From the NCBI GenBank assembly GCA_965223155.1, contig CBDCVR010000015.1:1184001-1248000 (forward strand): a stretch of DNA of 64,000 bases, read 5' to 3'. Each line of letters begins with the position of its first letter. Positions within the stretch are counted from its first letter, which is position 1. Of the stretch, positions 1 to 64,000 are shown piece after piece. A program made the translations under genes and the position numbers. Below the pieces are notes generated by a model, which did no database searches, was not told the DNA's origin, and saw only the letters and a list, made by a program, of their open reading frames with translations. Source of the stretch: Candidatus Multivoradales bacterium (GTDB lineage: Bacteria; Acidobacteriota; Thermoanaerobaculia; Multivoradales; JAHEKO01).

Positions 1-2
1 GT

Positions 3-1205
3 TCCCCGGTGACGGGTTCGGTTCTTCAGGTTCTGACCGAAACGCTGGACGGAGGGCCGGTGCTGGAAAGATCCTTCGCGGCGACCAATCAGCGCTCGGT
101 GGCGCGGAACCAGAACCATGTCTTCTGGAAGTCGACGGCCTTCGTGCGCCGGGCCCTGGAGCGGCTGGCCCGAGAGGGCGAGCCCCGAATTCTGCCGCCG
201 GTGGCCGAGGCCGTGCCGGCCGCTTCGGACCGCCTGTACAAGAAGCCGGGGAATCTGGAGAGCCTGGCGCCGCTGGGCAAACAGCTTGTCAGGGCGGCGG
301 GATCCAAGGTCAGGGACCGGCTGGCCGCGAAGACCTGGTTCGTTGCCTACGCCACCCTGGAGCCGGGCATGGACTTGCGTCTCGATGCGACCGAGGAGGT
401 CGCTTCGTGTCTCGCTCGAGCGAGACCGCTCGAGGCGCCGGCGGGACGCTACTGGGCCGACCCGTTCATCGTCGAGCACGAAGGCGATCGCTTTCTCGTC
501 TTCGAAGAGTTCGACGTCGCGGTCGGCCGGGGCCGGATCTCCGGACTCTGTATCGGACCAGGCGGAGGGCCAGACGGCAGGCCGGACGGCGAGCCGGGCC
601 AGGCGTTTCCGGTTCTGGAACGGCCCTACCATCTCTCCTACCCGTTCATCTTCCGATGGCAGGGGGATCTCTATCTCTTGCCGGAGACCTTGGAGGCCGG
701 TCGGGTCGAGCTCTACCGGTGCGAGCGTTTTCCGGACCGCTGGCAGCGGGCGGCTACGCTCGTCGATGCCGTCAAAGCGGCCGATCCGACGCTGGTCGAG
801 GTCGATGGCACCTGGTGGCTCTTTGCGACGGAGCTGCGAGAAGGCATGGCCAACGCCAACGACGAGCTCTTGCTGTACTTCGCGGACCAGCCGACGGGAC
901 CGTTCACTCCCCACCCGGAAAATCCCGTGGTCAGCGACGTGCGCTCGGCGCGACCCGCTGGCCGGCCGTTCTTGGGCCGGCACGGGCTGGTGCGACCCGC
1001 CCAGGACGGCTCGCGCGGTTACGGCTCAGCGATCGCGCTGCGACGGGTTACGGAGTTGTCGCCCACCCGGTACCGGGAAGAAGACGCCGGCCGCATCGAG
1101 CCGAACTGGGCGCCCGGGCTCATCGGCACCCACACGGTGAACCTGGGCGCCGGTCTCCTGGCGGTCGATGGCTTCACGCGCCGCGGTTTCGGAGCGGCGG
1201 GATGA
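3..1205 (+). CDS. 5'-truncated protein: formyltransferase-like segment followed by a GINT1-N/GH43-like beta-propeller (glucosamine inositolphosphorylceramide transferase-family N-terminal domain)
   Basis: Frame is open from the window edge. TGSVLQVLTETLDGGPVL resembles the formyltransferase TG..LD.G motif. YWADPF, HLSYPFIF, LLPET, DPTL..WWLF and HPENPVVSDVRSARPAG are typical of the propeller family. Stop overlaps the next ATG (ATGA 1202-1205). Confidence 0.65.
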   Translation, partial: SPVTGSVLQVLTETLDGGPVLERSFAATNQRSVARNQNHVFWKSTAFVRRALERLAREGEPRILPPVAEAVPAASDRLYKKPGNLESLAPLGKQLVRAAGSKVRDRLAAKTWFVAYATLEPGMDLRLDATEEVASCLARARPLEAPAGRYWADPFIVEHEGDRFLVFEEFDVAVGRGRISGLCIGPGGGPDGRPDGEPGQAFPVLERPYHLSYPFIFRWQGDLYLLPETLEAGRVELYRCERFPDRWQRAATLVDAVKAADPTLVEVDGTWWLFATELREGMANANDELLLYFADQPTGPFTPHPENPVVSDVRSARPAGRPFLGRHGLVRPAQDGSRGYGSAIALRRVTELSPTRYREEDAGRIEPNWAPGLIGTHTVNLGAGLLAVDGFTRRGFGAAG

Positions 1206-2122
1206 GGCCTCTCGACTTCATCGTGATCGGAACGATGAAGGCGGGGACCACCTCGCTGTTTCACTATTTGCGGCACCACCCCGAGCTGTTTCTGCCGCCC
1301 GACAAGGAGCTGCCGTACTTTCTGCGGCCAGAGTGGTACGAACGGGGCTGGCCGCCCTTCGCCCGTCGGTACTTTTCAGAGGCGGGGCCCGGACAGATTC
1401 TGGGCACCGTGACGCCTCAGTACATGGAAGAGCCGGCGATGCCGGAACGCATCCACGGGCAAATGCCCGGGGTGCGGCTGATCGCCCTGCTGCGGAATCC
1501 CATCGACCGAGTGGATTCGTACTACCGCATGCAGGTTCGGAGAGGCCGGGAGACCCGTTCGATCGAACAAGTCGTCGAAGAGCTCGCGCTGCCCGCGTCG
1601 GCGGCTCGGGCTCGAGAGATGCTCTTCGGGGCCGAGTTCACGAGTGCGACCTATCTCGTGCGTTCGGAATACGCTCGGATTCTCGAATCCTATGCGAAGG
1701 TCTTTGGCCGGGACCGGCTCCTGGTGTGCTTCAGTGAGGATCTGAAGCGCGCTCCACAGGAAGTCGTAGCGGAAGTCTTCGAGTTCGTGGGTGCCGATCG
1801 GGACTTCGAGCCTCCGAACCTGTCTCGCCGCTATCACGTCGGCGGATCGGAGCGGTTTCCTGGGCTGATTCCGTTTGCCGCAAGGCTGCCACCGGCGCGT
1901 TGGCTCTGGCGGATGCTGCCTGAGCGATTCCGGCGCGATTTCCTGTTCCGGTTCCGGACGGACTTCAACGTCAAGACAACGCGCGCGACTGCTTTGACGG
2001 ACGATCTGAGGGCGCGGCTGCGGGGCTTCTTCGCCGCCGACGTGGACCGCCTTGCGGCGATCATCGGGAAACCTCCTCCCTGGCCTGAGTTTCTCGAACC
2101 TGGGGTAGGGGACCGCCCGTGA
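1202..2122 (+). CDS. PAPS-dependent sulfotransferase (heparan-sulfate O/N-sulfotransferase-like)
   Basis: 5'-PSB motif IVIGTMKAGTTSL, KELPYF, 3'-PB motif LLRNPIDRVDS. True start is the ATG at 1202 inside ORF 407..2122. Confidence 0.85.
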   Translation: MRPLDFIVIGTMKAGTTSLFHYLRHHPELFLPPDKELPYFLRPEWYERGWPPFARRYFSEAGPGQILGTVTPQYMEEPAMPERIHGQMPGVRLIALLRNPIDRVDSYYRMQVRRGRETRSIEQVVEELALPASAARAREMLFGAEFTSATYLVRSEYARILESYAKVFGRDRLLVCFSEDLKRAPQEVVAEVFEFVGADRDFEPPNLSRRYHVGGSERFPGLIPFAARLPPARWLWRMLPERFRRDFLFRFRTDFNVKTTRATALTDDLRARLRGFFAADVDRLAAIIGKPPPWPEFLEPGVGDRP

Positions 2123-3069
2123 CCCGCCGCCGCCGAGTCGTCTTCATTACCAGCCTGGGACACTCGGGCTCGACGATTCTTCATCTGGTGCTGGCGAGCC
2201 ATACCCGGGCGTTTGGACTGGGCGAGCTGGCGAGTGCCCGCCGGCGCCTCGAACGCGAGACGCCTTCGGCCGGACTGTGCGGGGTCTGTCCGGACGCTTG
2301 CCGGTTCTGGGATCTGGATGAGCGACGCCCTTTCTTGAAGAAGTACTTCGGAGGGTTCGATCGAGGTTGGCTGCGCTGGCAGATCGAGGGCCGTGCCGGC
2401 GCCTTCAAGGGTGATCTGTACCGGACACTCTTTTCCTGGCTGGGCGAGGATGCGATCGCGCTGGTGGATTCGAGCAAATCCCCGGGCTGGATTAAGCGGC
2501 AGCTCCGGCCGTGGTGGCACTGGCGCGATTGCGATCCCTATCTGGTGTACCTGGCGCGCGACGGACGCGCGGTCCTCAACTCCCGGCTCCGCAAGCACCC
2601 GGATCTTTCGGTGGACCGGATCAGCAAGGTCTGGCTGGCCGGTGTCCGGGCGAGAGAGCGGCTCTTTGCCCGCTTTCCGGTCGAGCGCCGGGTGCGGGTT
2701 GGCTACGAGCGGTTTGCCTTGGAGCCCGAAATCGAGCTCCGCCGTCTGTGCGCGGCTCTGCACATAAGGTTCGAGCCGCAGATGCTTCGGTACTGGGAGG
2801 GCGAGCACCATCCGGTTGCCGGCAACGTCGGCGCCTATCTTTCAATGTTCGTCGCAGAGGGCGAGAAGCGGACCGAGGTGCTCGAGCACCATAGGGCCAG
2901 AAGCCAGGCTGAGCGGCTTACCGACCTTCGGTACTACGAGTCGGTGGGCGCCGCGATCCGAGCCGATTTTCGCTGGACGACCGAACTGTCGGAGGCGAAC
3001 CTGGCGCGGTTTCAAGATATCGTCGGCAACGCGAACGACCCCTACGCGTTCGAAGTACCGAAAGTCTAG
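2119..3069 (+). CDS. Sulfotransferase family protein
   Basis: FITSLGHSGSTIL (5'-PSB), CGVCPDACRFW, VDSSK, RDGRAVLNS (3'-PB), YERFALEP. GTGA overlap with the previous gene. Confidence 0.8.
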   Translation: MTRRRRVVFITSLGHSGSTILHLVLASHTRAFGLGELASARRRLERETPSAGLCGVCPDACRFWDLDERRPFLKKYFGGFDRGWLRWQIEGRAGAFKGDLYRTLFSWLGEDAIALVDSSKSPGWIKRQLRPWWHWRDCDPYLVYLARDGRAVLNSRLRKHPDLSVDRISKVWLAGVRARERLFARFPVERRVRVGYERFALEPEIELRRLCAALHIRFEPQMLRYWEGEHHPVAGNVGAYLSMFVAEGEKRTEVLEHHRARSQAERLTDLRYYESVGAAIRADFRWTTELSEANLARFQDIVGNANDPYAFEVPKV

Positions 3070-3257
3070 TCGGCCGTCGTTCCAAGTTGTCCCGTGACCG
3101 GACGCGCCGGAATCTTGAACCGTTGGACCTCTTCGAGCCTTTCGTGGCGGCGCCAGCTCTCTTGGGCCACTCTCTGCCTCGGCCCGGCTTTCGAGCCGTC
3201 TTGCGGGCCGGGTCCGGGAGCCGGCGCTCCGGATCGGCTGGTTAGCGGGAGCGCGCT

Positions 3258-4169
3258 ATGAAGCCGAGCCTGAGTGTCGTCGTTCCGTGCCGGAACTCCG
3301 AATCCACGATCGCCGGAACCCTCGCCTCTCTGGCGGCGCAGTCTCTGCCGGACCTCGAGATCGTCGTCGTGGACGACGGTTCGGAAGACGCGACCAGAGA
3401 GGTCGTCGAAGGCCTCGACGTGACCGGGCTCCGGTTACTGAGTCACGATCCGCGCGGGGTTTGTGCCGCGCGTAATGCCGGCGCCGAGCTCGCCGGGGGC
3501 GAGTTTCTGGCCTTCCTGGATAGCGACGACGTGGCCCTGGAGGGCTGGGCCTCGACCCTGCTCTCCGGGTTCGAGGACGGGATCGGGTTGTCGTTCGTGG
3601 GGGCGCGCGTGATCCGGCACGGGGATGAGAAGGTACCCGAGAGGGTGCGTCTCCCCGTTGCCCTGGGCCCCGCTTTTGGCCGTCACGAGGGATTGTTTCT
3701 GGCGGGGGCGTTTGCTTGTCGGCGGAGCCTCTTCGAGTCAGCCGGAGGCTACGACGAGTCGCTGGAGTACGGTGAGAACATGGAGCTTGGACTGCGGCTT
3801 GTGGAAGAGTGCGAGGCGCTTGGAATGGCCGCCGCGACCCACGGGAGTCCCTTGTTCGAGTACCACCGCTCGCCGCCTCGACAGCACTCGCGCCGGGATC
3901 TCGAGCGGCGCCGAGACGCCGCTCGGAGGATCCTCGAGAAGCATCATCGGCGAGTTGCAGCAGACCCCAATCTTCGAGGAAATCTCCTGGCCGTTGCCGG
4001 CGTGAGCGCAGGCAGGCTGGGGGACTGGAAGGCGGCGCGCCGGGACCTCTTCCGGGCGCTGCTCTACGGGCGCAGTCCGGTCAAGAACGCGATGAGGCTG
4101 GCTGCGGCCTGGATGCCGCGGCTCGCGTCATCCCACTGGCAGATGCCGCTCGAGGCGGACCGTGGCTGA
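3258..4169 (+). CDS. Glycosyltransferase family 2
   Basis: SVVVPCRN, VVVDDGSED, AARNAG, FLDSDD motifs. Confidence 0.9.
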   Translation: MKPSLSVVVPCRNSESTIAGTLASLAAQSLPDLEIVVVDDGSEDATREVVEGLDVTGLRLLSHDPRGVCAARNAGAELAGGEFLAFLDSDDVALEGWASTLLSGFEDGIGLSFVGARVIRHGDEKVPERVRLPVALGPAFGRHEGLFLAGAFACRRSLFESAGGYDESLEYGENMELGLRLVEECEALGMAAATHGSPLFEYHRSPPRQHSRRDLERRRDAARRILEKHHRRVAADPNLRGNLLAVAGVSAGRLGDWKAARRDLFRALLYGRSPVKNAMRLAAAWMPRLASSHWQMPLEADRG

Positions 4170-5109
4170 CCGGGAAGCTCGGATCAGCGTCGTGATCCCG
4201 ACCCATAACCGGGCGGAGCTCCTGCCGCGCGCGATTGCGAGCGTCCTGGATCAGACCTATCAGCGGTTCGAGCTCATCGTCGTGGATGACGGTTCGACCG
4301 ACGCCACCGCCGAGGTCGTCGCCGCTTTCGAGGATCCACGGTTGCGCTACGTACGGAGGCAAGAGGCCGGGGGCGCCCCGGTCGCCCGCAACCTGGGCGT
4401 CGCCAGCGCGCGGACGGACCTGATCGCCTTCTTGGATGACGATGACCGGCTGGAGCCGGAGTTTCTGGAGCGCACCGTCGCGATCTTCGAGGCCGCCCCC
4501 GCCGAGCTCGGCTTTTCCTGGTCCGGGGCCCGTTGGGTGCGCCCGAACTCACGGGGCGAGGAAGAGGTCCTTCGGCAGGGCGCCTGGCAGCCCACCTTTG
4601 CGAACCGGGAGGAGGCGTTTCGCTCGTTCTTGCGTAATCGCCACGTCGGCACGGCTTGCGGGGTCTGTTTCCGGCGCGAATGCTTGGAGGCCGTCGGGGG
4701 TTTCGATGAGCGCCTGGTGGGCGGGGCGGAGGATACGGACTTCTTCATCCGGGCGGTCCGCGAGTTCGACTTCGCGGTCATCCCTGAGATCCTGGTGACG
4801 ATCGACCTCCATGGCGGCGCCCACCTGCGCCATCACTCCCTGGCGAAGGCCGAGGACTACGAGATCATATTGGCCAAGCACCGGGAGGCCCTGCAAAGGG
4901 ATCCCGGAACGTTGAAGCAATTGCTCTACAAGACGGCTTGGTTGTTCTACGCCGCCGGCGACAAGCGCCGGGGCCGTACGTTCCTGCGCAAATGCCTGGC
5001 ACTGGCGCCGCTGCAACCCAAGGCTTGGGTGGCGGGCCTGCTGTACGAGACCCTGGGCCGTCACGGGGCGGCAGTGCACCGGCGCCTCTCGGACGCGAGA
5101 CGAGCCTGA
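4162..5109 (+). CDS. Glycosyltransferase family 2
   Basis: ISVVIPTHNR, VVDDGSTD, ARNLG, FLDDDD, GGFDE, EDTD. Confidence 0.9.
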   Translation: MADREARISVVIPTHNRAELLPRAIASVLDQTYQRFELIVVDDGSTDATAEVVAAFEDPRLRYVRRQEAGGAPVARNLGVASARTDLIAFLDDDDRLEPEFLERTVAIFEAAPAELGFSWSGARWVRPNSRGEEEVLRQGAWQPTFANREEAFRSFLRNRHVGTACGVCFRRECLEAVGGFDERLVGGAEDTDFFIRAVREFDFAVIPEILVTIDLHGGAHLRHHSLAKAEDYEIILAKHREALQRDPGTLKQLLYKTAWLFYAAGDKRRGRTFLRKCLALAPLQPKAWVAGLLYETLGRHGAAVHRRLSDARRA

Positions 5110-5963
5110 TGGCGGGTGGCAAGGCGCCGACCGACGGCGTCGAGCGGATGGTCAGGAGCCTGGGGAAGAAGGGCCTCGGTCTCTTCGGCTGGCTGCCGCC
5201 CGAGCGCAAGCTGGCCGCGGTGCGCCGGTTGCGGGGCTTTGTGGATCGATTCCGCAAGCAGCCCGCCGACGTCGAGGGCGTTCCCATGTACGTGCCTCCA
5301 CGGCTCTACCATTGGTACGTTCGCCGCGAGCTCGAACCCGTCGAGCGCGAGTTTGTGTCCGGCGCTCTGGTGCCGGGCATGCGGTGCGTGGACGTGGGCG
5401 CGAACATCGGGTTTTTCTCCTTGCTCATGGCGCGGCTGGTGGGTGCGAGGGGGCACGTCACCGCGTTCGAGCCCGGCCCGGCCAACTTCCGGTTCTTGGA
5501 GCGGAATCTGGCGCTCCACGGCATGGACAATGTCCGGGCTTTGCAGCTCGCCGCCGGAAGCAGGCAAGAGACCCGCCCGCTGCGCGTGGACCGCGCCGGG
5601 ACGAAAAACAGCTTCTTCGCGGGTCGCGGAAGTCGTGCCGTCGACGTCCAGGTGACGACCATCGACGCCGCCGTCGAGCGAGCCGATTTCGTCAAGATCG
5701 ACGTCGAGGGCGCCGAGCTGGAGGTTCTGGCCGGGATGGACAAGACCCTGGCCAGCGGCTGTCGCTCGATGCTGGTCGAGTGGAATCCGCGTCTCCTGAT
5801 CTTGGCCGGTCACTCGCCGGACGCTCTCCCGCGAGCCCTGGCGAGGCACGGATTCGCGCTTACGGTTCTGGATCAAATTCGTGACGTCGAAGGGGTGCTG
5901 GAGGCACTGGAGCGCGGAAGCCTGGAGCCCAATTGGTACGCGAGCTTGGCGGCTACCCGCTAG
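5109..5963 (+). CDS. FkbM family SAM-dependent methyltransferase
   Basis: VDVGANIG, AFEP, KIDVEGAELEVL. Start at ATG 5109 overlaps the upstream stop (TGATG). Confidence 0.88.
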   Translation: MAGGKAPTDGVERMVRSLGKKGLGLFGWLPPERKLAAVRRLRGFVDRFRKQPADVEGVPMYVPPRLYHWYVRRELEPVEREFVSGALVPGMRCVDVGANIGFFSLLMARLVGARGHVTAFEPGPANFRFLERNLALHGMDNVRALQLAAGSRQETRPLRVDRAGTKNSFFAGRGSRAVDVQVTTIDAAVERADFVKIDVEGAELEVLAGMDKTLASGCRSMLVEWNPRLLILAGHSPDALPRALARHGFALTVLDQIRDVEGVLEALERGSLEPNWYASLAATR

Positions 5964-6047
5964 CTTCTGTCTCGCCGCCCGCATGGTAGCCTTGCGCCTC
6001 GCTTTTTCGGGCTGTGCTGAGAGCGAGAGGTACGGAGTTAGGAAGAA

Positions 6048-7259
6048 GTGCGGATTTTCATTGCTGGAATCGACGGATATCTGGGTTGGCCGCTAGCGCA
6101 GTATCTCTTGGCGCGGGGTCACGAGGTGGCCGGCGCCGACTGCTATTTTCGCCGCAAGTGGGTCGAGGAGATGGAGTCGTGGAGCGCGACTCCCATTCTC
6201 TCGATGCCCGAACGCCTCGAGGCCCTCAAGGAAGCGACGGGCAGGGATCTTTCCTTCTGGGAGGCGGATCTCACCGAGTACTCGACCGTCGAGAGGATCT
6301 TTCGCGACTTCCAGCCGGAAGCGATCGTTCACCTGGGCGAATGTCCGTCCGCTCCGTATTCGATGGTGGACGTCCACCATGCGGTCTGGGTGCAGAACAA
6401 CAACGTTAACTCGACCTTCAATCTGCTCTTCGCGATGCGCGACGTCTGCCCGGAGGCCCATCTGGTCAAGCTGGGCACGATGGGGGAGTACGGAACGCCG
6501 GGGGTCGCGATTCCGGAGGGCTTCTTCGAGATCGAATACCGGGGACGCAAGGATCGGTTGCCGTTTCCCCGCCAGGCCGGATCCTGGTACCACTGGTCGA
6601 AGGTCCACGGCTCGAACAACATCATGTTTGGCTGCAAGATCTACGGGCTGCGGGCGACCGACATCATGCAGGGTGTCGTTTTCGGCACCCGCATCGACGA
6701 GATGGGCGACGACGAGCGCCTCTTGAGCCGGTTGGACTTCGACCAGGCGTTCGGGACCGCGATCAATCGGTTCTGCTGCCAGGCGGTGATCGGACACCCC
6801 TTGACGCCGTTCGGCAAGGGGCATCAGAAGCGGGGCTTCTTGCCGCTCAGAGACTCGATGCAATGCTTGACTCTGGCGATCGAAAACCCGGCCGGAGCCG
6901 GGGAGTACCGGGTCTTCAATCAGTTTCAAGAGGTGTACGACATCACCGAGCTGGCCACCACCGTCCAGCGAGTCGCGGGCGAGCTGGGGCTGGACGTCGA
7001 GGTGCGCAACCTGGTCAATCCACGCAACGAGCTCGAGCAGCACTACTACGAGCCGGATCACCAGCATCTTCTGGACCTCGGCTACCAGCCGTCGGAGGGC
7101 GTCGAGGCCGAAGTCCGGATCATGCTCGCCGACCTCATGAAGTATCGCGAGCGGATCGAAGCCAAGCGCGAATCCCTGATCCCGGACGTCCATTGGGACG
7201 GCAGCCGGGAGAAGGTCTCGTTCGTGGACGAGTCGGCGGCGGCGCTCGCGGGCGAATGA
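6048..7259 (+). CDS. sqdB: UDP-sulfoquinovose synthase (SqdB/SQD1/Agl3 family SDR)
   Basis: GIDGYLGWP, PSAPYSM, HLVKLGTMGEYGTP, YHWSK (YxxxK), RATDIMQGVVFG, FGTAINRFCCQAVIGHPLT..GKGHQKRGFL, RVFNQF are family-diagnostic blocks. Confidence 0.9.
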   Translation: MRIFIAGIDGYLGWPLAQYLLARGHEVAGADCYFRRKWVEEMESWSATPILSMPERLEALKEATGRDLSFWEADLTEYSTVERIFRDFQPEAIVHLGECPSAPYSMVDVHHAVWVQNNNVNSTFNLLFAMRDVCPEAHLVKLGTMGEYGTPGVAIPEGFFEIEYRGRKDRLPFPRQAGSWYHWSKVHGSNNIMFGCKIYGLRATDIMQGVVFGTRIDEMGDDERLLSRLDFDQAFGTAINRFCCQAVIGHPLTPFGKGHQKRGFLPLRDSMQCLTLAIENPAGAGEYRVFNQFQEVYDITELATTVQRVAGELGLDVEVRNLVNPRNELEQHYYEPDHQHLLDLGYQPSEGVEAEVRIMLADLMKYRERIEAKRESLIPDVHWDGSREKVSFVDESAAALAGE

Positions 7260-8236
7260 CGGCAGACGCAACCACCGGGCCGCCGCGTGCGCGCCGGGTG
7301 CTGGTCACCGGCGGCGCGGGCTTCGTCGGGGCCAACGTCGTCCGCAGGTTGGCGGGGAGCTGGCGGGTCACGGTTCTGGACGATCTGTCCGCCGGTTCGT
7401 TGGCCTATCTGGAGGGTCTCGACGTCGAATTCGTCGAGGGCGACGTCCTGGACCGGAGCTTGATCGCCCAACAGGTCGAGGGCCAGGACGCGATCGTTCA
7501 TCTGGCGGCTCAGACCGGCGTGCCGGGCTCGCTCGAAAATCCGGAACGGGACTGCCGGGTCAACGTCTTGGGTACCTTGGGCCTGTTGGATGCTTTGAGG
7601 AACGCGTCTCGCGTGGGTTCGCGGCCGGCACGGTTCGTGTTCGCGTCCTCGAACGCGCCGCTGGGTCGCCAGGAGCCGCCGGCGACCGAGGACAAGGCGC
7701 CGTTACCGGTCTCACCCTACGGCGCCAGCAAGCTGGCGGCCGAGGCCTACTGCCTCGCCTACCATGGCTCGTGGGGACTCGGGACGGTTGCCCTGCGCTT
7801 TGCCAACCTTTACGGTCCCTACTCGTTGCACAAAGAGAGCGTGGTCGCGAAGTTCTTCAAGGACGTCCTGCGGGACGGCTCGATCACGATCGACGGCGAC
7901 GGCGGTCAGACGCGGGACTTCATCTATGTCGAGGATCTGGCGGCGGCCGTCGAATTGGCTCTGGACGCCTCGATCGGAGGTGAGGTGTTTCAGATCGCGA
8001 CCGGGCGCGAAACCTCGATCGCCGAGCTCGCCGGGATGGTGGAAGCCTTGGCGAACCGCTCGGTGGACCGGACGTTCGCCGAAGCGAGACGTGGCGACAT
8101 CCGGCGGAACTACTCGAGCATCGAGAAGGCCCGAGACGTTCTGGGCTGGCAACCCCGGGTAGGATTGGAAGAGGGCTTGGCGCGAACCTGGAGCTGGTTC
8201 CAGGAGGCACTCGAGGCTCGAGACGGTGGCAGCTGA
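7256..8236 (+). CDS. NAD-dependent epimerase/dehydratase (UDP-hexose 4-epimerase-like)
   Basis: VLVTGGAGFVG, HLAA, SPYGASK, LRFANLYGP, QTRDFIYVED. ATG 7256 overlaps the sqdB stop. Confidence 0.88.
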   Translation: MTADATTGPPRARRVLVTGGAGFVGANVVRRLAGSWRVTVLDDLSAGSLAYLEGLDVEFVEGDVLDRSLIAQQVEGQDAIVHLAAQTGVPGSLENPERDCRVNVLGTLGLLDALRNASRVGSRPARFVFASSNAPLGRQEPPATEDKAPLPVSPYGASKLAAEAYCLAYHGSWGLGTVALRFANLYGPYSLHKESVVAKFFKDVLRDGSITIDGDGGQTRDFIYVEDLAAAVELALDASIGGEVFQIATGRETSIAELAGMVEALANRSVDRTFAEARRGDIRRNYSSIEKARDVLGWQPRVGLEEGLARTWSWFQEALEARDGGS

Positions 8237-8254
8237 GCCGACCCAGTAGGGCCG

Positions 8255-9388
8255 TTGCGACTCCTTCAAATCGTCCAGAAGCCTCAGCGGCGCGGCGCCG
8301 AGACGTTCGCGCGCCAGCTGGGCGCGGTACTGCGGCGCGGCGGTCACGAAGTCCGCACGGCGTATCTCGAGCCGTGGCCGGGTGGGTACTCTCTCAGGGA
8401 CGGAGACGTCCTTCTGGGCTCCGAGCCGGCCGGCTTCGAGGAGCGCGTTCCGGGCTTGGGACCGGCGCGCCTGAAACGGCTTCAGGCGTTGACGCGGCGG
8501 TACCAGCCGGACGTGGTGCAAGTCGGCGGTGGCCGAACCGTCAAGTATGGAGTGGCGTTGGGCGTCGTCGCCGGCTCGGCCATGGGAACTTTGGTCTGGC
8601 GCAATATCGGGATGGCCCCGGACTGGGTCCGAGGCGGTCTCCGCAAGGCTGCATACCGACGAGTGCTCTTGCCGCAGGTCGATGGGGTCATTAGCGTCAC
8701 CGAGGCTTCGGCCGAGAGCTTCCGGAAGTTCTACCGCCCGCGGTGCCCTCTCGAGGTCATCCCGACGGGTGTGGACTCGGCGTCTCTTGACACTAGCGGG
8801 CCAGTGGCTTCGGTTCGCGACGAGCTGGCTACGTCCCAGGACGCGAGGGTCGTCCTCTTCGTCGGCAGCCTGGCGCCGGAGAAGCGCGTTGACCGCCTGC
8901 TGCGGATCGCCGCAGCGGCTGCCCAGAGGGTCGAGAACTTGGCTGTTTGGATCGTCGGAGCGGGCCCGTTGGCTGCCGAGCTGGCCGAGCTCGCGAGTGC
9001 ATCAGGCCTCGAGGATCGAGTCACGTTCACGGGGTCACGGCCGGATGTGGGCCGGTTGATGGCGGCCGCCGACGTCCTGGCTCTGACAAGCGATTCCGAA
9101 GGAATCCCTCGCGTCGTCCTCGAGGCCGGGCTCGCCCGGTTGCCGGTTCTGGCTCCCAGGGTCGGGGGAATCGCGGAGTTCGTCGAGCCTGGCGTCTCGG
9201 GAGAGCTCTTCGACCCGTCGGACGAATCCGGGGCCGGGGAGACGCTCGTTGGGCTGCTCCAGGATGCCGGAAGACGCCGGCGCCTGGGCGAGGCGCTACA
9301 CGCGACCGTTGCGACTCAGTTCACCATGGACGTCATCGCCGAGCGCTACCTCGACTTCTACCGCAGGCTGGGAGTGGATCGAGCCTGA
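8255..9388 (+). CDS. Glycosyltransferase family 4
   Basis: RRGAE, VGSLAPEKR, SDSEGIPRVVLEAG (EX7E). Confidence 0.88.
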   Translation: MRLLQIVQKPQRRGAETFARQLGAVLRRGGHEVRTAYLEPWPGGYSLRDGDVLLGSEPAGFEERVPGLGPARLKRLQALTRRYQPDVVQVGGGRTVKYGVALGVVAGSAMGTLVWRNIGMAPDWVRGGLRKAAYRRVLLPQVDGVISVTEASAESFRKFYRPRCPLEVIPTGVDSASLDTSGPVASVRDELATSQDARVVLFVGSLAPEKRVDRLLRIAAAAAQRVENLAVWIVGAGPLAAELAELASASGLEDRVTFTGSRPDVGRLMAAADVLALTSDSEGIPRVVLEAGLARLPVLAPRVGGIAEFVEPGVSGELFDPSDESGAGETLVGLLQDAGRRRRLGEALHATVATQFTMDVIAERYLDFYRRLGVDRA

Positions 9389-10536
9389 TGAGGGTCGCGT
9401 TCCTGGTCGATGGTCTCTGGGTAGGAGGGGCGGAACGCTCGATCGCCGAGCTTCTTCCCGAGCTTCAGCGCCTCGGGGTGGAGGCTTCTGTTCTCTGCCT
9501 GCGCCGGCGGACCGAAGGGGTCGAGGCCGAGGTTCTGGCTCAGGGTGTCGACGTGATCTTTCTCGAACCAGGGACCTACGTTGCTCAGTCGCGCGAGGTG
9601 GCTCAGGTTCTCCGCCGCCGGCGACCGGACATTCTCCTGTCGTCCCTGTTTCGAGCCAACCTCGTTGCCAGGCTGGCTCGCAGGACCGGCGTGCCCACGC
9701 TCATCGTCAACAGCCTGACGAACTGTGCGTACGAACCAGCGCGATACCGGGACCCCGGCGTCACGGCTTGGCGCCTAGGCGTGGTGCGACGCCTCGACGG
9801 CTGGACGGCGCGGCGATGGGTCGACTATTTCCACGCGGTGTCCGAGGCCGTCAAGGAATCGGCGGTGCGATCGCTGGGGATCGACGCTCGGAGGGTGGGC
9901 GTCGTGCCCAGGGGGCGAAGCCCCGAGCGGTTGGGCCGCCCTAGCCAAGAGCGGAGACTCGCCGCGCGCCAGGCCCTCGACATCGATCCCGAGACGCCCC
10001 TGGTGGTCACGGTCGGCCGCCAGGATTACCAGAAGGACCAGGCGAGCCTGCTGCTGGCCATGGCGCGAGTGCGCCGCCGGTTTCCGGAGGCCCTGCTGGC
10101 CGTCGCCGGACGGCGCGGAAGCATGACCGGGAAGCTCCAGGACTTGCGGAAGAGTCTCGATCTCGAGAGCTCGGTGCGATTCTTGGGGCATGTAGAGAAC
10201 GTACCGGACGTGCTGGCCGCGGCGGATCTGTTCGCATTCCCATCCTTGTACGAGGGGATGCCAGGTGCCGTGCTCGAAGCCATGGCCCTGGGCCTGCCGG
10301 TCGTGGCAACCGACATTGCGCCGGTGCAGGAAGTGGTCGATCCGGGCCGGAACGCCCTCTTGGTGACTCCTGGTGCGGCCGACGAGCTGGCCAGTGCTGT
10401 CGAGCGACTCCTGGCAGACGGCAGCTTGAGGGATGCATTCGGTCAAGCCGGCCGCGATCTGTTTCTGGATCGCTATACCGTGGAACGAAGCGCGGCAGCG
10501 ATGGAAGCTCTGTTTCGCCGGCTTCTCGAGAGCTGA
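9388..10536 (+). CDS. Glycosyltransferase family 4
   Basis: GGAERS, VGRQDYQK, PSLYEGMPGAVLEAMA. ATG 9388 overlaps the upstream TGA. Confidence 0.9.
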   Translation: MRVAFLVDGLWVGGAERSIAELLPELQRLGVEASVLCLRRRTEGVEAEVLAQGVDVIFLEPGTYVAQSREVAQVLRRRRPDILLSSLFRANLVARLARRTGVPTLIVNSLTNCAYEPARYRDPGVTAWRLGVVRRLDGWTARRWVDYFHAVSEAVKESAVRSLGIDARRVGVVPRGRSPERLGRPSQERRLAARQALDIDPETPLVVTVGRQDYQKDQASLLLAMARVRRRFPEALLAVAGRRGSMTGKLQDLRKSLDLESSVRFLGHVENVPDVLAAADLFAFPSLYEGMPGAVLEAMALGLPVVATDIAPVQEVVDPGRNALLVTPGAADELASAVERLLADGSLRDAFGQAGRDLFLDRYTVERSAAAMEALFRRLLES

Positions 10537-10587
10537 CGAAAGACGCTTCGTCTACGTCCGACAGCGGGGGCGAGCGAGGGCATCGAA

Positions 10588-10596
10588 TGCTAAACT
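10588..10596 (+). promoter_or_regulatory. Candidate internal extended -10 promoter element
   Basis: TGcTAAACT in the ~100-bp gap before the third GT4 gene. Confidence 0.35.
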
Positions 10597-10630
10597 GAAG
10601 GTTCGCGCCTGCGTATCCATCGCGCCACCC

Positions 10631-11839
10631 ATGTCGGGGCAGGGCGGGAGAATCGAGCCGATCGTGACGAAGAACTCGGACCAGCAAGGGAAGATTCGCG
10701 TCTTCCACTTGATCAAGGGACTAGGGGTAGGTGGCGCCGAGTCTCTTCTGAGCGAAGGTCTTGCGGTGGCCGACCGCGGGCGCTTCGAATTCGGTTTCGG
10801 GTATTTCCTGCCCTGGAAGGACCAACTGGTCGAAACGCTCGAGAGCCTGGGCGGCGAGGTCACCTGCTTCGATGCTGGAAGCCCCTTGGCGATGGCGCGG
10901 TCGATCCCGAGAGTCGCACGCTTCCTCAAGGACTGGCGTGCCGATCTGGTGCACTGTCACCTGCCATTGAGCGGAGTCGTGGGCCGCTTGGCGGGAGGCC
11001 GGGCCGGTGTCCCCGTGATCTACACCGAGCACAACCTTCAGGAGCGGTATCACCCGGCGACCGCGTGGGCGAACCGGTTGACCTGGCGCCGGCAGACCCG
11101 GGCCCTGGCGGTTTCGGGAGAGGTCGAGGCCTCCATCCAGCGCCATCTTGGCGACCGGGTGCCGGTCGAGCGGGTCCTCAACGGAATCCGGGTCGAAGCC
11201 TTCTCTCGGAACGGCGCGGGACCCGAAACACGGCGCCATCTCGGCATTCCGGATACCGCGCCCGTGGTCGGGACGGTGGCGGTCTTCAGGCGCCAGAAAC
11301 GATTGGACCAGTGGTTCGACGTGGCGGGCCGGTTGGGCTCGACACTCCCGGACCTCCATTTCCTGGTCGTGGGGGACGGACCGTTGCGTGCCGAGGTGGA
11401 AGCGCGGGCCGGCAGGCTTGGCGAGCGCATGCACCTGGTGGGCTTTCGCGACGACGTGGCTCCGTATCTCTCGGCGATGGACGTCTTTCTGATGACTTCG
11501 GAGCACGAGGGGCTGCCGCTGGCGTTGCTCGAGGCGATGGCGTCCGAGCTGGCGGTCGTGGCGACAGGGGTGGGGGGCATTCCCGAGGTCATCGAAGACG
11601 GCCGGTCCGGATTCCTCTCGGCGAGTGCCGAGTCCGCCGTGGACTTGGTGTCCCGGCTGGTCGCCGATCGGGTTCTGCGCGACCGCATCGGCGGCCAGGC
11701 GAGGCGCAGGGTAGCTGAATCGTTCAGCATGGAGCGGATGGCCAGAGCGCTGGAGCGGATCTACCTCGACGTGCTGGCGGACTTTGCGGGACCGGCGGCC
11801 GAGTTTGCCGCGGAGCGGAGCGTCGAGTCGTACTCTTGA
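10631..11839 (+). CDS. Glycosyltransferase family 4
   Basis: HLIKGLGVGGAE, YTEHN, QKR, SEHEGLPLALLEAMA. Start uncertain (ATG 10631 or GTG 10664). Confidence 0.88.
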   Translation: MSGQGGRIEPIVTKNSDQQGKIRVFHLIKGLGVGGAESLLSEGLAVADRGRFEFGFGYFLPWKDQLVETLESLGGEVTCFDAGSPLAMARSIPRVARFLKDWRADLVHCHLPLSGVVGRLAGGRAGVPVIYTEHNLQERYHPATAWANRLTWRRQTRALAVSGEVEASIQRHLGDRVPVERVLNGIRVEAFSRNGAGPETRRHLGIPDTAPVVGTVAVFRRQKRLDQWFDVAGRLGSTLPDLHFLVVGDGPLRAEVEARAGRLGERMHLVGFRDDVAPYLSAMDVFLMTSEHEGLPLALLEAMASELAVVATGVGGIPEVIEDGRSGFLSASAESAVDLVSRLVADRVLRDRIGGQARRRVAESFSMERMARALERIYLDVLADFAGPAAEFAAERSVESYS

Positions 11840-12807
11840 CCGGCGAGTACTCGATTCGCCCGACGAGACCGGACGATACCCAGGCCATCGCCGAGCTCCT
11901 TCGACTGTGCCTCGGCGGGCGCAAGTCGCAGAGCTTTCTGAATTGGAAGCACGGCGCCAATCCTTTCGGATCTTCGCCGGGTCTCGTAGCCGAGGCCGAG
12001 GGGCGGTTGGTCGCGTTTCGCACCTTCTTGCGCTGGCGCTTCGACTTCGGCGGTGCTGCCGTCGATGCCTACCGGCCGGTGGATACCGCCACTCACCCCG
12101 AATGGCGGCGCCGAGGCCTTTTTTCGACCCTGACTCGGCAACTGGTCGCGAGAGTCGAGAGGGAAGGAGCTCACCTCATCTTCAATACTCCTGGCGCGGC
12201 CAGCCGCGATGGGTACCTGGGGCTCGGTTGGCAGAAGATCGGGCGGCCTCCGCTGCTGCTCAAGCCAAGTCCCGGCCGCACGGATCGCGCCGGAGAAGCG
12301 GCGCCGGCGTCTGAGTTTCTTGCGTCGGCCGATGTCGAGAGATTCCTGGCGGGGTGCGATTCGCCGCGGACAGGATCCGGTCGTCTCGTAACGCGAAAGA
12401 GTCGAGAGTTTCTCGCTTGGCGGTACGCTGACGTACCGGGTTTCTTCTACGAAGTACTCTCCTCCTCTGGGACCGATGGCTGCGCCGCGGTGATCGTTCA
12501 TTCCCGGGTTCGGCGCCGGTTCCGCGAGGTCAAGCTCTGTGAGGTCTTGGTAGGCGAAGGTGCGGCGAGCAAGAAACGAGCGATCGAGCTCGCCAGGGGT
12601 CTGGGGCGGCGCCTGCCCGCCGACTATTTCGTGGCCTGTGCCGCGCGCAGCACCCGCGAGCGGTCGATCTACCGCCGCGCCGGCTTCCTGCCGGTTCCTG
12701 CCGGACCGCCGCCGATCCTCGGGCGCCGGCTCGAAGCGACGACCGCCTCGATCTGGACGGGCCTGCGCAAGGCGGGCTGGAGTCTCGGTGATCTCGAGCT
12801 CTTCTAG
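11836..12807 (+). CDS. GNAT family acyltransferase (polysaccharide-locus type)
   Basis: Acetyl-CoA motif A DTATHPEWRRRGLF, FNTP, and FLAWRY in the second half. Confidence 0.8.
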   Translation: MTGEYSIRPTRPDDTQAIAELLRLCLGGRKSQSFLNWKHGANPFGSSPGLVAEAEGRLVAFRTFLRWRFDFGGAAVDAYRPVDTATHPEWRRRGLFSTLTRQLVARVEREGAHLIFNTPGAASRDGYLGLGWQKIGRPPLLLKPSPGRTDRAGEAAPASEFLASADVERFLAGCDSPRTGSGRLVTRKSREFLAWRYADVPGFFYEVLSSSGTDGCAAVIVHSRVRRRFREVKLCEVLVGEGAASKKRAIELARGLGRRLPADYFVACAARSTRERSIYRRAGFLPVPAGPPPILGRRLEATTASIWTGLRKAGWSLGDLELF

Positions 12808-12809
12808 AA

Positions 12810-14030
12810 ATGACCTATAACTTCGTTGGTTTCGCCCTGCTCTCGGTCCTGGCATTCCTCTTCGTGCCCGTACTGGTCAAGCAGTGGCTGCGTATTCCTC
12901 AGGCGATTCTTCTCGGGGCGATCGCGGTTCGCGCTCTGGGGAGCCTGATCCGTTACGAGGTGCTGTATCGATTCTATGGGGGCGTTGGAGACGCGGTGGC
13001 GTACTACTTCGAGGGCCTGGAAGTTGCGCGCAGACTGTGGCGGTTTGATTTGGGGCCGCTGTCTCCCCTCTACTGGTTCGACACAGCGCGTTGGTGGGGA
13101 ACCCCCTTTCTGGAAAAACTGGCCGGCCTGGCTGTCGCGATGTCGGGTCCCTCGATGCGCTCCTCGTTCTTCCTGTTCAGCCTCGCCGCCTTTGCGGGTC
13201 TGGTGATGATGGCGGTGGCGTTTCAGAGATCGATGTCGGTGCCGGCGTCGATTCGATTTGCCACCTTTCTGCTGCTCTGGCCGTCGCTCTGGTTCTGGCC
13301 CGGAAGCATCGGCAAGGAAGCGGTGACGTTTCTGGCGGTGGGGCTGACGACCCTGGGTGCGGTTGGCAAGAGGGAATCCGTGTCCTGGCTGCCGCTGGTG
13401 AGCGGACTCTTGCTGGCCTTTGCCATACGACCGCACGTAGCGGTGGTGCTGGCCTTTGCGCTGGCGGTTCAGCAGTGGACGGTGCGCCGGGAGAGAATCA
13501 ACACGCGGGCCGCGGCCGAGGCGCTGGTCCTCGTGCTGGTCCTGGTCGTGGCATTGGCGGGGATGACGCAGACCTTCGGCTCCGACGAGCGATTCCAGCT
13601 TGGCGACGATGGCAATGTCGTCGATTTCCTGGGGTTCTGGGCCGGTCAGTCGACCGCGGGCGGAAGCCGAATCGCCGTGGCGCCACTGGGACTTGTCGGA
13701 ATCCCGGTGGCCTTTGCCAACATCTGGCTGCGGCCGTTCCCGTGGGAGATCGGCAACCCGATGATGGCCCTTGCGTTTGCCGAGCTCGCCGTGTTTTGGT
13801 GGTTGGTGGCGCGTAACCGGAATGCCGTATGGCTGACGCTCAAGAACTGGCGCCACAGCCGGATCTTGCGGTTTGCGCTGCCGCTGCTCCTGGCGTACAC
13901 GCTCTTGATCGGCTTTACCTTTGGCAATCTCGGGATCATCGCCAGGCAGCGCACCCCGGTCTATCCCTGCATGCTGATGGTGCTCTGCGCTATGCCGCGC
14001 CCGGTGCTCCGGACCGGCTCGCGGCGCTAG
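12810..14030 (+). CDS. Multi-pass membrane protein, putative Wzy-type polysaccharide polymerase
   Basis: About 10 hydrophobic segments; PSLWFWPGSIGKEA, IRPH, RPFPWE, GNLGIIARQR; last gene of the GT operon. Confidence 0.6.
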   Translation: MTYNFVGFALLSVLAFLFVPVLVKQWLRIPQAILLGAIAVRALGSLIRYEVLYRFYGGVGDAVAYYFEGLEVARRLWRFDLGPLSPLYWFDTARWWGTPFLEKLAGLAVAMSGPSMRSSFFLFSLAAFAGLVMMAVAFQRSMSVPASIRFATFLLLWPSLWFWPGSIGKEAVTFLAVGLTTLGAVGKRESVSWLPLVSGLLLAFAIRPHVAVVLAFALAVQQWTVRRERINTRAAAEALVLVLVLVVALAGMTQTFGSDERFQLGDDGNVVDFLGFWAGQSTAGGSRIAVAPLGLVGIPVAFANIWLRPFPWEIGNPMMALAFAELAVFWWLVARNRNAVWLTLKNWRHSRILRFALPLLLAYTLLIGFTFGNLGIIARQRTPVYPCMLMVLCAMPRPVLRTGSRR

Positions 14031-14055
14031 TCCGGCTGCTCTCGCTAGGGCTCGG

Positions 14056-15267
14056 CTAGAGAAACCACTCGCGCAGCACGACCGTGTCGCCCGCCTGCAA
14101 GGCGATGTCCGGCCGCTTGCCGGTCCGGATCTTCTTGACGTCGACCCAGAGGGTCTCTTGCTCGCCGCTTGACAGGCGGCGGATGATCGACACCTTGCCC
14201 AGCTTGGCGCGCTCGGTGGGGCCACCGGCCGCGGTGATGGCTTGCAAGACGGAGATACCCTCGGCGCCCAGAAACTCGATGCTTCCGGGGTTGCGCACGG
14301 CACCGGTGACATGCACCGAGAAGACCTTGCTTTCCGGAGCCATCACAATGTCTCCGGGCAAGATGGGGACGTTGAGACCGAGATCTCCTTCGTCGATGAG
14401 TCGAGAGGCGTCGATCTCGAGGCGGCTCTGGGCGCCGCCGGCGTCACGGCGGATGATGACGACCTTGTCCGAGCTCTGGCGGCCGCGGTCCAGTCCGCCG
14501 GCAATGCCCAACACCTCGAGCAAGCTCAGGCTACCCCGGGCTGGATAGATCCCCGGCCGGTTGACGGCCCCCTGGACCGAGATTCCGCCGAGCGCGGTCT
14601 CCTCGACCACGACGAACACCTTGGGATTCTTGAGAAACTGTCCCTCACGCAGCAAGGCGGCGATCCGTTCCTCGGCCTGCTCCGGGGTCAGGCCCGCGAT
14701 GTCGAAACGGCCCAGCAAGGGAAGTGCGATGCGCCCATCGGGAGTGACCCGCGGCTGACCGTCGAGCTCGGATGTGCCGAAAACGTCGACGTTGAGCTTG
14801 TCGCCGGGTCCGATTCGGGCGGTGCCGCCAAGAGCCACCGAGGACGCGGTTTGGAGGTGGAGCTCGACCGAATTCTGGCGGCGCTCGAGACTGAAGAAAG
14901 CAGGTTCTCGAGTCTCGACCGTGACCGTCACCAGGTTTCGCTCTCCGCGCAGGCTGGAAATGGAGATTCTGGAGACGAGGCCGCTCTGGTATTGCTGGTC
15001 GGCCAACCCCTGGGAGAGCAGGGCGTCTTCGAGATCGACTTCCAGTCGCCGGGCGCTGACCGAGCGTGTGCGCCAGTCGACCTGTCGGTCGAGATCGAAG
15101 ACGACGAGGGTGCCGTCCGTGTGCGTGACGCGGCCGACAGCGAGAAGGGTCGGAATCGTCTGAGTTTCGGAACCGACGGGACTCACCGCTTCGGCCTGGG
15201 CCGCCGCCGGTGGGGATGGCGCCAGAAGGAGAAGCACGCCGAGCAGGATTGGAAGAAGTCGTTTCAT
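14056..15267 (-). CDS. Polysaccharide export protein (OPX/Wza family) with N-terminal AMIN-like domain and SLBB repeats
   Basis: Signal peptide without a lipobox; Poly_export IGPGDKLNVDVFG..DGRIALPLLG..AGLT; two SLBB domains (VQGAVNRPG, VTGAVRNPG..AITAAGG); ends VVLREWFL. Confidence 0.85.
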   Translation of the reverse strand: MKRLLPILLGVLLLLAPSPPAAAQAEAVSPVGSETQTIPTLLAVGRVTHTDGTLVVFDLDRQVDWRTRSVSARRLEVDLEDALLSQGLADQQYQSGLVSRISISSLRGERNLVTVTVETREPAFFSLERRQNSVELHLQTASSVALGGTARIGPGDKLNVDVFGTSELDGQPRVTPDGRIALPLLGRFDIAGLTPEQAEERIAALLREGQFLKNPKVFVVVEETALGGISVQGAVNRPGIYPARGSLSLLEVLGIAGGLDRGRQSSDKVVIIRRDAGGAQSRLEIDASRLIDEGDLGLNVPILPGDIVMAPESKVFSVHVTGAVRNPGSIEFLGAEGISVLQAITAAGGPTERAKLGKVSIIRRLSSGEQETLWVDVKKIRTGKRPDIALQAGDTVVLREWFL

Positions 15268-15284
15268 GGGGAACCTCGAAGGGG

Positions 15285-16574
15285 TTAGTTGGACACGATC
15301 TCGATGTCGTCCAGATCCAAGCCGAGCCCGAAGTGCAGCGCGTCGACGGTACGGTCGAACTCGGGGAAATTCGAGTCGTAGTCCCGGCGCGAACCCCCCA
15401 GGTTGAGACTGACGCGCCGCAGCTTCATGTTGAAAATCAAGCCGTAGGAGACGAAGTCATCTTCTCGTGGCGAGAATCCGCTCTCCTGGTAGTCGACGAC
15501 TCCGGACTCGCCGAGGACTCGTAGCGAGAGCCGGCTCGAGATTGCCGGAGTGAGCGAAACGCCGAAGGCAGTGGTCAAGTAGTATGGGATCTCTTGATTG
15601 AGAGAGTATCCGAGGCTTCGGCGGCCGAAGAACTGCAACCCCAGATAGGGGCGCGTTTGAATGCCGACCAGAGCTCGACCGAGCGCCTGGGACGTCGTTT
15701 GCTCAGGGAGGGCGTCGAACTCGATCTCGTGAACGGCAAGGTCGAGCGCCAGGCGGAGCCGCTCGTTGGCTTGATCGAAGCGAAAGATCCCGGCAGTACT
15801 GGTGTTGGAGCGATCGAAGCCGGCACCAGGCCGCGAGAAGTCCGACTCGGATTCCTGGATTCCGAGCCCGATATTGGCACCGTGGGTCGTCTGGTAGAGA
15901 AGACCCGCGGCGACGATGCTTTCGTCGCGATCGTGCGCCGCGACGTCGGCCAGGACGTCTTCCTGATCGAAGCCGGTCTCTTGGTAGGTCGCTTCGAGGA
16001 ACAAGCCGAGACCGCCGCGGATGGCGCCGGTCACGCGCAGCTCGGCGCGGTCTTTCCGGGTCGTCACCTGGTCCTCGAATTCCGAGCTGAAGATCTCGCC
16101 GTGCTCTTGAGCGGAGAGGCCGAGCGAGTAGCCGAGGCGCCCGGTCTCGCCGATCAATCGAGTCGCGATGCGGCCGCGGAATCCGCTGCGGGCGCCACCG
16201 TCCTCGAGCCAGGTGTAGCGTGGCAGGACTTCGGTTGTCCAGATGGTCCGTCTGCCCACGGGAAGGTAGCCCTTGAGACCCGCGACCAGCGAGGCCGTGG
16301 GCCGGGTCTTGGTGTCGTAGATGTCGAATCCGTCGCTCGTGGTCTTGCGCTGCCTTGCGGTCGTGCGGACACCGATCTGACGAATCTCGAGCGTTGGACT
16401 GAGAAAGTACCGGCCCAGCTTCCACCGCGCGTTGGAGAGCTCGTTCTCGAACAAGGTGTAGGACGGTGCGGGTTGCTCCCAGACGCCGGGTTCCGCGTGC
16501 CCACCGAATTGGGCGAACGAGGGGATCGCGGTGAGGAGACAGCTACAAGCGAGTACCGTGATTCTGGGTCTCAT
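15285..16574 (-). CDS. Outer-membrane beta-barrel protein, polysaccharide-export associated
   Basis: Signal peptide MRPRITVLACSCLLTAIPSFAQ; alternating amphipathic beta-strands rich in Y/F/G; adjacent to OPX. Alternative start at 16640. Confidence 0.65.
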   Translation of the reverse strand: MRPRITVLACSCLLTAIPSFAQFGGHAEPGVWEQPAPSYTLFENELSNARWKLGRYFLSPTLEIRQIGVRTTARQRKTTSDGFDIYDTKTRPTASLVAGLKGYLPVGRRTIWTTEVLPRYTWLEDGGARSGFRGRIATRLIGETGRLGYSLGLSAQEHGEIFSSEFEDQVTTRKDRAELRVTGAIRGGLGLFLEATYQETGFDQEDVLADVAAHDRDESIVAAGLLYQTTHGANIGLGIQESESDFSRPGAGFDRSNTSTAGIFRFDQANERLRLALDLAVHEIEFDALPEQTTSQALGRALVGIQTRPYLGLQFFGRRSLGYSLNQEIPYYLTTAFGVSLTPAISSRLSLRVLGESGVVDYQESGFSPREDDFVSYGLIFNMKLRRVSLNLGGSRRDYDSNFPEFDRTVDALHFGLGLDLDDIEIVSN

Positions 16575-16636
16575 GGAGGTCTCCCGCGGAGTCGCAACCG
16601 CACCGGGCGGCTCCGCCGGGCGGATTGTTTCACGAC

Positions 16637-17398
16637 TCAACCGTCGTCATCCACGGCGGCCAACAGAGCGCGCGGCCGCTGACGCAGCCACCGATCGACG
16701 TGGACCGCCGAGAAGGACTGTTCCAGAATGGCCGCCGCTCCGGCAAGGTTTGGCGGCCGGCGGACCGGATCGTGGCCGTCCGAGGCGATGAAGTCGACGA
16801 GACCGCCATGCAGGAGATGGTCGACCGGGCGCTTCCGTCCCCAGCGCGGCGTGCGGATGGCTTCGGCGTTGACCTGAATGACGACGCCGTCGCCCTTGAG
16901 CTCGGCGATGAGGGCGGGCTCGGCGGCAAGCGCCGGGTAGCGTTCGACGTGCGCGAGCACCGGCACGAAACCGGCGTCGGCGATGCGCTCGAGAGCCCCT
17001 CGGAAAGCGTGCGCCGGAAGACCGGGGAAGAACTCGACCAAGAGGTGGCGTGTGCCGGCCAGGGGCAGAACCCGCTTGTCCTCGAGAGCTTCAAAGAAGA
17101 ACGAATCGACGTAGTGCTCGGCGCCCAGGACGAGCTCGATCGAGGCGAGCGCCGGCTCGACATCGGCTCGTGCGGCCAGCGCGGCGCGGAGCTCCTCGAA
17201 GGTGCTCGCCAGCTCGGCCGGCGAGCGCTCGTCGAAATACGGGGCGTAGAGGTGCGAGGTTGCCGCGAGCACGGAGGTGCCGTTCGCGGCCGCGAGGCGC
17301 ACGAGGTCCAGGGCGGCCTTGAGATCCGGCGGCCCGTCGTCGACTCCGGGCAGAACGTGGCAATGGCAGTCGACGAACCCTGAGGAGGTCCCGTTCAC
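16637..17398 (-). CDS. CpsB/CapC PHP-family tyrosine-protein phosphatase
   Basis: DCHCHVLPGVDDG, ATSH, GAE, AHVERY, ASDGH. GTG 17398 overlaps the upstream TGA. Confidence 0.9.
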   Translation of the reverse strand: MNGTSSGFVDCHCHVLPGVDDGPPDLKAALDLVRLAAANGTSVLAATSHLYAPYFDERSPAELASTFEELRAALAARADVEPALASIELVLGAEHYVDSFFFEALEDKRVLPLAGTRHLLVEFFPGLPAHAFRGALERIADAGFVPVLAHVERYPALAAEPALIAELKGDGVVIQVNAEAIRTPRWGRKRPVDHLLHGGLVDFIASDGHDPVRRPPNLAGAAAILEQSFSAVHVDRWLRQRPRALLAAVDDDG

Positions 17399-18969
17399 GG
17401 CCGGCCGAGCGCGCAGCGGAACCCCACCAGCGAGCTCGAGGAGTCCCGCACCAGGAAGGAACGATGGTCGGGGTCCATGCCTTCGAGAGTATGGTGTCCC
17501 TTGAGCACTCGGAACTCGGCCGTTTCGGCCTCTTGGGTTGGAGCGCTCGGCTGATACCGGGAGTTGGTCCATTCGTAGAGGGGCTCGAGGTCCAACTTGC
17601 CCGTGACAAATGCCAAGCGCCACTCCTGCTCGGTGGGTAGGCGCTTGCCCGCGCTGGCGCAGTAGACAACGGCTTGGTCGAAGCGAACGTCGGTCGCCGC
17701 GTCCACCAGGCTGTTGGCACGAGGGATGGACTCCAGAGCGGAATACGCTTGGAAGGACACCGGCTTGCGATCGATCCAGAAGGTCTCCTCGCCGTTGGCC
17801 GGGCCCACCCGGAGCATGCCGCGGCTGGCGCGCTTGAATGTTTTTTGGGCCAGGACCGCGGGATCTTCGGTGGGTTCGGGCTGCGGAGGTGGCGGCACCT
17901 CGGCTACCGGGTCCTCGCTCGGTAGCTCGGCTGGCGCGGCCGTACGTTCGGCTACGACGGGTGCCGGTGCGGGCTCGGCCGCCACCGGTTGGCTCCGCTG
18001 TCCGGCTTGGGCAACAATCGCCGCGGGGGGTCCGCCTCGGGCCGGCCAATAGGGAACGTAGACCGTGTCGAGCTCGGCCAAGACCAGCGGCTCGGCTTTG
18101 CCTTGGCCCATCGCCTTGAGATTGGCGGTCAGGACGAGGGGCTCGCCGCCAGGCCCTCCCCGGATGACCGAGACCTTTTCGAGGCCGGCTCGAGGCGTCG
18201 TTCCTCCGGCCGCTCCAAGGGCGAGATCGACCGAGGGCAGGGGGCTCTCGATCTCGACGAGACCGGGCTCCTCCACGGCCCCCAGGACGTAGACGCGGGT
18301 GCGCTTGCGCGGTCGGACCAGGACAATATCGCCGGCTCGGAGCGGCAGGTCGAGAGCCGGATCTCGACTGGTCAGCAGGTGTTCCCCATCGATCGGCGTC
18401 TTGGTCTGTGAGCCAGCCTCATCGAGGCGAACCAGCAGGATCGACGCGTCGGTGGCGACTGCGGGCAAGGCGCCAGCTGCGTCCAGCAGGGCCAGCAGGG
18501 TCGGATGCTCTTCCAGCCGGTAGGCGCCGGGCTCGGTGACTCCGCCGGAGATCGTGACTTCGCGCGGAGCCAAGGCGTCCAGGGTCACGAAGACCTGCGG
18601 GTCTTGAATCAGATCGGAGGCTTTGAGGATCCGCGCCAGGCGCCGTTCCGCTTGTTCGAGGGACAGTCCGGCGACCTGGATGCGATCGACCAGTGGGATC
18701 ACCAGGCGGCCATCGGGACGGACGTCGTAGACGCCCGATAGCTCATCCACACCGAAGACCTCGACCTCGAGCCGGTCTCCGGGAACGATCCGATACTCGC
18801 TCAGATGCTCGGTCGGGAAGCGGGAAATCTCGATCGCGGGGGCTTCTGGCTCTTGCGCGGACAGGCCGCCGACACCCAGACAGAGCCCGGCAAGAAAGCT
18901 CGCAACGATCCAACGAGCGCGCCGGTAGCGCCCGGATCGGGCACCGGCGGCACCTCCTAGCGAGCGCAC
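17395..18969 (-). CDS. OPX/Wza-family export protein fused to a C-terminal minimal FGE-sulfatase/CLec-fold domain
   Basis: YRIVPGDRLEVEVFG..DGRLVIPLV..AGLS, two SLBB domains, Pro/Ala/Glu linker, then FDQAVVYCASAGKRLPTEQEW..YEWT..RVLKG..VGFRCA. Confidence 0.8.
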   Translation of the reverse strand: MRSLGGAAGARSGRYRRARWIVASFLAGLCLGVGGLSAQEPEAPAIEISRFPTEHLSEYRIVPGDRLEVEVFGVDELSGVYDVRPDGRLVIPLVDRIQVAGLSLEQAERRLARILKASDLIQDPQVFVTLDALAPREVTISGGVTEPGAYRLEEHPTLLALLDAAGALPAVATDASILLVRLDEAGSQTKTPIDGEHLLTSRDPALDLPLRAGDIVLVRPRKRTRVYVLGAVEEPGLVEIESPLPSVDLALGAAGGTTPRAGLEKVSVIRGGPGGEPLVLTANLKAMGQGKAEPLVLAELDTVYVPYWPARGGPPAAIVAQAGQRSQPVAAEPAPAPVVAERTAAPAELPSEDPVAEVPPPPQPEPTEDPAVLAQKTFKRASRGMLRVGPANGEETFWIDRKPVSFQAYSALESIPRANSLVDAATDVRFDQAVVYCASAGKRLPTEQEWRLAFVTGKLDLEPLYEWTNSRYQPSAPTQEAETAEFRVLKGHHTLEGMDPDHRSFLVRDSSSSLVGFRCALGRP

Positions 18970-21797
18970 CGAAACCCTAGGGTCGCGTGGCTATCCGCGG
19001 GTGCCAGGTAGCGCCGCTGCTGGATGTTGAGAGCGGTGCCCGCCGCCCGTCCCCGGACCGAGCGGAAACTCTCGCCGTACTGAGACTCGGGCCGCTCGTT
19101 GCCCGGGTAGGCCTGGTACCAGGAACCGGTCCACTCCAGAATGGGGAAGAGATTGGCGTCAAGACGTTGCGCCGCCGCCTCCCATTCGTACTCGGTGGGG
19201 AGCCGTTTGCCGAGAGCTTGGCAGAAGGCTCGGGCGGTATCGAAGTCGACTCCGGTCGCGAACCCCTCCTTGACGGCTGGCGGTGGACCGCCGGTGATGG
19301 TCTCGTAGTCGATGGCCTTGACTGGCGCGAGATCGAGCTCGAAGGCCGCGAGCCGAGCCTCGAAGCGAGGCTGCTGGTTGTAGTAGGAGGCTTCGCCGGC
19401 GGGCAGTCCGATGGCGTAGCGGCCGCCGCGCACCCGCGCCATTCTGGTTGTGGGTCGGGTGGTGGGCCGGGCCGCGGGCGCCCGCTCCGAGGGGGTTGGG
19501 GGTTTCGAAGACGGCTGCCTACCCGGCGATCGGGCCTCGACGCCTCGGGACGCCTTGGCCACGGCCTTCTGGGCCGACTCCAACTCGCTCTCCAGCGTGG
19601 CGATTCGATCGGCCTGCCGTCCGGTCTCGGAGCGGGCCTGTTCGAGCTGACCGGTGAGCTCGGCAACCTTCGCCTCGAGAACCCGTCTCCGACCCTCGTT
19701 CGCGGCCAGCGCCTCTCGGGCGCCGTCGAGGTGTTTGCGCAGCTCGGTCTCGGACTGGCTGGCGCCGGAGCGGGCCGCCTCAAGCTCCTCTTGGAGAGCC
19801 TCGTTTCTGCGGTTCGCCTCTTGGACGGCCCCGGCCAGACGGCTCCGCTCGCTTTCGACGGCATCCAGGCGGTCCTTGAGGTCGGTCGCTTTGGCGGATT
19901 CGACTTCGAGCCGTCGGTCCAGCTCACTCTGGGACGAGACGGATTTCTTCCGGGTTTCCTCGAGGGCCGCCTGGGCGTCCTCGAGCTCTGCCTTGGTCCG
20001 GTTGAGCTCCCCGGCGAGGTTCTGCCGCTCGGAACCGGCGTTCTCGAGGTCCGAGGCGAGCTCGGCCGCTTGCGCCGCGCTTGCAGCCAGATTGGCCTTG
20101 ATCTCCCGATTCTCGGCGGCCAGAGAGCTCAAGGACTGACGAACGGCCTCGATCTCGCTTTCGAGGTTCGAGACTCGAGTTCCGGACTCCGACTGCAGCG
20201 CCTCGAGACGGGAAGCGAGGCCATCGCGTTGGCCCGTGACTTCATCCAGCTTGGCATTGAGGTCCGCGGCCTGGGACTCGGCCTCGCGCAACCGGGCGCG
20301 GGTGGCCGCGAGCTCGGTTTCGAACTCACGGGTCGAGGCGCCCTGCTCGGTGCGGAGTTTGGCGATCCGGCCCTCCAGAGATGCGATCTCGGCGGCGAGC
20401 CTGGTGCCGGATTCACGGCTTTCGGCAAGCGCGGTCTCCGAGACGGCGAGTTTTTGGGAGAGGTCCTCGGTCTCTCGACTCCGTGCGCGTAGCGCGTCCC
20501 GAGTCTCGGCAAGATCGCTGGTCAGCTCTGTCCCGCGCTGCTGCGAGGCCTCCAGGTTGGCGGTCAGCACAAGGCCCTGCTCGCGGCTTTCCGCCAAGTC
20601 GCCTTCGAGCGCCGCGATCGAGGCATTGGCCGCCTCGAGGCCGGTCCGCGTTTGCGTCAGGTCCGCGCGCAACTGGTCGCGCTCGGCACGCACTTCGCGT
20701 GCCACCCGGACCTCGGCCGCGCCGTCGTCGATTTCCTTCTGGAGCCGGCGGCCGTGGGCCTCGGCCCGGTTGAGCTCCTTGTCCAGCCGGTTGCGTTCTT
20801 TGCGCAGTTCGCGATAGTCGGTGACCTCGTCTCCGGCCGAGGAGAGGTCCTTCTGGAGCCGGACGATCTCGTCTCGGGCGTGGGCGAGTGCTCGGTTCGT
20901 CTGGTCGCGTTCGCGGCGGAGCTCGCGGTAGTCGGCGACCTCCCCGTTGGCGGCTTCGAGTTGTTGCTCGAGACGCGAGGCCTCCGCGCGGGCGTCGGCA
21001 AGTGCTTGCTCGGCCTGGTCGCGTTCGCGGCGCAGCTCGCGGTAGTTGGCAACCTCGCCGCTGGCGGAATCCAGGTCGCCTTCCAGCGCCGAGATCTCCT
21101 CGCGGGCTCGAGCCACGTCGCGCAGCAGACGGTCGCGCTCCTCGCGGACCGGAGCCAACTCGATGAGTTGTTCGTTTGCGGCCGCGAGCTCGGTTTCGAG
21201 CCTGGACTTGTCTGATTGAACGCCGGTGAGGTCGCGCACGAGCCGATCTCGCTCGGCGGTGACCCCGTCGAGGGTCGTGACGCGCTCCCGCGCCGCGGCG
21301 ATCGAGCTCTCCAGGGTTGCGACCCGGTCGTTGGCGTCCGCCAAGGTGCCGCGCGCCGCTAGGAGATCGGCTTCGAGCGTTTGCTTCGCGGTCAAAGCTT
21401 CAGACAGTTCACGGGTGAGAGTGATTCTCCGATTCTCGGCCTGTTCCAGGTCCGCCCGCAGGCGCTGAACGTCGGCGGATGCGGCTGGACTAGGCGGGGT
21501 CGAGGCGCTGGCCGCCAGCTCGAGGCGGTTCGCCGGAACCCTGAAGCGAACCTGATGGCCCGGCTTGACGTCGGTTCCCGCGGGAAGCCGGAAGGCCGAC
21601 TCGCCGTCCTCGGTCGCGGCGATCTCGCCGTGGCCGAGCTCGATCCGCTGCGAACGGCCGCCCACGACCAGCTCGTAGTAGACCTCGCCTCGGTCCCCCG
21701 GCCGGAGACCGCCGAGGGTCCCTTGGTCGAGACGGGCGAGCGCACCATCGATGTCCAGAATCGTGGCCAGGACGACCACCAGCTCAGCTACGTTCAT
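18957..21797 (-). CDS. Long coiled-coil protein with small N-terminal beta domain and C-terminal FGE-sulfatase/CLec-fold domain
   Basis: N-term LDQGTLGGLRPGD (FlgT-C-like, low certainty); roughly 640 aa of E/A/L/R heptads; C-term ARAFCQALGKRLPTEYEWEAAA..LEWT..RSVRG..LGFRCAR. Confidence 0.8.
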   Translation of the reverse strand: MNVAELVVVLATILDIDGALARLDQGTLGGLRPGDRGEVYYELVVGGRSQRIELGHGEIAATEDGESAFRLPAGTDVKPGHQVRFRVPANRLELAASASTPPSPAASADVQRLRADLEQAENRRITLTRELSEALTAKQTLEADLLAARGTLADANDRVATLESSIAAARERVTTLDGVTAERDRLVRDLTGVQSDKSRLETELAAANEQLIELAPVREERDRLLRDVARAREEISALEGDLDSASGEVANYRELRRERDQAEQALADARAEASRLEQQLEAANGEVADYRELRRERDQTNRALAHARDEIVRLQKDLSSAGDEVTDYRELRKERNRLDKELNRAEAHGRRLQKEIDDGAAEVRVAREVRAERDQLRADLTQTRTGLEAANASIAALEGDLAESREQGLVLTANLEASQQRGTELTSDLAETRDALRARSRETEDLSQKLAVSETALAESRESGTRLAAEIASLEGRIAKLRTEQGASTREFETELAATRARLREAESQAADLNAKLDEVTGQRDGLASRLEALQSESGTRVSNLESEIEAVRQSLSSLAAENREIKANLAASAAQAAELASDLENAGSERQNLAGELNRTKAELEDAQAALEETRKKSVSSQSELDRRLEVESAKATDLKDRLDAVESERSRLAGAVQEANRRNEALQEELEAARSGASQSETELRKHLDGAREALAANEGRRRVLEAKVAELTGQLEQARSETGRQADRIATLESELESAQKAVAKASRGVEARSPGRQPSSKPPTPSERAPAARPTTRPTTRMARVRGGRYAIGLPAGEASYYNQQPRFEARLAAFELDLAPVKAIDYETITGGPPPAVKEGFATGVDFDTARAFCQALGKRLPTEYEWEAAAQRLDANLFPILEWTGSWYQAYPGNERPESQYGESFRSVRGRAAGTALNIQQRRYLAPADSHATLGFRCAR
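20673..21254 (-). repeat. Degenerate 114-bp (38-codon) tandem repeat, six anchors
   Basis: ER(D/N)(R/Q) codon blocks begin at + positions 20673, 20787, 20901, 21015, 21129 and 21243, exactly 114 bp apart. Three copies share EV(A/T)(D/N)YRELR(R/K)ER. Confidence 0.8.
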
Positions 21798-22816
21798 GAT
21801 TCGACCTCCATCGATTCGTCGAGACTTCGAATGTCGGTGACTTCGACCTCAACCACGTTCCGGTCGACGTCAACGGCTTGGTCAAGGGCCTCTTCGCGTT
21901 CGCGCATCTCGCTCAAGAGATCGGTTCCGCCTGCGGCTGCCCGCTTCGTTTCCGATTCGGTTGCCGACTCAGACCCGGCCCCTTTGAGCCGGTTCGGCGC
22001 TCCGGGATTTGGAGCCGACCCGGAGCGGCCGCGGCGAAGGCCTAAGAGGGCCGCGCCCGCGGCAAGGGCCACCAAGACCGTGATCGGCCAGCCCGACCAG
22101 CCCGAGATGCTGGCTTCTTCGGTGTCCCAAGACGACGGCGAGGTCGAGTCCGCGTCGGCTGCCCCGTCCGAGGCCGCGCTCTGACTCGAAGCCGCCGGCC
22201 CGGATTCTTCGGGCGCGCGAACGGCATCGGTCTCGGTGCGCACGCTCGTGGCCTCGTGGGAGGGCTCGCTGCCCGAAGCCGTGGATGCGGCTGGAGAGGA
22301 GTCCTCTGCCGGGGGTTGTGCACGCGGCTCGCTGGTTGTCGTCTGGCTTGCGTCGGCGCGGACGTCAGAGGCTGGATCTCGCCGCGGTCGCGGCGCGGGA
22401 ACCGGAGGTGGGCTCGATCGTTGACGGCGCTCCGGTGCCGTGGCCGTCGGCCGGGTGCGCTGTCTCGACGCTTCTGGCTTCGTGTCCGGTACGGCGGAAG
22501 AGGGTTCGGCGCCGGGCTCGGCCGGGTCCTCGCCGGAGGCCGGGCGGAGCCGCGCCCGCAACGTCTTGGGCTCGGCGTCAACCGCGACCGAGAGCGTCAG
22601 ACTCTCGAAGCCTTCTTTCGACAGGGTCAGGCGATACTTGCCCTGTGGGATCCCTTCGACGGTGAGCACGCCGGTGGAGCTGGTCTTGCCCAGCGGGACC
22701 CCGTCCCAGAAGACTTCGACGTCGGGCTGAGTCGAGATCACCAGCGATCCGCCGGGGGCCTCCGCCGCCAGGAAGAGCAGGGCAAAGGTGGCGAAAACAC
22801 TCATCACGGCATCCAT
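21794..22816 (-). CDS. PEGA-domain protein with Pro/Ser/Ala-rich linker and C-proximal transmembrane helix
   Basis: GSLVISTQPDVEVFWDGVPLGKT..IPQGKYRLTLSKEGFE (PEGA); TM ITVLVALAAGAALLGL followed by RRGR; acidic tail. ATGA overlap with the coiled-coil gene. Confidence 0.75.
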   Translation of the reverse strand: MDAVMSVFATFALLFLAAEAPGGSLVISTQPDVEVFWDGVPLGKTSSTGVLTVEGIPQGKYRLTLSKEGFESLTLSVAVDAEPKTLRARLRPASGEDPAEPGAEPSSAVPDTKPEASRQRTRPTATAPERRQRSSPPPVPAPRPRRDPASDVRADASQTTTSEPRAQPPAEDSSPAASTASGSEPSHEATSVRTETDAVRAPEESGPAASSQSAASDGAADADSTSPSSWDTEEASISGWSGWPITVLVALAAGAALLGLRRGRSGSAPNPGAPNRLKGAGSESATESETKRAAAGGTDLLSEMREREEALDQAVDVDRNVVEVEVTDIRSLDESMEVES

Positions 22817-22895
22817 CCGATCGACCCGCTACGCTATCCCGGCGGCGGTTGGTTGTCGAACCGAACCGCCCGTTGCCAGGCGCCTTTGCAAGCCC

Positions 22896-25385
22896 TCAGG
22901 GAGCATCGCCGGAAGGTCTCCGAATCAGGCGAACCGCCTCCAGAATCACCTGGTCGCAGGAGGCGGAGGAAGTACCTCGCAGCGTCACGTTCACGGTTCC
23001 CGGTCCTTCTAGAGCGATCTCGGTCACTCGGATCTCGGGCTTCGCGGTCGTCGGAGCGAGCGCCAGGAAAGCACGAGCCCGGGTCCCCCGTTGGACCAGC
23101 ATCCACTGGAGAGCGGGAGCGCAGTGCGGCGCTCGGTACCGAACCGACAGCTCGTAGGTCCCGCTCCGGTCCAGGACGGCCGTTTGCGTGATGAGGGTCC
23201 CCGGCGACGGGCGGACGGCGAGAACGCTCTCCCCGTCGAGGGAGCGGAGGGCGAGGTCCTCCGCAGCCTTGCGTGCCGTCTTCCAGCCGAAGTCCGTGCC
23301 CGCGAACGCAGCATCGAAGTCCCCGTTCCAGAGAAGATTGTGGCCGTCGAGGTAGTCGCGGTCCGTAACTCCTCGGAAGGCTTGCCAGTCGGCCCAGCCT
23401 TGGCGGGCCTCGGTCGTCAGACCCTGCTCGGCGAATATTCGTAGGATTCGATCCCGCCTGCCGTCGGGTGCCGGCAGCGAGGCTTGCCAGACCTCGAGCA
23501 GTGCCTTGCCGTCGGGCTCCGGGCGAAGCGGACTATCGCGTCTCGCGGCCAGCCGCAGGAGCTCGAGCTGGCTGCGGGCATCGCCCGGCCAGACGGCCCT
23601 CAGCTGATCGAACGAGGCTCCCGCGCGAGCGAAGACGGAAAACCCCAGGCGGCCGTTCGTGCCGGCATCCAGTGCCCGGCCGAAGGCCGCCAAACCGCCC
23701 TCGAGATCGCCGCCGCGCAAGAGGAAGTTGGCGTGAATCCAGGCCAGGTTCGGATCTCGAGGATTGCGCTCCCTGGCGCCGGCCAGGGCCTCGGCAGCTT
23801 CCGGCCGCCGCTGTGCCAGCTCGTAGGAGGTCGCCGCCTCCTGCCAGTATCGCCAGTCCGCCGGCTGGAGCGCGACCGCGCGCTCCAGCGCCTCGAGCGC
23901 TCCGGGGTTGTCGCCGTGGGCGCGGCGGACGAAGCCGAGCCGGAAGAGGGTCTCGGCGTTTCTCGGGTCGAGTCGCGCCGCCCGTTCGAGGTTGACCGGG
24001 CTGGGCTCGCCGAAGGTCAGGGCGCGGGCCGCGAGCCGATGTCCGGCGATGAGGCCCGAAACGGCGAGAATGCCGATGGCTATGAGGGAGACGAGACCGG
24101 CCGCGGGCAGCGCGTTTCCGGCACGGCCCCGGCCCCCGTGGGGAGCCTGGATGCCCAGGCCGCAACCCAGGAGGGCGGCGAAGGCAAGTGCGTTGGCGGG
24201 GATCTGGAGATTGAAGTCGACCAAGCCGTGGACGAGGAGGCCGACGACCGGGGCCAGAAGCAAGAGAGATCTTCTGGCCCGGGAGTCGTCCTCTCCGGCG
24301 ACCGCCGTCCGGATTTGGACGGCCAGCCACCAGCCCAGCAGGGCGAGAAGCATCGCGGCGACCGGCAATCCCCATTCGGCGGCCAGCTCCAGGTAGTCGT
24401 TGTGCGCGTGGTAGTAGGTGTTCTTGAGGTTCGGCGTCTGGAACTCGCGAAACCGCCAGCGGTACATTCCCGGTCCGACGCCGGCCAGAGGATGGTCGGC
24501 AACGAGAGCGAGAGTGTCGCGGTAGATCGTGAGCCGGTCCTTGAGCGACAGGAGGCCGGAACGCACCACGAGGGCGGCGGCCGCGGCCAAGGCCGCCGGC
24601 ACCGAGATGCCAAGGACAAGCGCTCCAGGACGGTTCCGGTTGCGCCGGAGCCGCCGCAGGAGAACGAGAGACGCCGTGAGGATGGCCGCGGAAGCGAAGG
24701 CCAGCCATCCGCCTTTCGAGTCCGAACGGTACAGAGCTGCGACGCAGACCGCGAGCATGGCGCCGGCGCCCAGCCGGAGTCCAGGCCGCGCCCCAGCCCG
24801 GCTCTCGCCGGGTTGCCCCCCGAACGGCGTCAGAAGAACGCCGGTCAGGATGAGGGCACCGATCGAGACCGCGCCGGCAAAGTGATTCGGATTGACGAAG
24901 GTTCCGGAGGCGAGATCGACCGGAATCTCGGGATCGGGACCCAAACTCGGAAGCAGTCCCGAGGCCGCGGCCAGACCGTAGAGCGCTTGCGCCGTCGAGA
25001 GACAGGCCAGGACGGCCAGCACGAGATCGGCTCGCCGCGTGCTCGCCGCGACCGCCGCCGCCGCGACCGTAAGGGCCGCCCAGACCGACGCGGCGAACAG
25101 AAACCCGTCGGCGCGAAGCGTCGGCAGCCCGACAAAGGCCGCGACCGGCGCTAGCCCGGGAAGCGCCAGGGCCCACCACCGGAGCGAAGCGCCCCTCCTC
25201 GCCTGGGCGACCAGGACCCGGCCGAAAGCGAGCGCGAGCGGGATCCAGATCGCCAGGCGGATCCAGGACGGCGTGCCGCCCAGGCCCACTGTCGCAGCGG
25301 CGACCACCCCCAAGAGCAAAGCCAGAGGGCCGGCGGGCACCTGCCCGGCTTCCGGCGCTGCTTCGGCCGGTGCTACCGACACCAC
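22896..25385 (-). CDS. O-antigen ligase (Wzy_C)-family membrane protein fused to TPR repeats and a CBM-like C-terminal domain
   Basis: SGTFVNPNHFAG, SDSKGG, PLAGVGPG, HAHNDYLELAAEWG, HGLVDFNLQIPAN; TPRs (ARLDPRNAE, ALQPADW, ERNPRDP); NLLWNGDFD. Confidence 0.8.
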   Translation of the reverse strand: MVSVAPAEAAPEAGQVPAGPLALLLGVVAAATVGLGGTPSWIRLAIWIPLALAFGRVLVAQARRGASLRWWALALPGLAPVAAFVGLPTLRADGFLFAASVWAALTVAAAAVAASTRRADLVLAVLACLSTAQALYGLAAASGLLPSLGPDPEIPVDLASGTFVNPNHFAGAVSIGALILTGVLLTPFGGQPGESRAGARPGLRLGAGAMLAVCVAALYRSDSKGGWLAFASAAILTASLVLLRRLRRNRNRPGALVLGISVPAALAAAAALVVRSGLLSLKDRLTIYRDTLALVADHPLAGVGPGMYRWRFREFQTPNLKNTYYHAHNDYLELAAEWGLPVAAMLLALLGWWLAVQIRTAVAGEDDSRARRSLLLLAPVVGLLVHGLVDFNLQIPANALAFAALLGCGLGIQAPHGGRGRAGNALPAAGLVSLIAIGILAVSGLIAGHRLAARALTFGEPSPVNLERAARLDPRNAETLFRLGFVRRAHGDNPGALEALERAVALQPADWRYWQEAATSYELAQRRPEAAEALAGARERNPRDPNLAWIHANFLLRGGDLEGGLAAFGRALDAGTNGRLGFSVFARAGASFDQLRAVWPGDARSQLELLRLAARRDSPLRPEPDGKALLEVWQASLPAPDGRRDRILRIFAEQGLTTEARQGWADWQAFRGVTDRDYLDGHNLLWNGDFDAAFAGTDFGWKTARKAAEDLALRSLDGESVLAVRPSPGTLITQTAVLDRSGTYELSVRYRAPHCAPALQWMLVQRGTRARAFLALAPTTAKPEIRVTEIALEGPGTVNVTLRGTSSASCDQVILEAVRLIRRPSGDAP

Positions 25386-25391
25386 GGACTG

Positions 25392-27665
25392 CTAGCGGTT
25401 GCCGGCGGGCGACGTGTTGTACGAATCGTAGTAGCCGTACTTCGAGTAGTACCCGTACCGGAAGCGCGAGCTTTCAACGCCGTTCAGCACTACGCCCAGG
25501 ATCGAGGCGCCGACGCTCTGAAGCAGGTTCGCGGTCCGTCCGACCAAGGCCCGAGGAGTCCGTCCGCTGCGAGCGACCAGGATGACGCCATCGGCGTGCT
25601 GCGAGATGACGAGCGGATCCGACAGCTCGAGAGCGGGCGGGCTATCGATGACGACGTGGGTGAAGTACTCGCGCATCAGATTGATGCCGCGATCCATCCG
25701 CTCCGAGCCGAGAAGCTCAGGGGGATTGGGTGGGGTCTGCCCCGCGCCGACGAAGAACAGGTTGGACACCTCGGTGGTGACGATGAGCGAGGACAGATCG
25801 GAAGTACCGGCGAGAAAGCCGCTCAACCCGACTTCGTCCTCGATGTCGAGGAGCGCTCCGAGCCGTGGCCGTCGCAGGTCCATATCGACCAGGAGGGTTC
25901 GGTTGCCGGCCTGGGCGAGCGCGATTGCGATATTCGCGGCGGTGGTGGACTTGCCTTCCGAGGGTGCCGCCGAGGTGATGAGGATTGTCTGCGGCGGCTT
26001 GCCGGAGTGCGACAGGAGAATCGAGGTGCGCAAGGCGCGGTAGGCCTCGCGTGCCCGCGCGCTTTCGCGGGTCGTTTCGGCGTCGGAGAGCAAGATCTGG
26101 TGCCCTTCCGCCCGATGCCGGCGCAGCCGTGCCCGAAGGCCCCTGGCGGGAGGATCGAGCCTCGGGATGACGCCCAGGCTCGGCAGGTTCAGATACTTGG
26201 TGACGTCGTCGGCGCTCTTCAGACTGTTGTCGATGAGCTCGACGACGAATGCTACGACCACTCCCAGACTGGCCCCAAGGAGGAGCGCCAGAAAAAGGGC
26301 CTGCGTTTTGTTCGGCGTGTAGGGCGAGACCGGTCGCAAGGCGGGCTGAGTGACCGCGATGTTCTGGACTTGGATGCCGGCGGCGACTCCGGCTTCCTTG
26401 AGACGGGTCAGAACGCTCTCGTAGAGTTGCTTGCTAGTCTCTGCCTCCTGCTTGAGCAAGTCGTACTCGGCGGTCTCGGCCCGGTTCTCGCCAACGGAAG
26501 ACCGCACCGAGTTGCGCTCGGCCTGAAGCCGTCCGCGCCGTGAGCGCAGAAGTTGCAGCTCGCGTAGCGCTCGATCGGCGGCCCGGTCCTTTTCGGCCGC
26601 AAGCTGCAGATCCAGCTCGGCGAGCTTGTCCCGGGTGTCCTGAACCTCCGGCCAGGCGGGGCCGAAACGAGCCCGCAGCTCCGCCAGCTTGTTCTCGAGC
26701 TCCCGCCGCTGCGACAGCATGGCAAGGATGGAGGAGTCCAAGATGGAATCCGGAAGGTTTTCCACCGACGAGCGGCGGATGGTGTCGTACTTGGCCGCCT
26801 GGGCGGCGATGTCGTCGTCGGCGCGGGTAATGGCTTGGCTCAAGTCATTGAGTTGCTGCTGGCTAGAGCTACGTTCGCCGCCGAGGTTCTCGAGATTGTT
26901 CTCGCTGGCGTATTCGTACAGGCGCCGTTCCGACGCTTCGAAATCGATCTTGAGGTCTTCGAGCTGCTTCTGGAGAAATTCCGTGGCTTGGCCGATGCGG
27001 CTGAAGCTGGCCTCCAATTGCTCGTCCACGAAGAGCTGAGCGAGGCCGTTGGCGACCAGTTGGGCCGCGTCGCGGTCCGGCGAGTCAAAGTGGATGTTGA
27101 TCAGCCAGGTGCGGCGAACCGGTTGGACCGAAGAGTATTGGCGCACACGGTTGATGAGAGCCCGTTGCCCCGGTTTCGAGCCCCTGGCTCGGATGGAGTC
27201 TCCGCGAACGAGTCGCTTGGCCACTGCCAGCGCGCTCTCTCCTCCTTCCCTCAGAATGCCGGACTTGATGGGCGCGATGAACGCTTCGTTGTCCGCCAAG
27301 TCGAGCCGTTCGACCACCTTCTCGGCCAAAGCCGAGCTCCTGAGCTTGGTGATCTCGGTCTGCAGAGCCTCGTCCTGGCTGCGTCCTCGCCGGGCCTGTC
27401 CCAGGTCCTGGAAGGGGAGTACGTTGGCCGGGTTCGGATCGACCTGAATCGTCGCGGTCGAGCGGTAGAGCGGGGTGATCGTTGCGACCTGGAGCGCCGT
27501 ACCCGCGACCACCAGGGCCAGCATGCCGGCCACCCAACGCCAGCGGCGCTGCAGAATCTCGAGATAGCGCCGTAGCGAAAAGACGTCCGAATCGAGCCCG
27601 GCGGGTTGCTCGATAACCGCTGGAACCCCGAACGGATTCTCTTTTTTGGGAACGAGTTGGCCCAT
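25392..27665 (-). CDS. wzc: Polysaccharide co-polymerase / BY tyrosine autokinase (Wzc/GumC)
   Basis: Wzz N-term (RRWRW..TPLYRSTATIQV), two TMs, Walker A SAAPSEGKST, A' VDMDLRRP, B VIDSPP, C-terminal Tyr cluster YGYYSKYGYYDSY. Confidence 0.92.
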   Translation of the reverse strand: MGQLVPKKENPFGVPAVIEQPAGLDSDVFSLRRYLEILQRRWRWVAGMLALVVAGTALQVATITPLYRSTATIQVDPNPANVLPFQDLGQARRGRSQDEALQTEITKLRSSALAEKVVERLDLADNEAFIAPIKSGILREGGESALAVAKRLVRGDSIRARGSKPGQRALINRVRQYSSVQPVRRTWLINIHFDSPDRDAAQLVANGLAQLFVDEQLEASFSRIGQATEFLQKQLEDLKIDFEASERRLYEYASENNLENLGGERSSSQQQLNDLSQAITRADDDIAAQAAKYDTIRRSSVENLPDSILDSSILAMLSQRRELENKLAELRARFGPAWPEVQDTRDKLAELDLQLAAEKDRAADRALRELQLLRSRRGRLQAERNSVRSSVGENRAETAEYDLLKQEAETSKQLYESVLTRLKEAGVAAGIQVQNIAVTQPALRPVSPYTPNKTQALFLALLLGASLGVVVAFVVELIDNSLKSADDVTKYLNLPSLGVIPRLDPPARGLRARLRRHRAEGHQILLSDAETTRESARAREAYRALRTSILLSHSGKPPQTILITSAAPSEGKSTTAANIAIALAQAGNRTLLVDMDLRRPRLGALLDIEDEVGLSGFLAGTSDLSSLIVTTEVSNLFFVGAGQTPPNPPELLGSERMDRGINLMREYFTHVVIDSPPALELSDPLVISQHADGVILVARSGRTPRALVGRTANLLQSVGASILGVVLNGVESSRFRYGYYSKYGYYDSYNTSPAGNR

Positions 27666-27769
27666 CCTGGCTCCGATGGCCGGCTTCGATAGCTAGCTTC
27701 GATTGCTTCGAGCGGGCTCCACCCGCCGCCGGAGCCATTCATTCTATGCAACCCACCTTGCGATCACAA

Positions 27770-27798
27770 TTGCGCGACTGGTGTAGAGGGCCTATAAT
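27770..27798 (+). promoter_or_regulatory. Sigma70-type promoter
   Basis: TTGCGC (27770-75), 17-bp spacer, TATAAT (27793-98); RBS GGAGG 27821-25 before ATG 27831. Confidence 0.7.
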
Positions 27799-27830
27799 GC
27801 ATTCCGTCACCCACTGTGGGGGAGGAAACT

Positions 27831-28613
27831 ATGCGTAGGTACATGAATTTCAAGGTGTTTGTGTCCGTACTGGTTCTGGGCATTGCCGCACTTGGCGCCC
27901 AGCCCATGTTCGCAGCGGCTGTGATCGGCCAGGTTGCGACCGGCTCGATGCAGCTCGACGGCGTTGCGGCGCCTCCAGGCACGACCGTGATGAGCGAGAC
28001 GGTGCTGGCGACCGGCCAGGACTCCGCGACGGTCTATCTCCAGAATGGGCAGACGGCGATGCTCGAGCCGGAAACTCGAGCACGCTTCGAGGTCAACGAG
28101 GGTGGCGAGCTTCTGGCGAGCGTGGGCTCGGGACAGCTCCTGGTGAGCCAGCCGAGCGGCGAGTACGTCCGCATCGGTTCCGAGGAACCGGCTAGCTTCA
28201 ACCAGGAAGGCACCGTCGGCGAAGGCGAAGCGGTCGAGAGCACGGTCACCATGTGCGAGTGCGCGGATCCGGCACCCAAGTGTGAGGGTTCCGAGGATCC
28301 CCTGTGCGTGCAGATGGATGACGGCTGCGACGACTGGGACCCGATCGAGGTGGCCCTGTCCGAGGTTGACGCCAAGAAGGCCGACGGCCTCGTGGTCGCG
28401 GGCAACAACGACCTCGGCCTGGACGGCAACTGCGAGGAGGAGATCCTGGTGCCGTTCTGGACGACCGGCAAGAAGGTCCTGGTCGGCGTTCTGGTTGCCG
28501 CCGGCGGCATTCTGCTGCTCGACGACGATTCGGACGACGCCGACACGGACGACGACGGGGGCCCCCAGCCTCCGCCTCCGCCCGCGAGTCCGGCCGCCGA
28601 GTCCGGCAACTGA
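27831..28613 (+). CDS. Secreted/membrane-anchored hypothetical protein (FecR-like beta region, six-Cys acidic segment, C-terminal hydrophobic helix, acidic/poly-Pro tail)
   Basis: Signal peptide ending PMFA; own promoter, RBS and terminator; C/G-ending codon bias. Confidence 0.75.
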   Translation: MRRYMNFKVFVSVLVLGIAALGAQPMFAAAVIGQVATGSMQLDGVAAPPGTTVMSETVLATGQDSATVYLQNGQTAMLEPETRARFEVNEGGELLASVGSGQLLVSQPSGEYVRIGSEEPASFNQEGTVGEGEAVESTVTMCECADPAPKCEGSEDPLCVQMDDGCDDWDPIEVALSEVDAKKADGLVVAGNNDLGLDGNCEEEILVPFWTTGKKVLVGVLVAAGGILLLDDDSDDADTDDDGGPQPPPPPASPAAESGN

Positions 28614-28636
28614 CGTCTTCAACGAGAAACGTTTCG

Positions 28637-28665
28637 AAAGGGCCTGCCGCGGCAGGCCCTTTTTT
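28637..28665 (+). terminator. Rho-independent terminator
   Basis: AAAGGGCCTGC-CGCG-GCAGGCCCTTT followed by further Ts, 24 bp after the stop. Confidence 0.85.
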
Positions 28666-28744
28666 CTTAAAGCCGCGTCTAGCTTGGACTCCTACCGAGG
28701 GCTCTCTGGCGAGAAGTCCGGGTGAGGATCGTAAAGTGGGAGCT

Positions 28745-30010
28745 ATGGCGGAACCGCCTCGTTCCCAGGCCGAGGGCCGGGCCGCTGCCCGGAGTAGGTT
28801 CCATTCCGGCTCCGAACACGGGCTCTACCTGCACGTGCCGTTCTGTTCGGCCATCTGTCCCTATTGCGACTTCGCCGTCACTGTTGGGGATCGGGACCGG
28901 CGGCGTCGGTTTGTGGCCGCGTTGGAGGAAGAGATCCGGCGCCGGGGGTCTGGCCTGTGGGTCGACACGCTGGCTCTGGGGGGCGGCACGCCCTCACTTC
29001 TCGAGGTCTCCGAGCTAGCTCGGATTTTGGGTGCTGTTCGGTCGCAAGTCGGGCTCGCCGGGATCTCGGAAGACGCCGAAGTCTCGCTGGAAGCCAACCC
29101 CGAGGACGTGACGCTCGAGGCGCTCGGCTCGTGGGCCGAGCTGGGGGTCACCCGACTTAGCCTCGGCGTTCAGTCCTTTTCCGATGCGGAGCTGCGGTTC
29201 CTGGGAAGGCGCCACACCGGTTTGGAGGCGCGCAACGCGGTCGCCGCGGCGGTGGCCGCCGGGTCCTTCAGCGTGTCGATCGACCTCATCTATGGCCTTC
29301 CGGGCCAGAGCGCGAAGGCGTGGACCAAGTCGTTGAATTTCGCAGCGGATCTCGCGGTCGATCACGTCTCCTGCTACCAACTCACCATTGAACCGGGAAC
29401 GCCCTTCTTCGTCCGCCGCAGCCGGGGAAAGCTCGAAGAGCCGCTCGATTCCTCTCTGACCGAGCTCTTCGTCACCACCCACCGCCACTTGGCGGAGTTG
29501 GGATTCGAAGCCTACGAAGTTTCGAACTTCGCCCGTACGCCCGGACATCGCTCTCGCCACAATGCCAAGTATTGGGACCGCAAGCCCTATCTGGGTCTTG
29601 GTCCTTCGGCTCACTCCTTCGACGGCACCGAGCGCTCCTGGAACGAACGCGACGAGGCGGCGTGGCGGCGCCGGGTGGTTTCCGGGGAAGAATCGGGGGT
29701 GGGCCGCGAGGTTCTGGACGAGTCCCAGATCGCGCTCGAGCGGTTGATGCTCGGCCTTCGGCGGCCGGCCGGCGTGGCGCTTGCGGCGATCGATCTCGAC
29801 GGCTCGTTTGAGAGCCGGAACCGGGAGCGGTTCGACCGGTATGCGGAAGCCGGCTGGCTCCGTCTCACCAGCGAGCGGAGCGGGCGCCAAGGGCGGCTCG
29901 TGCCTACGCTCCAGGGCTTGGCTCGGGCGGACGCCTTGGCCCGGGAGCTCGAGATCCTCCCGGAGACCGAGCCTGAGATTGGATCCGAGATCGGGACCAA
30001 GAGCCGCTAG
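28745..30010 (+). CDS. hemW: Radical SAM heme chaperone HemW
   Basis: YLHVPFCSAICPYCDF, GGGTPS, EANP, RLSLGVQS, DLIYGLP, YEVSNFA, HNAKYW. Confidence 0.9.
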   Translation: MAEPPRSQAEGRAAARSRFHSGSEHGLYLHVPFCSAICPYCDFAVTVGDRDRRRRFVAALEEEIRRRGSGLWVDTLALGGGTPSLLEVSELARILGAVRSQVGLAGISEDAEVSLEANPEDVTLEALGSWAELGVTRLSLGVQSFSDAELRFLGRRHTGLEARNAVAAAVAAGSFSVSIDLIYGLPGQSAKAWTKSLNFAADLAVDHVSCYQLTIEPGTPFFVRRSRGKLEEPLDSSLTELFVTTHRHLAELGFEAYEVSNFARTPGHRSRHNAKYWDRKPYLGLGPSAHSFDGTERSWNERDEAAWRRRVVSGEESGVGREVLDESQIALERLMLGLRRPAGVALAAIDLDGSFESRNRERFDRYAEAGWLRLTSERSGRQGRLVPTLQGLARADALARELEILPETEPEIGSEIGTKSR

Positions 30011-30099
30011 GCGCGCCCTGCCTCGCGCGGTGGTTCCGAGCGGGAAGATCGGGCTAGGATGGCGCGGCGTTTGGACCGTCCCCGATCCAAGGGATCTCC

Positions 30100-31119
30100 A
30101 TGATCGAGCCTCCGGAATACCTTCCCGACAGTTTGCCGAATGGGGGTGACCCGCCTGACCCGGACACGATTCGGGAGGCGCGAGCCAAGCTAGGCGAGGC
30201 GATTCGGACGACGCCGACCTGGACCTGGCGCGGCCGCCGGTTGGAGGAGCGCATCGGCGCTGGCACCGAAGCGGTTCTGAAGCTCGAGCTCTTGCAGTTC
30301 GCCGGCACCTTCAAGCCGCGGGGCGCCCTGCTCAACATTCTCGCGCTGGGCGCGGAAGAGATCGAGCGCGGAGTTACCGCGGTCTCGGCCGGCAACCATG
30401 CGATGGCGGTCGGCTACGCGGCGGCAAGAGTGGGGACCTCGGCCAAGGTCGTCATGCCGCGGAGCGCCAACGCCGCCCGCGTCGAGGGCTGTCGCCGTTT
30501 CGGCGCCGAGGTCATCCTCACCGAGGACGTCCATGCCGCCTTTGCCGAGGTGCGCCGCATCGAGAGCGAGGAGGGGCGCACCTTCGTCCATCCGTTCGAG
30601 GGCTTGAGAACGATCACCGGCACGGCCACGGTCGGCCTCGAGTGGTGCGAGCAGGAGCCGGAGCTGGACGCGGTCGTGGTGCCGATTGGCGGGGGCGGAC
30701 TCATGGCGGGAATTGCCGCCGCGGTCAAGCAGCTCCGCCCCGGCTGCCGGGTCATCGGGGTCGAGCCGACCGGCGCCGACTCCATGCACCAGAGCTTTGC
30801 CGCCGGCAAGCCGGTGGCGATCGAGCGGGTCGCCACCATCGCCGACAGCCTGGGAGCCCCGCATGCGGCTCCCTACAGCTTTACCCTCTGCCACCGCTTC
30901 GTGGACGAGCTGGTTCTGGTCGACGACGAGGAGATCCGGGATGCGATGCGACTTCTGTTCGACGAGATGAAGCTCGCGGTCGAACCCGCTGGAGCGGCCG
31001 CGACGGCGGCGCTGTGCGGGCCGCTCAGGGAATCCTTGCGCGGCCGGCGCGTGGGAGTTCTGGTGTGCGGCTCGAACATCGATTCGGCGAGCTTTCTCGG
31101 GTACCTGCGTGGCGACTGA
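30100..31119 (+). CDS. PLP-dependent threonine/serine dehydratase or racemase (no ACT domain)
   Basis: KLELLQFAGTFKPRGA, SAGNHA, PIGGGGL, VEPAGAA, GSNID. Confidence 0.85.
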   Translation: MIEPPEYLPDSLPNGGDPPDPDTIREARAKLGEAIRTTPTWTWRGRRLEERIGAGTEAVLKLELLQFAGTFKPRGALLNILALGAEEIERGVTAVSAGNHAMAVGYAAARVGTSAKVVMPRSANAARVEGCRRFGAEVILTEDVHAAFAEVRRIESEEGRTFVHPFEGLRTITGTATVGLEWCEQEPELDAVVVPIGGGGLMAGIAAAVKQLRPGCRVIGVEPTGADSMHQSFAAGKPVAIERVATIADSLGAPHAAPYSFTLCHRFVDELVLVDDEEIRDAMRLLFDEMKLAVEPAGAAATAALCGPLRESLRGRRVGVLVCGSNIDSASFLGYLRGD

Positions 31120-32026
31120 TGCGCGCTCCGCGCACGGTGAGGCCAGACGTCGCCTTGCCGCTTGGCGAACCCGGGGTCGCATGGTCTCGGTCTTGGATCG
31201 AGATGTGTTTGTCGTCGACTCCGGCGGCGAGGACAAGCCCGTGCTGCTCTTGGTTCACGGCTTTCCTACCGCGAGTTTTGACTTTCACCGGGTCTTCGAA
31301 GAGCTGGCCGCCGGCCACCGCGTCATCGCCCACGATCAGCTCGGCTTCGGCTACTCGGACAAGCCCCGCCTCTATTCCTACTCGCTGATCGAGCAGGCGG
31401 AGCTGGCCGAGGCCCTGTGGCGCAAGCTGGGTGTTGCGCGCGCACATCTGCTCGGCCACGACTACGGCACCAGCGTCGTGACCGAGCTTCTGGCACGGCG
31501 CGAACGAGGCTTCGGCCAGATCCCGTTCTCGAGCGTCGTTCTCTGTAACGGCAGCGTCCATCTGGATCTCGCCCGTCTGCGACTGACGCAGCGGGTGCTC
31601 AAGAACCCCTGGGCGGGCCCGGTGTTGGCTCGCCTGGCCGGGCCGGCGTTTTTTCGCCGCCGGCTGCGGGCGCTCTGGGGGCGGCCCGAGCTCGCAGACG
31701 CCACCGATCTCTCCGCGCTCTGGCTGCTTCTCGATCACAACGGCGGCCGCTTTCGTCTCCCGGCTCTCTCGGGATACCTGGATGAGCGGGTGCGTTTCCG
31801 CCGGCGTTGGGTGGGTGCTCTCGAGCGGCTCGACTTGCCCGCTTTGGTCCTGTGGGGACGCAAAGACCCGATTGCGGTCCCGGCGATCGCCGACGCCCTT
31901 GCCGGTGAGATTCCGGGCGCGGCCCGAATTTGGCTCCGCGAGGTCGGACACTTTCCGATGCTGGAAGCGCCGAGTGAATGGAGCGCCGCGCTCCGTCGCT
32001 TCCTGGTGTCCGTCGACGCCCGCTAG
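31109..32026 (+). CDS. Alpha/beta hydrolase (MEST/epoxide hydrolase-like)
   Basis: VHGFPTASFDF, GFGYSDKP, nucleophile GHDYG, GHFPMLE. Confidence 0.82.
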   Translation: MATDARSAHGEARRRLAAWRTRGRMVSVLDRDVFVVDSGGEDKPVLLLVHGFPTASFDFHRVFEELAAGHRVIAHDQLGFGYSDKPRLYSYSLIEQAELAEALWRKLGVARAHLLGHDYGTSVVTELLARRERGFGQIPFSSVVLCNGSVHLDLARLRLTQRVLKNPWAGPVLARLAGPAFFRRRLRALWGRPELADATDLSALWLLLDHNGGRFRLPALSGYLDERVRFRRRWVGALERLDLPALVLWGRKDPIAVPAIADALAGEIPGAARIWLREVGHFPMLEAPSEWSAALRRFLVSVDAR

Positions 32027-32040
32027 CCGGTTAGGGCAAG

Positions 32041-32745
32041 CTATCCGGCGGCCGCGTCCGCCAGACGGGCCGGCTTCGGGACCGCCCCGAAGCGCCGTTC
32101 GCGGCCCTCGAAATCGGCGACGGCTCGTGCCAGGTCGGAGGCGGAAAAGTCGGGCCAGAGGACCGGTGTGAAATAGAGCTCGGCGTAGGCGCTCTCCCAG
32201 AGGAGAAAATCGGAGAGCCGCTGGTCGCCGCCGGTGCGCACCACGAGATCCACTGGCCCCGCGGGTACGCTGGCGTTCATGGCGCGATCCAGAGCCTTGC
32301 GGAAGTCCCGCCGTGTCGGACCGCCGAGCCGCTGGGCGGCGCAAAGCAGGGAGTGACGGGCCGAGTAGTCGATGGCGATTCGAAGGAGCAGCCTGGTGCC
32401 TCCGGCGGTTCGCCGCTCGGCGTCGCCGATGGCGGCAAGGAGCGGGCGGCTCAGGCGGTCGCGGCGACCGATGACGTCGAGACGCGCCCCGTTGTCGCGG
32501 AGCTCGTTCACACGCTGCGTTAGGAATTCCCGCAGCAGGCCCATCAGCGCCGAGACCTCGCCTCGAGGCCGGCGCCAGTTGTCCGACGAGAACGCGTAGA
32601 GCGTCAGGGCCTCGATGCCGAGGTCCGGAGCGGCGCGCACCACCCGTTCGGCGGCGTCAGCGCCGCGCCGGTGTCCCCAGCTGCGGGCGCGGCCGTGCGA
32701 GCGGGCCCAACGGCCGTTGCCGTCCATGATGATCGCTACGTGCAT
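32041..32745 (-). CDS. uppS: cis-Prenyltransferase (undecaprenyl diphosphate synthase family)
   Basis: HVAIIMDGNGRWA, LYAFSSDNWRRP, DLVVRTGGDQRLSDFLLWESAYAELYF, LWPDF, ERRFG. Confidence 0.9.
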   Translation of the reverse strand: MHVAIIMDGNGRWARSHGRARSWGHRRGADAAERVVRAAPDLGIEALTLYAFSSDNWRRPRGEVSALMGLLREFLTQRVNELRDNGARLDVIGRRDRLSRPLLAAIGDAERRTAGGTRLLLRIAIDYSARHSLLCAAQRLGGPTRRDFRKALDRAMNASVPAGPVDLVVRTGGDQRLSDFLLWESAYAELYFTPVLWPDFSASDLARAVADFEGRERRFGAVPKPARLADAAAG

Positions 32746-32808
32746 CGTCGGGTCCTTTCGGTAGTGGCTGAGGTGGGCGAAGAGCCGGATTCGGGCGTCG
32801 GCCGGCAG

Positions 32809-32825
32809 ACTTTGAATCGCAAAGT
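32809..32825. promoter_or_regulatory. Palindromic candidate operator ACTTTG-N5-CAAAGT
   Basis: Perfect 6-bp inverted repeat between the wHTH gene and uppS; degenerate copy at 33877-33893. Confidence 0.6.
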
Positions 32826-32842
32826 GAGCGGCGAAAAACGAT

Positions 32843-33226
32843 TCACCCGCGGGTCGCGGTGATGATGGCTTCCATGTGGTCGAGGTAGCGCTCGAGCGCC
32901 TTGCGGCCCTTGGCGCTGATCCGGTACTCGGTCTTGGGCATGCGCCCCTCGAAGGACTTCGAGCAGCGCACGTATCCGGCGTCCTCGAGCTTGCGAGCGT
33001 GGACGCTCAGATTGCCGTCGGTCGTCTCCAGCAGATCCCGGAGCGCCGAGAACGTCATCGAATCGTTGACCGCCAGAGCGCTCAAGATGCCGAGCCGGAC
33101 GCGTTCGTAGACGAGCCGGTCGAACTCGCGAGCGTGCGAGTCCGCCAGGTACCCGGCCACGGTTTCGAGCCGCCGCTTCTTGCCCGAGCTGCCCGGCTTC
33201 TTGGTCACCGTTCCCGATCTAGCCAC
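32843..33226 (-). CDS. Winged-helix transcriptional regulator (ArsR/MarR-like)
   Basis: DRLVYERVRLGILSAL..TDGNLSVHARKLEDAGYV..KSFEGRMPKTEY; RBS GGAGG 4 nt before GTG 33226. Confidence 0.85.
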   Translation of the reverse strand: MARSGTVTKKPGSSGKKRRLETVAGYLADSHAREFDRLVYERVRLGILSALAVNDSMTFSALRDLLETTDGNLSVHARKLEDAGYVRCSKSFEGRMPKTEYRISAKGRKALERYLDHMEAIITATRG

Positions 33227-33836
33227 CGTACCTCCGCGCGATGACGGCGCCGAAGACGAGGTGGAGTCCCCCAAAGCCCGCGGCCAGGAGGCCGTTGGTC
33301 CAGCCAATCGGACCCAAGAAGGCGACAACCCCGAGCACCATGAAGCATGCCCCCAGGACCGGAATCGGCTTGACCGAGAAGGCCCCGCCCGAAACCACGG
33401 CCACTCCGTACAAGAGAAGCCAGGTGCCGGGGATGAGATCGGCCCGCTCGGCTACGTTCAAGACGTAGGTCAGGATCGCCGCGGCGGTCAGCGCCGGAAC
33501 CAGATTGAGCAGAAAGCGCCGGCCTACGCCGCTTGCGAGAGCCTCGCCCCGGGTACTCGCTTTGCGCCACAAGGCCCAGCCTCCCAGGCTGGCGGCCAGC
33601 ATCGCAGCCAGGAGCCAGGCGGCAAGCCAGTCCTCCGGGCTCTGATGGACCGCTGCCGCCGCGGCCAGGCCGATGAGACCCATGCCGACGCCGCCCCAGC
33701 CGGGTACCGAGGTAAACCGGCGGGAAGACTCCATGGCCTTGCGCATGAAGGTCAGATGGTCGAGTGCCCGCTGGTGCATCTCGACCGGACCTTGGGTGTG
33801 CTGCACCTGGGGTTCGCTGATCGGTGCGTGGTTCAT
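33219..33836 (-). CDS. Hypothetical membrane protein (about 6 TM)
   Basis: ALDHLTFMRKAME..FTSVPGWG N-term, WLLLYG, GFGGLHLVFG..ARRYGG end; overlaps the regulator start. Confidence 0.75.
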   Translation of the reverse strand: MNHAPISEPQVQHTQGPVEMHQRALDHLTFMRKAMESSRRFTSVPGWGGVGMGLIGLAAAAAVHQSPEDWLAAWLLAAMLAASLGGWALWRKASTRGEALASGVGRRFLLNLVPALTAAAILTYVLNVAERADLIPGTWLLLYGVAVVSGGAFSVKPIPVLGACFMVLGVVAFLGPIGWTNGLLAAGFGGLHLVFGAVIARRYGG

Positions 33837-33845
33837 CCCCGGCAG

Positions 33846-33893
33846 AACGTAGCGTCCTTCTGTGGGTGTGTCAAGTACTCTCTGATGCAAAGC
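33846..33893 (-). promoter_or_regulatory. Sigma70-type promoter with adjacent operator-like site
   Basis: Minus strand TTGACA (33874-69), 17 bp, TACGTT (33851-46), ATG 33836; ACTCTC-N5-CAAAGC at 33877-33893. Confidence 0.65.
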
Positions 33894-33955
33894 AGATCAG
33901 AGAGAACCCGTCGGTCGGAGCGACCCGACGACCCCGACGTCTTCCGACCTCGCCG

Positions 33956-34327
33956 CTACTCGGAGTCCCGGTGAGCGAGACCCGGAGAGAAGGCCGGGAA
34001 GCACACCGCGTAGTACTCGCTCTCGCCGTCGAATGGATTGCTGTGCCGCACCCGGACTCCGGGCTCGGTCCAGATCGCCTCGCCCGGTCCGACGTCGGCG
34101 GTCTCGTCTTCGACCTCGATGCGCATGCGCCCGCGGAGGACGAGGGTGAGCTCGCCGAACTCCGGGGTTTGGTGGGGCTCGTGCCAACCCGGCGGCGCGA
34201 CCATGTGGGCGAGACTCATGGCTTCGGTGCCGGTGTGGACTCTGCCGATGAGCTCGTCGATGCGCTTGCCGCCGGGTACGGGGATCTGCGTGGCTGAGAT
34301 GGCGTGGACGTACTTTGCTTCAGTCAT
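33956..34327 (-). CDS. Cupin domain protein
   Basis: [44 protein letters not shown]. Confidence 0.8.
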
Positions 34328-34516
34328 CGGCGCCCTTCTACCACGGATGTGGCAACGTCACCGAGAACCTCGCGGCCTTCAGTGCCGTAGACTCTTTGTC
34401 GGCTGAGCCGGCCGGCTCGCCATTGACTTAGGCGCCGTTGGGAGGCGGACGACGCATCGCTCGGGCGTCGCCGGCTCGAGACGGATGCATGAACAGAACC
34501 TCCAGGAGAACTCCAG

Positions 34517-36022
34517 ATGAGAACCTTGTTGATCGCTTCTCTGGCGGCCATGGTCGCGGCTACCGCGGCGCCGGCCCAAGACCTCGAACGCTTTGAGAAG
34601 CGCCTGACCGAGCACCGGCTCGACAACGGCTTGACCTTTCTCATCTACGAGCGGCCGGGGGCGCCGGTGGCGTCGTTCTACACCTATGTGAACGCCGGCT
34701 CGGCCCAGGAGGTGGCCGGCATTACCGGTCTTGCCCACATGTTCGAGCACATGGCCTTCAAGGGCACGTCCAAGATCGGCACCCGCGACTTCGAGGCCGA
34801 GCGCCGGGCTCTCGAGGCCATCGACAAGGCCTATGCCGCCTACGACCGCGAGCGGCGCCGGCCGACTGGCCCGGACTCCGAGCGCCAGGCCGAGCTCGAG
34901 AGGGCCTGGAAGGACGCGCGCGAAGCCGCCACCGAGTATCTGCGGCGCGACGAGTTCAGCGAGATCATCGACCGTGCCGGCGGCGTTGGCTTGAACGCCT
35001 CGACCGGCTCGGACCGGACCGACTACTACTACTCGTTGCCGGCCAACAAGGTCGAGCTCTGGGCGCATCTCGAATCCGAGCGTTTCCTGGATCCCGTGCT
35101 GCGCGAGTTCTACACCGAGCGCGATGTGGTCATGGAAGAGCGCCGCCTGCGGGTCGATAGCCAGCCGGTCGGCCGTCTGGTCGAGCAGCTGCTGGCCGCG
35201 GCCTTCACCGCACATCCCTACGGCTATTCGGGCATCGGCTACATGAGCGATCTCGAGTCCTTCTCGCGCGAGGACGCGCTGGCTTTCTACGAGACGTACT
35301 ACACGCCGTCCAACATGATCATCTCGATTGTCGGGGCGGTGGACGCCGCCGAGCTGGTACCGCTTCTGGAGCGGTATTTCGGCCGGCTGCCGAAGGGCCC
35401 CGAGCCGCCGCCGCTCAGGACGGTCGAGCCCGAGCAGATCGCCGAACGAGTGGTCCGGATTCCCGACCGGGCGCAGCCGATCTACGCCGAAGGGTATCTG
35501 CGGCCGGCGATCACCCATCCCGACAACGCCGTCTACGACGCCATCGCCGACGTGCTCTCGACCGGCCGCACGTCGCGTCTCTACAGAAGCTTGGTCCGGG
35601 ACCGGAAGATCGCGGCCCAGACCGGAGCCTTCAACGGCTTCCCGGGGAGCAAGTACCAGAATCTGATGCTGGCCTTCGCCTTTCCCACGCCCGGACATTC
35701 CAACGAGGACGTCCAGGAGGCGATCCACGCGGAGATCGAGCGGCTGAAGACCGAGCTCATCTCCGAGGAAGAGCTGGCGATGGTCAAGACCCGAGCCAAG
35801 GCCGGCCTGGTTCGCTCCCTGGCGAGCAACACAGGCATCGGCCGCCAGCTCGCCTCCTATCAGGCGCTGTTCGGAGACTGGCGAGAGCTCTTCCGTAGTG
35901 TCGATCGGATCGAACAGGTGACCACCGATGACGTCCAGCGGGTCGCCCGCGAGGTTTTCCAGCCGACCAACCGCACCGCAGCGATGATCGTCAACGAACC
36001 GTCCGGTGAGGACGACGGCTAG
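34517..36022 (+). CDS. M16 (pitrilysin-family) zinc peptidase, catalytic subunit, secreted
   Basis: Signal peptide; LDNGL; HXXEH (AHMFEHMAFKG); NASTG.D.T.YY; EERR; HPY; RBS AGGAG. Confidence 0.9.
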   Translation: MRTLLIASLAAMVAATAAPAQDLERFEKRLTEHRLDNGLTFLIYERPGAPVASFYTYVNAGSAQEVAGITGLAHMFEHMAFKGTSKIGTRDFEAERRALEAIDKAYAAYDRERRRPTGPDSERQAELERAWKDAREAATEYLRRDEFSEIIDRAGGVGLNASTGSDRTDYYYSLPANKVELWAHLESERFLDPVLREFYTERDVVMEERRLRVDSQPVGRLVEQLLAAAFTAHPYGYSGIGYMSDLESFSREDALAFYETYYTPSNMIISIVGAVDAAELVPLLERYFGRLPKGPEPPPLRTVEPEQIAERVVRIPDRAQPIYAEGYLRPAITHPDNAVYDAIADVLSTGRTSRLYRSLVRDRKIAAQTGAFNGFPGSKYQNLMLAFAFPTPGHSNEDVQEAIHAEIERLKTELISEEELAMVKTRAKAGLVRSLASNTGIGRQLASYQALFGDWRELFRSVDRIEQVTTDDVQRVAREVFQPTNRTAAMIVNEPSGEDDG

Positions 36023-36050
36023 CTCGAGAGGCGGCCGAGAGGAGACAACC

Positions 36051-38204
36051 GTGTCGAAACTACAAGCCTTGGTGCTGGCGGTGATTGGATCGCTGGCAGT
36101 TCCCGCTCTTGCCGCTGCCCAGGTGGCGGACTACCGGGAGATCCAGTTTCCCGAGCTCGAACGGTTCGAGATTCCGCGGCCGGAGACCTTCCAGCTCGAC
36201 AACGGGCTCACGGTCTTCTTGCTCGAGGATCACGAGCTGCCGCTGGTCCAGGTCGTGGCTCGGGTGCGGACCGGCGGGGTCTGGGAGCCGGCGGAGAAGA
36301 TCGGTCTGGCGTCGCTTTTCGGCAGCGTGCAGCGTACCGGCGGCACGGTTGAGATGACCGGCGACGAGATGGACAACTTTCTGGAGGCTCGGGCGGCCTC
36401 GGTCGAGACCAGCGCGGGCCGGACCGTCGGCTTCGCCTCGATGGATTGCCTGGCGGACGATCTCGACGAGGTGCTGCCGGTGTTTCGGGACGTCTTGCGC
36501 CGGCCGGTCTTCGAGGCGGACAAGCTCGAGATCGCCAAGGCGCAGGCGCGGACCGGCATCGCCCGGCGCAACGACAACGTCCAAGCCATTACGGCGCGCG
36601 AGTTCTCGCGCCTTGTGTACGGGCTCGACTCGCCGCTTTCGAGACTCCAGGAGTATGCGACCGTGGCGGCCGTGACCCGTGACGACCTCCTCGCCTGGCA
36701 CCAGCGCTTCTACCATCCGAACAACATCCTGCTGGGCGTGGTCGGAGACTTCGATCCGGTGACGATCCGCTCGACGCTGGAGTCGGCCTTTGGCGATTGG
36801 CCTCGTGGTCCGGACGCGCCGATGCCCGAGCTCCCGTACCGCGAAGAGCCGACCGCCGGCGTCTACTTCATCGAGAAGGAAGACGTCACCCAAGCCAACG
36901 TCCGCGCCGGCCACCTAGGCATCACCTACGAGGACCCCGACTTCTTCGCGATCCAGGTGATGAACGAGATCCTGAGCGGAGGCTTTTCCGGGCGGATTCT
37001 CCGGAACATCCGTTCGGAGAAGGGCCTGGCCTATAGCGCCGGCGGTGGCGTCGGCGCCGCGTTCGCCTTTCCGGGAATCGCCGGCTTCGGTCTCCAGACC
37101 AAGTCCGAGACCATGGGTGAGGCGGTCGATGCCCTCTTCGAGGAGCTCGAAGGCATGATCGTGAACCCGGCGACCGATGCCGAGCTCGGGCGCGCCAAGG
37201 ACACGATCCTCAACTCGTTCATCTTCAACTACGCCTCGAAGCGTCAGATTCTGGGGCAGCAAATGCTCTACGCGTACTACGGCATGCCGGCCGACTTTCT
37301 CGAGACCTACCGGTCGCGAATCGAAGACGTCACGGCGGCCGACGTGGCGCGAGTGGCCAGCGAACACCTGCACCCGGACCGGGCAACGCTCCTGGTCGTG
37401 GGCAGGTCGGCCGACTTCGACCGGCCGGTTTCGACTCTTGGAGAGGTCACGACTCTGGACATCACGATCCCGCCGCCGCCGGCGGAGCCGGCCGTGATAG
37501 CGCCGGCCGACCTTTCGGACGCGGCCAAGGCGCGCGCCCGAGCGGCGTTCGAGCGCATGGTGGCGGCGGTCGGCGGCGCCGACCCGGCCGGGGTCGACTC
37601 GGTCAAGACCCAGACCCGAGTCAACGTTTCAATGGGCGGCCAGGCTATGACGCTGACCCAAACTTCGACCGTGGCCTTCCCGGATCGCGTGGCCACGGCG
37701 CTCGAGACCCCGATGGGTGTGCAGGAGATCATCATCAACGGCGACCGCGGGATCCTGCGGGCCGCCGGGCAGACCCAAGTGATTCCCGGCGAGCGGGTCC
37801 GGGAGCGCCTGGCGGACCTGGTGCGTGATCTTTTCGGCTTGGCGCGGCGGGGAGCCATTGCCGGACCGGACGAGATCGAGTTGACCCTGGTGGGAGAGGA
37901 GTCGATCGAGGACGGCGCGGTGGACGTCGTGCGGGTGGCGATCGAGGGCGTCGCGACCCGGCTTTGGATCGACGCCGAGGGACGGGTCGCGAAGCAAGCG
38001 TTCGAGAGCTCGCACCCGATGACCGGTGCTCCGGGCCGTTTCGAGGTGTCCTATTCGAACTACCGCGAGGTGGAAGGCCGGTGGTTTCCGTTCGCCCGAT
38101 CGACCACCATCGATGGCGAGGCGTTCGCGGAGACGATGGTCGAATCGGTTCAATTCGATCCGCCGGTCGATCCCGAACGCTTCGCGCTGCCTGACGACTC
38201 CTAG
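36051..38204 (+). CDS. M16 peptidase non-catalytic partner with ~230-aa C-terminal beta-rich extension
   Basis: Signal peptide; LDNGL..EDHELP; no HXXEH; R/Y pair IRSEKGLAY; extension ending YSNYREVEGRWFPF..DPERFALP. GTG 36051 follows GAGGAG. Confidence 0.8.
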   Translation: MSKLQALVLAVIGSLAVPALAAAQVADYREIQFPELERFEIPRPETFQLDNGLTVFLLEDHELPLVQVVARVRTGGVWEPAEKIGLASLFGSVQRTGGTVEMTGDEMDNFLEARAASVETSAGRTVGFASMDCLADDLDEVLPVFRDVLRRPVFEADKLEIAKAQARTGIARRNDNVQAITAREFSRLVYGLDSPLSRLQEYATVAAVTRDDLLAWHQRFYHPNNILLGVVGDFDPVTIRSTLESAFGDWPRGPDAPMPELPYREEPTAGVYFIEKEDVTQANVRAGHLGITYEDPDFFAIQVMNEILSGGFSGRILRNIRSEKGLAYSAGGGVGAAFAFPGIAGFGLQTKSETMGEAVDALFEELEGMIVNPATDAELGRAKDTILNSFIFNYASKRQILGQQMLYAYYGMPADFLETYRSRIEDVTAADVARVASEHLHPDRATLLVVGRSADFDRPVSTLGEVTTLDITIPPPPAEPAVIAPADLSDAAKARARAAFERMVAAVGGADPAGVDSVKTQTRVNVSMGGQAMTLTQTSTVAFPDRVATALETPMGVQEIIINGDRGILRAAGQTQVIPGERVRERLADLVRDLFGLARRGAIAGPDEIELTLVGEESIEDGAVDVVRVAIEGVATRLWIDAEGRVAKQAFESSHPMTGAPGRFEVSYSNYREVEGRWFPFARSTTIDGEAFAETMVESVQFDPPVDPERFALPDDS

Positions 38205-38545
38205 GCGGCCGGCATCGCCGCGGCCGGTTTTCGGGTGCTTTCCGACCGCTAAGTGCCATGTCTAGGAGACTTCTCGCGATCCGAAAAATTGGATTGCGGG
38301 AGTTGCCATTTTCGACGCGAAACGCAACCCGGACAAGGTTGAAACCCTAGGGTGAATTCGTTAGCCTCCGCGAGTCGGAGACAGCGAATCCTGGCACGGA
38401 TGCTCAAGCCGTTTCGGCTTCTACTTATTCACCAGAATGTCACGCTAAGGACCCTTGGCTGAGCCTAGACTTGGTCTGCGGCGTTTCGCCAAGTGCGGCC
38501 TCGACAGAGGTTCGCACGACCATCAAATCGTTTGTCGAGTCGATT

Positions 38546-38574
38546 CCACTGTAATTCGACCCACTGTACTTCGA
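38546..38574 (+). repeat. Tandem direct repeat CCACTGTA(A/C)TTCGA x2 abutting the RBS
   Basis: 38546-59 and 38561-74, 13/14 identical; AGGAGG at 38576-81. Confidence 0.7.
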
Positions 38575-38593
38575 TAGGAGGATCTCTCGCGTC

Positions 38594-41521
38594 ATGAGAC
38601 GACTAGCCGTTTTGCTTCTCGCTTTGGCGGTCGGCATGTTTCTGCCGATCGGCTGGGCGAACGCGCAGCAGGCCCTGGGCACGATCCAGGGCTCCGTCAC
38701 CGACGAGTCGGGTGCCGCTTTGCCTGGCGCTTCGGTCGAGGTGGTCAACGCCGAGACCGGCGTATCCCGTACCGCCTTCAGTAACTCCGAAGGCTTCTAT
38801 TCGGCCAAGGCTCTGCAGCCTGGCGTCTACAACGTCACCGCGTCGCTCGAGGGCATGCAGGCCCAGCGCAGCGAGGGCGTGTCCGTCCTGGTCGGTCAGA
38901 CCGTGGACATCGACTTCGAGCTGGGCGTCGAGTCGGTCAGCGAAGCCATTACCGTCACCGGTGAGGCGCCGTTGATCGAGGCTTCGCGCTCGAGCGCCGC
39001 CAACTACGTGTCCGAGGTCGAGGTCGAGAACCTGCCGACCGCCGGCCGCGACTTCACCGACTTCGCCCTGCTGACCCCGACCGTTCAGCCTGACAACGAC
39101 CGCGGCTTCTTGACTATGAGCGGTCAGCGCGGCATCTACACCGGTCTCAACGTCGACGGCACGGCCGCTACCAGCGCGTTCTTCGGCTACGGCCGCGGCG
39201 GTGAAGCGACCGAGAACGGCGGCCTGGTCGTGGCTCAGGACTCGGTCAAGGAGTTCCAAGTCGTAACCAGCGCCTTCGCGCCCGAGTACGGCGCCAACGG
39301 CGGCGGCTACATCAACGTGGTGACCAAGTCGGGCACCAACGATCTCCAGGGCTCGGTCTTCTACCTGTTCCAGGACGACGGCATGGCCGGGGATCTGGAT
39401 CGTTCGCCGCTCGATCAGTCGCGCGGCCGCACCACGCCGATCGAGCCCACGGCCTTCGATCGCACCAACTACAGCTTCTCGATCGGTGGCCCGATCACCA
39501 AGGACCGGACCCACTTCTTCTTCACCGGCGACCAGGCCAACAGAGAGAGTCCGATCATCCGGACCATCGACACCCCCGGTCTGTACGACGACATCCTGTC
39601 GATGGAATCCGTGATTCCGGGAATCTCCACCCTTCTGGACGGGTTCACTCGCGAGGCCGATGGCACCGCTACCGGCAACTTCACCCGCGATGTCGACAAC
39701 CTCATCATCTTGGGCAAGATCGATCATCAGCTGACGGACTCGAACTCGCTCACCGGGCGCGTCAACTTCACCGACTACGAGCTCCTGTCGAGCTTCAAGG
39801 ACGAGGAGTCGCAGAAGCTCGAGGAGACTTCCTCATGGGTGATCTCGGACGTCGCCGTCATCGGCTCCGACAAGGTCAACGAGGCCCGTCTGCAACTTGC
39901 CACCGACGAGCTGGACCGCCTGTCGCAGCGTGTGGGCAGCCCGTTCGAGGCTCAGATCCGATTCCGTTACGGCGAGGGCGACAGCCTCGGCAAGTTCGAC
40001 TTCCTGCCGATCTTCGTCGAGGAGAACAAGCTTCAGTTCCAGGACAACTTCTCGTATCTCTTCGGCAGCCACGATCTGAAGTTCGGTCTCGACTACCAGC
40101 GCGACGACCTGAAGCAGCTCTTTGCCGGGTCGCTGGACGGCCGCTACGACTTCCGGTCGCGTGAGGACTTCCTGGCCAACAACGCCGCTGGAGCGCGTAT
40201 CTACTTCGGCGACGTGACCTTCCCGAACTACGACGAGACCCAGGAGCTCTGGGGTGTCTACGCTCAGGACACGGTCAAGCCCAACGCCAACCTTACGGTC
40301 AACTACGGCTTCCGCTACGGTGCCACTATCAACCCCGACGGCCTGGCGCACTTGCTGCCGCAGGCGCGGGACATTCCGGATGACACCGACAACTTCGAGC
40401 CGCGTTTCGGCATTACCTACGCCCCGGGCGGCTCGGGTGACCACATCATCCGCGCCGGCTTCGGCATCTTCCACGGCCGTACCCCGAGCCTGATCTTCGC
40501 GAGCCAGGTTCAGGAGAACGGTCTCTTCCCGAACTTTGGGCGCGTCTTCGTGAGCCCCGGCGATCCCGGGTTCGTGCCGCTCGGTACTCCGATCGACAAC
40601 GAGAACCCGCCGCTCGACACCATCCCGTCGGTCGGCTTCGTGGATCCGTCCTTCGAGGACGCCGAGTTCACGCGCTTCAACTTCGGCTACGAGCGGAGTC
40701 TGGGTGGCGACTGGACGGGTGGCATCGACCTCGTCTACTCCGAGGGTGAGAACCTGCAGTCCAACGTCGATATCAACCGGACGATGACGTTCGATCAGTT
40801 CGGCCGTCCGCAGTTCTCCTCGACCCGGCCCGATGCCAACTTCGACACCCAGCTTACCCGCCAGTCGATCGGCGAGTCCGAGTACCAAGCTCTTACGTTC
40901 AAGGTGAACAAGCGCTACAACGGGCGCTACCAGCTCCAGGCGCACTACACCTACGGCGAGGATATGGACAACGACTCGAACGAGCGCTCGGCGACCGGCC
41001 AGTCGCTGTCGACCGGCGGTAACGACCGCTCACTCTGGAATCCCAACTACGATTGGGGTCGTTCCGTGCGCGACGTCAAGAACCGCCTGGTCGTAAGCGG
41101 CCTGGTGGAGTTGCCCTACGACTTCCGGATCTCCGGCATCGTAGACGTACGCTCCGGTCTGCCCTACAACCCGACCGACGCGAGCTTCGATTTCTCGTCG
41201 TGCGGTTTCTTCAGCCTGGGCTTCAACTGTGTTGACGCCCGCCCGGTGGCCAACGGCCAGGTGCTCGAGCGCAACGCCTTCCGCAACGACTCGATCGAGG
41301 ACGTAGACGTTCGCCTGTCGAAGTTCTTCGAGTTTGGCGATCGCTATGAGGTGGATGTCTTCGTCGAGGTCTTCAACCTGTTCGACGAGCAGACCTTCGC
41401 GGTTTGCGATGGCTTTACTTGCGACAGCCAGCGCGATCCGTCGCGCTCGGACTTTGGCCTGGGCTCGGCGCGGGTAACGCTGCCGCGCATCTACCAGTTC
41501 GGCGTCCGCTTCAACTTCTAG
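38594..41521 (+). CDS. TonB-dependent receptor, Oar-like, with N-terminal carboxypeptidase-regulatory-like domain
   Basis: GTIQGSVTDESGAALPGA, LPTAGRDF, DSVKEFQV, EYG..GG.INVVTKSGTN, C-terminal QFGVRFNF. Confidence 0.92.
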   Translation: MRRLAVLLLALAVGMFLPIGWANAQQALGTIQGSVTDESGAALPGASVEVVNAETGVSRTAFSNSEGFYSAKALQPGVYNVTASLEGMQAQRSEGVSVLVGQTVDIDFELGVESVSEAITVTGEAPLIEASRSSAANYVSEVEVENLPTAGRDFTDFALLTPTVQPDNDRGFLTMSGQRGIYTGLNVDGTAATSAFFGYGRGGEATENGGLVVAQDSVKEFQVVTSAFAPEYGANGGGYINVVTKSGTNDLQGSVFYLFQDDGMAGDLDRSPLDQSRGRTTPIEPTAFDRTNYSFSIGGPITKDRTHFFFTGDQANRESPIIRTIDTPGLYDDILSMESVIPGISTLLDGFTREADGTATGNFTRDVDNLIILGKIDHQLTDSNSLTGRVNFTDYELLSSFKDEESQKLEETSSWVISDVAVIGSDKVNEARLQLATDELDRLSQRVGSPFEAQIRFRYGEGDSLGKFDFLPIFVEENKLQFQDNFSYLFGSHDLKFGLDYQRDDLKQLFAGSLDGRYDFRSREDFLANNAAGARIYFGDVTFPNYDETQELWGVYAQDTVKPNANLTVNYGFRYGATINPDGLAHLLPQARDIPDDTDNFEPRFGITYAPGGSGDHIIRAGFGIFHGRTPSLIFASQVQENGLFPNFGRVFVSPGDPGFVPLGTPIDNENPPLDTIPSVGFVDPSFEDAEFTRFNFGYERSLGGDWTGGIDLVYSEGENLQSNVDINRTMTFDQFGRPQFSSTRPDANFDTQLTRQSIGESEYQALTFKVNKRYNGRYQLQAHYTYGEDMDNDSNERSATGQSLSTGGNDRSLWNPNYDWGRSVRDVKNRLVVSGLVELPYDFRISGIVDVRSGLPYNPTDASFDFSSCGFFSLGFNCVDARPVANGQVLERNAFRNDSIEDVDVRLSKFFEFGDRYEVDVFVEVFNLFDEQTFAVCDGFTCDSQRDPSRSDFGLGSARVTLPRIYQFGVRFNF

Positions 41522-41544
41522 CGCGCCGGCGATCTCGTCTCTCG

Positions 41545-41575
41545 AAGGGCCCCGCTCCGCGGGGCCCTTTTTTTT
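41545..41575 (+). terminator. Rho-independent terminator
   Basis: AAGGGCCCCGC-TCC-GCGGGGCCC followed by 8 Ts. Confidence 0.88.
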
Positions 41576-41695
41576 GGTGGGCGCCGGGACCGGGTCGGTG
41601 CCCAACAGGCGGTCCGGGCTGGGTCTCGCCATCGGGCCTCGGCCGAGCCTTCAGAGCTCGAAGCGACGCCGCCGGCAGGGGAAGGACCCCCGGGT

Positions 41696-43270
41696 TCAGC
41701 GTTGGACGGCTTCGGTACCGGTCTCGGCTGCGGCTTCGGTCTTGGCTTGGGCGCGCTCGCGGGCCAAATCCCGGGCCCGGCGGAGCTCTTCGCTATCGAT
41801 GCCGGCGGCAAGCGCCCGGTCGAAGTGCGCGAGCGCGACCGCGTAGCGTTCTTGGCGGAAGGCCAGAACGGCGGCGAGCTCGTGCGCCTCACCCGAGCTC
41901 GGACTGAGCCGCAGGAGTTCGTCGAGAGCCTCTTCGGCGTCGGGCAGCCGGCCGAGCTCCAGGAGAAACCGGGTCGCCAGATAGTGGTGCTCGAGTCGGC
42001 CGGGATCCGCTTCCAGGGCGCGCGCGGCGGCCGAGTACGCTTCCTCGGTACGGCCCAGGGAGGCCAAGAGCTTGGCGCGGAAGGCGAGAGCCCGGCCGTG
42101 GGTCGGAACCTCGGCCAGAAGGGTGTCAACGGTCTGGAGCGCCTCGGTCAGACGCCCGGACTGCGCTTCCTCGATGGCCTGGCTGAGGAGGCGCCCGCGG
42201 CGTCCGGCCTGGGCGTCCACCTGGTCCATCCGTTCGCGAAGCTCCGCGAAACGACGCCGCGCCGCGGCGGCTTGCTCGGTTCGCCCCAGGCGGCTCAGGG
42301 CCTCGGCCCGCCGGAACGGGACCTCCGGATCTTGGGGAGCGAGCTGCCCGGCGTGGTCGAGATGGGTCAGAGCTTCCTCCGGACGGTCCTGAGCCAACAA
42401 GAGGCCGGCCAGCTCGAGCCGCTGGGTGACGCCGTCGCGGCCGGCCGCGAGGACCGACTCCAGAGTGTCGATCGCCTCCTGGCCACGTTCCGGAACCTTG
42501 GCCTGGGCAAGGCCGAGGAGCAAGTGGAGCCCCACATCCTCCGGAAACCGTTCGAGGCCCTTGTGAGCGCTGGCTAGCGCGTCTTCGACCCGGCCCTCAG
42601 CCAGAAGCAGCATGCCCAGGTCGGAGAAGAGGCGGGGATGGGGCGTTGCTTGTTCCAGACCTCGTTCCAGGACCGAGAGGGCCTCCGCGCGCCGGTCGAG
42701 GTCGCGAAGCAGGATGGCCGCGAGAAGGTACCCTTCGAGCCGCTCGGGATCCCGTTCGCGTGCCCGTGCGAGCGCCGCGAGCGCCGGTTGGACGGCGCCG
42801 TACCGGGCCAGGGTGCGGCCGCGGGCGAGCTCGACCGCGCCCAGCGGACGGCCCTCGGGGGCGAGCTCGGCCGCGGTGGCGAGGTGGGCCAGGGCCGGAC
42901 CCAGCTCGCCGGCCGCTTCGGCCACCAGGCCCAGGCCCAGAGCGGCACGGTAGTCGGTCGGATCCAGCTGGCGCGCCCGGGCAAACCGCTCACGGGCCTG
43001 GTCCAGGCGGCCGGCCTCGAAGTCCGAGGCGGCCTGGGCCAGAAGACCGCTGGCCTCGGGAGGTCTCTCGGTGCCGGGCTGGTCCGCCGCTCCGATCGGG
43101 GGCGCGGCGAAGCCGAGGCCAAAGACCAAACCAAGAATCAAGAGCGCCGGTGCCAGACCGCCGCCGGCCGTGCTTGCCCAGCCTCGGCGCTGTCCCGAGC
43201 CGAGCCGGGCAGGCCTATCCAGTCCGGCGGACAGACTTGGGCGCTGGCTCGGGAAGCGCGACTCGTGCAT
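41696..43270 (-). CDS. Exported tetratricopeptide-repeat protein
   Basis: Many TPR-like units (ARQLDPTD, ERDPER, QLAPQDPE, EADPGR, RLSPSSGE); hydrophobic N-terminal segment; TGcTACCAT -10 element 7 bp before ATG 43270. Confidence 0.75.
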   Translation of the reverse strand: MHESRFPSQRPSLSAGLDRPARLGSGQRRGWASTAGGGLAPALLILGLVFGLGFAAPPIGAADQPGTERPPEASGLLAQAASDFEAGRLDQARERFARARQLDPTDYRAALGLGLVAEAAGELGPALAHLATAAELAPEGRPLGAVELARGRTLARYGAVQPALAALARARERDPERLEGYLLAAILLRDLDRRAEALSVLERGLEQATPHPRLFSDLGMLLLAEGRVEDALASAHKGLERFPEDVGLHLLLGLAQAKVPERGQEAIDTLESVLAAGRDGVTQRLELAGLLLAQDRPEEALTHLDHAGQLAPQDPEVPFRRAEALSRLGRTEQAAAARRRFAELRERMDQVDAQAGRRGRLLSQAIEEAQSGRLTEALQTVDTLLAEVPTHGRALAFRAKLLASLGRTEEAYSAAARALEADPGRLEHHYLATRFLLELGRLPDAEEALDELLRLSPSSGEAHELAAVLAFRQERYAVALAHFDRALAAGIDSEELRRARDLARERAQAKTEAAAETGTEAVQR

Positions 43271-43419
43271 CTCGAGGATGGTAGCAAGGGGTTTCGACCG
43301 GCGGGTGGCGGGCGTGGGTCCGGTACGCGTGGGTCGGTACGGTCGCAAGCCTCGCCGCTTCGGCCGCTTGCCGCCTCTCGCGACGAATGCCGTTGAAACG
43401 AGCGGGCTAGACTCGAGCC

Positions 43420-44370
43420 GTGCGTGGTCTCTGGCTCGAGAACGGTGTCATTCGGCTTCGGGACGATCTCGATCTCCCGAAGCCTCCGGACGGCGAGGCT
43501 CTGCTTCGGGTCCTGCGAGCGGGCGTCTGCTCGACCGATCTCGAATTGGTGCGCGGCTACTATCCCTTCACCGGCATCCTCGGTCACGAGTTCGTGGGAG
43601 TCGTCGAGCAAGGCGGCGGCGAGCTCGCCGGCCGGCGCGTGGTTGGCGAGATCAACGCTGTCTGCGGGAGCTGCCGGGAATGCCGGGCCGGTCGCCGAAG
43701 TCATTGCCGGCGGCGCACGGTCTTGGGGATTGCCGGCCGAAACGGCGCTTTCGCCGAGTTTCTGACTCTGCCGGTCGAGAACCTCCACCCGGTGCCGCCG
43801 GAACTGGCCGAGGAGTGCGCCACCTTCGTCGAGCCACTGGCGGCGGCGCTCGAGATCCTCGAGCAGGTCTCGATCGGGGAGGCTGAGCGCGTCCTCCTCG
43901 TGGGAGACGGACGGCTCGGGCTCTTGATCGCTCAGGTTCTGAGGCGGACCGGGTGCCGGCTCGAGGTCGTCAGCCGGCGCGAACGCAAGCGCCAGCTACT
44001 GGCCGGTTGGGCGATTCCCACGATCGATACGGCTGAGATCGAGGCGGCGGCCTACGACGTCGCGGTCGAAGCCACGGGACGGCCCGAGGGGTTCGATCTC
44101 GCGCGCCGGGCCTTGCGCCCGCGCGGCACCCTGGTCTTGAAGTCGACCTACGCCGGGTCGCTCGAGCTCGACGCCTCGAGCCTGGTGGTCGACGAGATCA
44201 CGGTCGTCGGATCGCGCTGCGGCCCATTTCCGCCGGCGATCGGGCTCCTGGCCAACGACGAGATCGAAGTCTCGGCCTTGATCGACGCCGAGCTGCCGCT
44301 CGATCGCGCGGAGGCCGCATTCGACCTCGCGGACCAGCCGGGCGCGCTCAAGATCCTCCTCGCCCCGTAG
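43420..44370 (+). CDS. Zinc-dependent alcohol dehydrogenase (MDR family)
   Basis: GVCSTD, GHEFVG, structural CxxCxxC..C, EPLAA, GDGRLG, GSRCGPF. Confidence 0.88.
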   Translation: MRGLWLENGVIRLRDDLDLPKPPDGEALLRVLRAGVCSTDLELVRGYYPFTGILGHEFVGVVEQGGGELAGRRVVGEINAVCGSCRECRAGRRSHCRRRTVLGIAGRNGAFAEFLTLPVENLHPVPPELAEECATFVEPLAAALEILEQVSIGEAERVLLVGDGRLGLLIAQVLRRTGCRLEVVSRRERKRQLLAGWAIPTIDTAEIEAAAYDVAVEATGRPEGFDLARRALRPRGTLVLKSTYAGSLELDASSLVVDEITVVGSRCGPFPPAIGLLANDEIEVSALIDAELPLDRAEAAFDLADQPGALKILLAP

Positions 44371-44542
44371 GTGGCCCGGACGCCGGTCAGGGCCGGCCTG
44401 TGTCGGTCCGCGGCGGTCCGGGCCGCGACCGCGGAAAATGATTCCGGAACCGGTCCGAGAGCGCTATCATCCGGCGATACCTGGACTCCAGTCCGAGCTC
44501 CACGCCGGGAAGCGGGCCTGTGTCCGCTCGCCGGGGGACCCG

Positions 44543-45445
44543 ATGAGCGACGCCCATCCCAAGATTTTCACCGATCTGCCCGACGAGATTCGAGATCTGC
44601 GCGACGCGGCCGCGATCGTCATCCCGGTCCCGTACGACCTGACCTCGAGCTGGCTCCGGGGCTCGGCCGCGGGCCCGGAGGCGATCCTGGAGGCCTCCCA
44701 GTACGTCGAGGTCTGGGACATCGAGACTGCAAGCGAGCCTTGGCGCTCGGGCATCGTCTGGGGAGATCCGGTCCGGTTCGACGGCCCTCCCGACGAGCTC
44801 GCCCTGCGGGTGGACGAGATCGTGGTCACCGCCTTCGGCCACAAGCAGCTTCCCATCGTCGTGGGCGGCGAGCATTCGGTGACCCTGGGAGCCGCGCGGG
44901 CGGCGGCCAACGTCTACCCGGAGGTCACCATCCTCCAGATCGACGCCCATGCCGACACGCGCCAGACCTACCGCGGCACGGCCTACGGCCACGCCAGCGT
45001 CATGGCCCGCATTCGCGAGCACTCTCCGATCGTGCAGGTGGGAATTCGGAGCGTCGATACCGAGGAGGTGCCGGATCTCGATCTGGACCGGGTGTTCTGG
45101 GCCAAGGACATCGTCGCCGACCGGGATCAGGCCTGGATCGACGCGGTCGTGGACCGTCTGTCGAACGAGGTCTACGTGACCATCGACATGGACGGCTTCG
45201 ATCCATCCTTGGTGCCGGCGACTGGCACCCCGGAGCCCGGCGGGCTGGGCTGGTACGAAGTCAATGACCTGCTGGCGCGGGTCGCCGCTTCCCGGCGCGT
45301 GGTGGGCTTCGACGTCGTCGAGCTGCTGCCCGGTCATCCGCCCTCGGCGTTTCTGGCCGCCAAGCTGATCTACCGCTTCCTGGCGGAGATCCAGGCAGCG
45401 GACCGGGCCCGGGAATCGGGCGAGCGGCCGGGACCGATCGAATAG
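44543..45445 (+). CDS. speB: Agmatinase (ureohydrolase family)
   Basis: PVPYD, GP.AILEAS, GGEHSVT, DAHAD, DMDGFDPS..PATGTPEPGG. Confidence 0.85.
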   Translation: MSDAHPKIFTDLPDEIRDLRDAAAIVIPVPYDLTSSWLRGSAAGPEAILEASQYVEVWDIETASEPWRSGIVWGDPVRFDGPPDELALRVDEIVVTAFGHKQLPIVVGGEHSVTLGAARAAANVYPEVTILQIDAHADTRQTYRGTAYGHASVMARIREHSPIVQVGIRSVDTEEVPDLDLDRVFWAKDIVADRDQAWIDAVVDRLSNEVYVTIDMDGFDPSLVPATGTPEPGGLGWYEVNDLLARVAASRRVVGFDVVELLPGHPPSAFLAAKLIYRFLAEIQAADRARESGERPGPIE

Positions 45446-45573
45446 CAAGCGGTCTTCGATCCGGAGCCGGATCCCGGCCAGAGCGAGCCGCTCAGGCTCG
45501 ACTCTTGCGGTTCGACCCCTGCTACACTCCGCCTTCCTTCGCTCCTCGGCGCCGCCCGTCCCGGCAAGCTTCC

Positions 45574-48135
45574 ATGAGCTCCTACGATCCCGAACGAATT
45601 CCCAAGAAGGCCTCGCTCGACGGGCTCGAAGAGAGGTGGAGCGAACGTTGGGAGGAGGCCGGGGCCTACCGGTTCGATCGCGGAGCCCGGCGCGAAGAGG
45701 TCTATTCGATCGACACACCGCCACCCACGGTCTCGGGCTCGCTCCACGTCGGTCATGTCTTTTCCTATACCCAGACCGACGCGGTGGCGCGTTTCCAGCG
45801 CATGCGCGGGCGCAAGGTCTTCTACCCGATGGGTTGGGACGACAACGGCCTGCCTACCGAGCGCCGGGTGCAGAACTACTACGGGGTCCGCTGCGAGCCG
45901 TCGCTGCCGTACGATGCCGAGTTCACGCCGCCCGAGTCTCCGGGCAAGGAGCTCGTGCCGGTCTCCAGGCGGAACTTCGTCGAGCTTTGCCTCGAGCTTA
46001 CCGAGATCGACGAGCGCGCCTTCGAAGAGCTGTGGCGGCGACTCGGCTTGTCGGTGGATTGGTCGCTCACCTACACCACGATCGGGGAAGTCGCGCAGCG
46101 GGTATCCCAGCGCGCCTTCCTGCGCATGCTCGAACGGGACGAGGCCTACCAGATCGAGGCGCCCACCCTCTGGGACGTGGACTTTCGCACCGCCGTCGCG
46201 CAGGCCGAGATCGAAGACCGGGAGAAGCCCGGGGCGTACCACCGGATAGCCTTCCACCGTGGATCGGGAGGCGACGGCGCCGCCGCCGTGGCGATCGAGA
46301 CCACCCGCCCGGAGCTCATTCCGGCCTGCGTCGCGCTGGTGGCGCACCCGGACGACGAGCGCTACCAGGATCTGTTTGGATCCTCGGTGACGACTCCTCT
46401 CTTTGGCGTCGAGGTGCCGGTGTGCCCGCACGAGCTGGCCGATCCGGAAAAGGGGAGCGGTATCGCCATGATCTGCACCTTCGGCGACGCCACCGACATC
46501 GTCTGGTGGCGAGAGCTCAAGCTGCCGGTGCGGACGATCGTCAACCGCCAGGGCCGTCTCAAGGAGATTCCCTGGGGCGAGCCCGGCTGGGAGAGCCGCG
46601 ACGTCGAGGCCGCCCGCGCGGCCTACGCCGAGCTCGAGGGTCGGACCGCAAAGCAGGCACGCCGAGCGATCGTCGAACAGCTCGAGGCGAGCGGCGAGCT
46701 TCTGGGCGAGCCCAAGCCGATCACCCACCCCGTGAAGTTCTATGAAAAGGGCGACCGCCCGCTCGAGATCGTCACCAGCCGGCAGTGGTTCGTGCCGACC
46801 CTGCGCTATCGGGACCAGCTCTTGCGGCGAGGCGAGCAGCTAGCCTGGTTTCCCGAGCACATGCGCGTCCGCTACTCGGCCTGGGTGGAAGGCCTCAACA
46901 CCGACTGGTGCATCAGCCGGCAGCGCTTCTTCGGCGTGCCGTTTCCGGTCTGGTACCGGATCGGCGAAGACGGGGAGGTGGACTACGAGGCCCGGCTGCT
47001 GCCTCCCGAGGACGAGCTGCCGATCGATCCGTCGAGCGACGTTCCCGCCGGATTCAAGGAAGAGGACCGCGACCGCCCCGGTGGCTTTACCGGCGATCCG
47101 GACGTCATGGACACCTGGGCCACGAGCTCGCTCTCGCCCCAGATCGCCGGCGGCTGGTGCGAGGCCGAAGGTCTCTTTGCCGCGGTCTTCCCGATGGATC
47201 TGCGCCCGCAGGCCCACGAGATCATCCGTACCTGGCTCTTCTCGACCGTGGTGCGTGCCCACTTCGAGCACGACTCGCTGCCCTGGTCCAACGCCGCGAT
47301 CTCGGGCTGGATCCTGGATCCCGACCGCAAGAAGATGTCGAAGTCCAAGGGCAACGTCGTCACGCCACTCGACCTGCTCGAACAGTACGGCTCCGACGGG
47401 GTGCGCTACTGGGCGACCAGCGCGCGGCTCGGGGTCGATACCGCCTTCGACGAAGGTCAGCTCCGCATCGGTCGGAAACTGGCGCTCAAGGTCGCCAACG
47501 CGGCCCGGTTCGTCCTGTCCCGCGGCGGTCCCACGGGCGCGGTCACCCAGCCCCTGGACCGGGCGATGCTGGCGGCTCTCGCCGAGGTCGTCGAGGAGGC
47601 GACCCGGGACTTCGAGGCCTACGACCAAGCCCGGGCCCTAGAGCGGATCGAGCGCTTCTTCTGGTCGTTTTGCGACAACTACCTGGAGCTGGTCAAGAGC
47701 CGCTCATATGGCAATGAGGGCGAGGCGGCGGCCGCTTCCGCGAACACGGCGCTGCTGACCGCCCTCGAGGCGCAGCTCCGGCTCTTGGCGCCGTTTCTGC
47801 CGTTCGTCACCGAGGAGGTCTGGTCCTGGTGGCAGCCGGGCTCGATTCACGGGAGCCCATGGCCGGAGGCCGAAGACCTCCGGGCTCTGGCCGAAGCCGG
47901 GCAGCCCCTGGCTTTGGAAGCGGCCTCCGCGGCCCTGGCCGAGATCCGGCGCGCCAAGACCGAGGCCAAGGTCTCGCTCCGGACCGAAGTGGCGCGGGCG
48001 ACGGTCACCGATTCCGCCGAGCGGCTCGAAGCCCTACGCCGGGTGGAAAGCGATCTCGCCGCCGCCGGCCGAGTCGAACAAATGGTTCTCGAGCCGGGAG
48101 CGGCGTTCACGGTCGCCGTCGAGCTCGCAGAGTAA
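45574..48135 (+). CDS. valS: Valine--tRNA ligase
   Basis: DTPPPTVSGSLHVGH, GWDDNGLPTE, WCISRQR, DVMDTW, RPQAHEIIRTW, KMSKSKGN. Confidence 0.93.
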   Translation: MSSYDPERIPKKASLDGLEERWSERWEEAGAYRFDRGARREEVYSIDTPPPTVSGSLHVGHVFSYTQTDAVARFQRMRGRKVFYPMGWDDNGLPTERRVQNYYGVRCEPSLPYDAEFTPPESPGKELVPVSRRNFVELCLELTEIDERAFEELWRRLGLSVDWSLTYTTIGEVAQRVSQRAFLRMLERDEAYQIEAPTLWDVDFRTAVAQAEIEDREKPGAYHRIAFHRGSGGDGAAAVAIETTRPELIPACVALVAHPDDERYQDLFGSSVTTPLFGVEVPVCPHELADPEKGSGIAMICTFGDATDIVWWRELKLPVRTIVNRQGRLKEIPWGEPGWESRDVEAARAAYAELEGRTAKQARRAIVEQLEASGELLGEPKPITHPVKFYEKGDRPLEIVTSRQWFVPTLRYRDQLLRRGEQLAWFPEHMRVRYSAWVEGLNTDWCISRQRFFGVPFPVWYRIGEDGEVDYEARLLPPEDELPIDPSSDVPAGFKEEDRDRPGGFTGDPDVMDTWATSSLSPQIAGGWCEAEGLFAAVFPMDLRPQAHEIIRTWLFSTVVRAHFEHDSLPWSNAAISGWILDPDRKKMSKSKGNVVTPLDLLEQYGSDGVRYWATSARLGVDTAFDEGQLRIGRKLALKVANAARFVLSRGGPTGAVTQPLDRAMLAALAEVVEEATRDFEAYDQARALERIERFFWSFCDNYLELVKSRSYGNEGEAAAASANTALLTALEAQLRLLAPFLPFVTEEVWSWWQPGSIHGSPWPEAEDLRALAEAGQPLALEAASAALAEIRRAKTEAKVSLRTEVARATVTDSAERLEALRRVESDLAAAGRVEQMVLEPGAAFTVAVELAE

Positions 48136-48159
48136 CCTGTACGTCGCGGCGGCGGCCGA

Positions 48160-49236
48160 TCAGTCGCCCAGGCAGATTCCGATGTCGCGCGCCGAGTGGA
48201 CGACGTCGCTGTCGAGCGGAACCGTCTTCATCCGGCGGGTCGCTTCGGCCAGGCTCACCGTGCGCACGGTGGGCGGGTCGAGGGCGACCATGACACCGTG
48301 CCGCTCCTCGGCCAGCACCCGCACCGCGGCGGCGCCAAAGCGCAGAGCAAGCAGCCGGTCGTAGGAGACCGGCCAGCCGCCGCGCTGGAGGTGGCCGAGC
48401 ACCACCGACCGGGTCTCTTTGCCGGTGCGCTCGCCGATCTGGCGGGCCACTCGTTCGGCCACGCCGCCGAGGACGACTTCGCGTCCGGTGGCGTCGGTGT
48501 CCTTGGCGGTGATGTCTCCGCCCACGGGGCGCGCTCCCTCTGCGACCACTACGAGAGCGAAGTGCCGGCCGCGCTCCTCGCGCTGACGGATCTTGGCGCA
48601 AACGGACTCGATCCGGTACGGGATCTCGGGGATCAGGATCGCGTCGGCGCCGCCGGCCAGCCCGGCGTAGAGCGCGATCCAGCCCGCGTACCGGCCCATG
48701 ACCTCGATGGTGAAGACCCGATCGTGGGCTTCGGCCGTCGAATGCAGCCGGTCGATCGCCTCGGTGGCGATGGTGACCGCGGTCTGGAAGCCGAAGGTCA
48801 CCACCGTGCCGGCCAGATCGTTGTCGATGGTCTTGGGCACCCCCACAATCGGTATGCCCAACCCGTCCAGCTTCGAGGCAATGCGCATCGAGCCGTCGCC
48901 GCCGATCGCGATGAGGGCGTCCAGCTCGAGCTTCTGGAAATTGCGAACGACTTCCGCGGAGCGGTCCGCGAGCTCGCCCGAGTCGCTTACCGGATAGGAG
49001 AACGGATCGCCGCGGTTCGTGGTGCCCAGGATGGTTCCGCCGCGGTGGGCGATGCCACGTACCGCTTCGCGGTCGAGGGTCATCGTCCGGCTCGTGTCGA
49101 GGAGGCCTTCGTAGCCGCGGCAGATGCCGACGACTTCCCAGCCCCGGTCGATCGAGGCGAGGGTGGCCGAGCGGATGACCGCGTTGAGACCCGGCGCATC
49201 GCCGCCGCCGGTGTTGATGGCGATTCTCTTGGTCAA
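48160..49236 (-). CDS. pfkA: 6-Phosphofructokinase (mixed-substrate group III type, probably ATP-dependent)
   Basis: TGGGDAPGLN, GGTILGT, GGDGS (Gly at the ATP/PPi position), PKTIDND, EVMGR, LGHLQRGG. Confidence 0.88.
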   Translation of the reverse strand: MTKRIAINTGGGDAPGLNAVIRSATLASIDRGWEVVGICRGYEGLLDTSRTMTLDREAVRGIAHRGGTILGTTNRGDPFSYPVSDSGELADRSAEVVRNFQKLELDALIAIGGDGSMRIASKLDGLGIPIVGVPKTIDNDLAGTVVTFGFQTAVTIATEAIDRLHSTAEAHDRVFTIEVMGRYAGWIALYAGLAGGADAILIPEIPYRIESVCAKIRQREERGRHFALVVVAEGARPVGGDITAKDTDATGREVVLGGVAERVARQIGERTGKETRSVVLGHLQRGGWPVSYDRLLALRFGAAAVRVLAEERHGVMVALDPPTVRTVSLAEATRRMKTVPLDSDVVHSARDIGICLGD

Positions 49237-49242
49237 GGGACC

Positions 49243-49785
49243 CTACTCGCCGGCGTGTCGGGGATAGAAGTCGAAAGGGTTCTCGGACGAGGTCAGGGCC
49301 TTGGCGACGTAGACGATCTGGCCGGTGTGGTAGCTCATGTGCTCGACTGCGTGCACGAGGGCGCTGCGCCGGTCGGTGGCGTAGCCCTGAATCGTGCATT
49401 TGGGCTCGAGGTCGGCGTCGCTGAGCGAGCCGAGCACCCGGTGAGCCGCCGCGACCGTTTCCGCCAGAAGGGCTAGGAGCTCCTCTTTCGAATGCGACCG
49501 GTCGGCGGTGAACTCGCCCGCCCGATCCCGCTCGTAGGCGCGCTCGCCCAGCGCTTCGAGGATCCAGAGCGAGAGGTTGCCGCGCAGGTGCAAGAGCAGA
49601 TTGCCGACGCTCAGGGCGTTGGCGTGTGGGCGCCACCAGAGCTGGTCTTCACTCAGCCGGCTGGTGGCCAGACCGATCTTGTCGAGGTACTCGTCGAGGT
49701 AGCGCGTGCCGAGCTCGACCAGAGACCGGCTGGGTCCGCCTTCGAGCGCGGTTGTGGGGACCTCGGTTGTTTCCGTCTCGGACAT
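49243..49785 (-). CDS. DinB/DUF1572 family protein
   Basis: QLWWRP..SVGNLLLHLRGNL, RDRAGEF, HAVEHMSYHTGQIVYVAK. Confidence 0.8.
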   Translation of the reverse strand: MSETETTEVPTTALEGGPSRSLVELGTRYLDEYLDKIGLATSRLSEDQLWWRPHANALSVGNLLLHLRGNLSLWILEALGERAYERDRAGEFTADRSHSKEELLALLAETVAAAHRVLGSLSDADLEPKCTIQGYATDRRSALVHAVEHMSYHTGQIVYVAKALTSSENPFDFYPRHAGE

Positions 49786-49892
49786 GGGCGCAACGATACC
49801 CGATCGGCCATCCACGGCCGGCCGGCTCGGGCCGGCTCGGATTGCCACTGCCGGGCTCCGACCACCGTGGCGCTGGATAAGATCGAACGCCG

Positions 49893-50360
49893 ATGCGCTA
49901 CGCTTTCCGCTCTTGGGTCGCGTCCACGTGCCGGACGGCGATGGTCTGGGGCATCGGCGTGCTGGCGCTCCTGGGCGGCCTGACCTGGCTGTTTCGGCAG
50001 CCCTCGACCGGCGCGCCGCTGGGACGGGCCTTTGGCGTCCTGGTTTTCTACGGCGTGCTCTTCTTGCTGACCCTGGTCAAGATCTGGTGGACGGCAGTGC
50101 GCTCCCCCGCGGTGGTGTTGGACGAAGAGACTCTCGGGTACCAGCCCCTGCATACCTTCCGCCGCCGCACGATTCCGCTCGCCGGGATCCGCTCGTGCGC
50201 GATGAAGCCCGGTACTCAGAGTCTGGGCTTTGTGTACCGGCCGTCTCCGGACCGCGAGCGGCAGTTCTTTCTGAATCTGGCGGTCGTCGACCGGCGCAAC
50301 GAGTTTCTGCACGAGCTCGCCGGCAAGCTGGCGCCCAACGGCGTGGCCATCGAGCGCTAG
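49893..50360 (+). CDS. Hypothetical membrane protein (2 TM plus soluble C-terminal domain)
   Basis: Two hydrophobic helices; fills the gap between the DinB gene and malate synthase. Confidence 0.6.
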   Translation: MRYAFRSWVASTCRTAMVWGIGVLALLGGLTWLFRQPSTGAPLGRAFGVLVFYGVLFLLTLVKIWWTAVRSPAVVLDEETLGYQPLHTFRRRTIPLAGIRSCAMKPGTQSLGFVYRPSPDRERQFFLNLAVVDRRNEFLHELAGKLAPNGVAIER

Positions 50361-50464
50361 GTTTCGGCAGGCCCCGGTCTCCCATGTGGATGCCAGAGGT
50401 GTGTCGATGGCCGAGAGCGGGCGGGAGAGCCGGCTCGGACGGCGCGGGATGGGATCGAGCCTTG

Positions 50465-50511
50465 GCGCGAAGAACTTCGCGCTTGGCGGAATTTCGCTAG
50501 GCTGCTAGAAT
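50465..50511 (+). promoter_or_regulatory. Operator palindrome and extended -10 of the glyoxylate operon
   Basis: GCGCGAAG-AA-CTTCGCGC (50465-82), imperfect GCGGAATTTCGC (50486-97), TGcTAGAAT (50503-11). Confidence 0.65.
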
Positions 50512-50543
50512 GCCGGCCGTCCCGCCGCGCCAGATCCGTCGGC

Positions 50544-52571
50544 GTGGCCGAAACCAAGACCGCGAGTCGAGGAGACAGGCTTCTGATCCAAATCGGTGAC
50601 CTTGAGATCCGTGGAGACCTTGCCGACGAGTTTGGCGATGTCTTGACGGTGGCGTCCCTCGAGACGATCGCTCAGCTCGCGCCGCTGAACGATCGGCGGT
50701 CGATTCTGATGGCCGAGCGCCAGGAGCGCCGCGCCGAGCGCGCCGCCGCCGGGCGCCGGATCGGCTTTCTGGATCCGGATATGACGATTCCCGGAACCGG
50801 TCTAACCGTGCGAGAGGCGCGGGAGGGGCGGTTCGAGGGCAGCGAGATTCCGGCCGATCTCCGGCGCCAGTGGATCCAAGGCACTGGCCCGGCTGCTCGC
50901 CCCAGGGCGGCAACGCGGGTGGGCCTGCGCAACGTTGCTTACGCACTTCTGTCGGGTGCCGACGGCTGGATGTTCGACGGCGAGGATGCGCTCGGCCAGA
51001 TCTCGACCATGTCACTCGACAGCCAGAGGAACTTGAAGCTCGCAATCCATGAGGACCGTCGTTTTCTAGACGTGGCCGAAGGCGTCGCTGCCGAGATGAA
51101 CGAGTGGGCTCGGAACCATCTCGGCCGGCCGATCGTCGGCGACTGGCGCGCCCAGCTTGGTTTCACGACCAAGATCTATCGCGCCCGCGGTCTCCACCTG
51201 GACGATCGCCAAGTCCGCTTGGCCGGTGGCGGAGGCCTGTGCGCCTCCATCGTCGATACGGCACTCTACGTGACCAACAATGCCGAGGCGCTGCGGCGGG
51301 CGGGTTCCTCGATCGTGCTCTACCTGCCCAAGATCCAGGTCGCAGCGGAAGCGGCGTTGTGGAATGACATTCTGGATGTCATCGAACGGCATCTGGGGCT
51401 CGCGGCCGGGACGATCAAGGCCTATGTGCTGGTCGAGCAAGTGGAGGCTTCGTTCCAGTTGATGGAGATCCGGGCCGCCCTGGGCAGGCACTTCGTCGGC
51501 TACAACACCGGCCGCTGGGACTACATCAACAGCGTCTCGGATGCCATGGCCTGGAACCCGCGCTTCGTGAACCCGAACATCGATGCGATCAGCATGACCT
51601 GGGGCTACATGCGCACCTACGAGGATCGCGTCCGGCGTGCCGTCAACACCCCCGACCGCGACGGTCGCTGCGCCCTCTGGCAGGGGGGCATGGAACCGAA
51701 TATCCCGGTGGGCTCGGCCGAAGGTGTTGCCGCGGGGATGGAGCGGGCGCTCGCCGGGGCGAGGCGTGAGCAGAGCGCCGGCGCCAGCGGCAAGTGGGTG
51801 GCGCACTGGAAGATGGTCCATGTCGTGCGACCGGTCTGGGAGACGGTCGGTGACGATAACCAGCTCGGGCGACTCTTCCCGCCGCTTACCTATGCCGAAC
51901 AGGACGCGGCGGCCCTCTTCGCCCTGGAGCCGGCGCCACGCACGGTACGTGGCACCCGCGACCTCATCAGCGTGGGCCTGCAATACGGCAACGCGTTCTT
52001 GCGTGGCTTTCAGGCGGCGGCGCTCAAGCCAGCGGATTTCTTTGGCGATGACAGCGTGCTCTATCTGATGGAGGACATGGCGACGGGCGAGATCCGTCTC
52101 TCGATCCTTTGGGAGTGGCTGCACAAGGCCGCACCCTTCACCGATGACGACGCCGAGACCGGTGTTCGGGCGGGAGATGCCTTCTCCCCCGAGCTCTTCA
52201 CCCAACTGCTGGCCGAGGAGCACGACAAGCTTGTCACTGCCGGCAACCGCGATGTCCACGACGACTCGAAGGGCACGACGCTGCCGATCGCGCGCCGGAT
52301 CGTCGAGGTCTACGTTACGGATCCCGTCAAGATGCCCTGGTATATCGATCTGCTGAACCTGAATCTGGGTTTGGAAGATCTCGAGGTCGCGCGCCAGCGC
52401 ATCGAGCGTTTCGTGCGCACGTTCCACCGCAGTGGCCGGCGCATCACCGAGAACCCGGATTTCGGACCGAGCCCCGAGGTCGCCACCGACGCACCCGCGC
52501 GGGAGGCGAGCGAACCCACCTCGGGGGAACCCGTTGGCCGCCGTCCGCCGACCCCTGAGGAGACTGCATGA
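50544..52571 (+). CDS. aceB: Malate synthase (divergent, long MSA-like)
   Basis: [50 protein letters not shown]; upstream of isocitrate lyase. Confidence 0.82.
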
Positions 52572-54841
52572 ACTCTTTCGATCGAGACATCGCTGAGGCC
52601 CGTGAGTGGATGGACCAGGAGCGCTTCGAAGGCATCCTTCGTCTGTATTCGGCGCGGCAGGTCGCCGCCCAGCGAGGCACCATCCCCAGTGAGTACACCG
52701 TAGCCCGCGACGCGGCCGAGGCCTTCTTCTTGCGGCTGCGGGAGCTCTTCGAACAGAAGCAGGCGATTACGACCTTTGGCCCCTATTCGCCCGGCCAGGC
52801 CGTGACCTTGAGACGCATGGGTATCGAGGGGATCTATCTCGGTGGCTGGGCGACCTCGGCCAAGGGCTCGGCCGACGAGGACCCCGGCGCCGACCTGGCA
52901 AGCTATCCGCTGAGCCAGGTGCCGAACGAGGCAGCGGTCTTGGTGCGGGCGCTGCTTGCCGCCGACCGGAACCAGCGCTATGCGCGCTCGCGCATGAGCG
53001 CGGAGGAACTGGCCGAGGCGCCGGAGCACGACTTCCGTCCGTTCATCATCGCCGACGCCGACACCGGGCACGGCGGCGACGCGCACGTGCGCAACCTCGT
53101 GCGCCGCTTTGTCGAGGTCGGCGTGCCCGGATACCACATCGAGGACCAACGCCCCGGCAGCAAGAAGTGCGGCCACCAGGGCGGCAAGGTTCTGGTCTCG
53201 GTCGACGAGCAGATCAAGCGGTTGAACGCCGCCCGGTTTCAACTCGACGTCATGCGGGTGGGCGGCCTCATCGTGGCTCGTACCGACGCCGAGGCCGCCA
53301 CTCTTCTCGAGAACGGCAGCGACGAGCGGGACCAGCCGTTCGTTCTGGGCGCCACCAACAACGACCTGCCTCCGTACAAGAACTGCAGCCTGGCCGTCAT
53401 CCGGAGTCTGTACGAGGCCGGCGTGGACGATCTCAACGGCCATCTGCTCTATGCCCTCCCGGAGCGCGGCTATGAAGTCGCCGATGCGTGGCTCGAAGGC
53501 GCTGGCGTTGGCCGTCTGGTCGCCGAGATGGCAGCGGAGGTCGAGTCCGGCTCCCTGAGCTCTGAGGCGGCGCTGGACCGCGCCTTGACCGCAGCGGTCA
53601 AGGCCTGGGAAAGCCAGGCCGGCCTCAAGACCTACAGCGAGGCGGTCGCCGACGTGCTGGAGTTTCGCATCGGCGAAGGCGAGGAATTCGACACAACCGT
53701 CGAAGAATGGCGGCGGTTCTCCCGCCAGGCCTCCCACCATGCTGCAAAGGAGAAGGCCAAGGAACTGGGCGTTCAGATCATCTGGAACGCCGACCTGGCC
53801 CGGACTCCGGAGGGCTACTACCAGATCCGCGGTGGCATTCCGTACGCGATCGCCAAGTCGCTTGCCGTGGCGCCCTTCTGCGACATTCTGTGGATGGAGA
53901 CCAAGACGGCTGATCTGGCCGAGGCCAAGGAGTTCGCCGACGCGATCCATGCCGCTTTTCCCGACAAGATGCTGGCCTACAACTTGTCGCCGTCGTTCAA
54001 CTGGGACACCACCGGAATGAGCGACGAAGAGATGCGCCGTTTTCCGGAGGAGCTCGGCAAGCTGGGCTTTGTCTTCAACTTCATCACCTACGGCGGGCAC
54101 CAGGTGGACGGGTTGGCCGGGGAGGAGTTCGCCACCGCCCTGTTGCAGGACGGCATGCTTGCCCTGGCCCGGCTTCAGCGCAAGCTCCGGTTGGTGGAGT
54201 CTCCGTACAAGACGCCGCAGACGCTGGTGGGCGGCCCACGCCTGGACGGCGCACTCATGGCCTCTTCCGGCCGCACCGCTACCACCAAGGCCATGGGCAA
54301 GGGCTCGACCCAGTTCCAGCATCTGGTGCAGACCGAGGCGCCGGTGGCTCTGCTTGAAGAGTGGCTCGGCATGTGGACGGACTACTACGACCTGCCGGGT
54401 GGCCTGCGGGTGGCGCTACGCCCGTATCGGGCCGGCTCCGAGCTGCTCGAGCTGCAGATTCTGGGCGAGAGCACCGAGCCGATGGCCAACGTCGTCTTCA
54501 CCCCAATTCAGGACCGCCGCGGTCGCAAGATTCTGTCCGTGCGCGACCAGAACACCTTCGCCGAGGAGCTGCGGATGAAACGGCTCATGACGCTTATCCA
54601 TCTCTTTCTGGTGCATCGGTACAAGATCTCTTCGGTTCACTACGTCACGCCCACCGAGGACAACAAGTACCAGACGGCCAAGATGAAAACTCACGGTGTC
54701 TTCTCGGAGGTACACGACGAGGTCGGTCAGATCATCGTCGCTCAGGTCAACCCGGAACGCATCCAGGAACTGCTCGAAGCGGACCGGGTGGCGCTGCAAG
54801 GCCTGATCGAGAAGGTGGACAAGCAGTTGGTTACGGTCTGA
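52568..54841 (+). CDS. aceA: Isocitrate lyase, long ICL2-type with C-terminal extension
   Basis: [20 protein letters not shown], catalytic [34 protein letters not shown]; 757 aa; RBS GAGGAG, ATGA overlap. Confidence 0.93.
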
Positions 54842-54856
54842 CCGGGAGCCGCCGGC

Positions 54857-56341
54857 TCAACCGGACAGGAGCGAGTCCAACGCTCGCTCACGGGCGGCCT
54901 CGGAGGCGTGCCGTTCGACGAGGGTTGGCGGCGCGCCCCGCTCGGAGCACTCTGTAGCACCAAGCGCGCAGCGCTCGCAGGTCAGGTTGACCTGGACCGT
55001 TGGAATCTTGCGATCGCTCCAGAAGCCAACGCGGTCCCGAAAGTCCTGGTTGACGAAGAAGCCCAGCGACACCGCGGACCTGCCCCGCTGTGCCAGTGCC
55101 AGCGCCCTTCCCATCGAGATCACGAAGAAGTCCTTGTCCTCGGTCAGAAAGGCCGACTTCTGCACCCGAATCTCGGGTCTCTTGGCGGCACGCTTGCCGG
55201 GTGCGGCCTGGAGCAGCTGCAGGGCAGGCCAGCGGCGGCAATAGTGCTCGTTGAGGCCCAATCCGTGCGGAACCGGCACCCGCGACATGTTCAGGACCTT
55301 GGTGAGCTGGAAGCTCGCCTGCTCCTCCGGACAAAAGAAGCGCAAGAAGAAGATCTCGCCGAGACCAAACTTCTTGGGGACGATCTGGGTCAAGCGAGTG
55401 AAGAAGGTCTCCGGGGTCGCCTGCCAACGGTTCATGCACGCCACGAACGCCCGGCTGCTCCAAGTCGAGCGCGCAAACAGCGCCGAGAGATCTTCGACCA
55501 AGAGATCGCGATCGATCAATAGCGCCCCGGAGAAATACGAGGCCTTGAGGTTGTTGAGCACCTGGTCGAAGGATTCGACCTTGATCCAGGACGAGCTGGT
55601 CGCGCGCTCTTCGAGCCGCAAGACTCGGTAGCCGATCTCGCGCCCGAGCACGAACGCCTTCTGCGAAGGTAGAAGACGAGCGTTGAGATAGAGGGTCGGC
55701 GGCTCGCCCTCCCGGAAGACTGACCGGAAGCCCTTCAGATGAGGGGCTCCGGCCAGCACCGTGTCATCGATCTCATAGCCCCACTCGTGCACCAGGCAGT
55801 CCCTCAGCAGCTGGGGATCGAGCCCGCCCTCGGCCGACCAACCTTGCGATTCCCGAAACTGCTTCGCCGCCGCCTCGAGCTCGGCGAAGTAATTGCCGTG
55901 CATTTGCTGGTACGAGCGTAGCGCCGCGAGAAGAAAGTGCTCGACCGTCACGTCGTAGGTGCGGCCGATCTCGAGGACCGTTTGAATCAGGGCCCCCGCC
56001 TTTACCGGGTCGGAGGCCATGACGTCGACGACATCCTCGGCGGTCAACCCGAAAAGCTCGAAGGGAAACTCGCGCAGGAAGGGCGAGCCCACGGCCTCCT
56101 TCAGCGGATCGAGCTCTTTGGCCACCTGGAGCGACACCAGACGGTCGAACGGTACGTTCAGCGCCTCGGCCAGCTGCACCAGCTTCTCCGGCTTGGGGTA
56201 CTTGCGCCCCTTTTCGATCTCGGAGAGGTAGGAAACCGAGAGACCCGAAGCGGCCGCGACGTCGCTGAGCGTGCGTCCCTTCTTTTGCCGAAGGTTCCTG
56301 AGCTTTAGGCCGAGGATGAGGCGGGGGCTCTCAGGCATCAC
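54857..56341 (-). CDS. XRE-family regulator of the RamB/PrpR/ScfR (short-chain acyl-CoA) type
   Basis: N-term HTH (LSVSYLSEIEKG), NYFAELE, degenerate IrrE-like segment (FVLGREIG), HYCRRW, C-terminal TCERC..EC.ER; convergent on aceA. Confidence 0.82.
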   Translation of the reverse strand: MMPESPRLILGLKLRNLRQKKGRTLSDVAAASGLSVSYLSEIEKGRKYPKPEKLVQLAEALNVPFDRLVSLQVAKELDPLKEAVGSPFLREFPFELFGLTAEDVVDVMASDPVKAGALIQTVLEIGRTYDVTVEHFLLAALRSYQQMHGNYFAELEAAAKQFRESQGWSAEGGLDPQLLRDCLVHEWGYEIDDTVLAGAPHLKGFRSVFREGEPPTLYLNARLLPSQKAFVLGREIGYRVLRLEERATSSSWIKVESFDQVLNNLKASYFSGALLIDRDLLVEDLSALFARSTWSSRAFVACMNRWQATPETFFTRLTQIVPKKFGLGEIFFLRFFCPEEQASFQLTKVLNMSRVPVPHGLGLNEHYCRRWPALQLLQAAPGKRAAKRPEIRVQKSAFLTEDKDFFVISMGRALALAQRGRSAVSLGFFVNQDFRDRVGFWSDRKIPTVQVNLTCERCALGATECSERGAPPTLVERHASEAARERALDSLLSG

Positions 56342-56351
56342 GTGGAAAATC

Positions 56352-56376
56352 TTCGCTGCGAGCGAAAATCATACCA
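56352..56376 (-). promoter_or_regulatory. Regulator promoter with overlapping TTCGCT-N3-AGCGAA palindrome
   Basis: Minus strand TGgTATGAT (-10 at 56373-68); palindrome 56352-66 lies between the -10 element and the start codon. Confidence 0.55.
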
Positions 56377-56413
56377 GCAGCGTTACGGCGAACGGTAGCG
56401 GGACGGGTCCAGG

Positions 56414-57835
56414 CTAGGTTGACACCGTCAGCGCCTTCTGGACGAAGCGCCGCCAGTGGCGTCGGACTCGGCGTGCTTCGGCGCCGCTCCAGGCCGGAGG
56501 CACGCGCGCCTGGACCGCGCCACCCTGATCGAGCGCGCGGCTCCGACCCTCGAAACCGGCCTGCGCCAGCCTGGCGATCCCGACGAGACCGGTTTCCTCG
56601 AGCTCGGAAACCGCGACCGGCACCTGACAAGCGGACGCGATGGCCTGGATGAGGCCACGAAGGCGGGTGAGCTTGCCGCTTACGCGGAGCGACCCGACGC
56701 TGGCGCCGGCGCTCTCGAGCGTCTCGACGCAGTCGGCGACTCGCATCGCCAAGGCTCGCAAGGTGGCCGCGATGAGCTCGTCGGCACCGGTACCGGAGTC
56801 GATGCCGGCGAAGACGGCGCGAGCTTCGGGTCGCCAGTACGGAGTTGCCAGGCCGGCGAACGCGGGCAACAGGATCGGATGCGGGCTGGCCGCCGGGCCC
56901 GGTTCGCCCAGGGACCGGTCTCGCCAGTCCTGGATCCTCCGTCCGGTGAGATCGAAGATCCAATCGACCGCGGCTCCAGCCGCGTTGATCGAGGCCTCGA
57001 CCTGATAGCGGCGGGCGCGGCGGGTGGTGGCGATGGCGGCGGACAGCACCCGCCGATCGAAGCGCGGACGCGGTCCGACCGAGGCGAGGGCGAAGGCGCC
57101 GGTGCCGAAGTGGACGGCGGTTACGCCCGGCCGCCAGCCGCCGTGGCCCAGAAGCGCCGCCTGCTGATCCCCGGCCAGAGCCGTGAGCGGCACGCCCCGG
57201 TAGGAGCCGCGGCGGCCCGCGCTTGGCCGGATCGCCGGCAGGGCCTCCGGGGGAATTCCGAATAGGGCGCAGAGCTTCGGGTCCCAAGTGTTGGTCTCGA
57301 GATTGAGACACAAAGTCCGGCCGGCCTGGCCGGGTTCGGTGGACGCCGAGCCGGTGAGCCGCTGGACCAGGAAGGCGTCCAGGGTTCCCGCCAGCGTCTG
57401 GGCCGGCCGGGCACGCTCGCGGCGCCACAGCTCGGCCAGCTTGAGCGCCGCGTAGTGCGGGCTCAAGGGCAGTCCGGTTCGGCGCTTGACCCAGGCCGCG
57501 CGCGAGCTCAGGCGCTCGGCCGCCCGCGCCCGGCTCCGGTCCTGCCACGAGCGCGCCTCGGTCATCGCCTGGCCGCCGGCGCGATCCCAGAGGAGGCAAG
57601 TCGAGCGCTGGCAGGCGAGACCGATGGCGCGGGGCCGGGCGCGGCGGAAGATTCGGTCGAGGACCGAGATGACGCTCGCCGCGATCTCGTCAGGGTCGTG
57701 CCAGACTGAATCGCCGTCGGCAGCGCGCTCGATGGCGCGGGAGGTCCGGTAGACGATCTCGCCTCCCGCGGTGATGAGAGCGGCCTTGGTCGAGGTCGAG
57801 CCCTGATCGACGGCGGCGTAGAGCGCCTCAGGCAC
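56414..57835 (-). CDS. FGGY-family carbohydrate kinase (glycerol kinase-like)
   Basis: VDQGSTSTKA, CQRST..WD, WQD.R, GDQQAAL.G, FGTGAF, PAFAGLATPYW. Confidence 0.82.
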   Translation of the reverse strand: MPEALYAAVDQGSTSTKAALITAGGEIVYRTSRAIERAADGDSVWHDPDEIAASVISVLDRIFRRARPRAIGLACQRSTCLLWDRAGGQAMTEARSWQDRSRARAAERLSSRAAWVKRRTGLPLSPHYAALKLAELWRRERARPAQTLAGTLDAFLVQRLTGSASTEPGQAGRTLCLNLETNTWDPKLCALFGIPPEALPAIRPSAGRRGSYRGVPLTALAGDQQAALLGHGGWRPGVTAVHFGTGAFALASVGPRPRFDRRVLSAAIATTRRARRYQVEASINAAGAAVDWIFDLTGRRIQDWRDRSLGEPGPAASPHPILLPAFAGLATPYWRPEARAVFAGIDSGTGADELIAATLRALAMRVADCVETLESAGASVGSLRVSGKLTRLRGLIQAIASACQVPVAVSELEETGLVGIARLAQAGFEGRSRALDQGGAVQARVPPAWSGAEARRVRRHWRRFVQKALTVST

Positions 57836-58592
57836 GCGCGCCCTCGAGCTTCGGGCCGTCCGCCGGAGAGCGGGCGGCGACCAAGCGGGAAGGGACGTCG
57901 GTAAAGATTCCGGCAAGACCGTTCTTCTCGAGCTCGGCTGCCTCCGAGGGATCGTTCACGGTATAGGCGAGGACGCGATCGATGCCGGCGGCACGGGCCG
58001 CGCCGACCAGGCGCCGGCCCGCCAGGCGACGATGACAGTGCAGGCTGTAGGCGCCGAGCTCCCGGCCGGCGCGGACCAGCGGCGCGCGCTGGTAGCGACC
58101 GATGGGAGCCAGCGGCAGGGCGGAACCGCGCTCGCGCAGGGTCTGGAGCAGCTTCCAGTCGAAGCTCGAGACCAGGATGCCGGCATGGCCGCCGAGCTCG
58201 CCGGCGACCCGTTCGGCCAGCAAGCGCCGGTCCGCGATCCGCCGCTTGATCTCGAGATTGAGCGGCAAGGAGGCCGGACGCTCCGCCAGGACTTGGGCCA
58301 GCGAAGGGACGCGCGCGCCGGCGCCGGCTTCAGGTCGGCGCAGCTCGACATCAGTGACGAAGCGCCAGGATCGCTCCTCGATCGCTTCCGGGACGCCGGC
58401 CAGGCGCTCGAAGCTCCAGTCGTGAAAGCAGACGAGCTTGCCGTCGCGGGTCATCTGAACGTCCAGCTCGAGCATGTCGGCGCCCGCGGCCGCGCCCCGT
58501 TCCATCGCCGTCAGGGTGTTCTCGAGAACTTCGCCCGCGGCGCCCCGGTGTCCGACGATCCAGAAGTCCTTGGACAGGCCGAGCGCGTTCAT
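57828..58592 (-). CDS. Glycerophosphodiester phosphodiesterase
   Basis: GHRGA..ENT, ELDVQMTRDG..FHD, NLEIK, SSF, YTVND, GIFTD; real start ATG 58592 inside ORF 57828..59930. Confidence 0.88.
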   Translation of the reverse strand: MNALGLSKDFWIVGHRGAAGEVLENTLTAMERGAAAGADMLELDVQMTRDGKLVCFHDWSFERLAGVPEAIEERSWRFVTDVELRRPEAGAGARVPSLAQVLAERPASLPLNLEIKRRIADRRLLAERVAGELGGHAGILVSSFDWKLLQTLRERGSALPLAPIGRYQRAPLVRAGRELGAYSLHCHRRLAGRRLVGAARAAGIDRVLAYTVNDPSEAAELEKNGLAGIFTDVPSRLVAARSPADGPKLEGARA

Positions 58593-58718
58593 GGCGCCAG
58601 TCTGCCCGATCGGGCACCGTGGGACAAACCAGGCCGAGCCCTGGGGCGGCGGGTCGCGATGCCGACGCCGCCGATTGCGCGAGGCTACGGCGCCCAATAC
58701 GATCGGCGGGAGCTCGAC

Positions 58719-60533
58719 ATGACCAGCGAATCGGACAGGGTCGCAAGCGGCCCGCCTGTCGCGCCTGGTAGCCGCGCCGAAGGCTTCTGGCTGCTGGGGG
58801 CCGGCGCCCTCGCGCTTGGGGTAGCGTGGTTGTGGCGCTTCGGCGAGTCCACGCTCGACCCGGACGGCTCGGGCCTGATGTGGCTGGTCCTGGCAGGGGG
58901 CGTTGTCGCCGCCTGTTTCGGATCCCGGTCGGGCCGGGGACTGGGCTTGGGCGCCGGGGCCGTGCCGCTCATGCTTCATGGCTGGGGCGCCCGGGGCGCC
59001 GCGCTCGCTGCCGTGGTGCTGCTCGCTGTCGCCTACCAGGCTGCTCGGTACCGGAGGCGGAGCCGGGGCCGGCCGGCCCCGTCCCCGCCGGAGGCCCGGC
59101 CGGTCGAAGGATGGTCGTTCGAAGGAGGGTCCATCGAAGAATGGGCGGGGATCGTCGGTTCCCGGCTGCTCGCGGTCGCGGGAGCCGGGGCGGTGTGGCG
59201 GCAGGTGGCGCTCGCTACCGGCGCCGTTGGCTCCGGAACCGGGGCGACGGCGGCGAAGCTGGTCTTTGCCGCCGGTCTGGCGGCGGGCCTCGTCTACCTG
59301 GCCGTGGTTGCGGGTGCCGAGACGCTGCGCTGGGCCACGGCCGGGGCCCAGCGCGGCAGCCTCGGGCTGAGCGACGGACTCTACGAGCTTGCGGCCTGGT
59401 CGGTCGGCGTCCTGGCGGTCGCCGCCTTTGATCTTCTTGGCCGGGGAGCGGGACTCTTCTTGGTGGGCGTCTTGGCCGCGGCCGCGCTGGATCTCGCGCG
59501 TCTGGATCTGGCGCGGGCGCGGGCGAACGAATCGGCGCGTCGCATGCGGGAAGTGCATCTCGCCGGGCACCGGATCATCTTCGGTGAGACCCATCCGCTG
59601 GCGGTAGCTCGCCTGGTGTACGCGGAGTGCCGCCGCATCGTTCCGTTCTCTTGGTTCCAACTGATCTTGCCGCACCCGGATGGGAGCACGTCGAGCTGGT
59701 TTGCCGCTCCCGACGGCGTCGTCGCCGAAGGCGAGCCGCAGCCGCCGCCCGCGCCGCCCGCGCTGCCGGGAATTCACCGGAGCGTCCGTTGGGAAGTGCT
59801 CGAGCGCGATCTGAGCGTTCCCGAGCGAAAGCTCGGAGCGCTCCGGCTCTGGTGCGACCCGCGCCGGCTGGAGACCGATACCGTGGGCTGGCTCGACACC
59901 CTCCTGCCCGAGATCGTCTCCGCGGTCCATGGCGCGCTACTCGACCGCGAGGCACGAGAGGATGCCCTGACCGGACTCCCGGATCGGCGTCAGCTAGAGG
60001 ATCGCTTGCTCAGCGCGCACCGCCGATCGGTCGAGACCGGGACCTCGATGGCGGTCATCATGCTCGACCTCGACCACTTCAAGAAGGTCAACGACCGCTA
60101 TGGCCATGCGACCGGCGATGAGGCTCTCAAAGCCGTCGCCAGCGTCCTGGAGGCTCACCGGCGCGAGCCGGACACCTGTTGCCGCTACGGCGGCGAGGAG
60201 TTCGCCGTGGTACTGGCCGAGACCGACGGCGCGGTCGCGCTCCAGGTTGCCGAGCGCCTGCGCCACGCGGTCGAGGAGCTCGAGTTCGCGCCGCACGGCC
60301 GGTCCATTCCACTGAGGATCTCGGCCGGGGTGGCTGCCTACCCCGAGCTTCACGTCGAGGATCCGAGCGAGCTGGTGGAGCTCGCCGACGAGGCCATGTA
60401 CCGGGCCAAGACCCTGGGCCGGAATCTCTGCCTGCTGGCCGAGGGCCGTGGCGGGTTCCGGGCGCCGGATGGCCGCCGGCACCAGACCGAGGACGACCCC
60501 GCGGAGCCTGAGATCCCGACCCTCTTCGCCTGA
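58719..60533 (+). CDS. Membrane-bound diguanylate cyclase (TM region, GAF-like domain, GGDEF domain)
   Basis: DALTGL, DLDHFKKVNDRYGHATGD, I-site REPD five residues before GGEEF, ADEAMYRAKTLGRN. Confidence 0.88.
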   Translation: MTSESDRVASGPPVAPGSRAEGFWLLGAGALALGVAWLWRFGESTLDPDGSGLMWLVLAGGVVAACFGSRSGRGLGLGAGAVPLMLHGWGARGAALAAVVLLAVAYQAARYRRRSRGRPAPSPPEARPVEGWSFEGGSIEEWAGIVGSRLLAVAGAGAVWRQVALATGAVGSGTGATAAKLVFAAGLAAGLVYLAVVAGAETLRWATAGAQRGSLGLSDGLYELAAWSVGVLAVAAFDLLGRGAGLFLVGVLAAAALDLARLDLARARANESARRMREVHLAGHRIIFGETHPLAVARLVYAECRRIVPFSWFQLILPHPDGSTSSWFAAPDGVVAEGEPQPPPAPPALPGIHRSVRWEVLERDLSVPERKLGALRLWCDPRRLETDTVGWLDTLLPEIVSAVHGALLDREAREDALTGLPDRRQLEDRLLSAHRRSVETGTSMAVIMLDLDHFKKVNDRYGHATGDEALKAVASVLEAHRREPDTCCRYGGEEFAVVLAETDGAVALQVAERLRHAVEELEFAPHGRSIPLRISAGVAAYPELHVEDPSELVELADEAMYRAKTLGRNLCLLAEGRGGFRAPDGRRHQTEDDPAEPEIPTLFA

Positions 60534-60567
60534 CAAGAGCGGGCGAGCTTGTCCTTCGCAGGGCAGG

Positions 60568-61587
60568 CTACGGCAAGGGGCTGAGCGGGAAGAGCTCGGG
60601 AGCTAGATCGCTCGGCTTGGGCACCAGCTCGAACGTGCCCAGCGAGTCAAGCGGGCTGTTGCGGCGAGAAAGCTCGTCCCACTCTCCACGATTGGTCTCG
60701 ACCGAGGACCGAAGCCAGCGTTCCGCCGCCGGCTTGGCGAGATCCGCGAGAAGGTCGAAGGGCACGAAGTAGACGTCTTCGGCTGCGGCGATCGCCCCAT
60801 TCGAGACGCCCAAGCGGGCAAGCTCCGAGATCGGTCGGTCGGCCCGGTCCAGAAGGTCGCGGTAGAGCTCGCGAAACGAGCCGCGCAGGCCATCGGTCGA
60901 GGATGGCGCACCCGTCTCTCGAGCCCTGTCGGGAACGCCCGCCTGCCACGAGGGGATGGCGGGGTCGGGAAGGCCCAGGCTTGTGAGCCGGGCGCTCCGG
61001 CCCCGGAGCCAGGCTGCCGCTTGCGGTCCGCGAAGACGGGGTACCGTGTTTCCCGCGTTTCGCGCCCGTCGCCGGGCTAGGCTCGACAGGATCTCGGCGA
61101 GGAGCGCGTCGCCCAGCCCACGGACGTTTTGCGAGAGCAGGGCTCGGAGCTGGGCGAGCGCGGCCGGGCCGGCTGTAGCCGGCGGCGCTCCGGAGCCGGG
61201 CCGGGCCGCGGCGCGGCGGTGGCGAGGCAAGACCCGTAGGCGCAGACGATGGAAGGCAGCCCGGCCCCGAAGCCTTCCTCTATGCCCTGCTCCGGCGCCT
61301 CCTGGATCGACCGCCGCGGCCAGAACCGCGCGGCCGGCGGGGCTCGCAGAGAGAAGCCGGCCGAGCTCGGGAGCTTCCAGATAGGGGCGCAGTCCCACGA
61401 AGCGTACCGGCGGCGCCGGTGGCGGCGGCACGCCCAGCTGGTAGAAGGCATAGCGCAGGGAGACGAAGATCGTACGGCGCAGCAACGTTCCCCCGAGATG
61501 GGTCAGTGGCGGCAGCGCGCCGGGGGCGAGAAGCCGGCGATCGGCTCGGATCTCGGAGACGGAGAAAGAGATGGAGTTGGCTGACAT
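60568..61587 (-). CDS. Hypothetical protein; C-terminus resembles the helical middle region of PEP-utilising/rifampicin-phosphotransferase-like enzymes
   Basis: LARLGVSNGAIAAAEDVYFVPFDLL-type block; no ATP-grasp or phospho-His domain visible. Confidence 0.45.
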   Translation of the reverse strand: MSANSISFSVSEIRADRRLLAPGALPPLTHLGGTLLRRTIFVSLRYAFYQLGVPPPPAPPVRFVGLRPYLEAPELGRLLSASPAGRAVLAAAVDPGGAGAGHRGRLRGRAAFHRLRLRVLPRHRRAAARPGSGAPPATAGPAALAQLRALLSQNVRGLGDALLAEILSSLARRRARNAGNTVPRLRGPQAAAWLRGRSARLTSLGLPDPAIPSWQAGVPDRARETGAPSSTDGLRGSFRELYRDLLDRADRPISELARLGVSNGAIAAAEDVYFVPFDLLADLAKPAAERWLRSSVETNRGEWDELSRRNSPLDSLGTFELVPKPSDLAPELFPLSPLP

Positions 61588-61900
61588 CCAGGGCCTCGGG
61601 GCCTTTTTCGGCCGGTCGGGGTCTCTAGCAGCCCGTGGTAGAAGTCAAGGCGGTAGGGTTGGAGCCGCCGTAGGGTGTGGTCCAAGGCGGCGCGACGCGG
61701 GCGATGTGGTGGCATCGTCGAGGCGCGGCAACGCCGCGGCGCACCCTTCGCCGCCTGCAACCCGCAGGGCGACAAGGGGTTGCGTCGCACCTGCGCCACT
61801 GCTCGCCATCCTCGACGCAGCCGAATCGACTTCTCCTCGCCTTTTTTCGCGCCACCACGGGGCCTTGTCGCGCGACCATCGTGACTTCCGCCACGGGCCG

Positions 61901-63346
61901 CTAGGGCCGCCAGAACGCTCGCGTGAAGAGCGCGGCGATGGCGTAGACCTCGAGCCGGCCCAGCCACATGAGGATCACCATCAGAGCCTTGTCCCAGCCG
62001 CTGAAGAACGCGAAGTTCTGGGTGGGTCCGACCGCCGCCAGACCCGGGCCGATGTTGCCGATGGTCGCGGCCGAGGCGGTGGCGGCGGTCACGATGTCTG
62101 GCCCGCCGATACTCAAGAAGACAGCTCCCAGGGCCCAGGTGCTGAGATAGAGGATGAAAAACCCGGCGACGCTCCGGACCACGACCTCAGGCACCCGCTT
62201 GCCGCCAACGAAGATCGACAGCACGTGATTGGGGCTGAAGATGAGGCGAACCTCACGCAGGGCGGACTTGAGCCCGATGACCATGCGCATGATCTTCATC
62301 GAGCCCGAGGTGGATCCCGCGCAGCCGCCCACGAACATGAGAGCCACCAGCAGGATCCGGGACAGCACCGGCCAGGTGTCGAAGTCAGCGGTGCCGAAAC
62401 CGGTCGTGGTGAGAAGCGAGATCACCTGGAAGAGCGTGTCGATCGAAGCATCGCCCAGGTCGGTGTAGATCTGGTGCCGTGCGAGATCCCAGAAGATGAC
62501 TGCGCTCACGCCCGCGAAGATGCCGATGTAGATCCGGAACTCGGAGTCCTTGAACAGGTTCCAGCCGCGGTTGCGCAGCACCCGATAGTAGAGCGAGAAG
62601 TTGGCTCCGGCCAGGAGCATGAAGACGATGATGATGATGTGGACCACCGGTGAATCGAAAGCCGCGACCGACTGGTTCCGGGGCGAAAAACCGCCGGTCG
62701 AAAGTGTCGAAAACGTGTGGGTCAAGGCGTCGTAGAGATTCATGCCGGCGAGGGTGAGGCAGAACGTCTCGAGCCCGGTCAGGGCCAGATAGATCTTCCA
62801 CAAGATCGCTGCCGTGTCGTGGATCCGCGGCTGCAGGGCCTCGGCCGATGGCCCCGGTACCTCGAGCTTGTAGAGAAACCGTGCGCCCGGCCCCAGCTCG
62901 GGCAAGAGGGCCACGAAGAGGACGATGATGCCCATGCCGCCCAGCCACTGCGAGAAGCTGCGCCAGAAGAGAATGCCCCGGCCGGCATCCTCGATGACGG
63001 TCATCACCGAGGCTCCAGTGGTGGTGAACCCCGAAGCCGACTCGAAGAGGGCGTCGAGCGGACTGGCGAAGGTCTGGGTCAGAAGATAGGGCAGGGCGCC
63101 CAGGAGCGAAGCCAGGATCCAGCCGCCGGCTACGATCAAGATGCCTTCCCGCCGATAGGCGTCGCCGCGCCTGCCGAAGAGGATCATGAGGCCGCCGGTA
63201 GCGGCGGCGATCGCCGCCGAGATCGCGAACGCCCGCACCGCCGGCCACTCGCGGTAGAAGGCCGAACAGGCGAGCGGCAGCAGCTGGGCCAGGCCGACCA
63301 GCACGAGGAGACGGCCGAGAAAGAACGATGCGGCGCGAAAATTCAC
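61901..63346 (-). CDS. trkH: TrkH potassium uptake membrane subunit
   Basis: FESASGFTTTGAS, QWLGGMG, STGGFS, TTTGF, GGCAGSTSG, GNIGPG, MWLGRLE. Confidence 0.93.
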   Translation of the reverse strand: MNFRAASFFLGRLLVLVGLAQLLPLACSAFYREWPAVRAFAISAAIAAATGGLMILFGRRGDAYRREGILIVAGGWILASLLGALPYLLTQTFASPLDALFESASGFTTTGASVMTVIEDAGRGILFWRSFSQWLGGMGIIVLFVALLPELGPGARFLYKLEVPGPSAEALQPRIHDTAAILWKIYLALTGLETFCLTLAGMNLYDALTHTFSTLSTGGFSPRNQSVAAFDSPVVHIIIIVFMLLAGANFSLYYRVLRNRGWNLFKDSEFRIYIGIFAGVSAVIFWDLARHQIYTDLGDASIDTLFQVISLLTTTGFGTADFDTWPVLSRILLVALMFVGGCAGSTSGSMKIMRMVIGLKSALREVRLIFSPNHVLSIFVGGKRVPEVVVRSVAGFFILYLSTWALGAVFLSIGGPDIVTAATASAATIGNIGPGLAAVGPTQNFAFFSGWDKALMVILMWLGRLEVYAIAALFTRAFWRP

Positions 63347-63397
63347 TTTGGGCCGAGCTTCACGGTTCTCGCCGCCGTCCGCGCCGCTGCCGGGCCG

Positions 63398-64000
63398 TCA
63401 TCGCGTCTCCTTGCCGGGGAAGAGGAGACGCACCGTGCTCAGCTCTTCCTCACGCACGAACAGGATGACGACGTCGCCGGCGTCCAGGCGGTCCTTGCCG
63501 CGCGGGATGAAGACGCGATCGCCGCGAACCACTGCACCCACGATCAGGCCGCGCGGAGGATTGATCTCGGCGAGCGAGACGCCTACGGCCGGGCTGGCGT
63601 CGAAGAGCCGCCGTTCCAGTACCTGCACTTCGCCCCGGTGGAGCGAGACGATGTTGGCGCTGTAGCGGCTTTCGATGTAGTCGTGGATCCGCTCGGCGGC
63701 GAGAACTCGGGGCGAGAAGACATCGTCGAGTCCCAGCCGCTCCCAGAGCCTGGAGCTCTCCGCGCGCTGGACGAGGGCCATGACTTGGGGCACGTCCAGC
63801 TCTTGAGCCAGCAGGCAGGCCATCAAGTTGTCCTCGTCCTCGCCGGTCAGCGCGCAGAACGTGTGCGCCTCGCCGATGCGTTCGGCGCGCAGCAGCTGCG
63901 GGTCGGTGACGTTGCCGTGCAGCACCTCGCACTCGGGAAAGAGAACCGAGAGCTCCTGAGCGCGCTCGCGGTCACGCTCGATGAACTTGACCTTGGCGTT
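63398..64000 (-). CDS. trkA: TrkA potassium uptake RCK subunit (5'-truncated at window edge)
   Basis: KVKFIERD, VLHGNVTD..LL, ALTGEDEDNL, C-terminal TrkA-C IVGAVVRGDRVFIPRG; upstream of trkH. Confidence 0.88.
   Translation of the reverse strand, partial: NAKVKFIERDRERAQELSVLFPECEVLHGNVTDPQLLRAERIGEAHTFCALTGEDEDNLMACLLAQELDVPQVMALVQRAESSRLWERLGLDDVFSPRVLAAERIHDYIESRYSANIVSLHRGEVQVLERRLFDASPAVGVSLAEINPPRGLIVGAVVRGDRVFIPRGKDRLDAGDVVILFVREEELSTVRLLFPGKETR

Follow-up and report, generated by a model that had tools for sequence, protein, structure and literature searches.

In the H1-T6SS of Pseudomonas aeruginosa, the periplasmic protein TagR binds the kinase PpkA through its FGE (formylglycine-generating enzyme) domain, and this protein-protein binding is proposed to control the transmembrane kinase (PMC13713981). 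The locus described here lies in the window, the whole stretch of 64,000 nucleotides that was analysed, and it shares with TagR-TagQ-PpkA a probably periplasmic, non-enzymatic FGE-sulfatase-domain protein together with a membrane-attached partner, a likeness at the level of the fold family. However, TagR lacks the FlgT_C-like barrel found here, its partner is an outer-membrane lipoprotein whereas ours is a bitopic PEGA protein, and PpkA belongs to the Hanks-type Ser/Thr kinases and has a periplasmic domain of its own, whereas the kinase of this locus is a BY-kinase. In type IX secretion, PorK repurposes the FGE fold as a ring hub (PMC12421860). As in the domains of the window, the FGE fold of PorK, GldK and GldJ has no catalytic cysteines, and theirs forms the periplasmic hub of an envelope-spanning machine; PorK, a lipoprotein carrying large insertion domains, builds 33-fold rings with PorN, whereas the domain here is minimal (about 150 residues) and nearest to EgtB/SenA. 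PorK was absent among the 50 fold matches listed, and no PorN-like partner was seen.

On the export side, the Class-3 OPX translocon WzaB-WzpB-WzcB of Myxococcus xanthus (PMC12819527, PMC9603273) shares with this locus an OPX made of Poly_export and SLBB domains that has no outer-membrane helix, a β-barrel porin next to it and a Wzc-type co-polymerase/kinase. The extreme C-terminus of the Class-3 OPX docks the porin there (PMC12819527), and OPX2 of the window ends in an aromatic motif (W-F-L), as WzaB does. Unlike WzaB, the OPX-FGE fusion runs beyond the porin-docking C-terminus with a linker of about 80 residues and a lectin-fold domain. The words "FGE", "formylglycine" and "PEGA" occur 0 times in the main texts of both reports.

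Other likenesses concern single domains. The C-terminal FGE-like domain of EgtB/SenA (PDB 6qki, 8ryz, 8k5i) is the best match in sequence and fold and has in common with the domain here a PYPG-type motif following the EWT motif, but the DinB_2 domain is missing from our proteins and the context is an export operon rather than a thiol-histidine pathway. One domain of FlgT from the Vibrio flagellar H ring (PDB 3w1e; LPHT ring 8z5n) superposes on the barrel, whereas FlgT_N, FlgT_M and the flagellar context are missing. Finally, C-type-lectin/FGE-fold variable proteins of diversity-generating retroelements (e.g. TvpA, PDB 2y3c) also use a minimal FGE-type lectin fold as the ligand-binding tip of a longer protein, although 2y3c matches the domain here at E 0.64 only; no reverse transcriptase was found among the ORFs scanned and no template/variable repeat pair in the window.

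Gene order and architecture of the export operon

This region forms the central part of an operon of eight genes for Wzx/Wzy-type exopolysaccharide export in an acidobacterial genome, and ORF and family searches gave the order wzc, Wzy_C/TPR, PEGA protein, rod, OPX-FGE, cpsB, porin and OPX2, all on the minus strand. The wzc gene (25392..27665) encodes a PCP-2a-type co-polymerase joined to a BY tyrosine kinase, and its C-terminal tail is rich in Tyr (TIGR01007 188.4 bits, cut-off 108; also Wzz and GNVR domains), and the next gene (22896..25385) a polytopic, O-antigen-ligase/polymerase-like protein with C-terminal TPR repeats (Pfam Wzy_C 72.4 bits plus TPR matches). The PEGA protein (21794..22816, 340 aa), the rod (18957..21797, 946 aa) and OPX-FGE (17395..18969, 524 aa) are followed by cpsB (16637..17398, GTG start), a PHP-type phosphotyrosine phosphatase gene (CpsB_CapC 169 bits). 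The predicted outer-membrane β-barrel at 15285..16640 is weakly EpsL-like (TIGR03014 EpsL E 1.1e-4, far under cut-off) and has a signal peptide seen on reading; a porin gene stands beside the OPX gene also in relatives, and this β-barrel is likely the porin partner of the OPX. OPX2 (14056..15267) is a Class-3-type OPX with Poly_export and SLBB domains and an N-terminal extension of about 100 residues. A polytopic membrane protein of 406 residues without a family match is encoded at 12810-14030.

The original prediction of three interposed genes joined by overlaps of 4, 13 and 4 bp, with their domains, was confirmed by the ORFs, the junctions, Pfam and contigs from two samples. Read in the DNA, the PEGA stop and rod start overlap in ATGA (4 bp), with GGAGG 7 nt 5' of the rod ATG; the TAG that ends the rod is 13 bp inside the OPX-FGE frame, in which the GTG at 18969 serves as the sole start ahead of the signal peptide; and the OPX-FGE stop overlaps the cpsB start in GTGA (4 bp). 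Two Logan contigs (37,086 and 17,376 letters) from two samples of one study, the window's own source possibly among them, each cover 16600-22900 with 0 differences and 0 gaps, and since both reproduce the sequence an assembly artefact is ruled out. Tightly packed genes, never more than 79 bp apart, and a single promoter-like site 5' of wzc (27769-27741) suggest co-transcription with wzc.

The rod begins with a six-stranded, FlgT_C-like β-barrel (residues 1-97; 21507..21797) in the AF2 model (mean pLDDT 94.3, pTM 0.84). Among solved structures this barrel matches the FlgT chain of the LPHT ring 8z5n best, superposing on it with Z 11.2 and an rmsd of 2.5 across 87 residues (Foldseek E 1e-4). A Pfam search of this barrel gave no match, and Pfam FlgT_C matches one ORF that has a weak N-domain-like match (E 1.3e-4), elsewhere in that ORF. 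Residues 107-750 (19548..21479) are predicted to be an α-helical coiled coil, with a single Pro (P216) in residues 105-750, family matches to SMC and Rad50-like coiled coils only, all under their cut-offs, and a tandem duplication of 114 bp x 2.1 (20865-21107). A Pro-rich linker (19443-19547) leads to the short, non-catalytic FGE-fold domain (residues 786-946; 18960..19442; Pfam FGE-sulfatase 51.4 bits), which belongs to the clade that we call NF; the remaining Pfam matches of the rod are of the coiled-coil type and below cut-offs.

Residues 1-305 of OPX-FGE (18055..18969) comprise a signal peptide, Poly_export and two SLBB domains, and residues 310-524 (17398..18042) a Pro-rich linker of about 80 residues (17797-18042) and a degenerate NF-type domain (17398-17796; Pfam Poly_export 73.2, SLBB 61.2, FGE-sulfatase 47.2 bits for the whole protein). 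The earlier statement that none of the three genes is canonical therefore holds for the tail of this protein but not for its N-terminal part, which is a canonical Class-3-type OPX module. Compared with the OPX of relatives, this part has 36-40% identity and OPX2 has 39-55%; OPX2 is thus the ortholog and OPX-FGE an extra paralogue.

Shortened FGE-fold domains

The FGE-type tails of the rod and of OPX-FGE share 35% identity across 127 residues (E 6e-21), and since in a genome-wide search both cover only positions 94-138 (or 94-123) and 186-255 of the 255 in the FGE-sulfatase profile, their shortening is real. The Cys residues number exactly two per domain, C859 and C944 in the rod, which has no others in its 946 residues, and C437 and C519 in OPX-FGE, whose further C30 lies within the signal peptide. 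In alignments to PDB chains they fall on human FGE Cys218 and Cys365 (chain index), the structural disulfide pair of that enzyme. As had been predicted, neither the catalytic CxxxxC pair nor the GGS motif was found in the aligned sequences of either domain, and family searches detected no DinB_2 domain, and hence no iron site, in either protein. Without the Cys pair and the iron domain, the FGE/C-type-lectin-fold domain of the barrel-FGE protein, judged from its sequence, most likely binds rather than catalyses.

The family of short FGE domains comprises 169 cluster representatives at E<=1e-10, and the barrel is present in 62 of the 150 best representative clusters, in 61 cases at the very N-terminus. 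Its core has 20 invariant columns in about 150 residues, all of which are retained by the rod together with 15 of 16 near-invariant ones. The rod domain matches NCBIfam SenA (E 1.3e-14) and, in PDB sequences, SUMF2, SenA (E 9.5e-7) and EgtB, and a family member 51% identical to it (P0006) has its best fold matches in SenA/EgtB (Foldseek E 2e-10); by sequence and model, the NF-type domain is closest to the EgtB/SenA C-domain. Since the invariant columns include SWYxPYPGN and RRF, which resemble substrate-side motifs of that C-domain, the short domains could be active sulfatase maturases or EgtB-like C-S bond formers on the polymer pathway. We regard this as extremely unlikely, since the CxxxxC copper site, much of the FGE profile and the DinB_2 iron domain are missing and no conserved His was found among the invariant columns.

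The domain fused to the OPX falls within the NF clade, where its end branch is the longest (1.13; median 0.36). It retains 15 of the 20 invariant columns and 8 of the 16 near-invariant ones, and has lost the YPGN motif as well as a segment of 14 residues, AxFYNQxPRF. By these sequence comparisons it is a member of the clade that evolves fast and has partly eroded, and the loss of 5 of the 20 invariant columns weakens the proposed FGE-FGE docking between rod and exporter.

Conservation of the PEGA and barrel-FGE pair

The barrel domain occurs in 14 of 44 other genomes of the window's family, and PEGA proteins with a TM helix and tail in 12 of these 14 against 2 of the 30 barrel-less genomes; all these genomes are related and thus not independent. 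Of 15 loci, 10 have the PEGA gene directly 5' of the barrel-FGE gene, and 3 more have it at a distance of up to about 12 kb on one contig; wzc is present in 8 of the 15 and cpsB lies directly 3' in 7. In three further families of the phylum the pair is also present, adjoining wzc, OPX and mostly cpsB: among six loci examined in four other families the PEGA gene precedes the barrel-FGE gene in four, three of which (families f36, f38, f105) also have wzc, OPX and cpsB. By contrast, the OPX-FGE fusion was found in 0 of the 15 related loci and in no other genome searched, nor was a coiled coil of about 640 residues found on this protein type in any other genome, or any other long protein bearing an NF-type FGE domain. 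On this comparative evidence, the conserved unit is the pair of a PEGA-TM-tail protein and a barrel-FGE protein, previously undescribed, and not the trio, while the long coiled coil and the fusion are additions private to the window's genome. The accessory module foreseen in the Wzc-type export operon was therefore retained as a pair, and the synteny expected of the trio was not observed.

The PEGA protein consists of a hydrophobic N-terminus (residues 1-21), a PEGA domain (residues 25-85; 22562-22744; Pfam 30.4 bits, cut-off 20.8), a Pro/Ser/Ala/Thr-rich stalk of 157 residues, a TM helix (residues 243-260; 22037-22090) and a tail, predicted to be cytoplasmic, with the motif F[LM]xxLRxRE (residues 299-309; 21890-21922) followed by an acidic VxVEV stretch. 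This architecture recurs in other families. In an alignment of 7 homologues, the RR that follows the TM helix and the motif's RE are invariant, and the motif is present in 10 of 11 homologues fully read, from four families (12 counting the window's own and a frame with the motif in L021), the one without it being G258:C32. The stalk, with 28 Ser, 13 Thr and 23 Pro, could be the acceptor of a glycoprotein, the Wzy_C/TPR protein being an O-oligosaccharyltransferase-like ligase; the polymer would then be covalently anchored to an inner-membrane protein, with the barrel-FGE protein as its chaperone or reader. In related loci the Wzy_C gene is always 5' of the PEGA gene, and the 406-residue polytopic protein could be the true polymerase. 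Nevertheless, stalk sequence is unconserved, shrinking to about 40-60 residues in some homologues, and no acceptor motif was identified in it, and we consider this explanation very improbable.

The pair may also be part of a passive envelope machine, close to the original prediction, in which the PEGA anchor, the rod and the FGE/lectin tips tether, measure or display a (sulfated) polymer without signalling, by lectin-like glycan binding or rod-exporter FGE-FGE docking, maybe as a translocon collar like PorK or FlgT. Both domain types have precedents in ring building in the periplasm (FlgT, a ring-building periplasmic protein, in the LPHT ring; the FGE fold of PorK), the spacer between barrel and FGE domain varies widely in length across the family, and by analogy with M. 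xanthus the fused linker and FGE domain would emerge at the OPX-porin interface. However, the trio is confined to the window's genome, the exporter's FGE domain is eroded, and a purely periplasmic tether leaves the conserved cytoplasmic motif unexplained. The window's locus contains sulfotransferase genes, but a link to sulfation is not general in the flanks examined, where homologues occur in 2 of 27 loci, both in one genome. Such a machine therefore seems unlikely to us.

Cellular compartment and proposed mechanism

Signal peptides, judged by eye, are canonical on the orthologues in G361 and G586, which form pairs in the same operon context, and on barrel-FGE proteins from another seven genomes within the phylum. 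Since two further families thus carry one, the pair probably works in the periplasm. The NF-type domain is fused here to a secreted OPX, the Cys pattern is compatible with a disulfide pair, and the wider barrel family includes secreted proteins (LysM, CsgG-like, FlgT, PEGA-repeat ectodomains); 8 of 14 scanned barrel-bearing ORFs have a full-length FGE-sulfatase domain, and a Ser/Thr kinase of G604 carries the barrel and four PEGA domains following a TM segment.

However, a separate signal peptide is absent from the window's rod and from 61 of 62 family members. The rod start is set by GGAGG and ATGA, with none further upstream, and its N-terminus lacks about 16-20 residues relative to the orthologues with signal peptides. 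Its hydrophobic run is barrel strand β1 in the AF2 model (pLDDT 98), and in the family this run mostly has no positively charged n-region and conserves A11 in at least 90% of sequences; a cytoplasmic location may therefore hold for the window's subfamily. There, a protein that lost its signal peptide would be tethered to the PEGA cytoplasmic tail, the coiled coil being a submembrane spacer, the FGE head binding a peptide or lipid-linked repeat unit in the cytoplasm close to Wzc/CpsB, and the OPX-FGE fusion a compartment-mismatched relic, in keeping with its eroded state. The PEGA tail motif requires some cytoplasmic partner, and barrel proteins with coiled coils of 590-820 residues but without an FGE domain are known from the search. 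On the other hand, the N-terminal hydrophobic run of 9-12 residues, then acidic, could itself be an export signal, and with the signal peptides of the orthologous pairs we judge a cytoplasmic scaffold rather improbable. With the textbook rise per residue, a continuous coiled coil of 640 residues would measure about 95 nm, too long to fit across a periplasm.

Our preferred reading, held tentatively and at a little under an even chance, is that of a periplasmic binding module which is anchored in the inner membrane and coupled to the Wzc/CpsB cycle with a TagR-like logic, as sequence and analogy suggest. The PEGA protein would be anchored in the inner membrane, with its PEGA domain and long stalk in the periplasm and its tail motif in the cytoplasm. 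The barrel-FGE protein, translationally coupled to it, would be tethered to the export machine via its barrel, most likely on the PEGA protein, with its FGE head bound to a translocon loop or to nascent polymer, and the PEGA tail would link head binding to the Wzc/CpsB phosphorylation cycle. In the window's genome, the spacer has expanded to about 640 residues of coiled coil, partly through tandem duplication, and a second OPX paralogue has acquired the linker and FGE part from another copy, giving a chimera whose FGE domain is either eroding or changing function. The pair was found in 0 of 4 congeners and an orthologous barrel-FGE gene (G258:C36) is frameshifted. Given its patchy occurrence, the pair appears dispensable for export as such, and this accessory module most probably acts in the cell envelope.

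The export operon and its surroundings

The operon consists of eight tightly packed ORFs on the minus strand, with intergenic gaps of no more than 79 bp: wzc (25392-27665), a Wzy_C/TPR membrane protein (22896-25385), the PEGA protein (21794-22816), the 946-residue rod (18957-21797), OPX-FGE (17395-18969), in which an exporter (OPX) module continues through a linker into a degenerate FGE domain, cpsB (16637-17398), a secreted β-barrel candidate (15285-16640) and a second OPX, OPX2 (14056-15267). The original prediction placed three overlap-joined genes within this series, and all of their junctions were recovered in the DNA: ATGA between the PEGA and rod genes, with GGAGG 7 nt ahead, a 13-bp overlap between rod and OPX-FGE, and GTGA between OPX-FGE and cpsB. 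Its domain assignments also agreed with Pfam and NCBIfam. Two samples of a single study, one of which may be the source of the window, yielded Logan contigs that each cover 16600-22900 with zero differences; neither the fusion nor the long gene is therefore an assembly chimera. A promoter-like site lies ahead of wzc, and terminator-like sites within the operon are not enriched (5 observed, 7.2 expected by chance).

The operon is of a known kind; the accessory pair that it holds, a PEGA protein and a barrel-FGE protein of which the rod is the window's member, is an undescribed variant, and the trio of PEGA protein, rod and OPX-FGE is a singleton. Wzc reaches 188.4 bits against TIGR01007 (cut-off 108) and combines PCP and Walker-type kinase regions with a Tyr-rich tail, and CpsB, at 169 bits against CpsB_CapC, is the PHP phosphatase of the Wzc/CpsB pair. 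The PEGA domain (PF08308) scores 30.4 bits, above the gathering cut-off of 20.8. Both OPX-FGE and OPX2 have Poly_export and SLBB domains and a signal peptide, with no Wza_C or GfcC (Pfam), as in Class-3 OPX according to the part of PMC9603273 that defines the class.

Plus-strand genes upstream encode glycosyltransferases, an FkbM methyltransferase, epimerase/dehydratases, a GNAT acetyltransferase and two sulfotransferase-domain ORFs, the last of which make a sulfated polymer plausible. No general link to sulfotransferases showed within the short flanks compared, where homologues were found in 2 of 27 loci, one genome supplying both. Neither a Wzx flippase nor a priming transferase was seen in the within-window part of the locus. 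A 406-residue polytopic membrane protein (12810-14030, plus strand), convergent with the export operon and matching no family, could be a Wzy polymerase or another lipid-linked-glycan enzyme. Divergent from wzc lies a secreted-looking, Asp/Cys-rich protein of 265 residues that also has no family match (27816-28613, plus strand). The remainder of the window consists of housekeeping genes; malate synthase and a 757-residue isocitrate lyase, which overlap by 4 bp (50544-54841, plus strand), and a GGDEF protein (58032-60533) appear unrelated to the export pair.

Conservation of the pair and private features of the window

Searched against 1.84 billion cluster representatives, the FGE domain of the rod gave 169 matches at E<=1e-10, and the rod's N-terminal domain was present in 62 of the best 150 of these, in 61 of them at the extreme N-terminus of the protein. 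Most family members have 250-430 residues, so the rod is an over-long member of a family built from the N-terminal domain, a variable spacer and a short FGE domain. Among the 44 other genomes of the window's family, 14 carry the N-terminal domain, and PEGA profile matches covering the transmembrane segment and tail occur in 12 of these 14, the remaining two genomes being 74% and 68% complete. Such matches occur in only 2 of the 30 genomes lacking the N-terminal domain, a third genome of this group having a match with in-frame stops. The N-terminal domain was found in none of the four congeners; at the DNA level their sole match was the flanking radical-SAM gene (~65%), by a method too insensitive to judge absence of the operon.

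Locus comparison covered 15 loci from 12 genomes, several of them cut by contig ends. The PEGA gene stands directly upstream of the barrel-FGE gene in 10 of the 15 and within about 12 kb on the same contig in three more; wzc is present in eight and cpsB lies directly downstream in seven. The arrangement extends to three other families. In G361 the gene order is OPX, wzc, PEGA, a signal-peptide/barrel/FGE gene, cpsB and Wzy_C, in G586 the PEGA gene (homologue at 49.7 bits for the PEGA domain) and a signal-peptide/barrel/TPR/FGE gene stand beside OPX, wzc, cpsB and Wzy_C, and G258 has two PEGA and barrel-FGE pairs. The PEGA proteins of G361, G586 and contig C36 of G258 share the architecture and cytoplasmic motif of the window's protein. 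On this last contig the barrel-FGE orthologue (L160, 9026-10122) shifts frame within the FGE domain, right after the RLPTE motif, the mark of either a pseudogene or an error in the sequence. A contig search with the whole-family alignment mostly matched FGE-generic patterns, only 2 of 80 being true family loci.

The expectation that the entire trio would be syntenic in other genomes did not hold, since the OPX-FGE fusion occurs in none of the 15 related loci. Word-based, length-limited searches of a 5.8-billion-protein collection returned neither a second fusion, with the whole fusion or its FGE part as query, nor, with the rod's FGE domain as query, another long protein bearing the short FGE type. 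The giant coiled coil and the fusion are both private to one genome, and evolutionary tinkering is a better reading of them than a new machine.

The 20 invariant columns of the family alignment are all kept in the FGE domain of the rod, as are 15 of the 16 near-invariant ones. This domain clusters with members whose coiled-coil spacers are 100-250 residues long (SH-aLRT 90). Within the rod's own coiled-coil region, a 114-bp unit is repeated 2.1 times (20865-21107, 76% matches); in the protein these are repeats of 38 residues, and they show directly that tandem duplication lengthened the spacer. Residues 107-750, predicted to be helical, contain a single proline and would form a rod, judging from their sequence; one continuous coiled coil of this region would measure ~95 nm, too long for crossing the periplasm.

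The OPX of relatives is orthologous to OPX2; OPX-FGE is an extra OPX paralogue. The FGE domain of the fusion falls inside the family clade, which has an SH-aLRT of 99 with full-length FGEs as outgroups. This domain and that of the rod are not sisters. The fused domain has the longest terminal branch (1.13, median 0.36), and 5 of 20 invariant and 8 of 16 near-invariant residues are gone from it, as is one 14-residue segment. Its nearest relative in the family is the barrel-FGE gene of another genome (44% identity, versus 36% to the rod). In some relatives there are two modules, or barrel-FGE is followed by OPX, and we infer that a deletion between two tandem export modules joined an OPX to the linker and FGE domain of a second barrel-FGE gene.

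OPX2 has a β-rich N-terminal extension of about 100 residues (~40-140) with no Pfam match, which by eye resembles an AMIN-type domain, and it ends in W-F-L. With ~215 residues beyond the OPX module, OPX-FGE has no free aromatic C-terminus. According to the relevant part of PMC12819527, the extreme C-terminus of a Class-3 OPX of M. xanthus docks the porin (WzaB alone, in one model system), so by analogy the extension of OPX-FGE may change or block porin contact. Class-3 OPX pair in genomes with an 18-stranded β-barrel porin; the candidate here is the 451-residue secreted neighbour of the OPX, whose adjacency is conserved and which has only a weak EpsL match (E 1.1e-4).

Folds and compartment of the barrel-FGE protein

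The C-terminal tails of the rod and OPX-FGE (35% identity, E 6e-21) are the sole short-type copies in the genome, which has three ordinary FGE-sulfatase genes elsewhere. Each domain spans ~130-160 residues and exceeds the PF03781 cut-off, yet the match is confined to profile positions 94-138 (or 94-123) and 186-255 of ~255, short of a whole FGE-sulfatase domain. In the FGE part of the family alignment 20 columns are invariant, including SWYxPYPGN, RLPTE.EW, EWT, RRF and GFRC. The best NCBIfam, PDB-sequence and Foldseek matches are SenA and EgtB, as for a C-terminal FGE-like domain of this type. In the predicted fold of P0006, a 321-residue family member (pLDDT 86.5), the C-terminal domain matched that of SenA and type II EgtB better than true FGEs.

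An active enzyme would be a rival reading of such a domain. Each of the two window domains contains only two Cys, aligned by chain index with Cys218 and Cys365 of human FGE, a disulfide pair, and neither has a Cys in the stretch that separates the EWT motif from GFRC. Both lack the catalytic, copper-binding CxxxxC pair, Cys336/Cys341 in the human enzyme. The loss of the catalytic pair and retention of two Cys, as originally predicted, were thus confirmed by alignment. Neither rod nor OPX-FGE has a DinB_2 domain with its iron-binding histidines, and the sole DinB_2 gene of the window (49243-49848) is unrelated. Since both the CxxxxC pair and the DinB iron domain are absent, we read the short FGE domain, on sequence grounds, as a binding domain rather than an enzyme. 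A DGR-diversified tip was also considered and rejected: there was no RT among the scanned ORFs and no template/variable repeat pair, and the window has no long direct repeat except a 48-nt pair (73% identity) outside the FGE domains.

The N-terminal domain of the rod is confidently predicted to fold as a β-barrel of six strands (pLDDT 94.3). Among solved structures it is matched best by FlgT of the Vibrio LPHT ring (Z 11.2, rmsd 2.5 over 87 residues), followed at Z 8-9 by generic barrels, for instance F1/V1 crown domains and MreC. From ESM Atlas came a weak lead to FlgT_C (score 0.81, 11% of members) that agrees with the fold match but does not prove it independently, and Pfam FlgT_C matches one ORF of another genome, whose weak match to the N-terminal domain sits elsewhere in it. 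FlgT comprises FlgT_N, FlgT_M and FlgT_C in a flagellar context, whereas the window shares one barrel, with no FlgT Pfam match and no flagellar genes in the locus.

Counting the window's own genome, barrel-like domains were found in 21 of 401 genomes searched across the phylum. Eight of the 14 scanned barrel-bearing ORFs include an FGE-sulfatase domain of full length, often separated from the barrel by TPR repeats. In G604 (contig C149; L139, 277-3210), a Ser/Thr kinase carries a barrel-like domain and then four PEGA domains beyond its membrane segment, and is a natural fusion of both module types. Barrel paralogues with a coiled coil of 590-820 residues and without an FGE domain occur in G009 (contig C2; L024, 9166-11628), where the gene is divergent from wzc in a cluster that also holds a PEGA gene, and in G010 (contig C28; L023, 1-1777). 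Elsewhere the barrel is fused to one or two Csd6-type NTF2-like domains (L022, 6972-8384; L130, 10001-10741; L131, 9483-10391; and L128). Such a gene lies about 2 kb from an M14 peptidase and a YkuD L,D-transpeptidase with the same NTF2-like domain in G039, and at the end of a glycosyltransferase/sulfotransferase cluster in G230. The Pfam name of this domain, 'Cds6' (PF24125), occurs in PMC4398505 as a typing variant that points to H. pylori Csd6, to which the family is presumably related.

These fusions bear on the compartment of the barrel-FGE protein. A cytoplasmic scaffold is suggested by the window-family proteins, which by inspection have no separate signal peptide, their N-terminal hydrophobic run being modelled as strand β1 (pLDDT 98), with one of its positions kept in at least 90% of sequences. 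Against a cytoplasmic location, a canonical signal peptide was recognized by inspection in all eight FGE-sulfatase barrel ORFs and in a truncated barrel protein of another genome, and the signal-peptide-bearing orthologues of G361 and G586 stand in the same operon context with the PEGA partner. Aligned with the orthologues, the N-termini of the window family are 16-20 residues shorter and their hydrophobic run overlies β1 of the orthologues. The position of the barrel and PEGA domains after the membrane segment in the G604 kinase, the barrel's association with Csd6-type domains, in one genome near the L,D-transpeptidase, and the restriction of the rod's Cys to the two aligned with the human FGE pair point the same way. 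Therefore, the barrel-FGE protein is probably periplasmic rather than cytoplasmic.

Possible roles of the pair

The pair is conserved in Wzc-type operons, with a non-catalytic FGE fold and a FlgT_C-like barrel in one partner and a conserved cytoplasmic motif in the PEGA protein. We hypothesize that the barrel would anchor the secreted barrel-FGE protein at the export machine, probably on the PEGA protein, that the FGE head could bind a protein loop or the polymer, and that the PEGA tail might communicate with Wzc or CpsB. As a working analogy TagR comes nearest: this periplasmic protein with an FGE domain is proposed to bind and dimerise the kinase PpkA (PMC13713981). PorK is the nearest structural analogy (PMC12421860). 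PorK and GldK are lipoproteins whose FGE-like fold carries insertion domains and which have PorN/GldN as partner, whereas the rod has no lipobox; PorK was absent among the 50 Foldseek matches listed for the P0006 model. Besides the cytoplasmic scaffold and the active enzyme, rival readings are a passive tether or collar and a glycoprotein acceptor.

A more specific reading, which we consider improbable, is that the pair forms a trans-membrane feedback device in which the head reads, the tail relays and the spacer sets the distance. The periplasmic lectin-fold head would sense either the growing chain, which may be sulfated, or whether the OPX-porin exit is occupied. Through its F[LM]xxLRxRE tail, the bitopic PEGA protein would relay this to the cycle of Wzc kinase and CpsB phosphatase, and the spacer, ~60 to ~640 residues long, would fix the distance at which the chain is read. 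If true, this would be a new control of chain length or export rate in Wzx/Wzy pathways.

No account of such a pair stood among the open-access papers listed by the literature search, and FGE and PEGA are absent from the main texts of the papers on OPX classification and mechanism (PMC9603273, PMC12819527). The pair joins PorK, TagR and retroelement-diversified receptors as another case in which a non-catalytic FGE fold has been put to use. Wzx/Wzy-dependent export with a Class-3 OPX is the commonest bacterial exopolysaccharide route, and its trans-envelope architecture has only recently been worked out. The conserved pair would supply components missing from current models, namely an inner-membrane protein with a cytoplasmic motif and a secreted protein with a lectin-like head, and would offer a handle on how the passage of polymer through the periplasm might be reported to the cytoplasmic tyrosine-kinase cycle.
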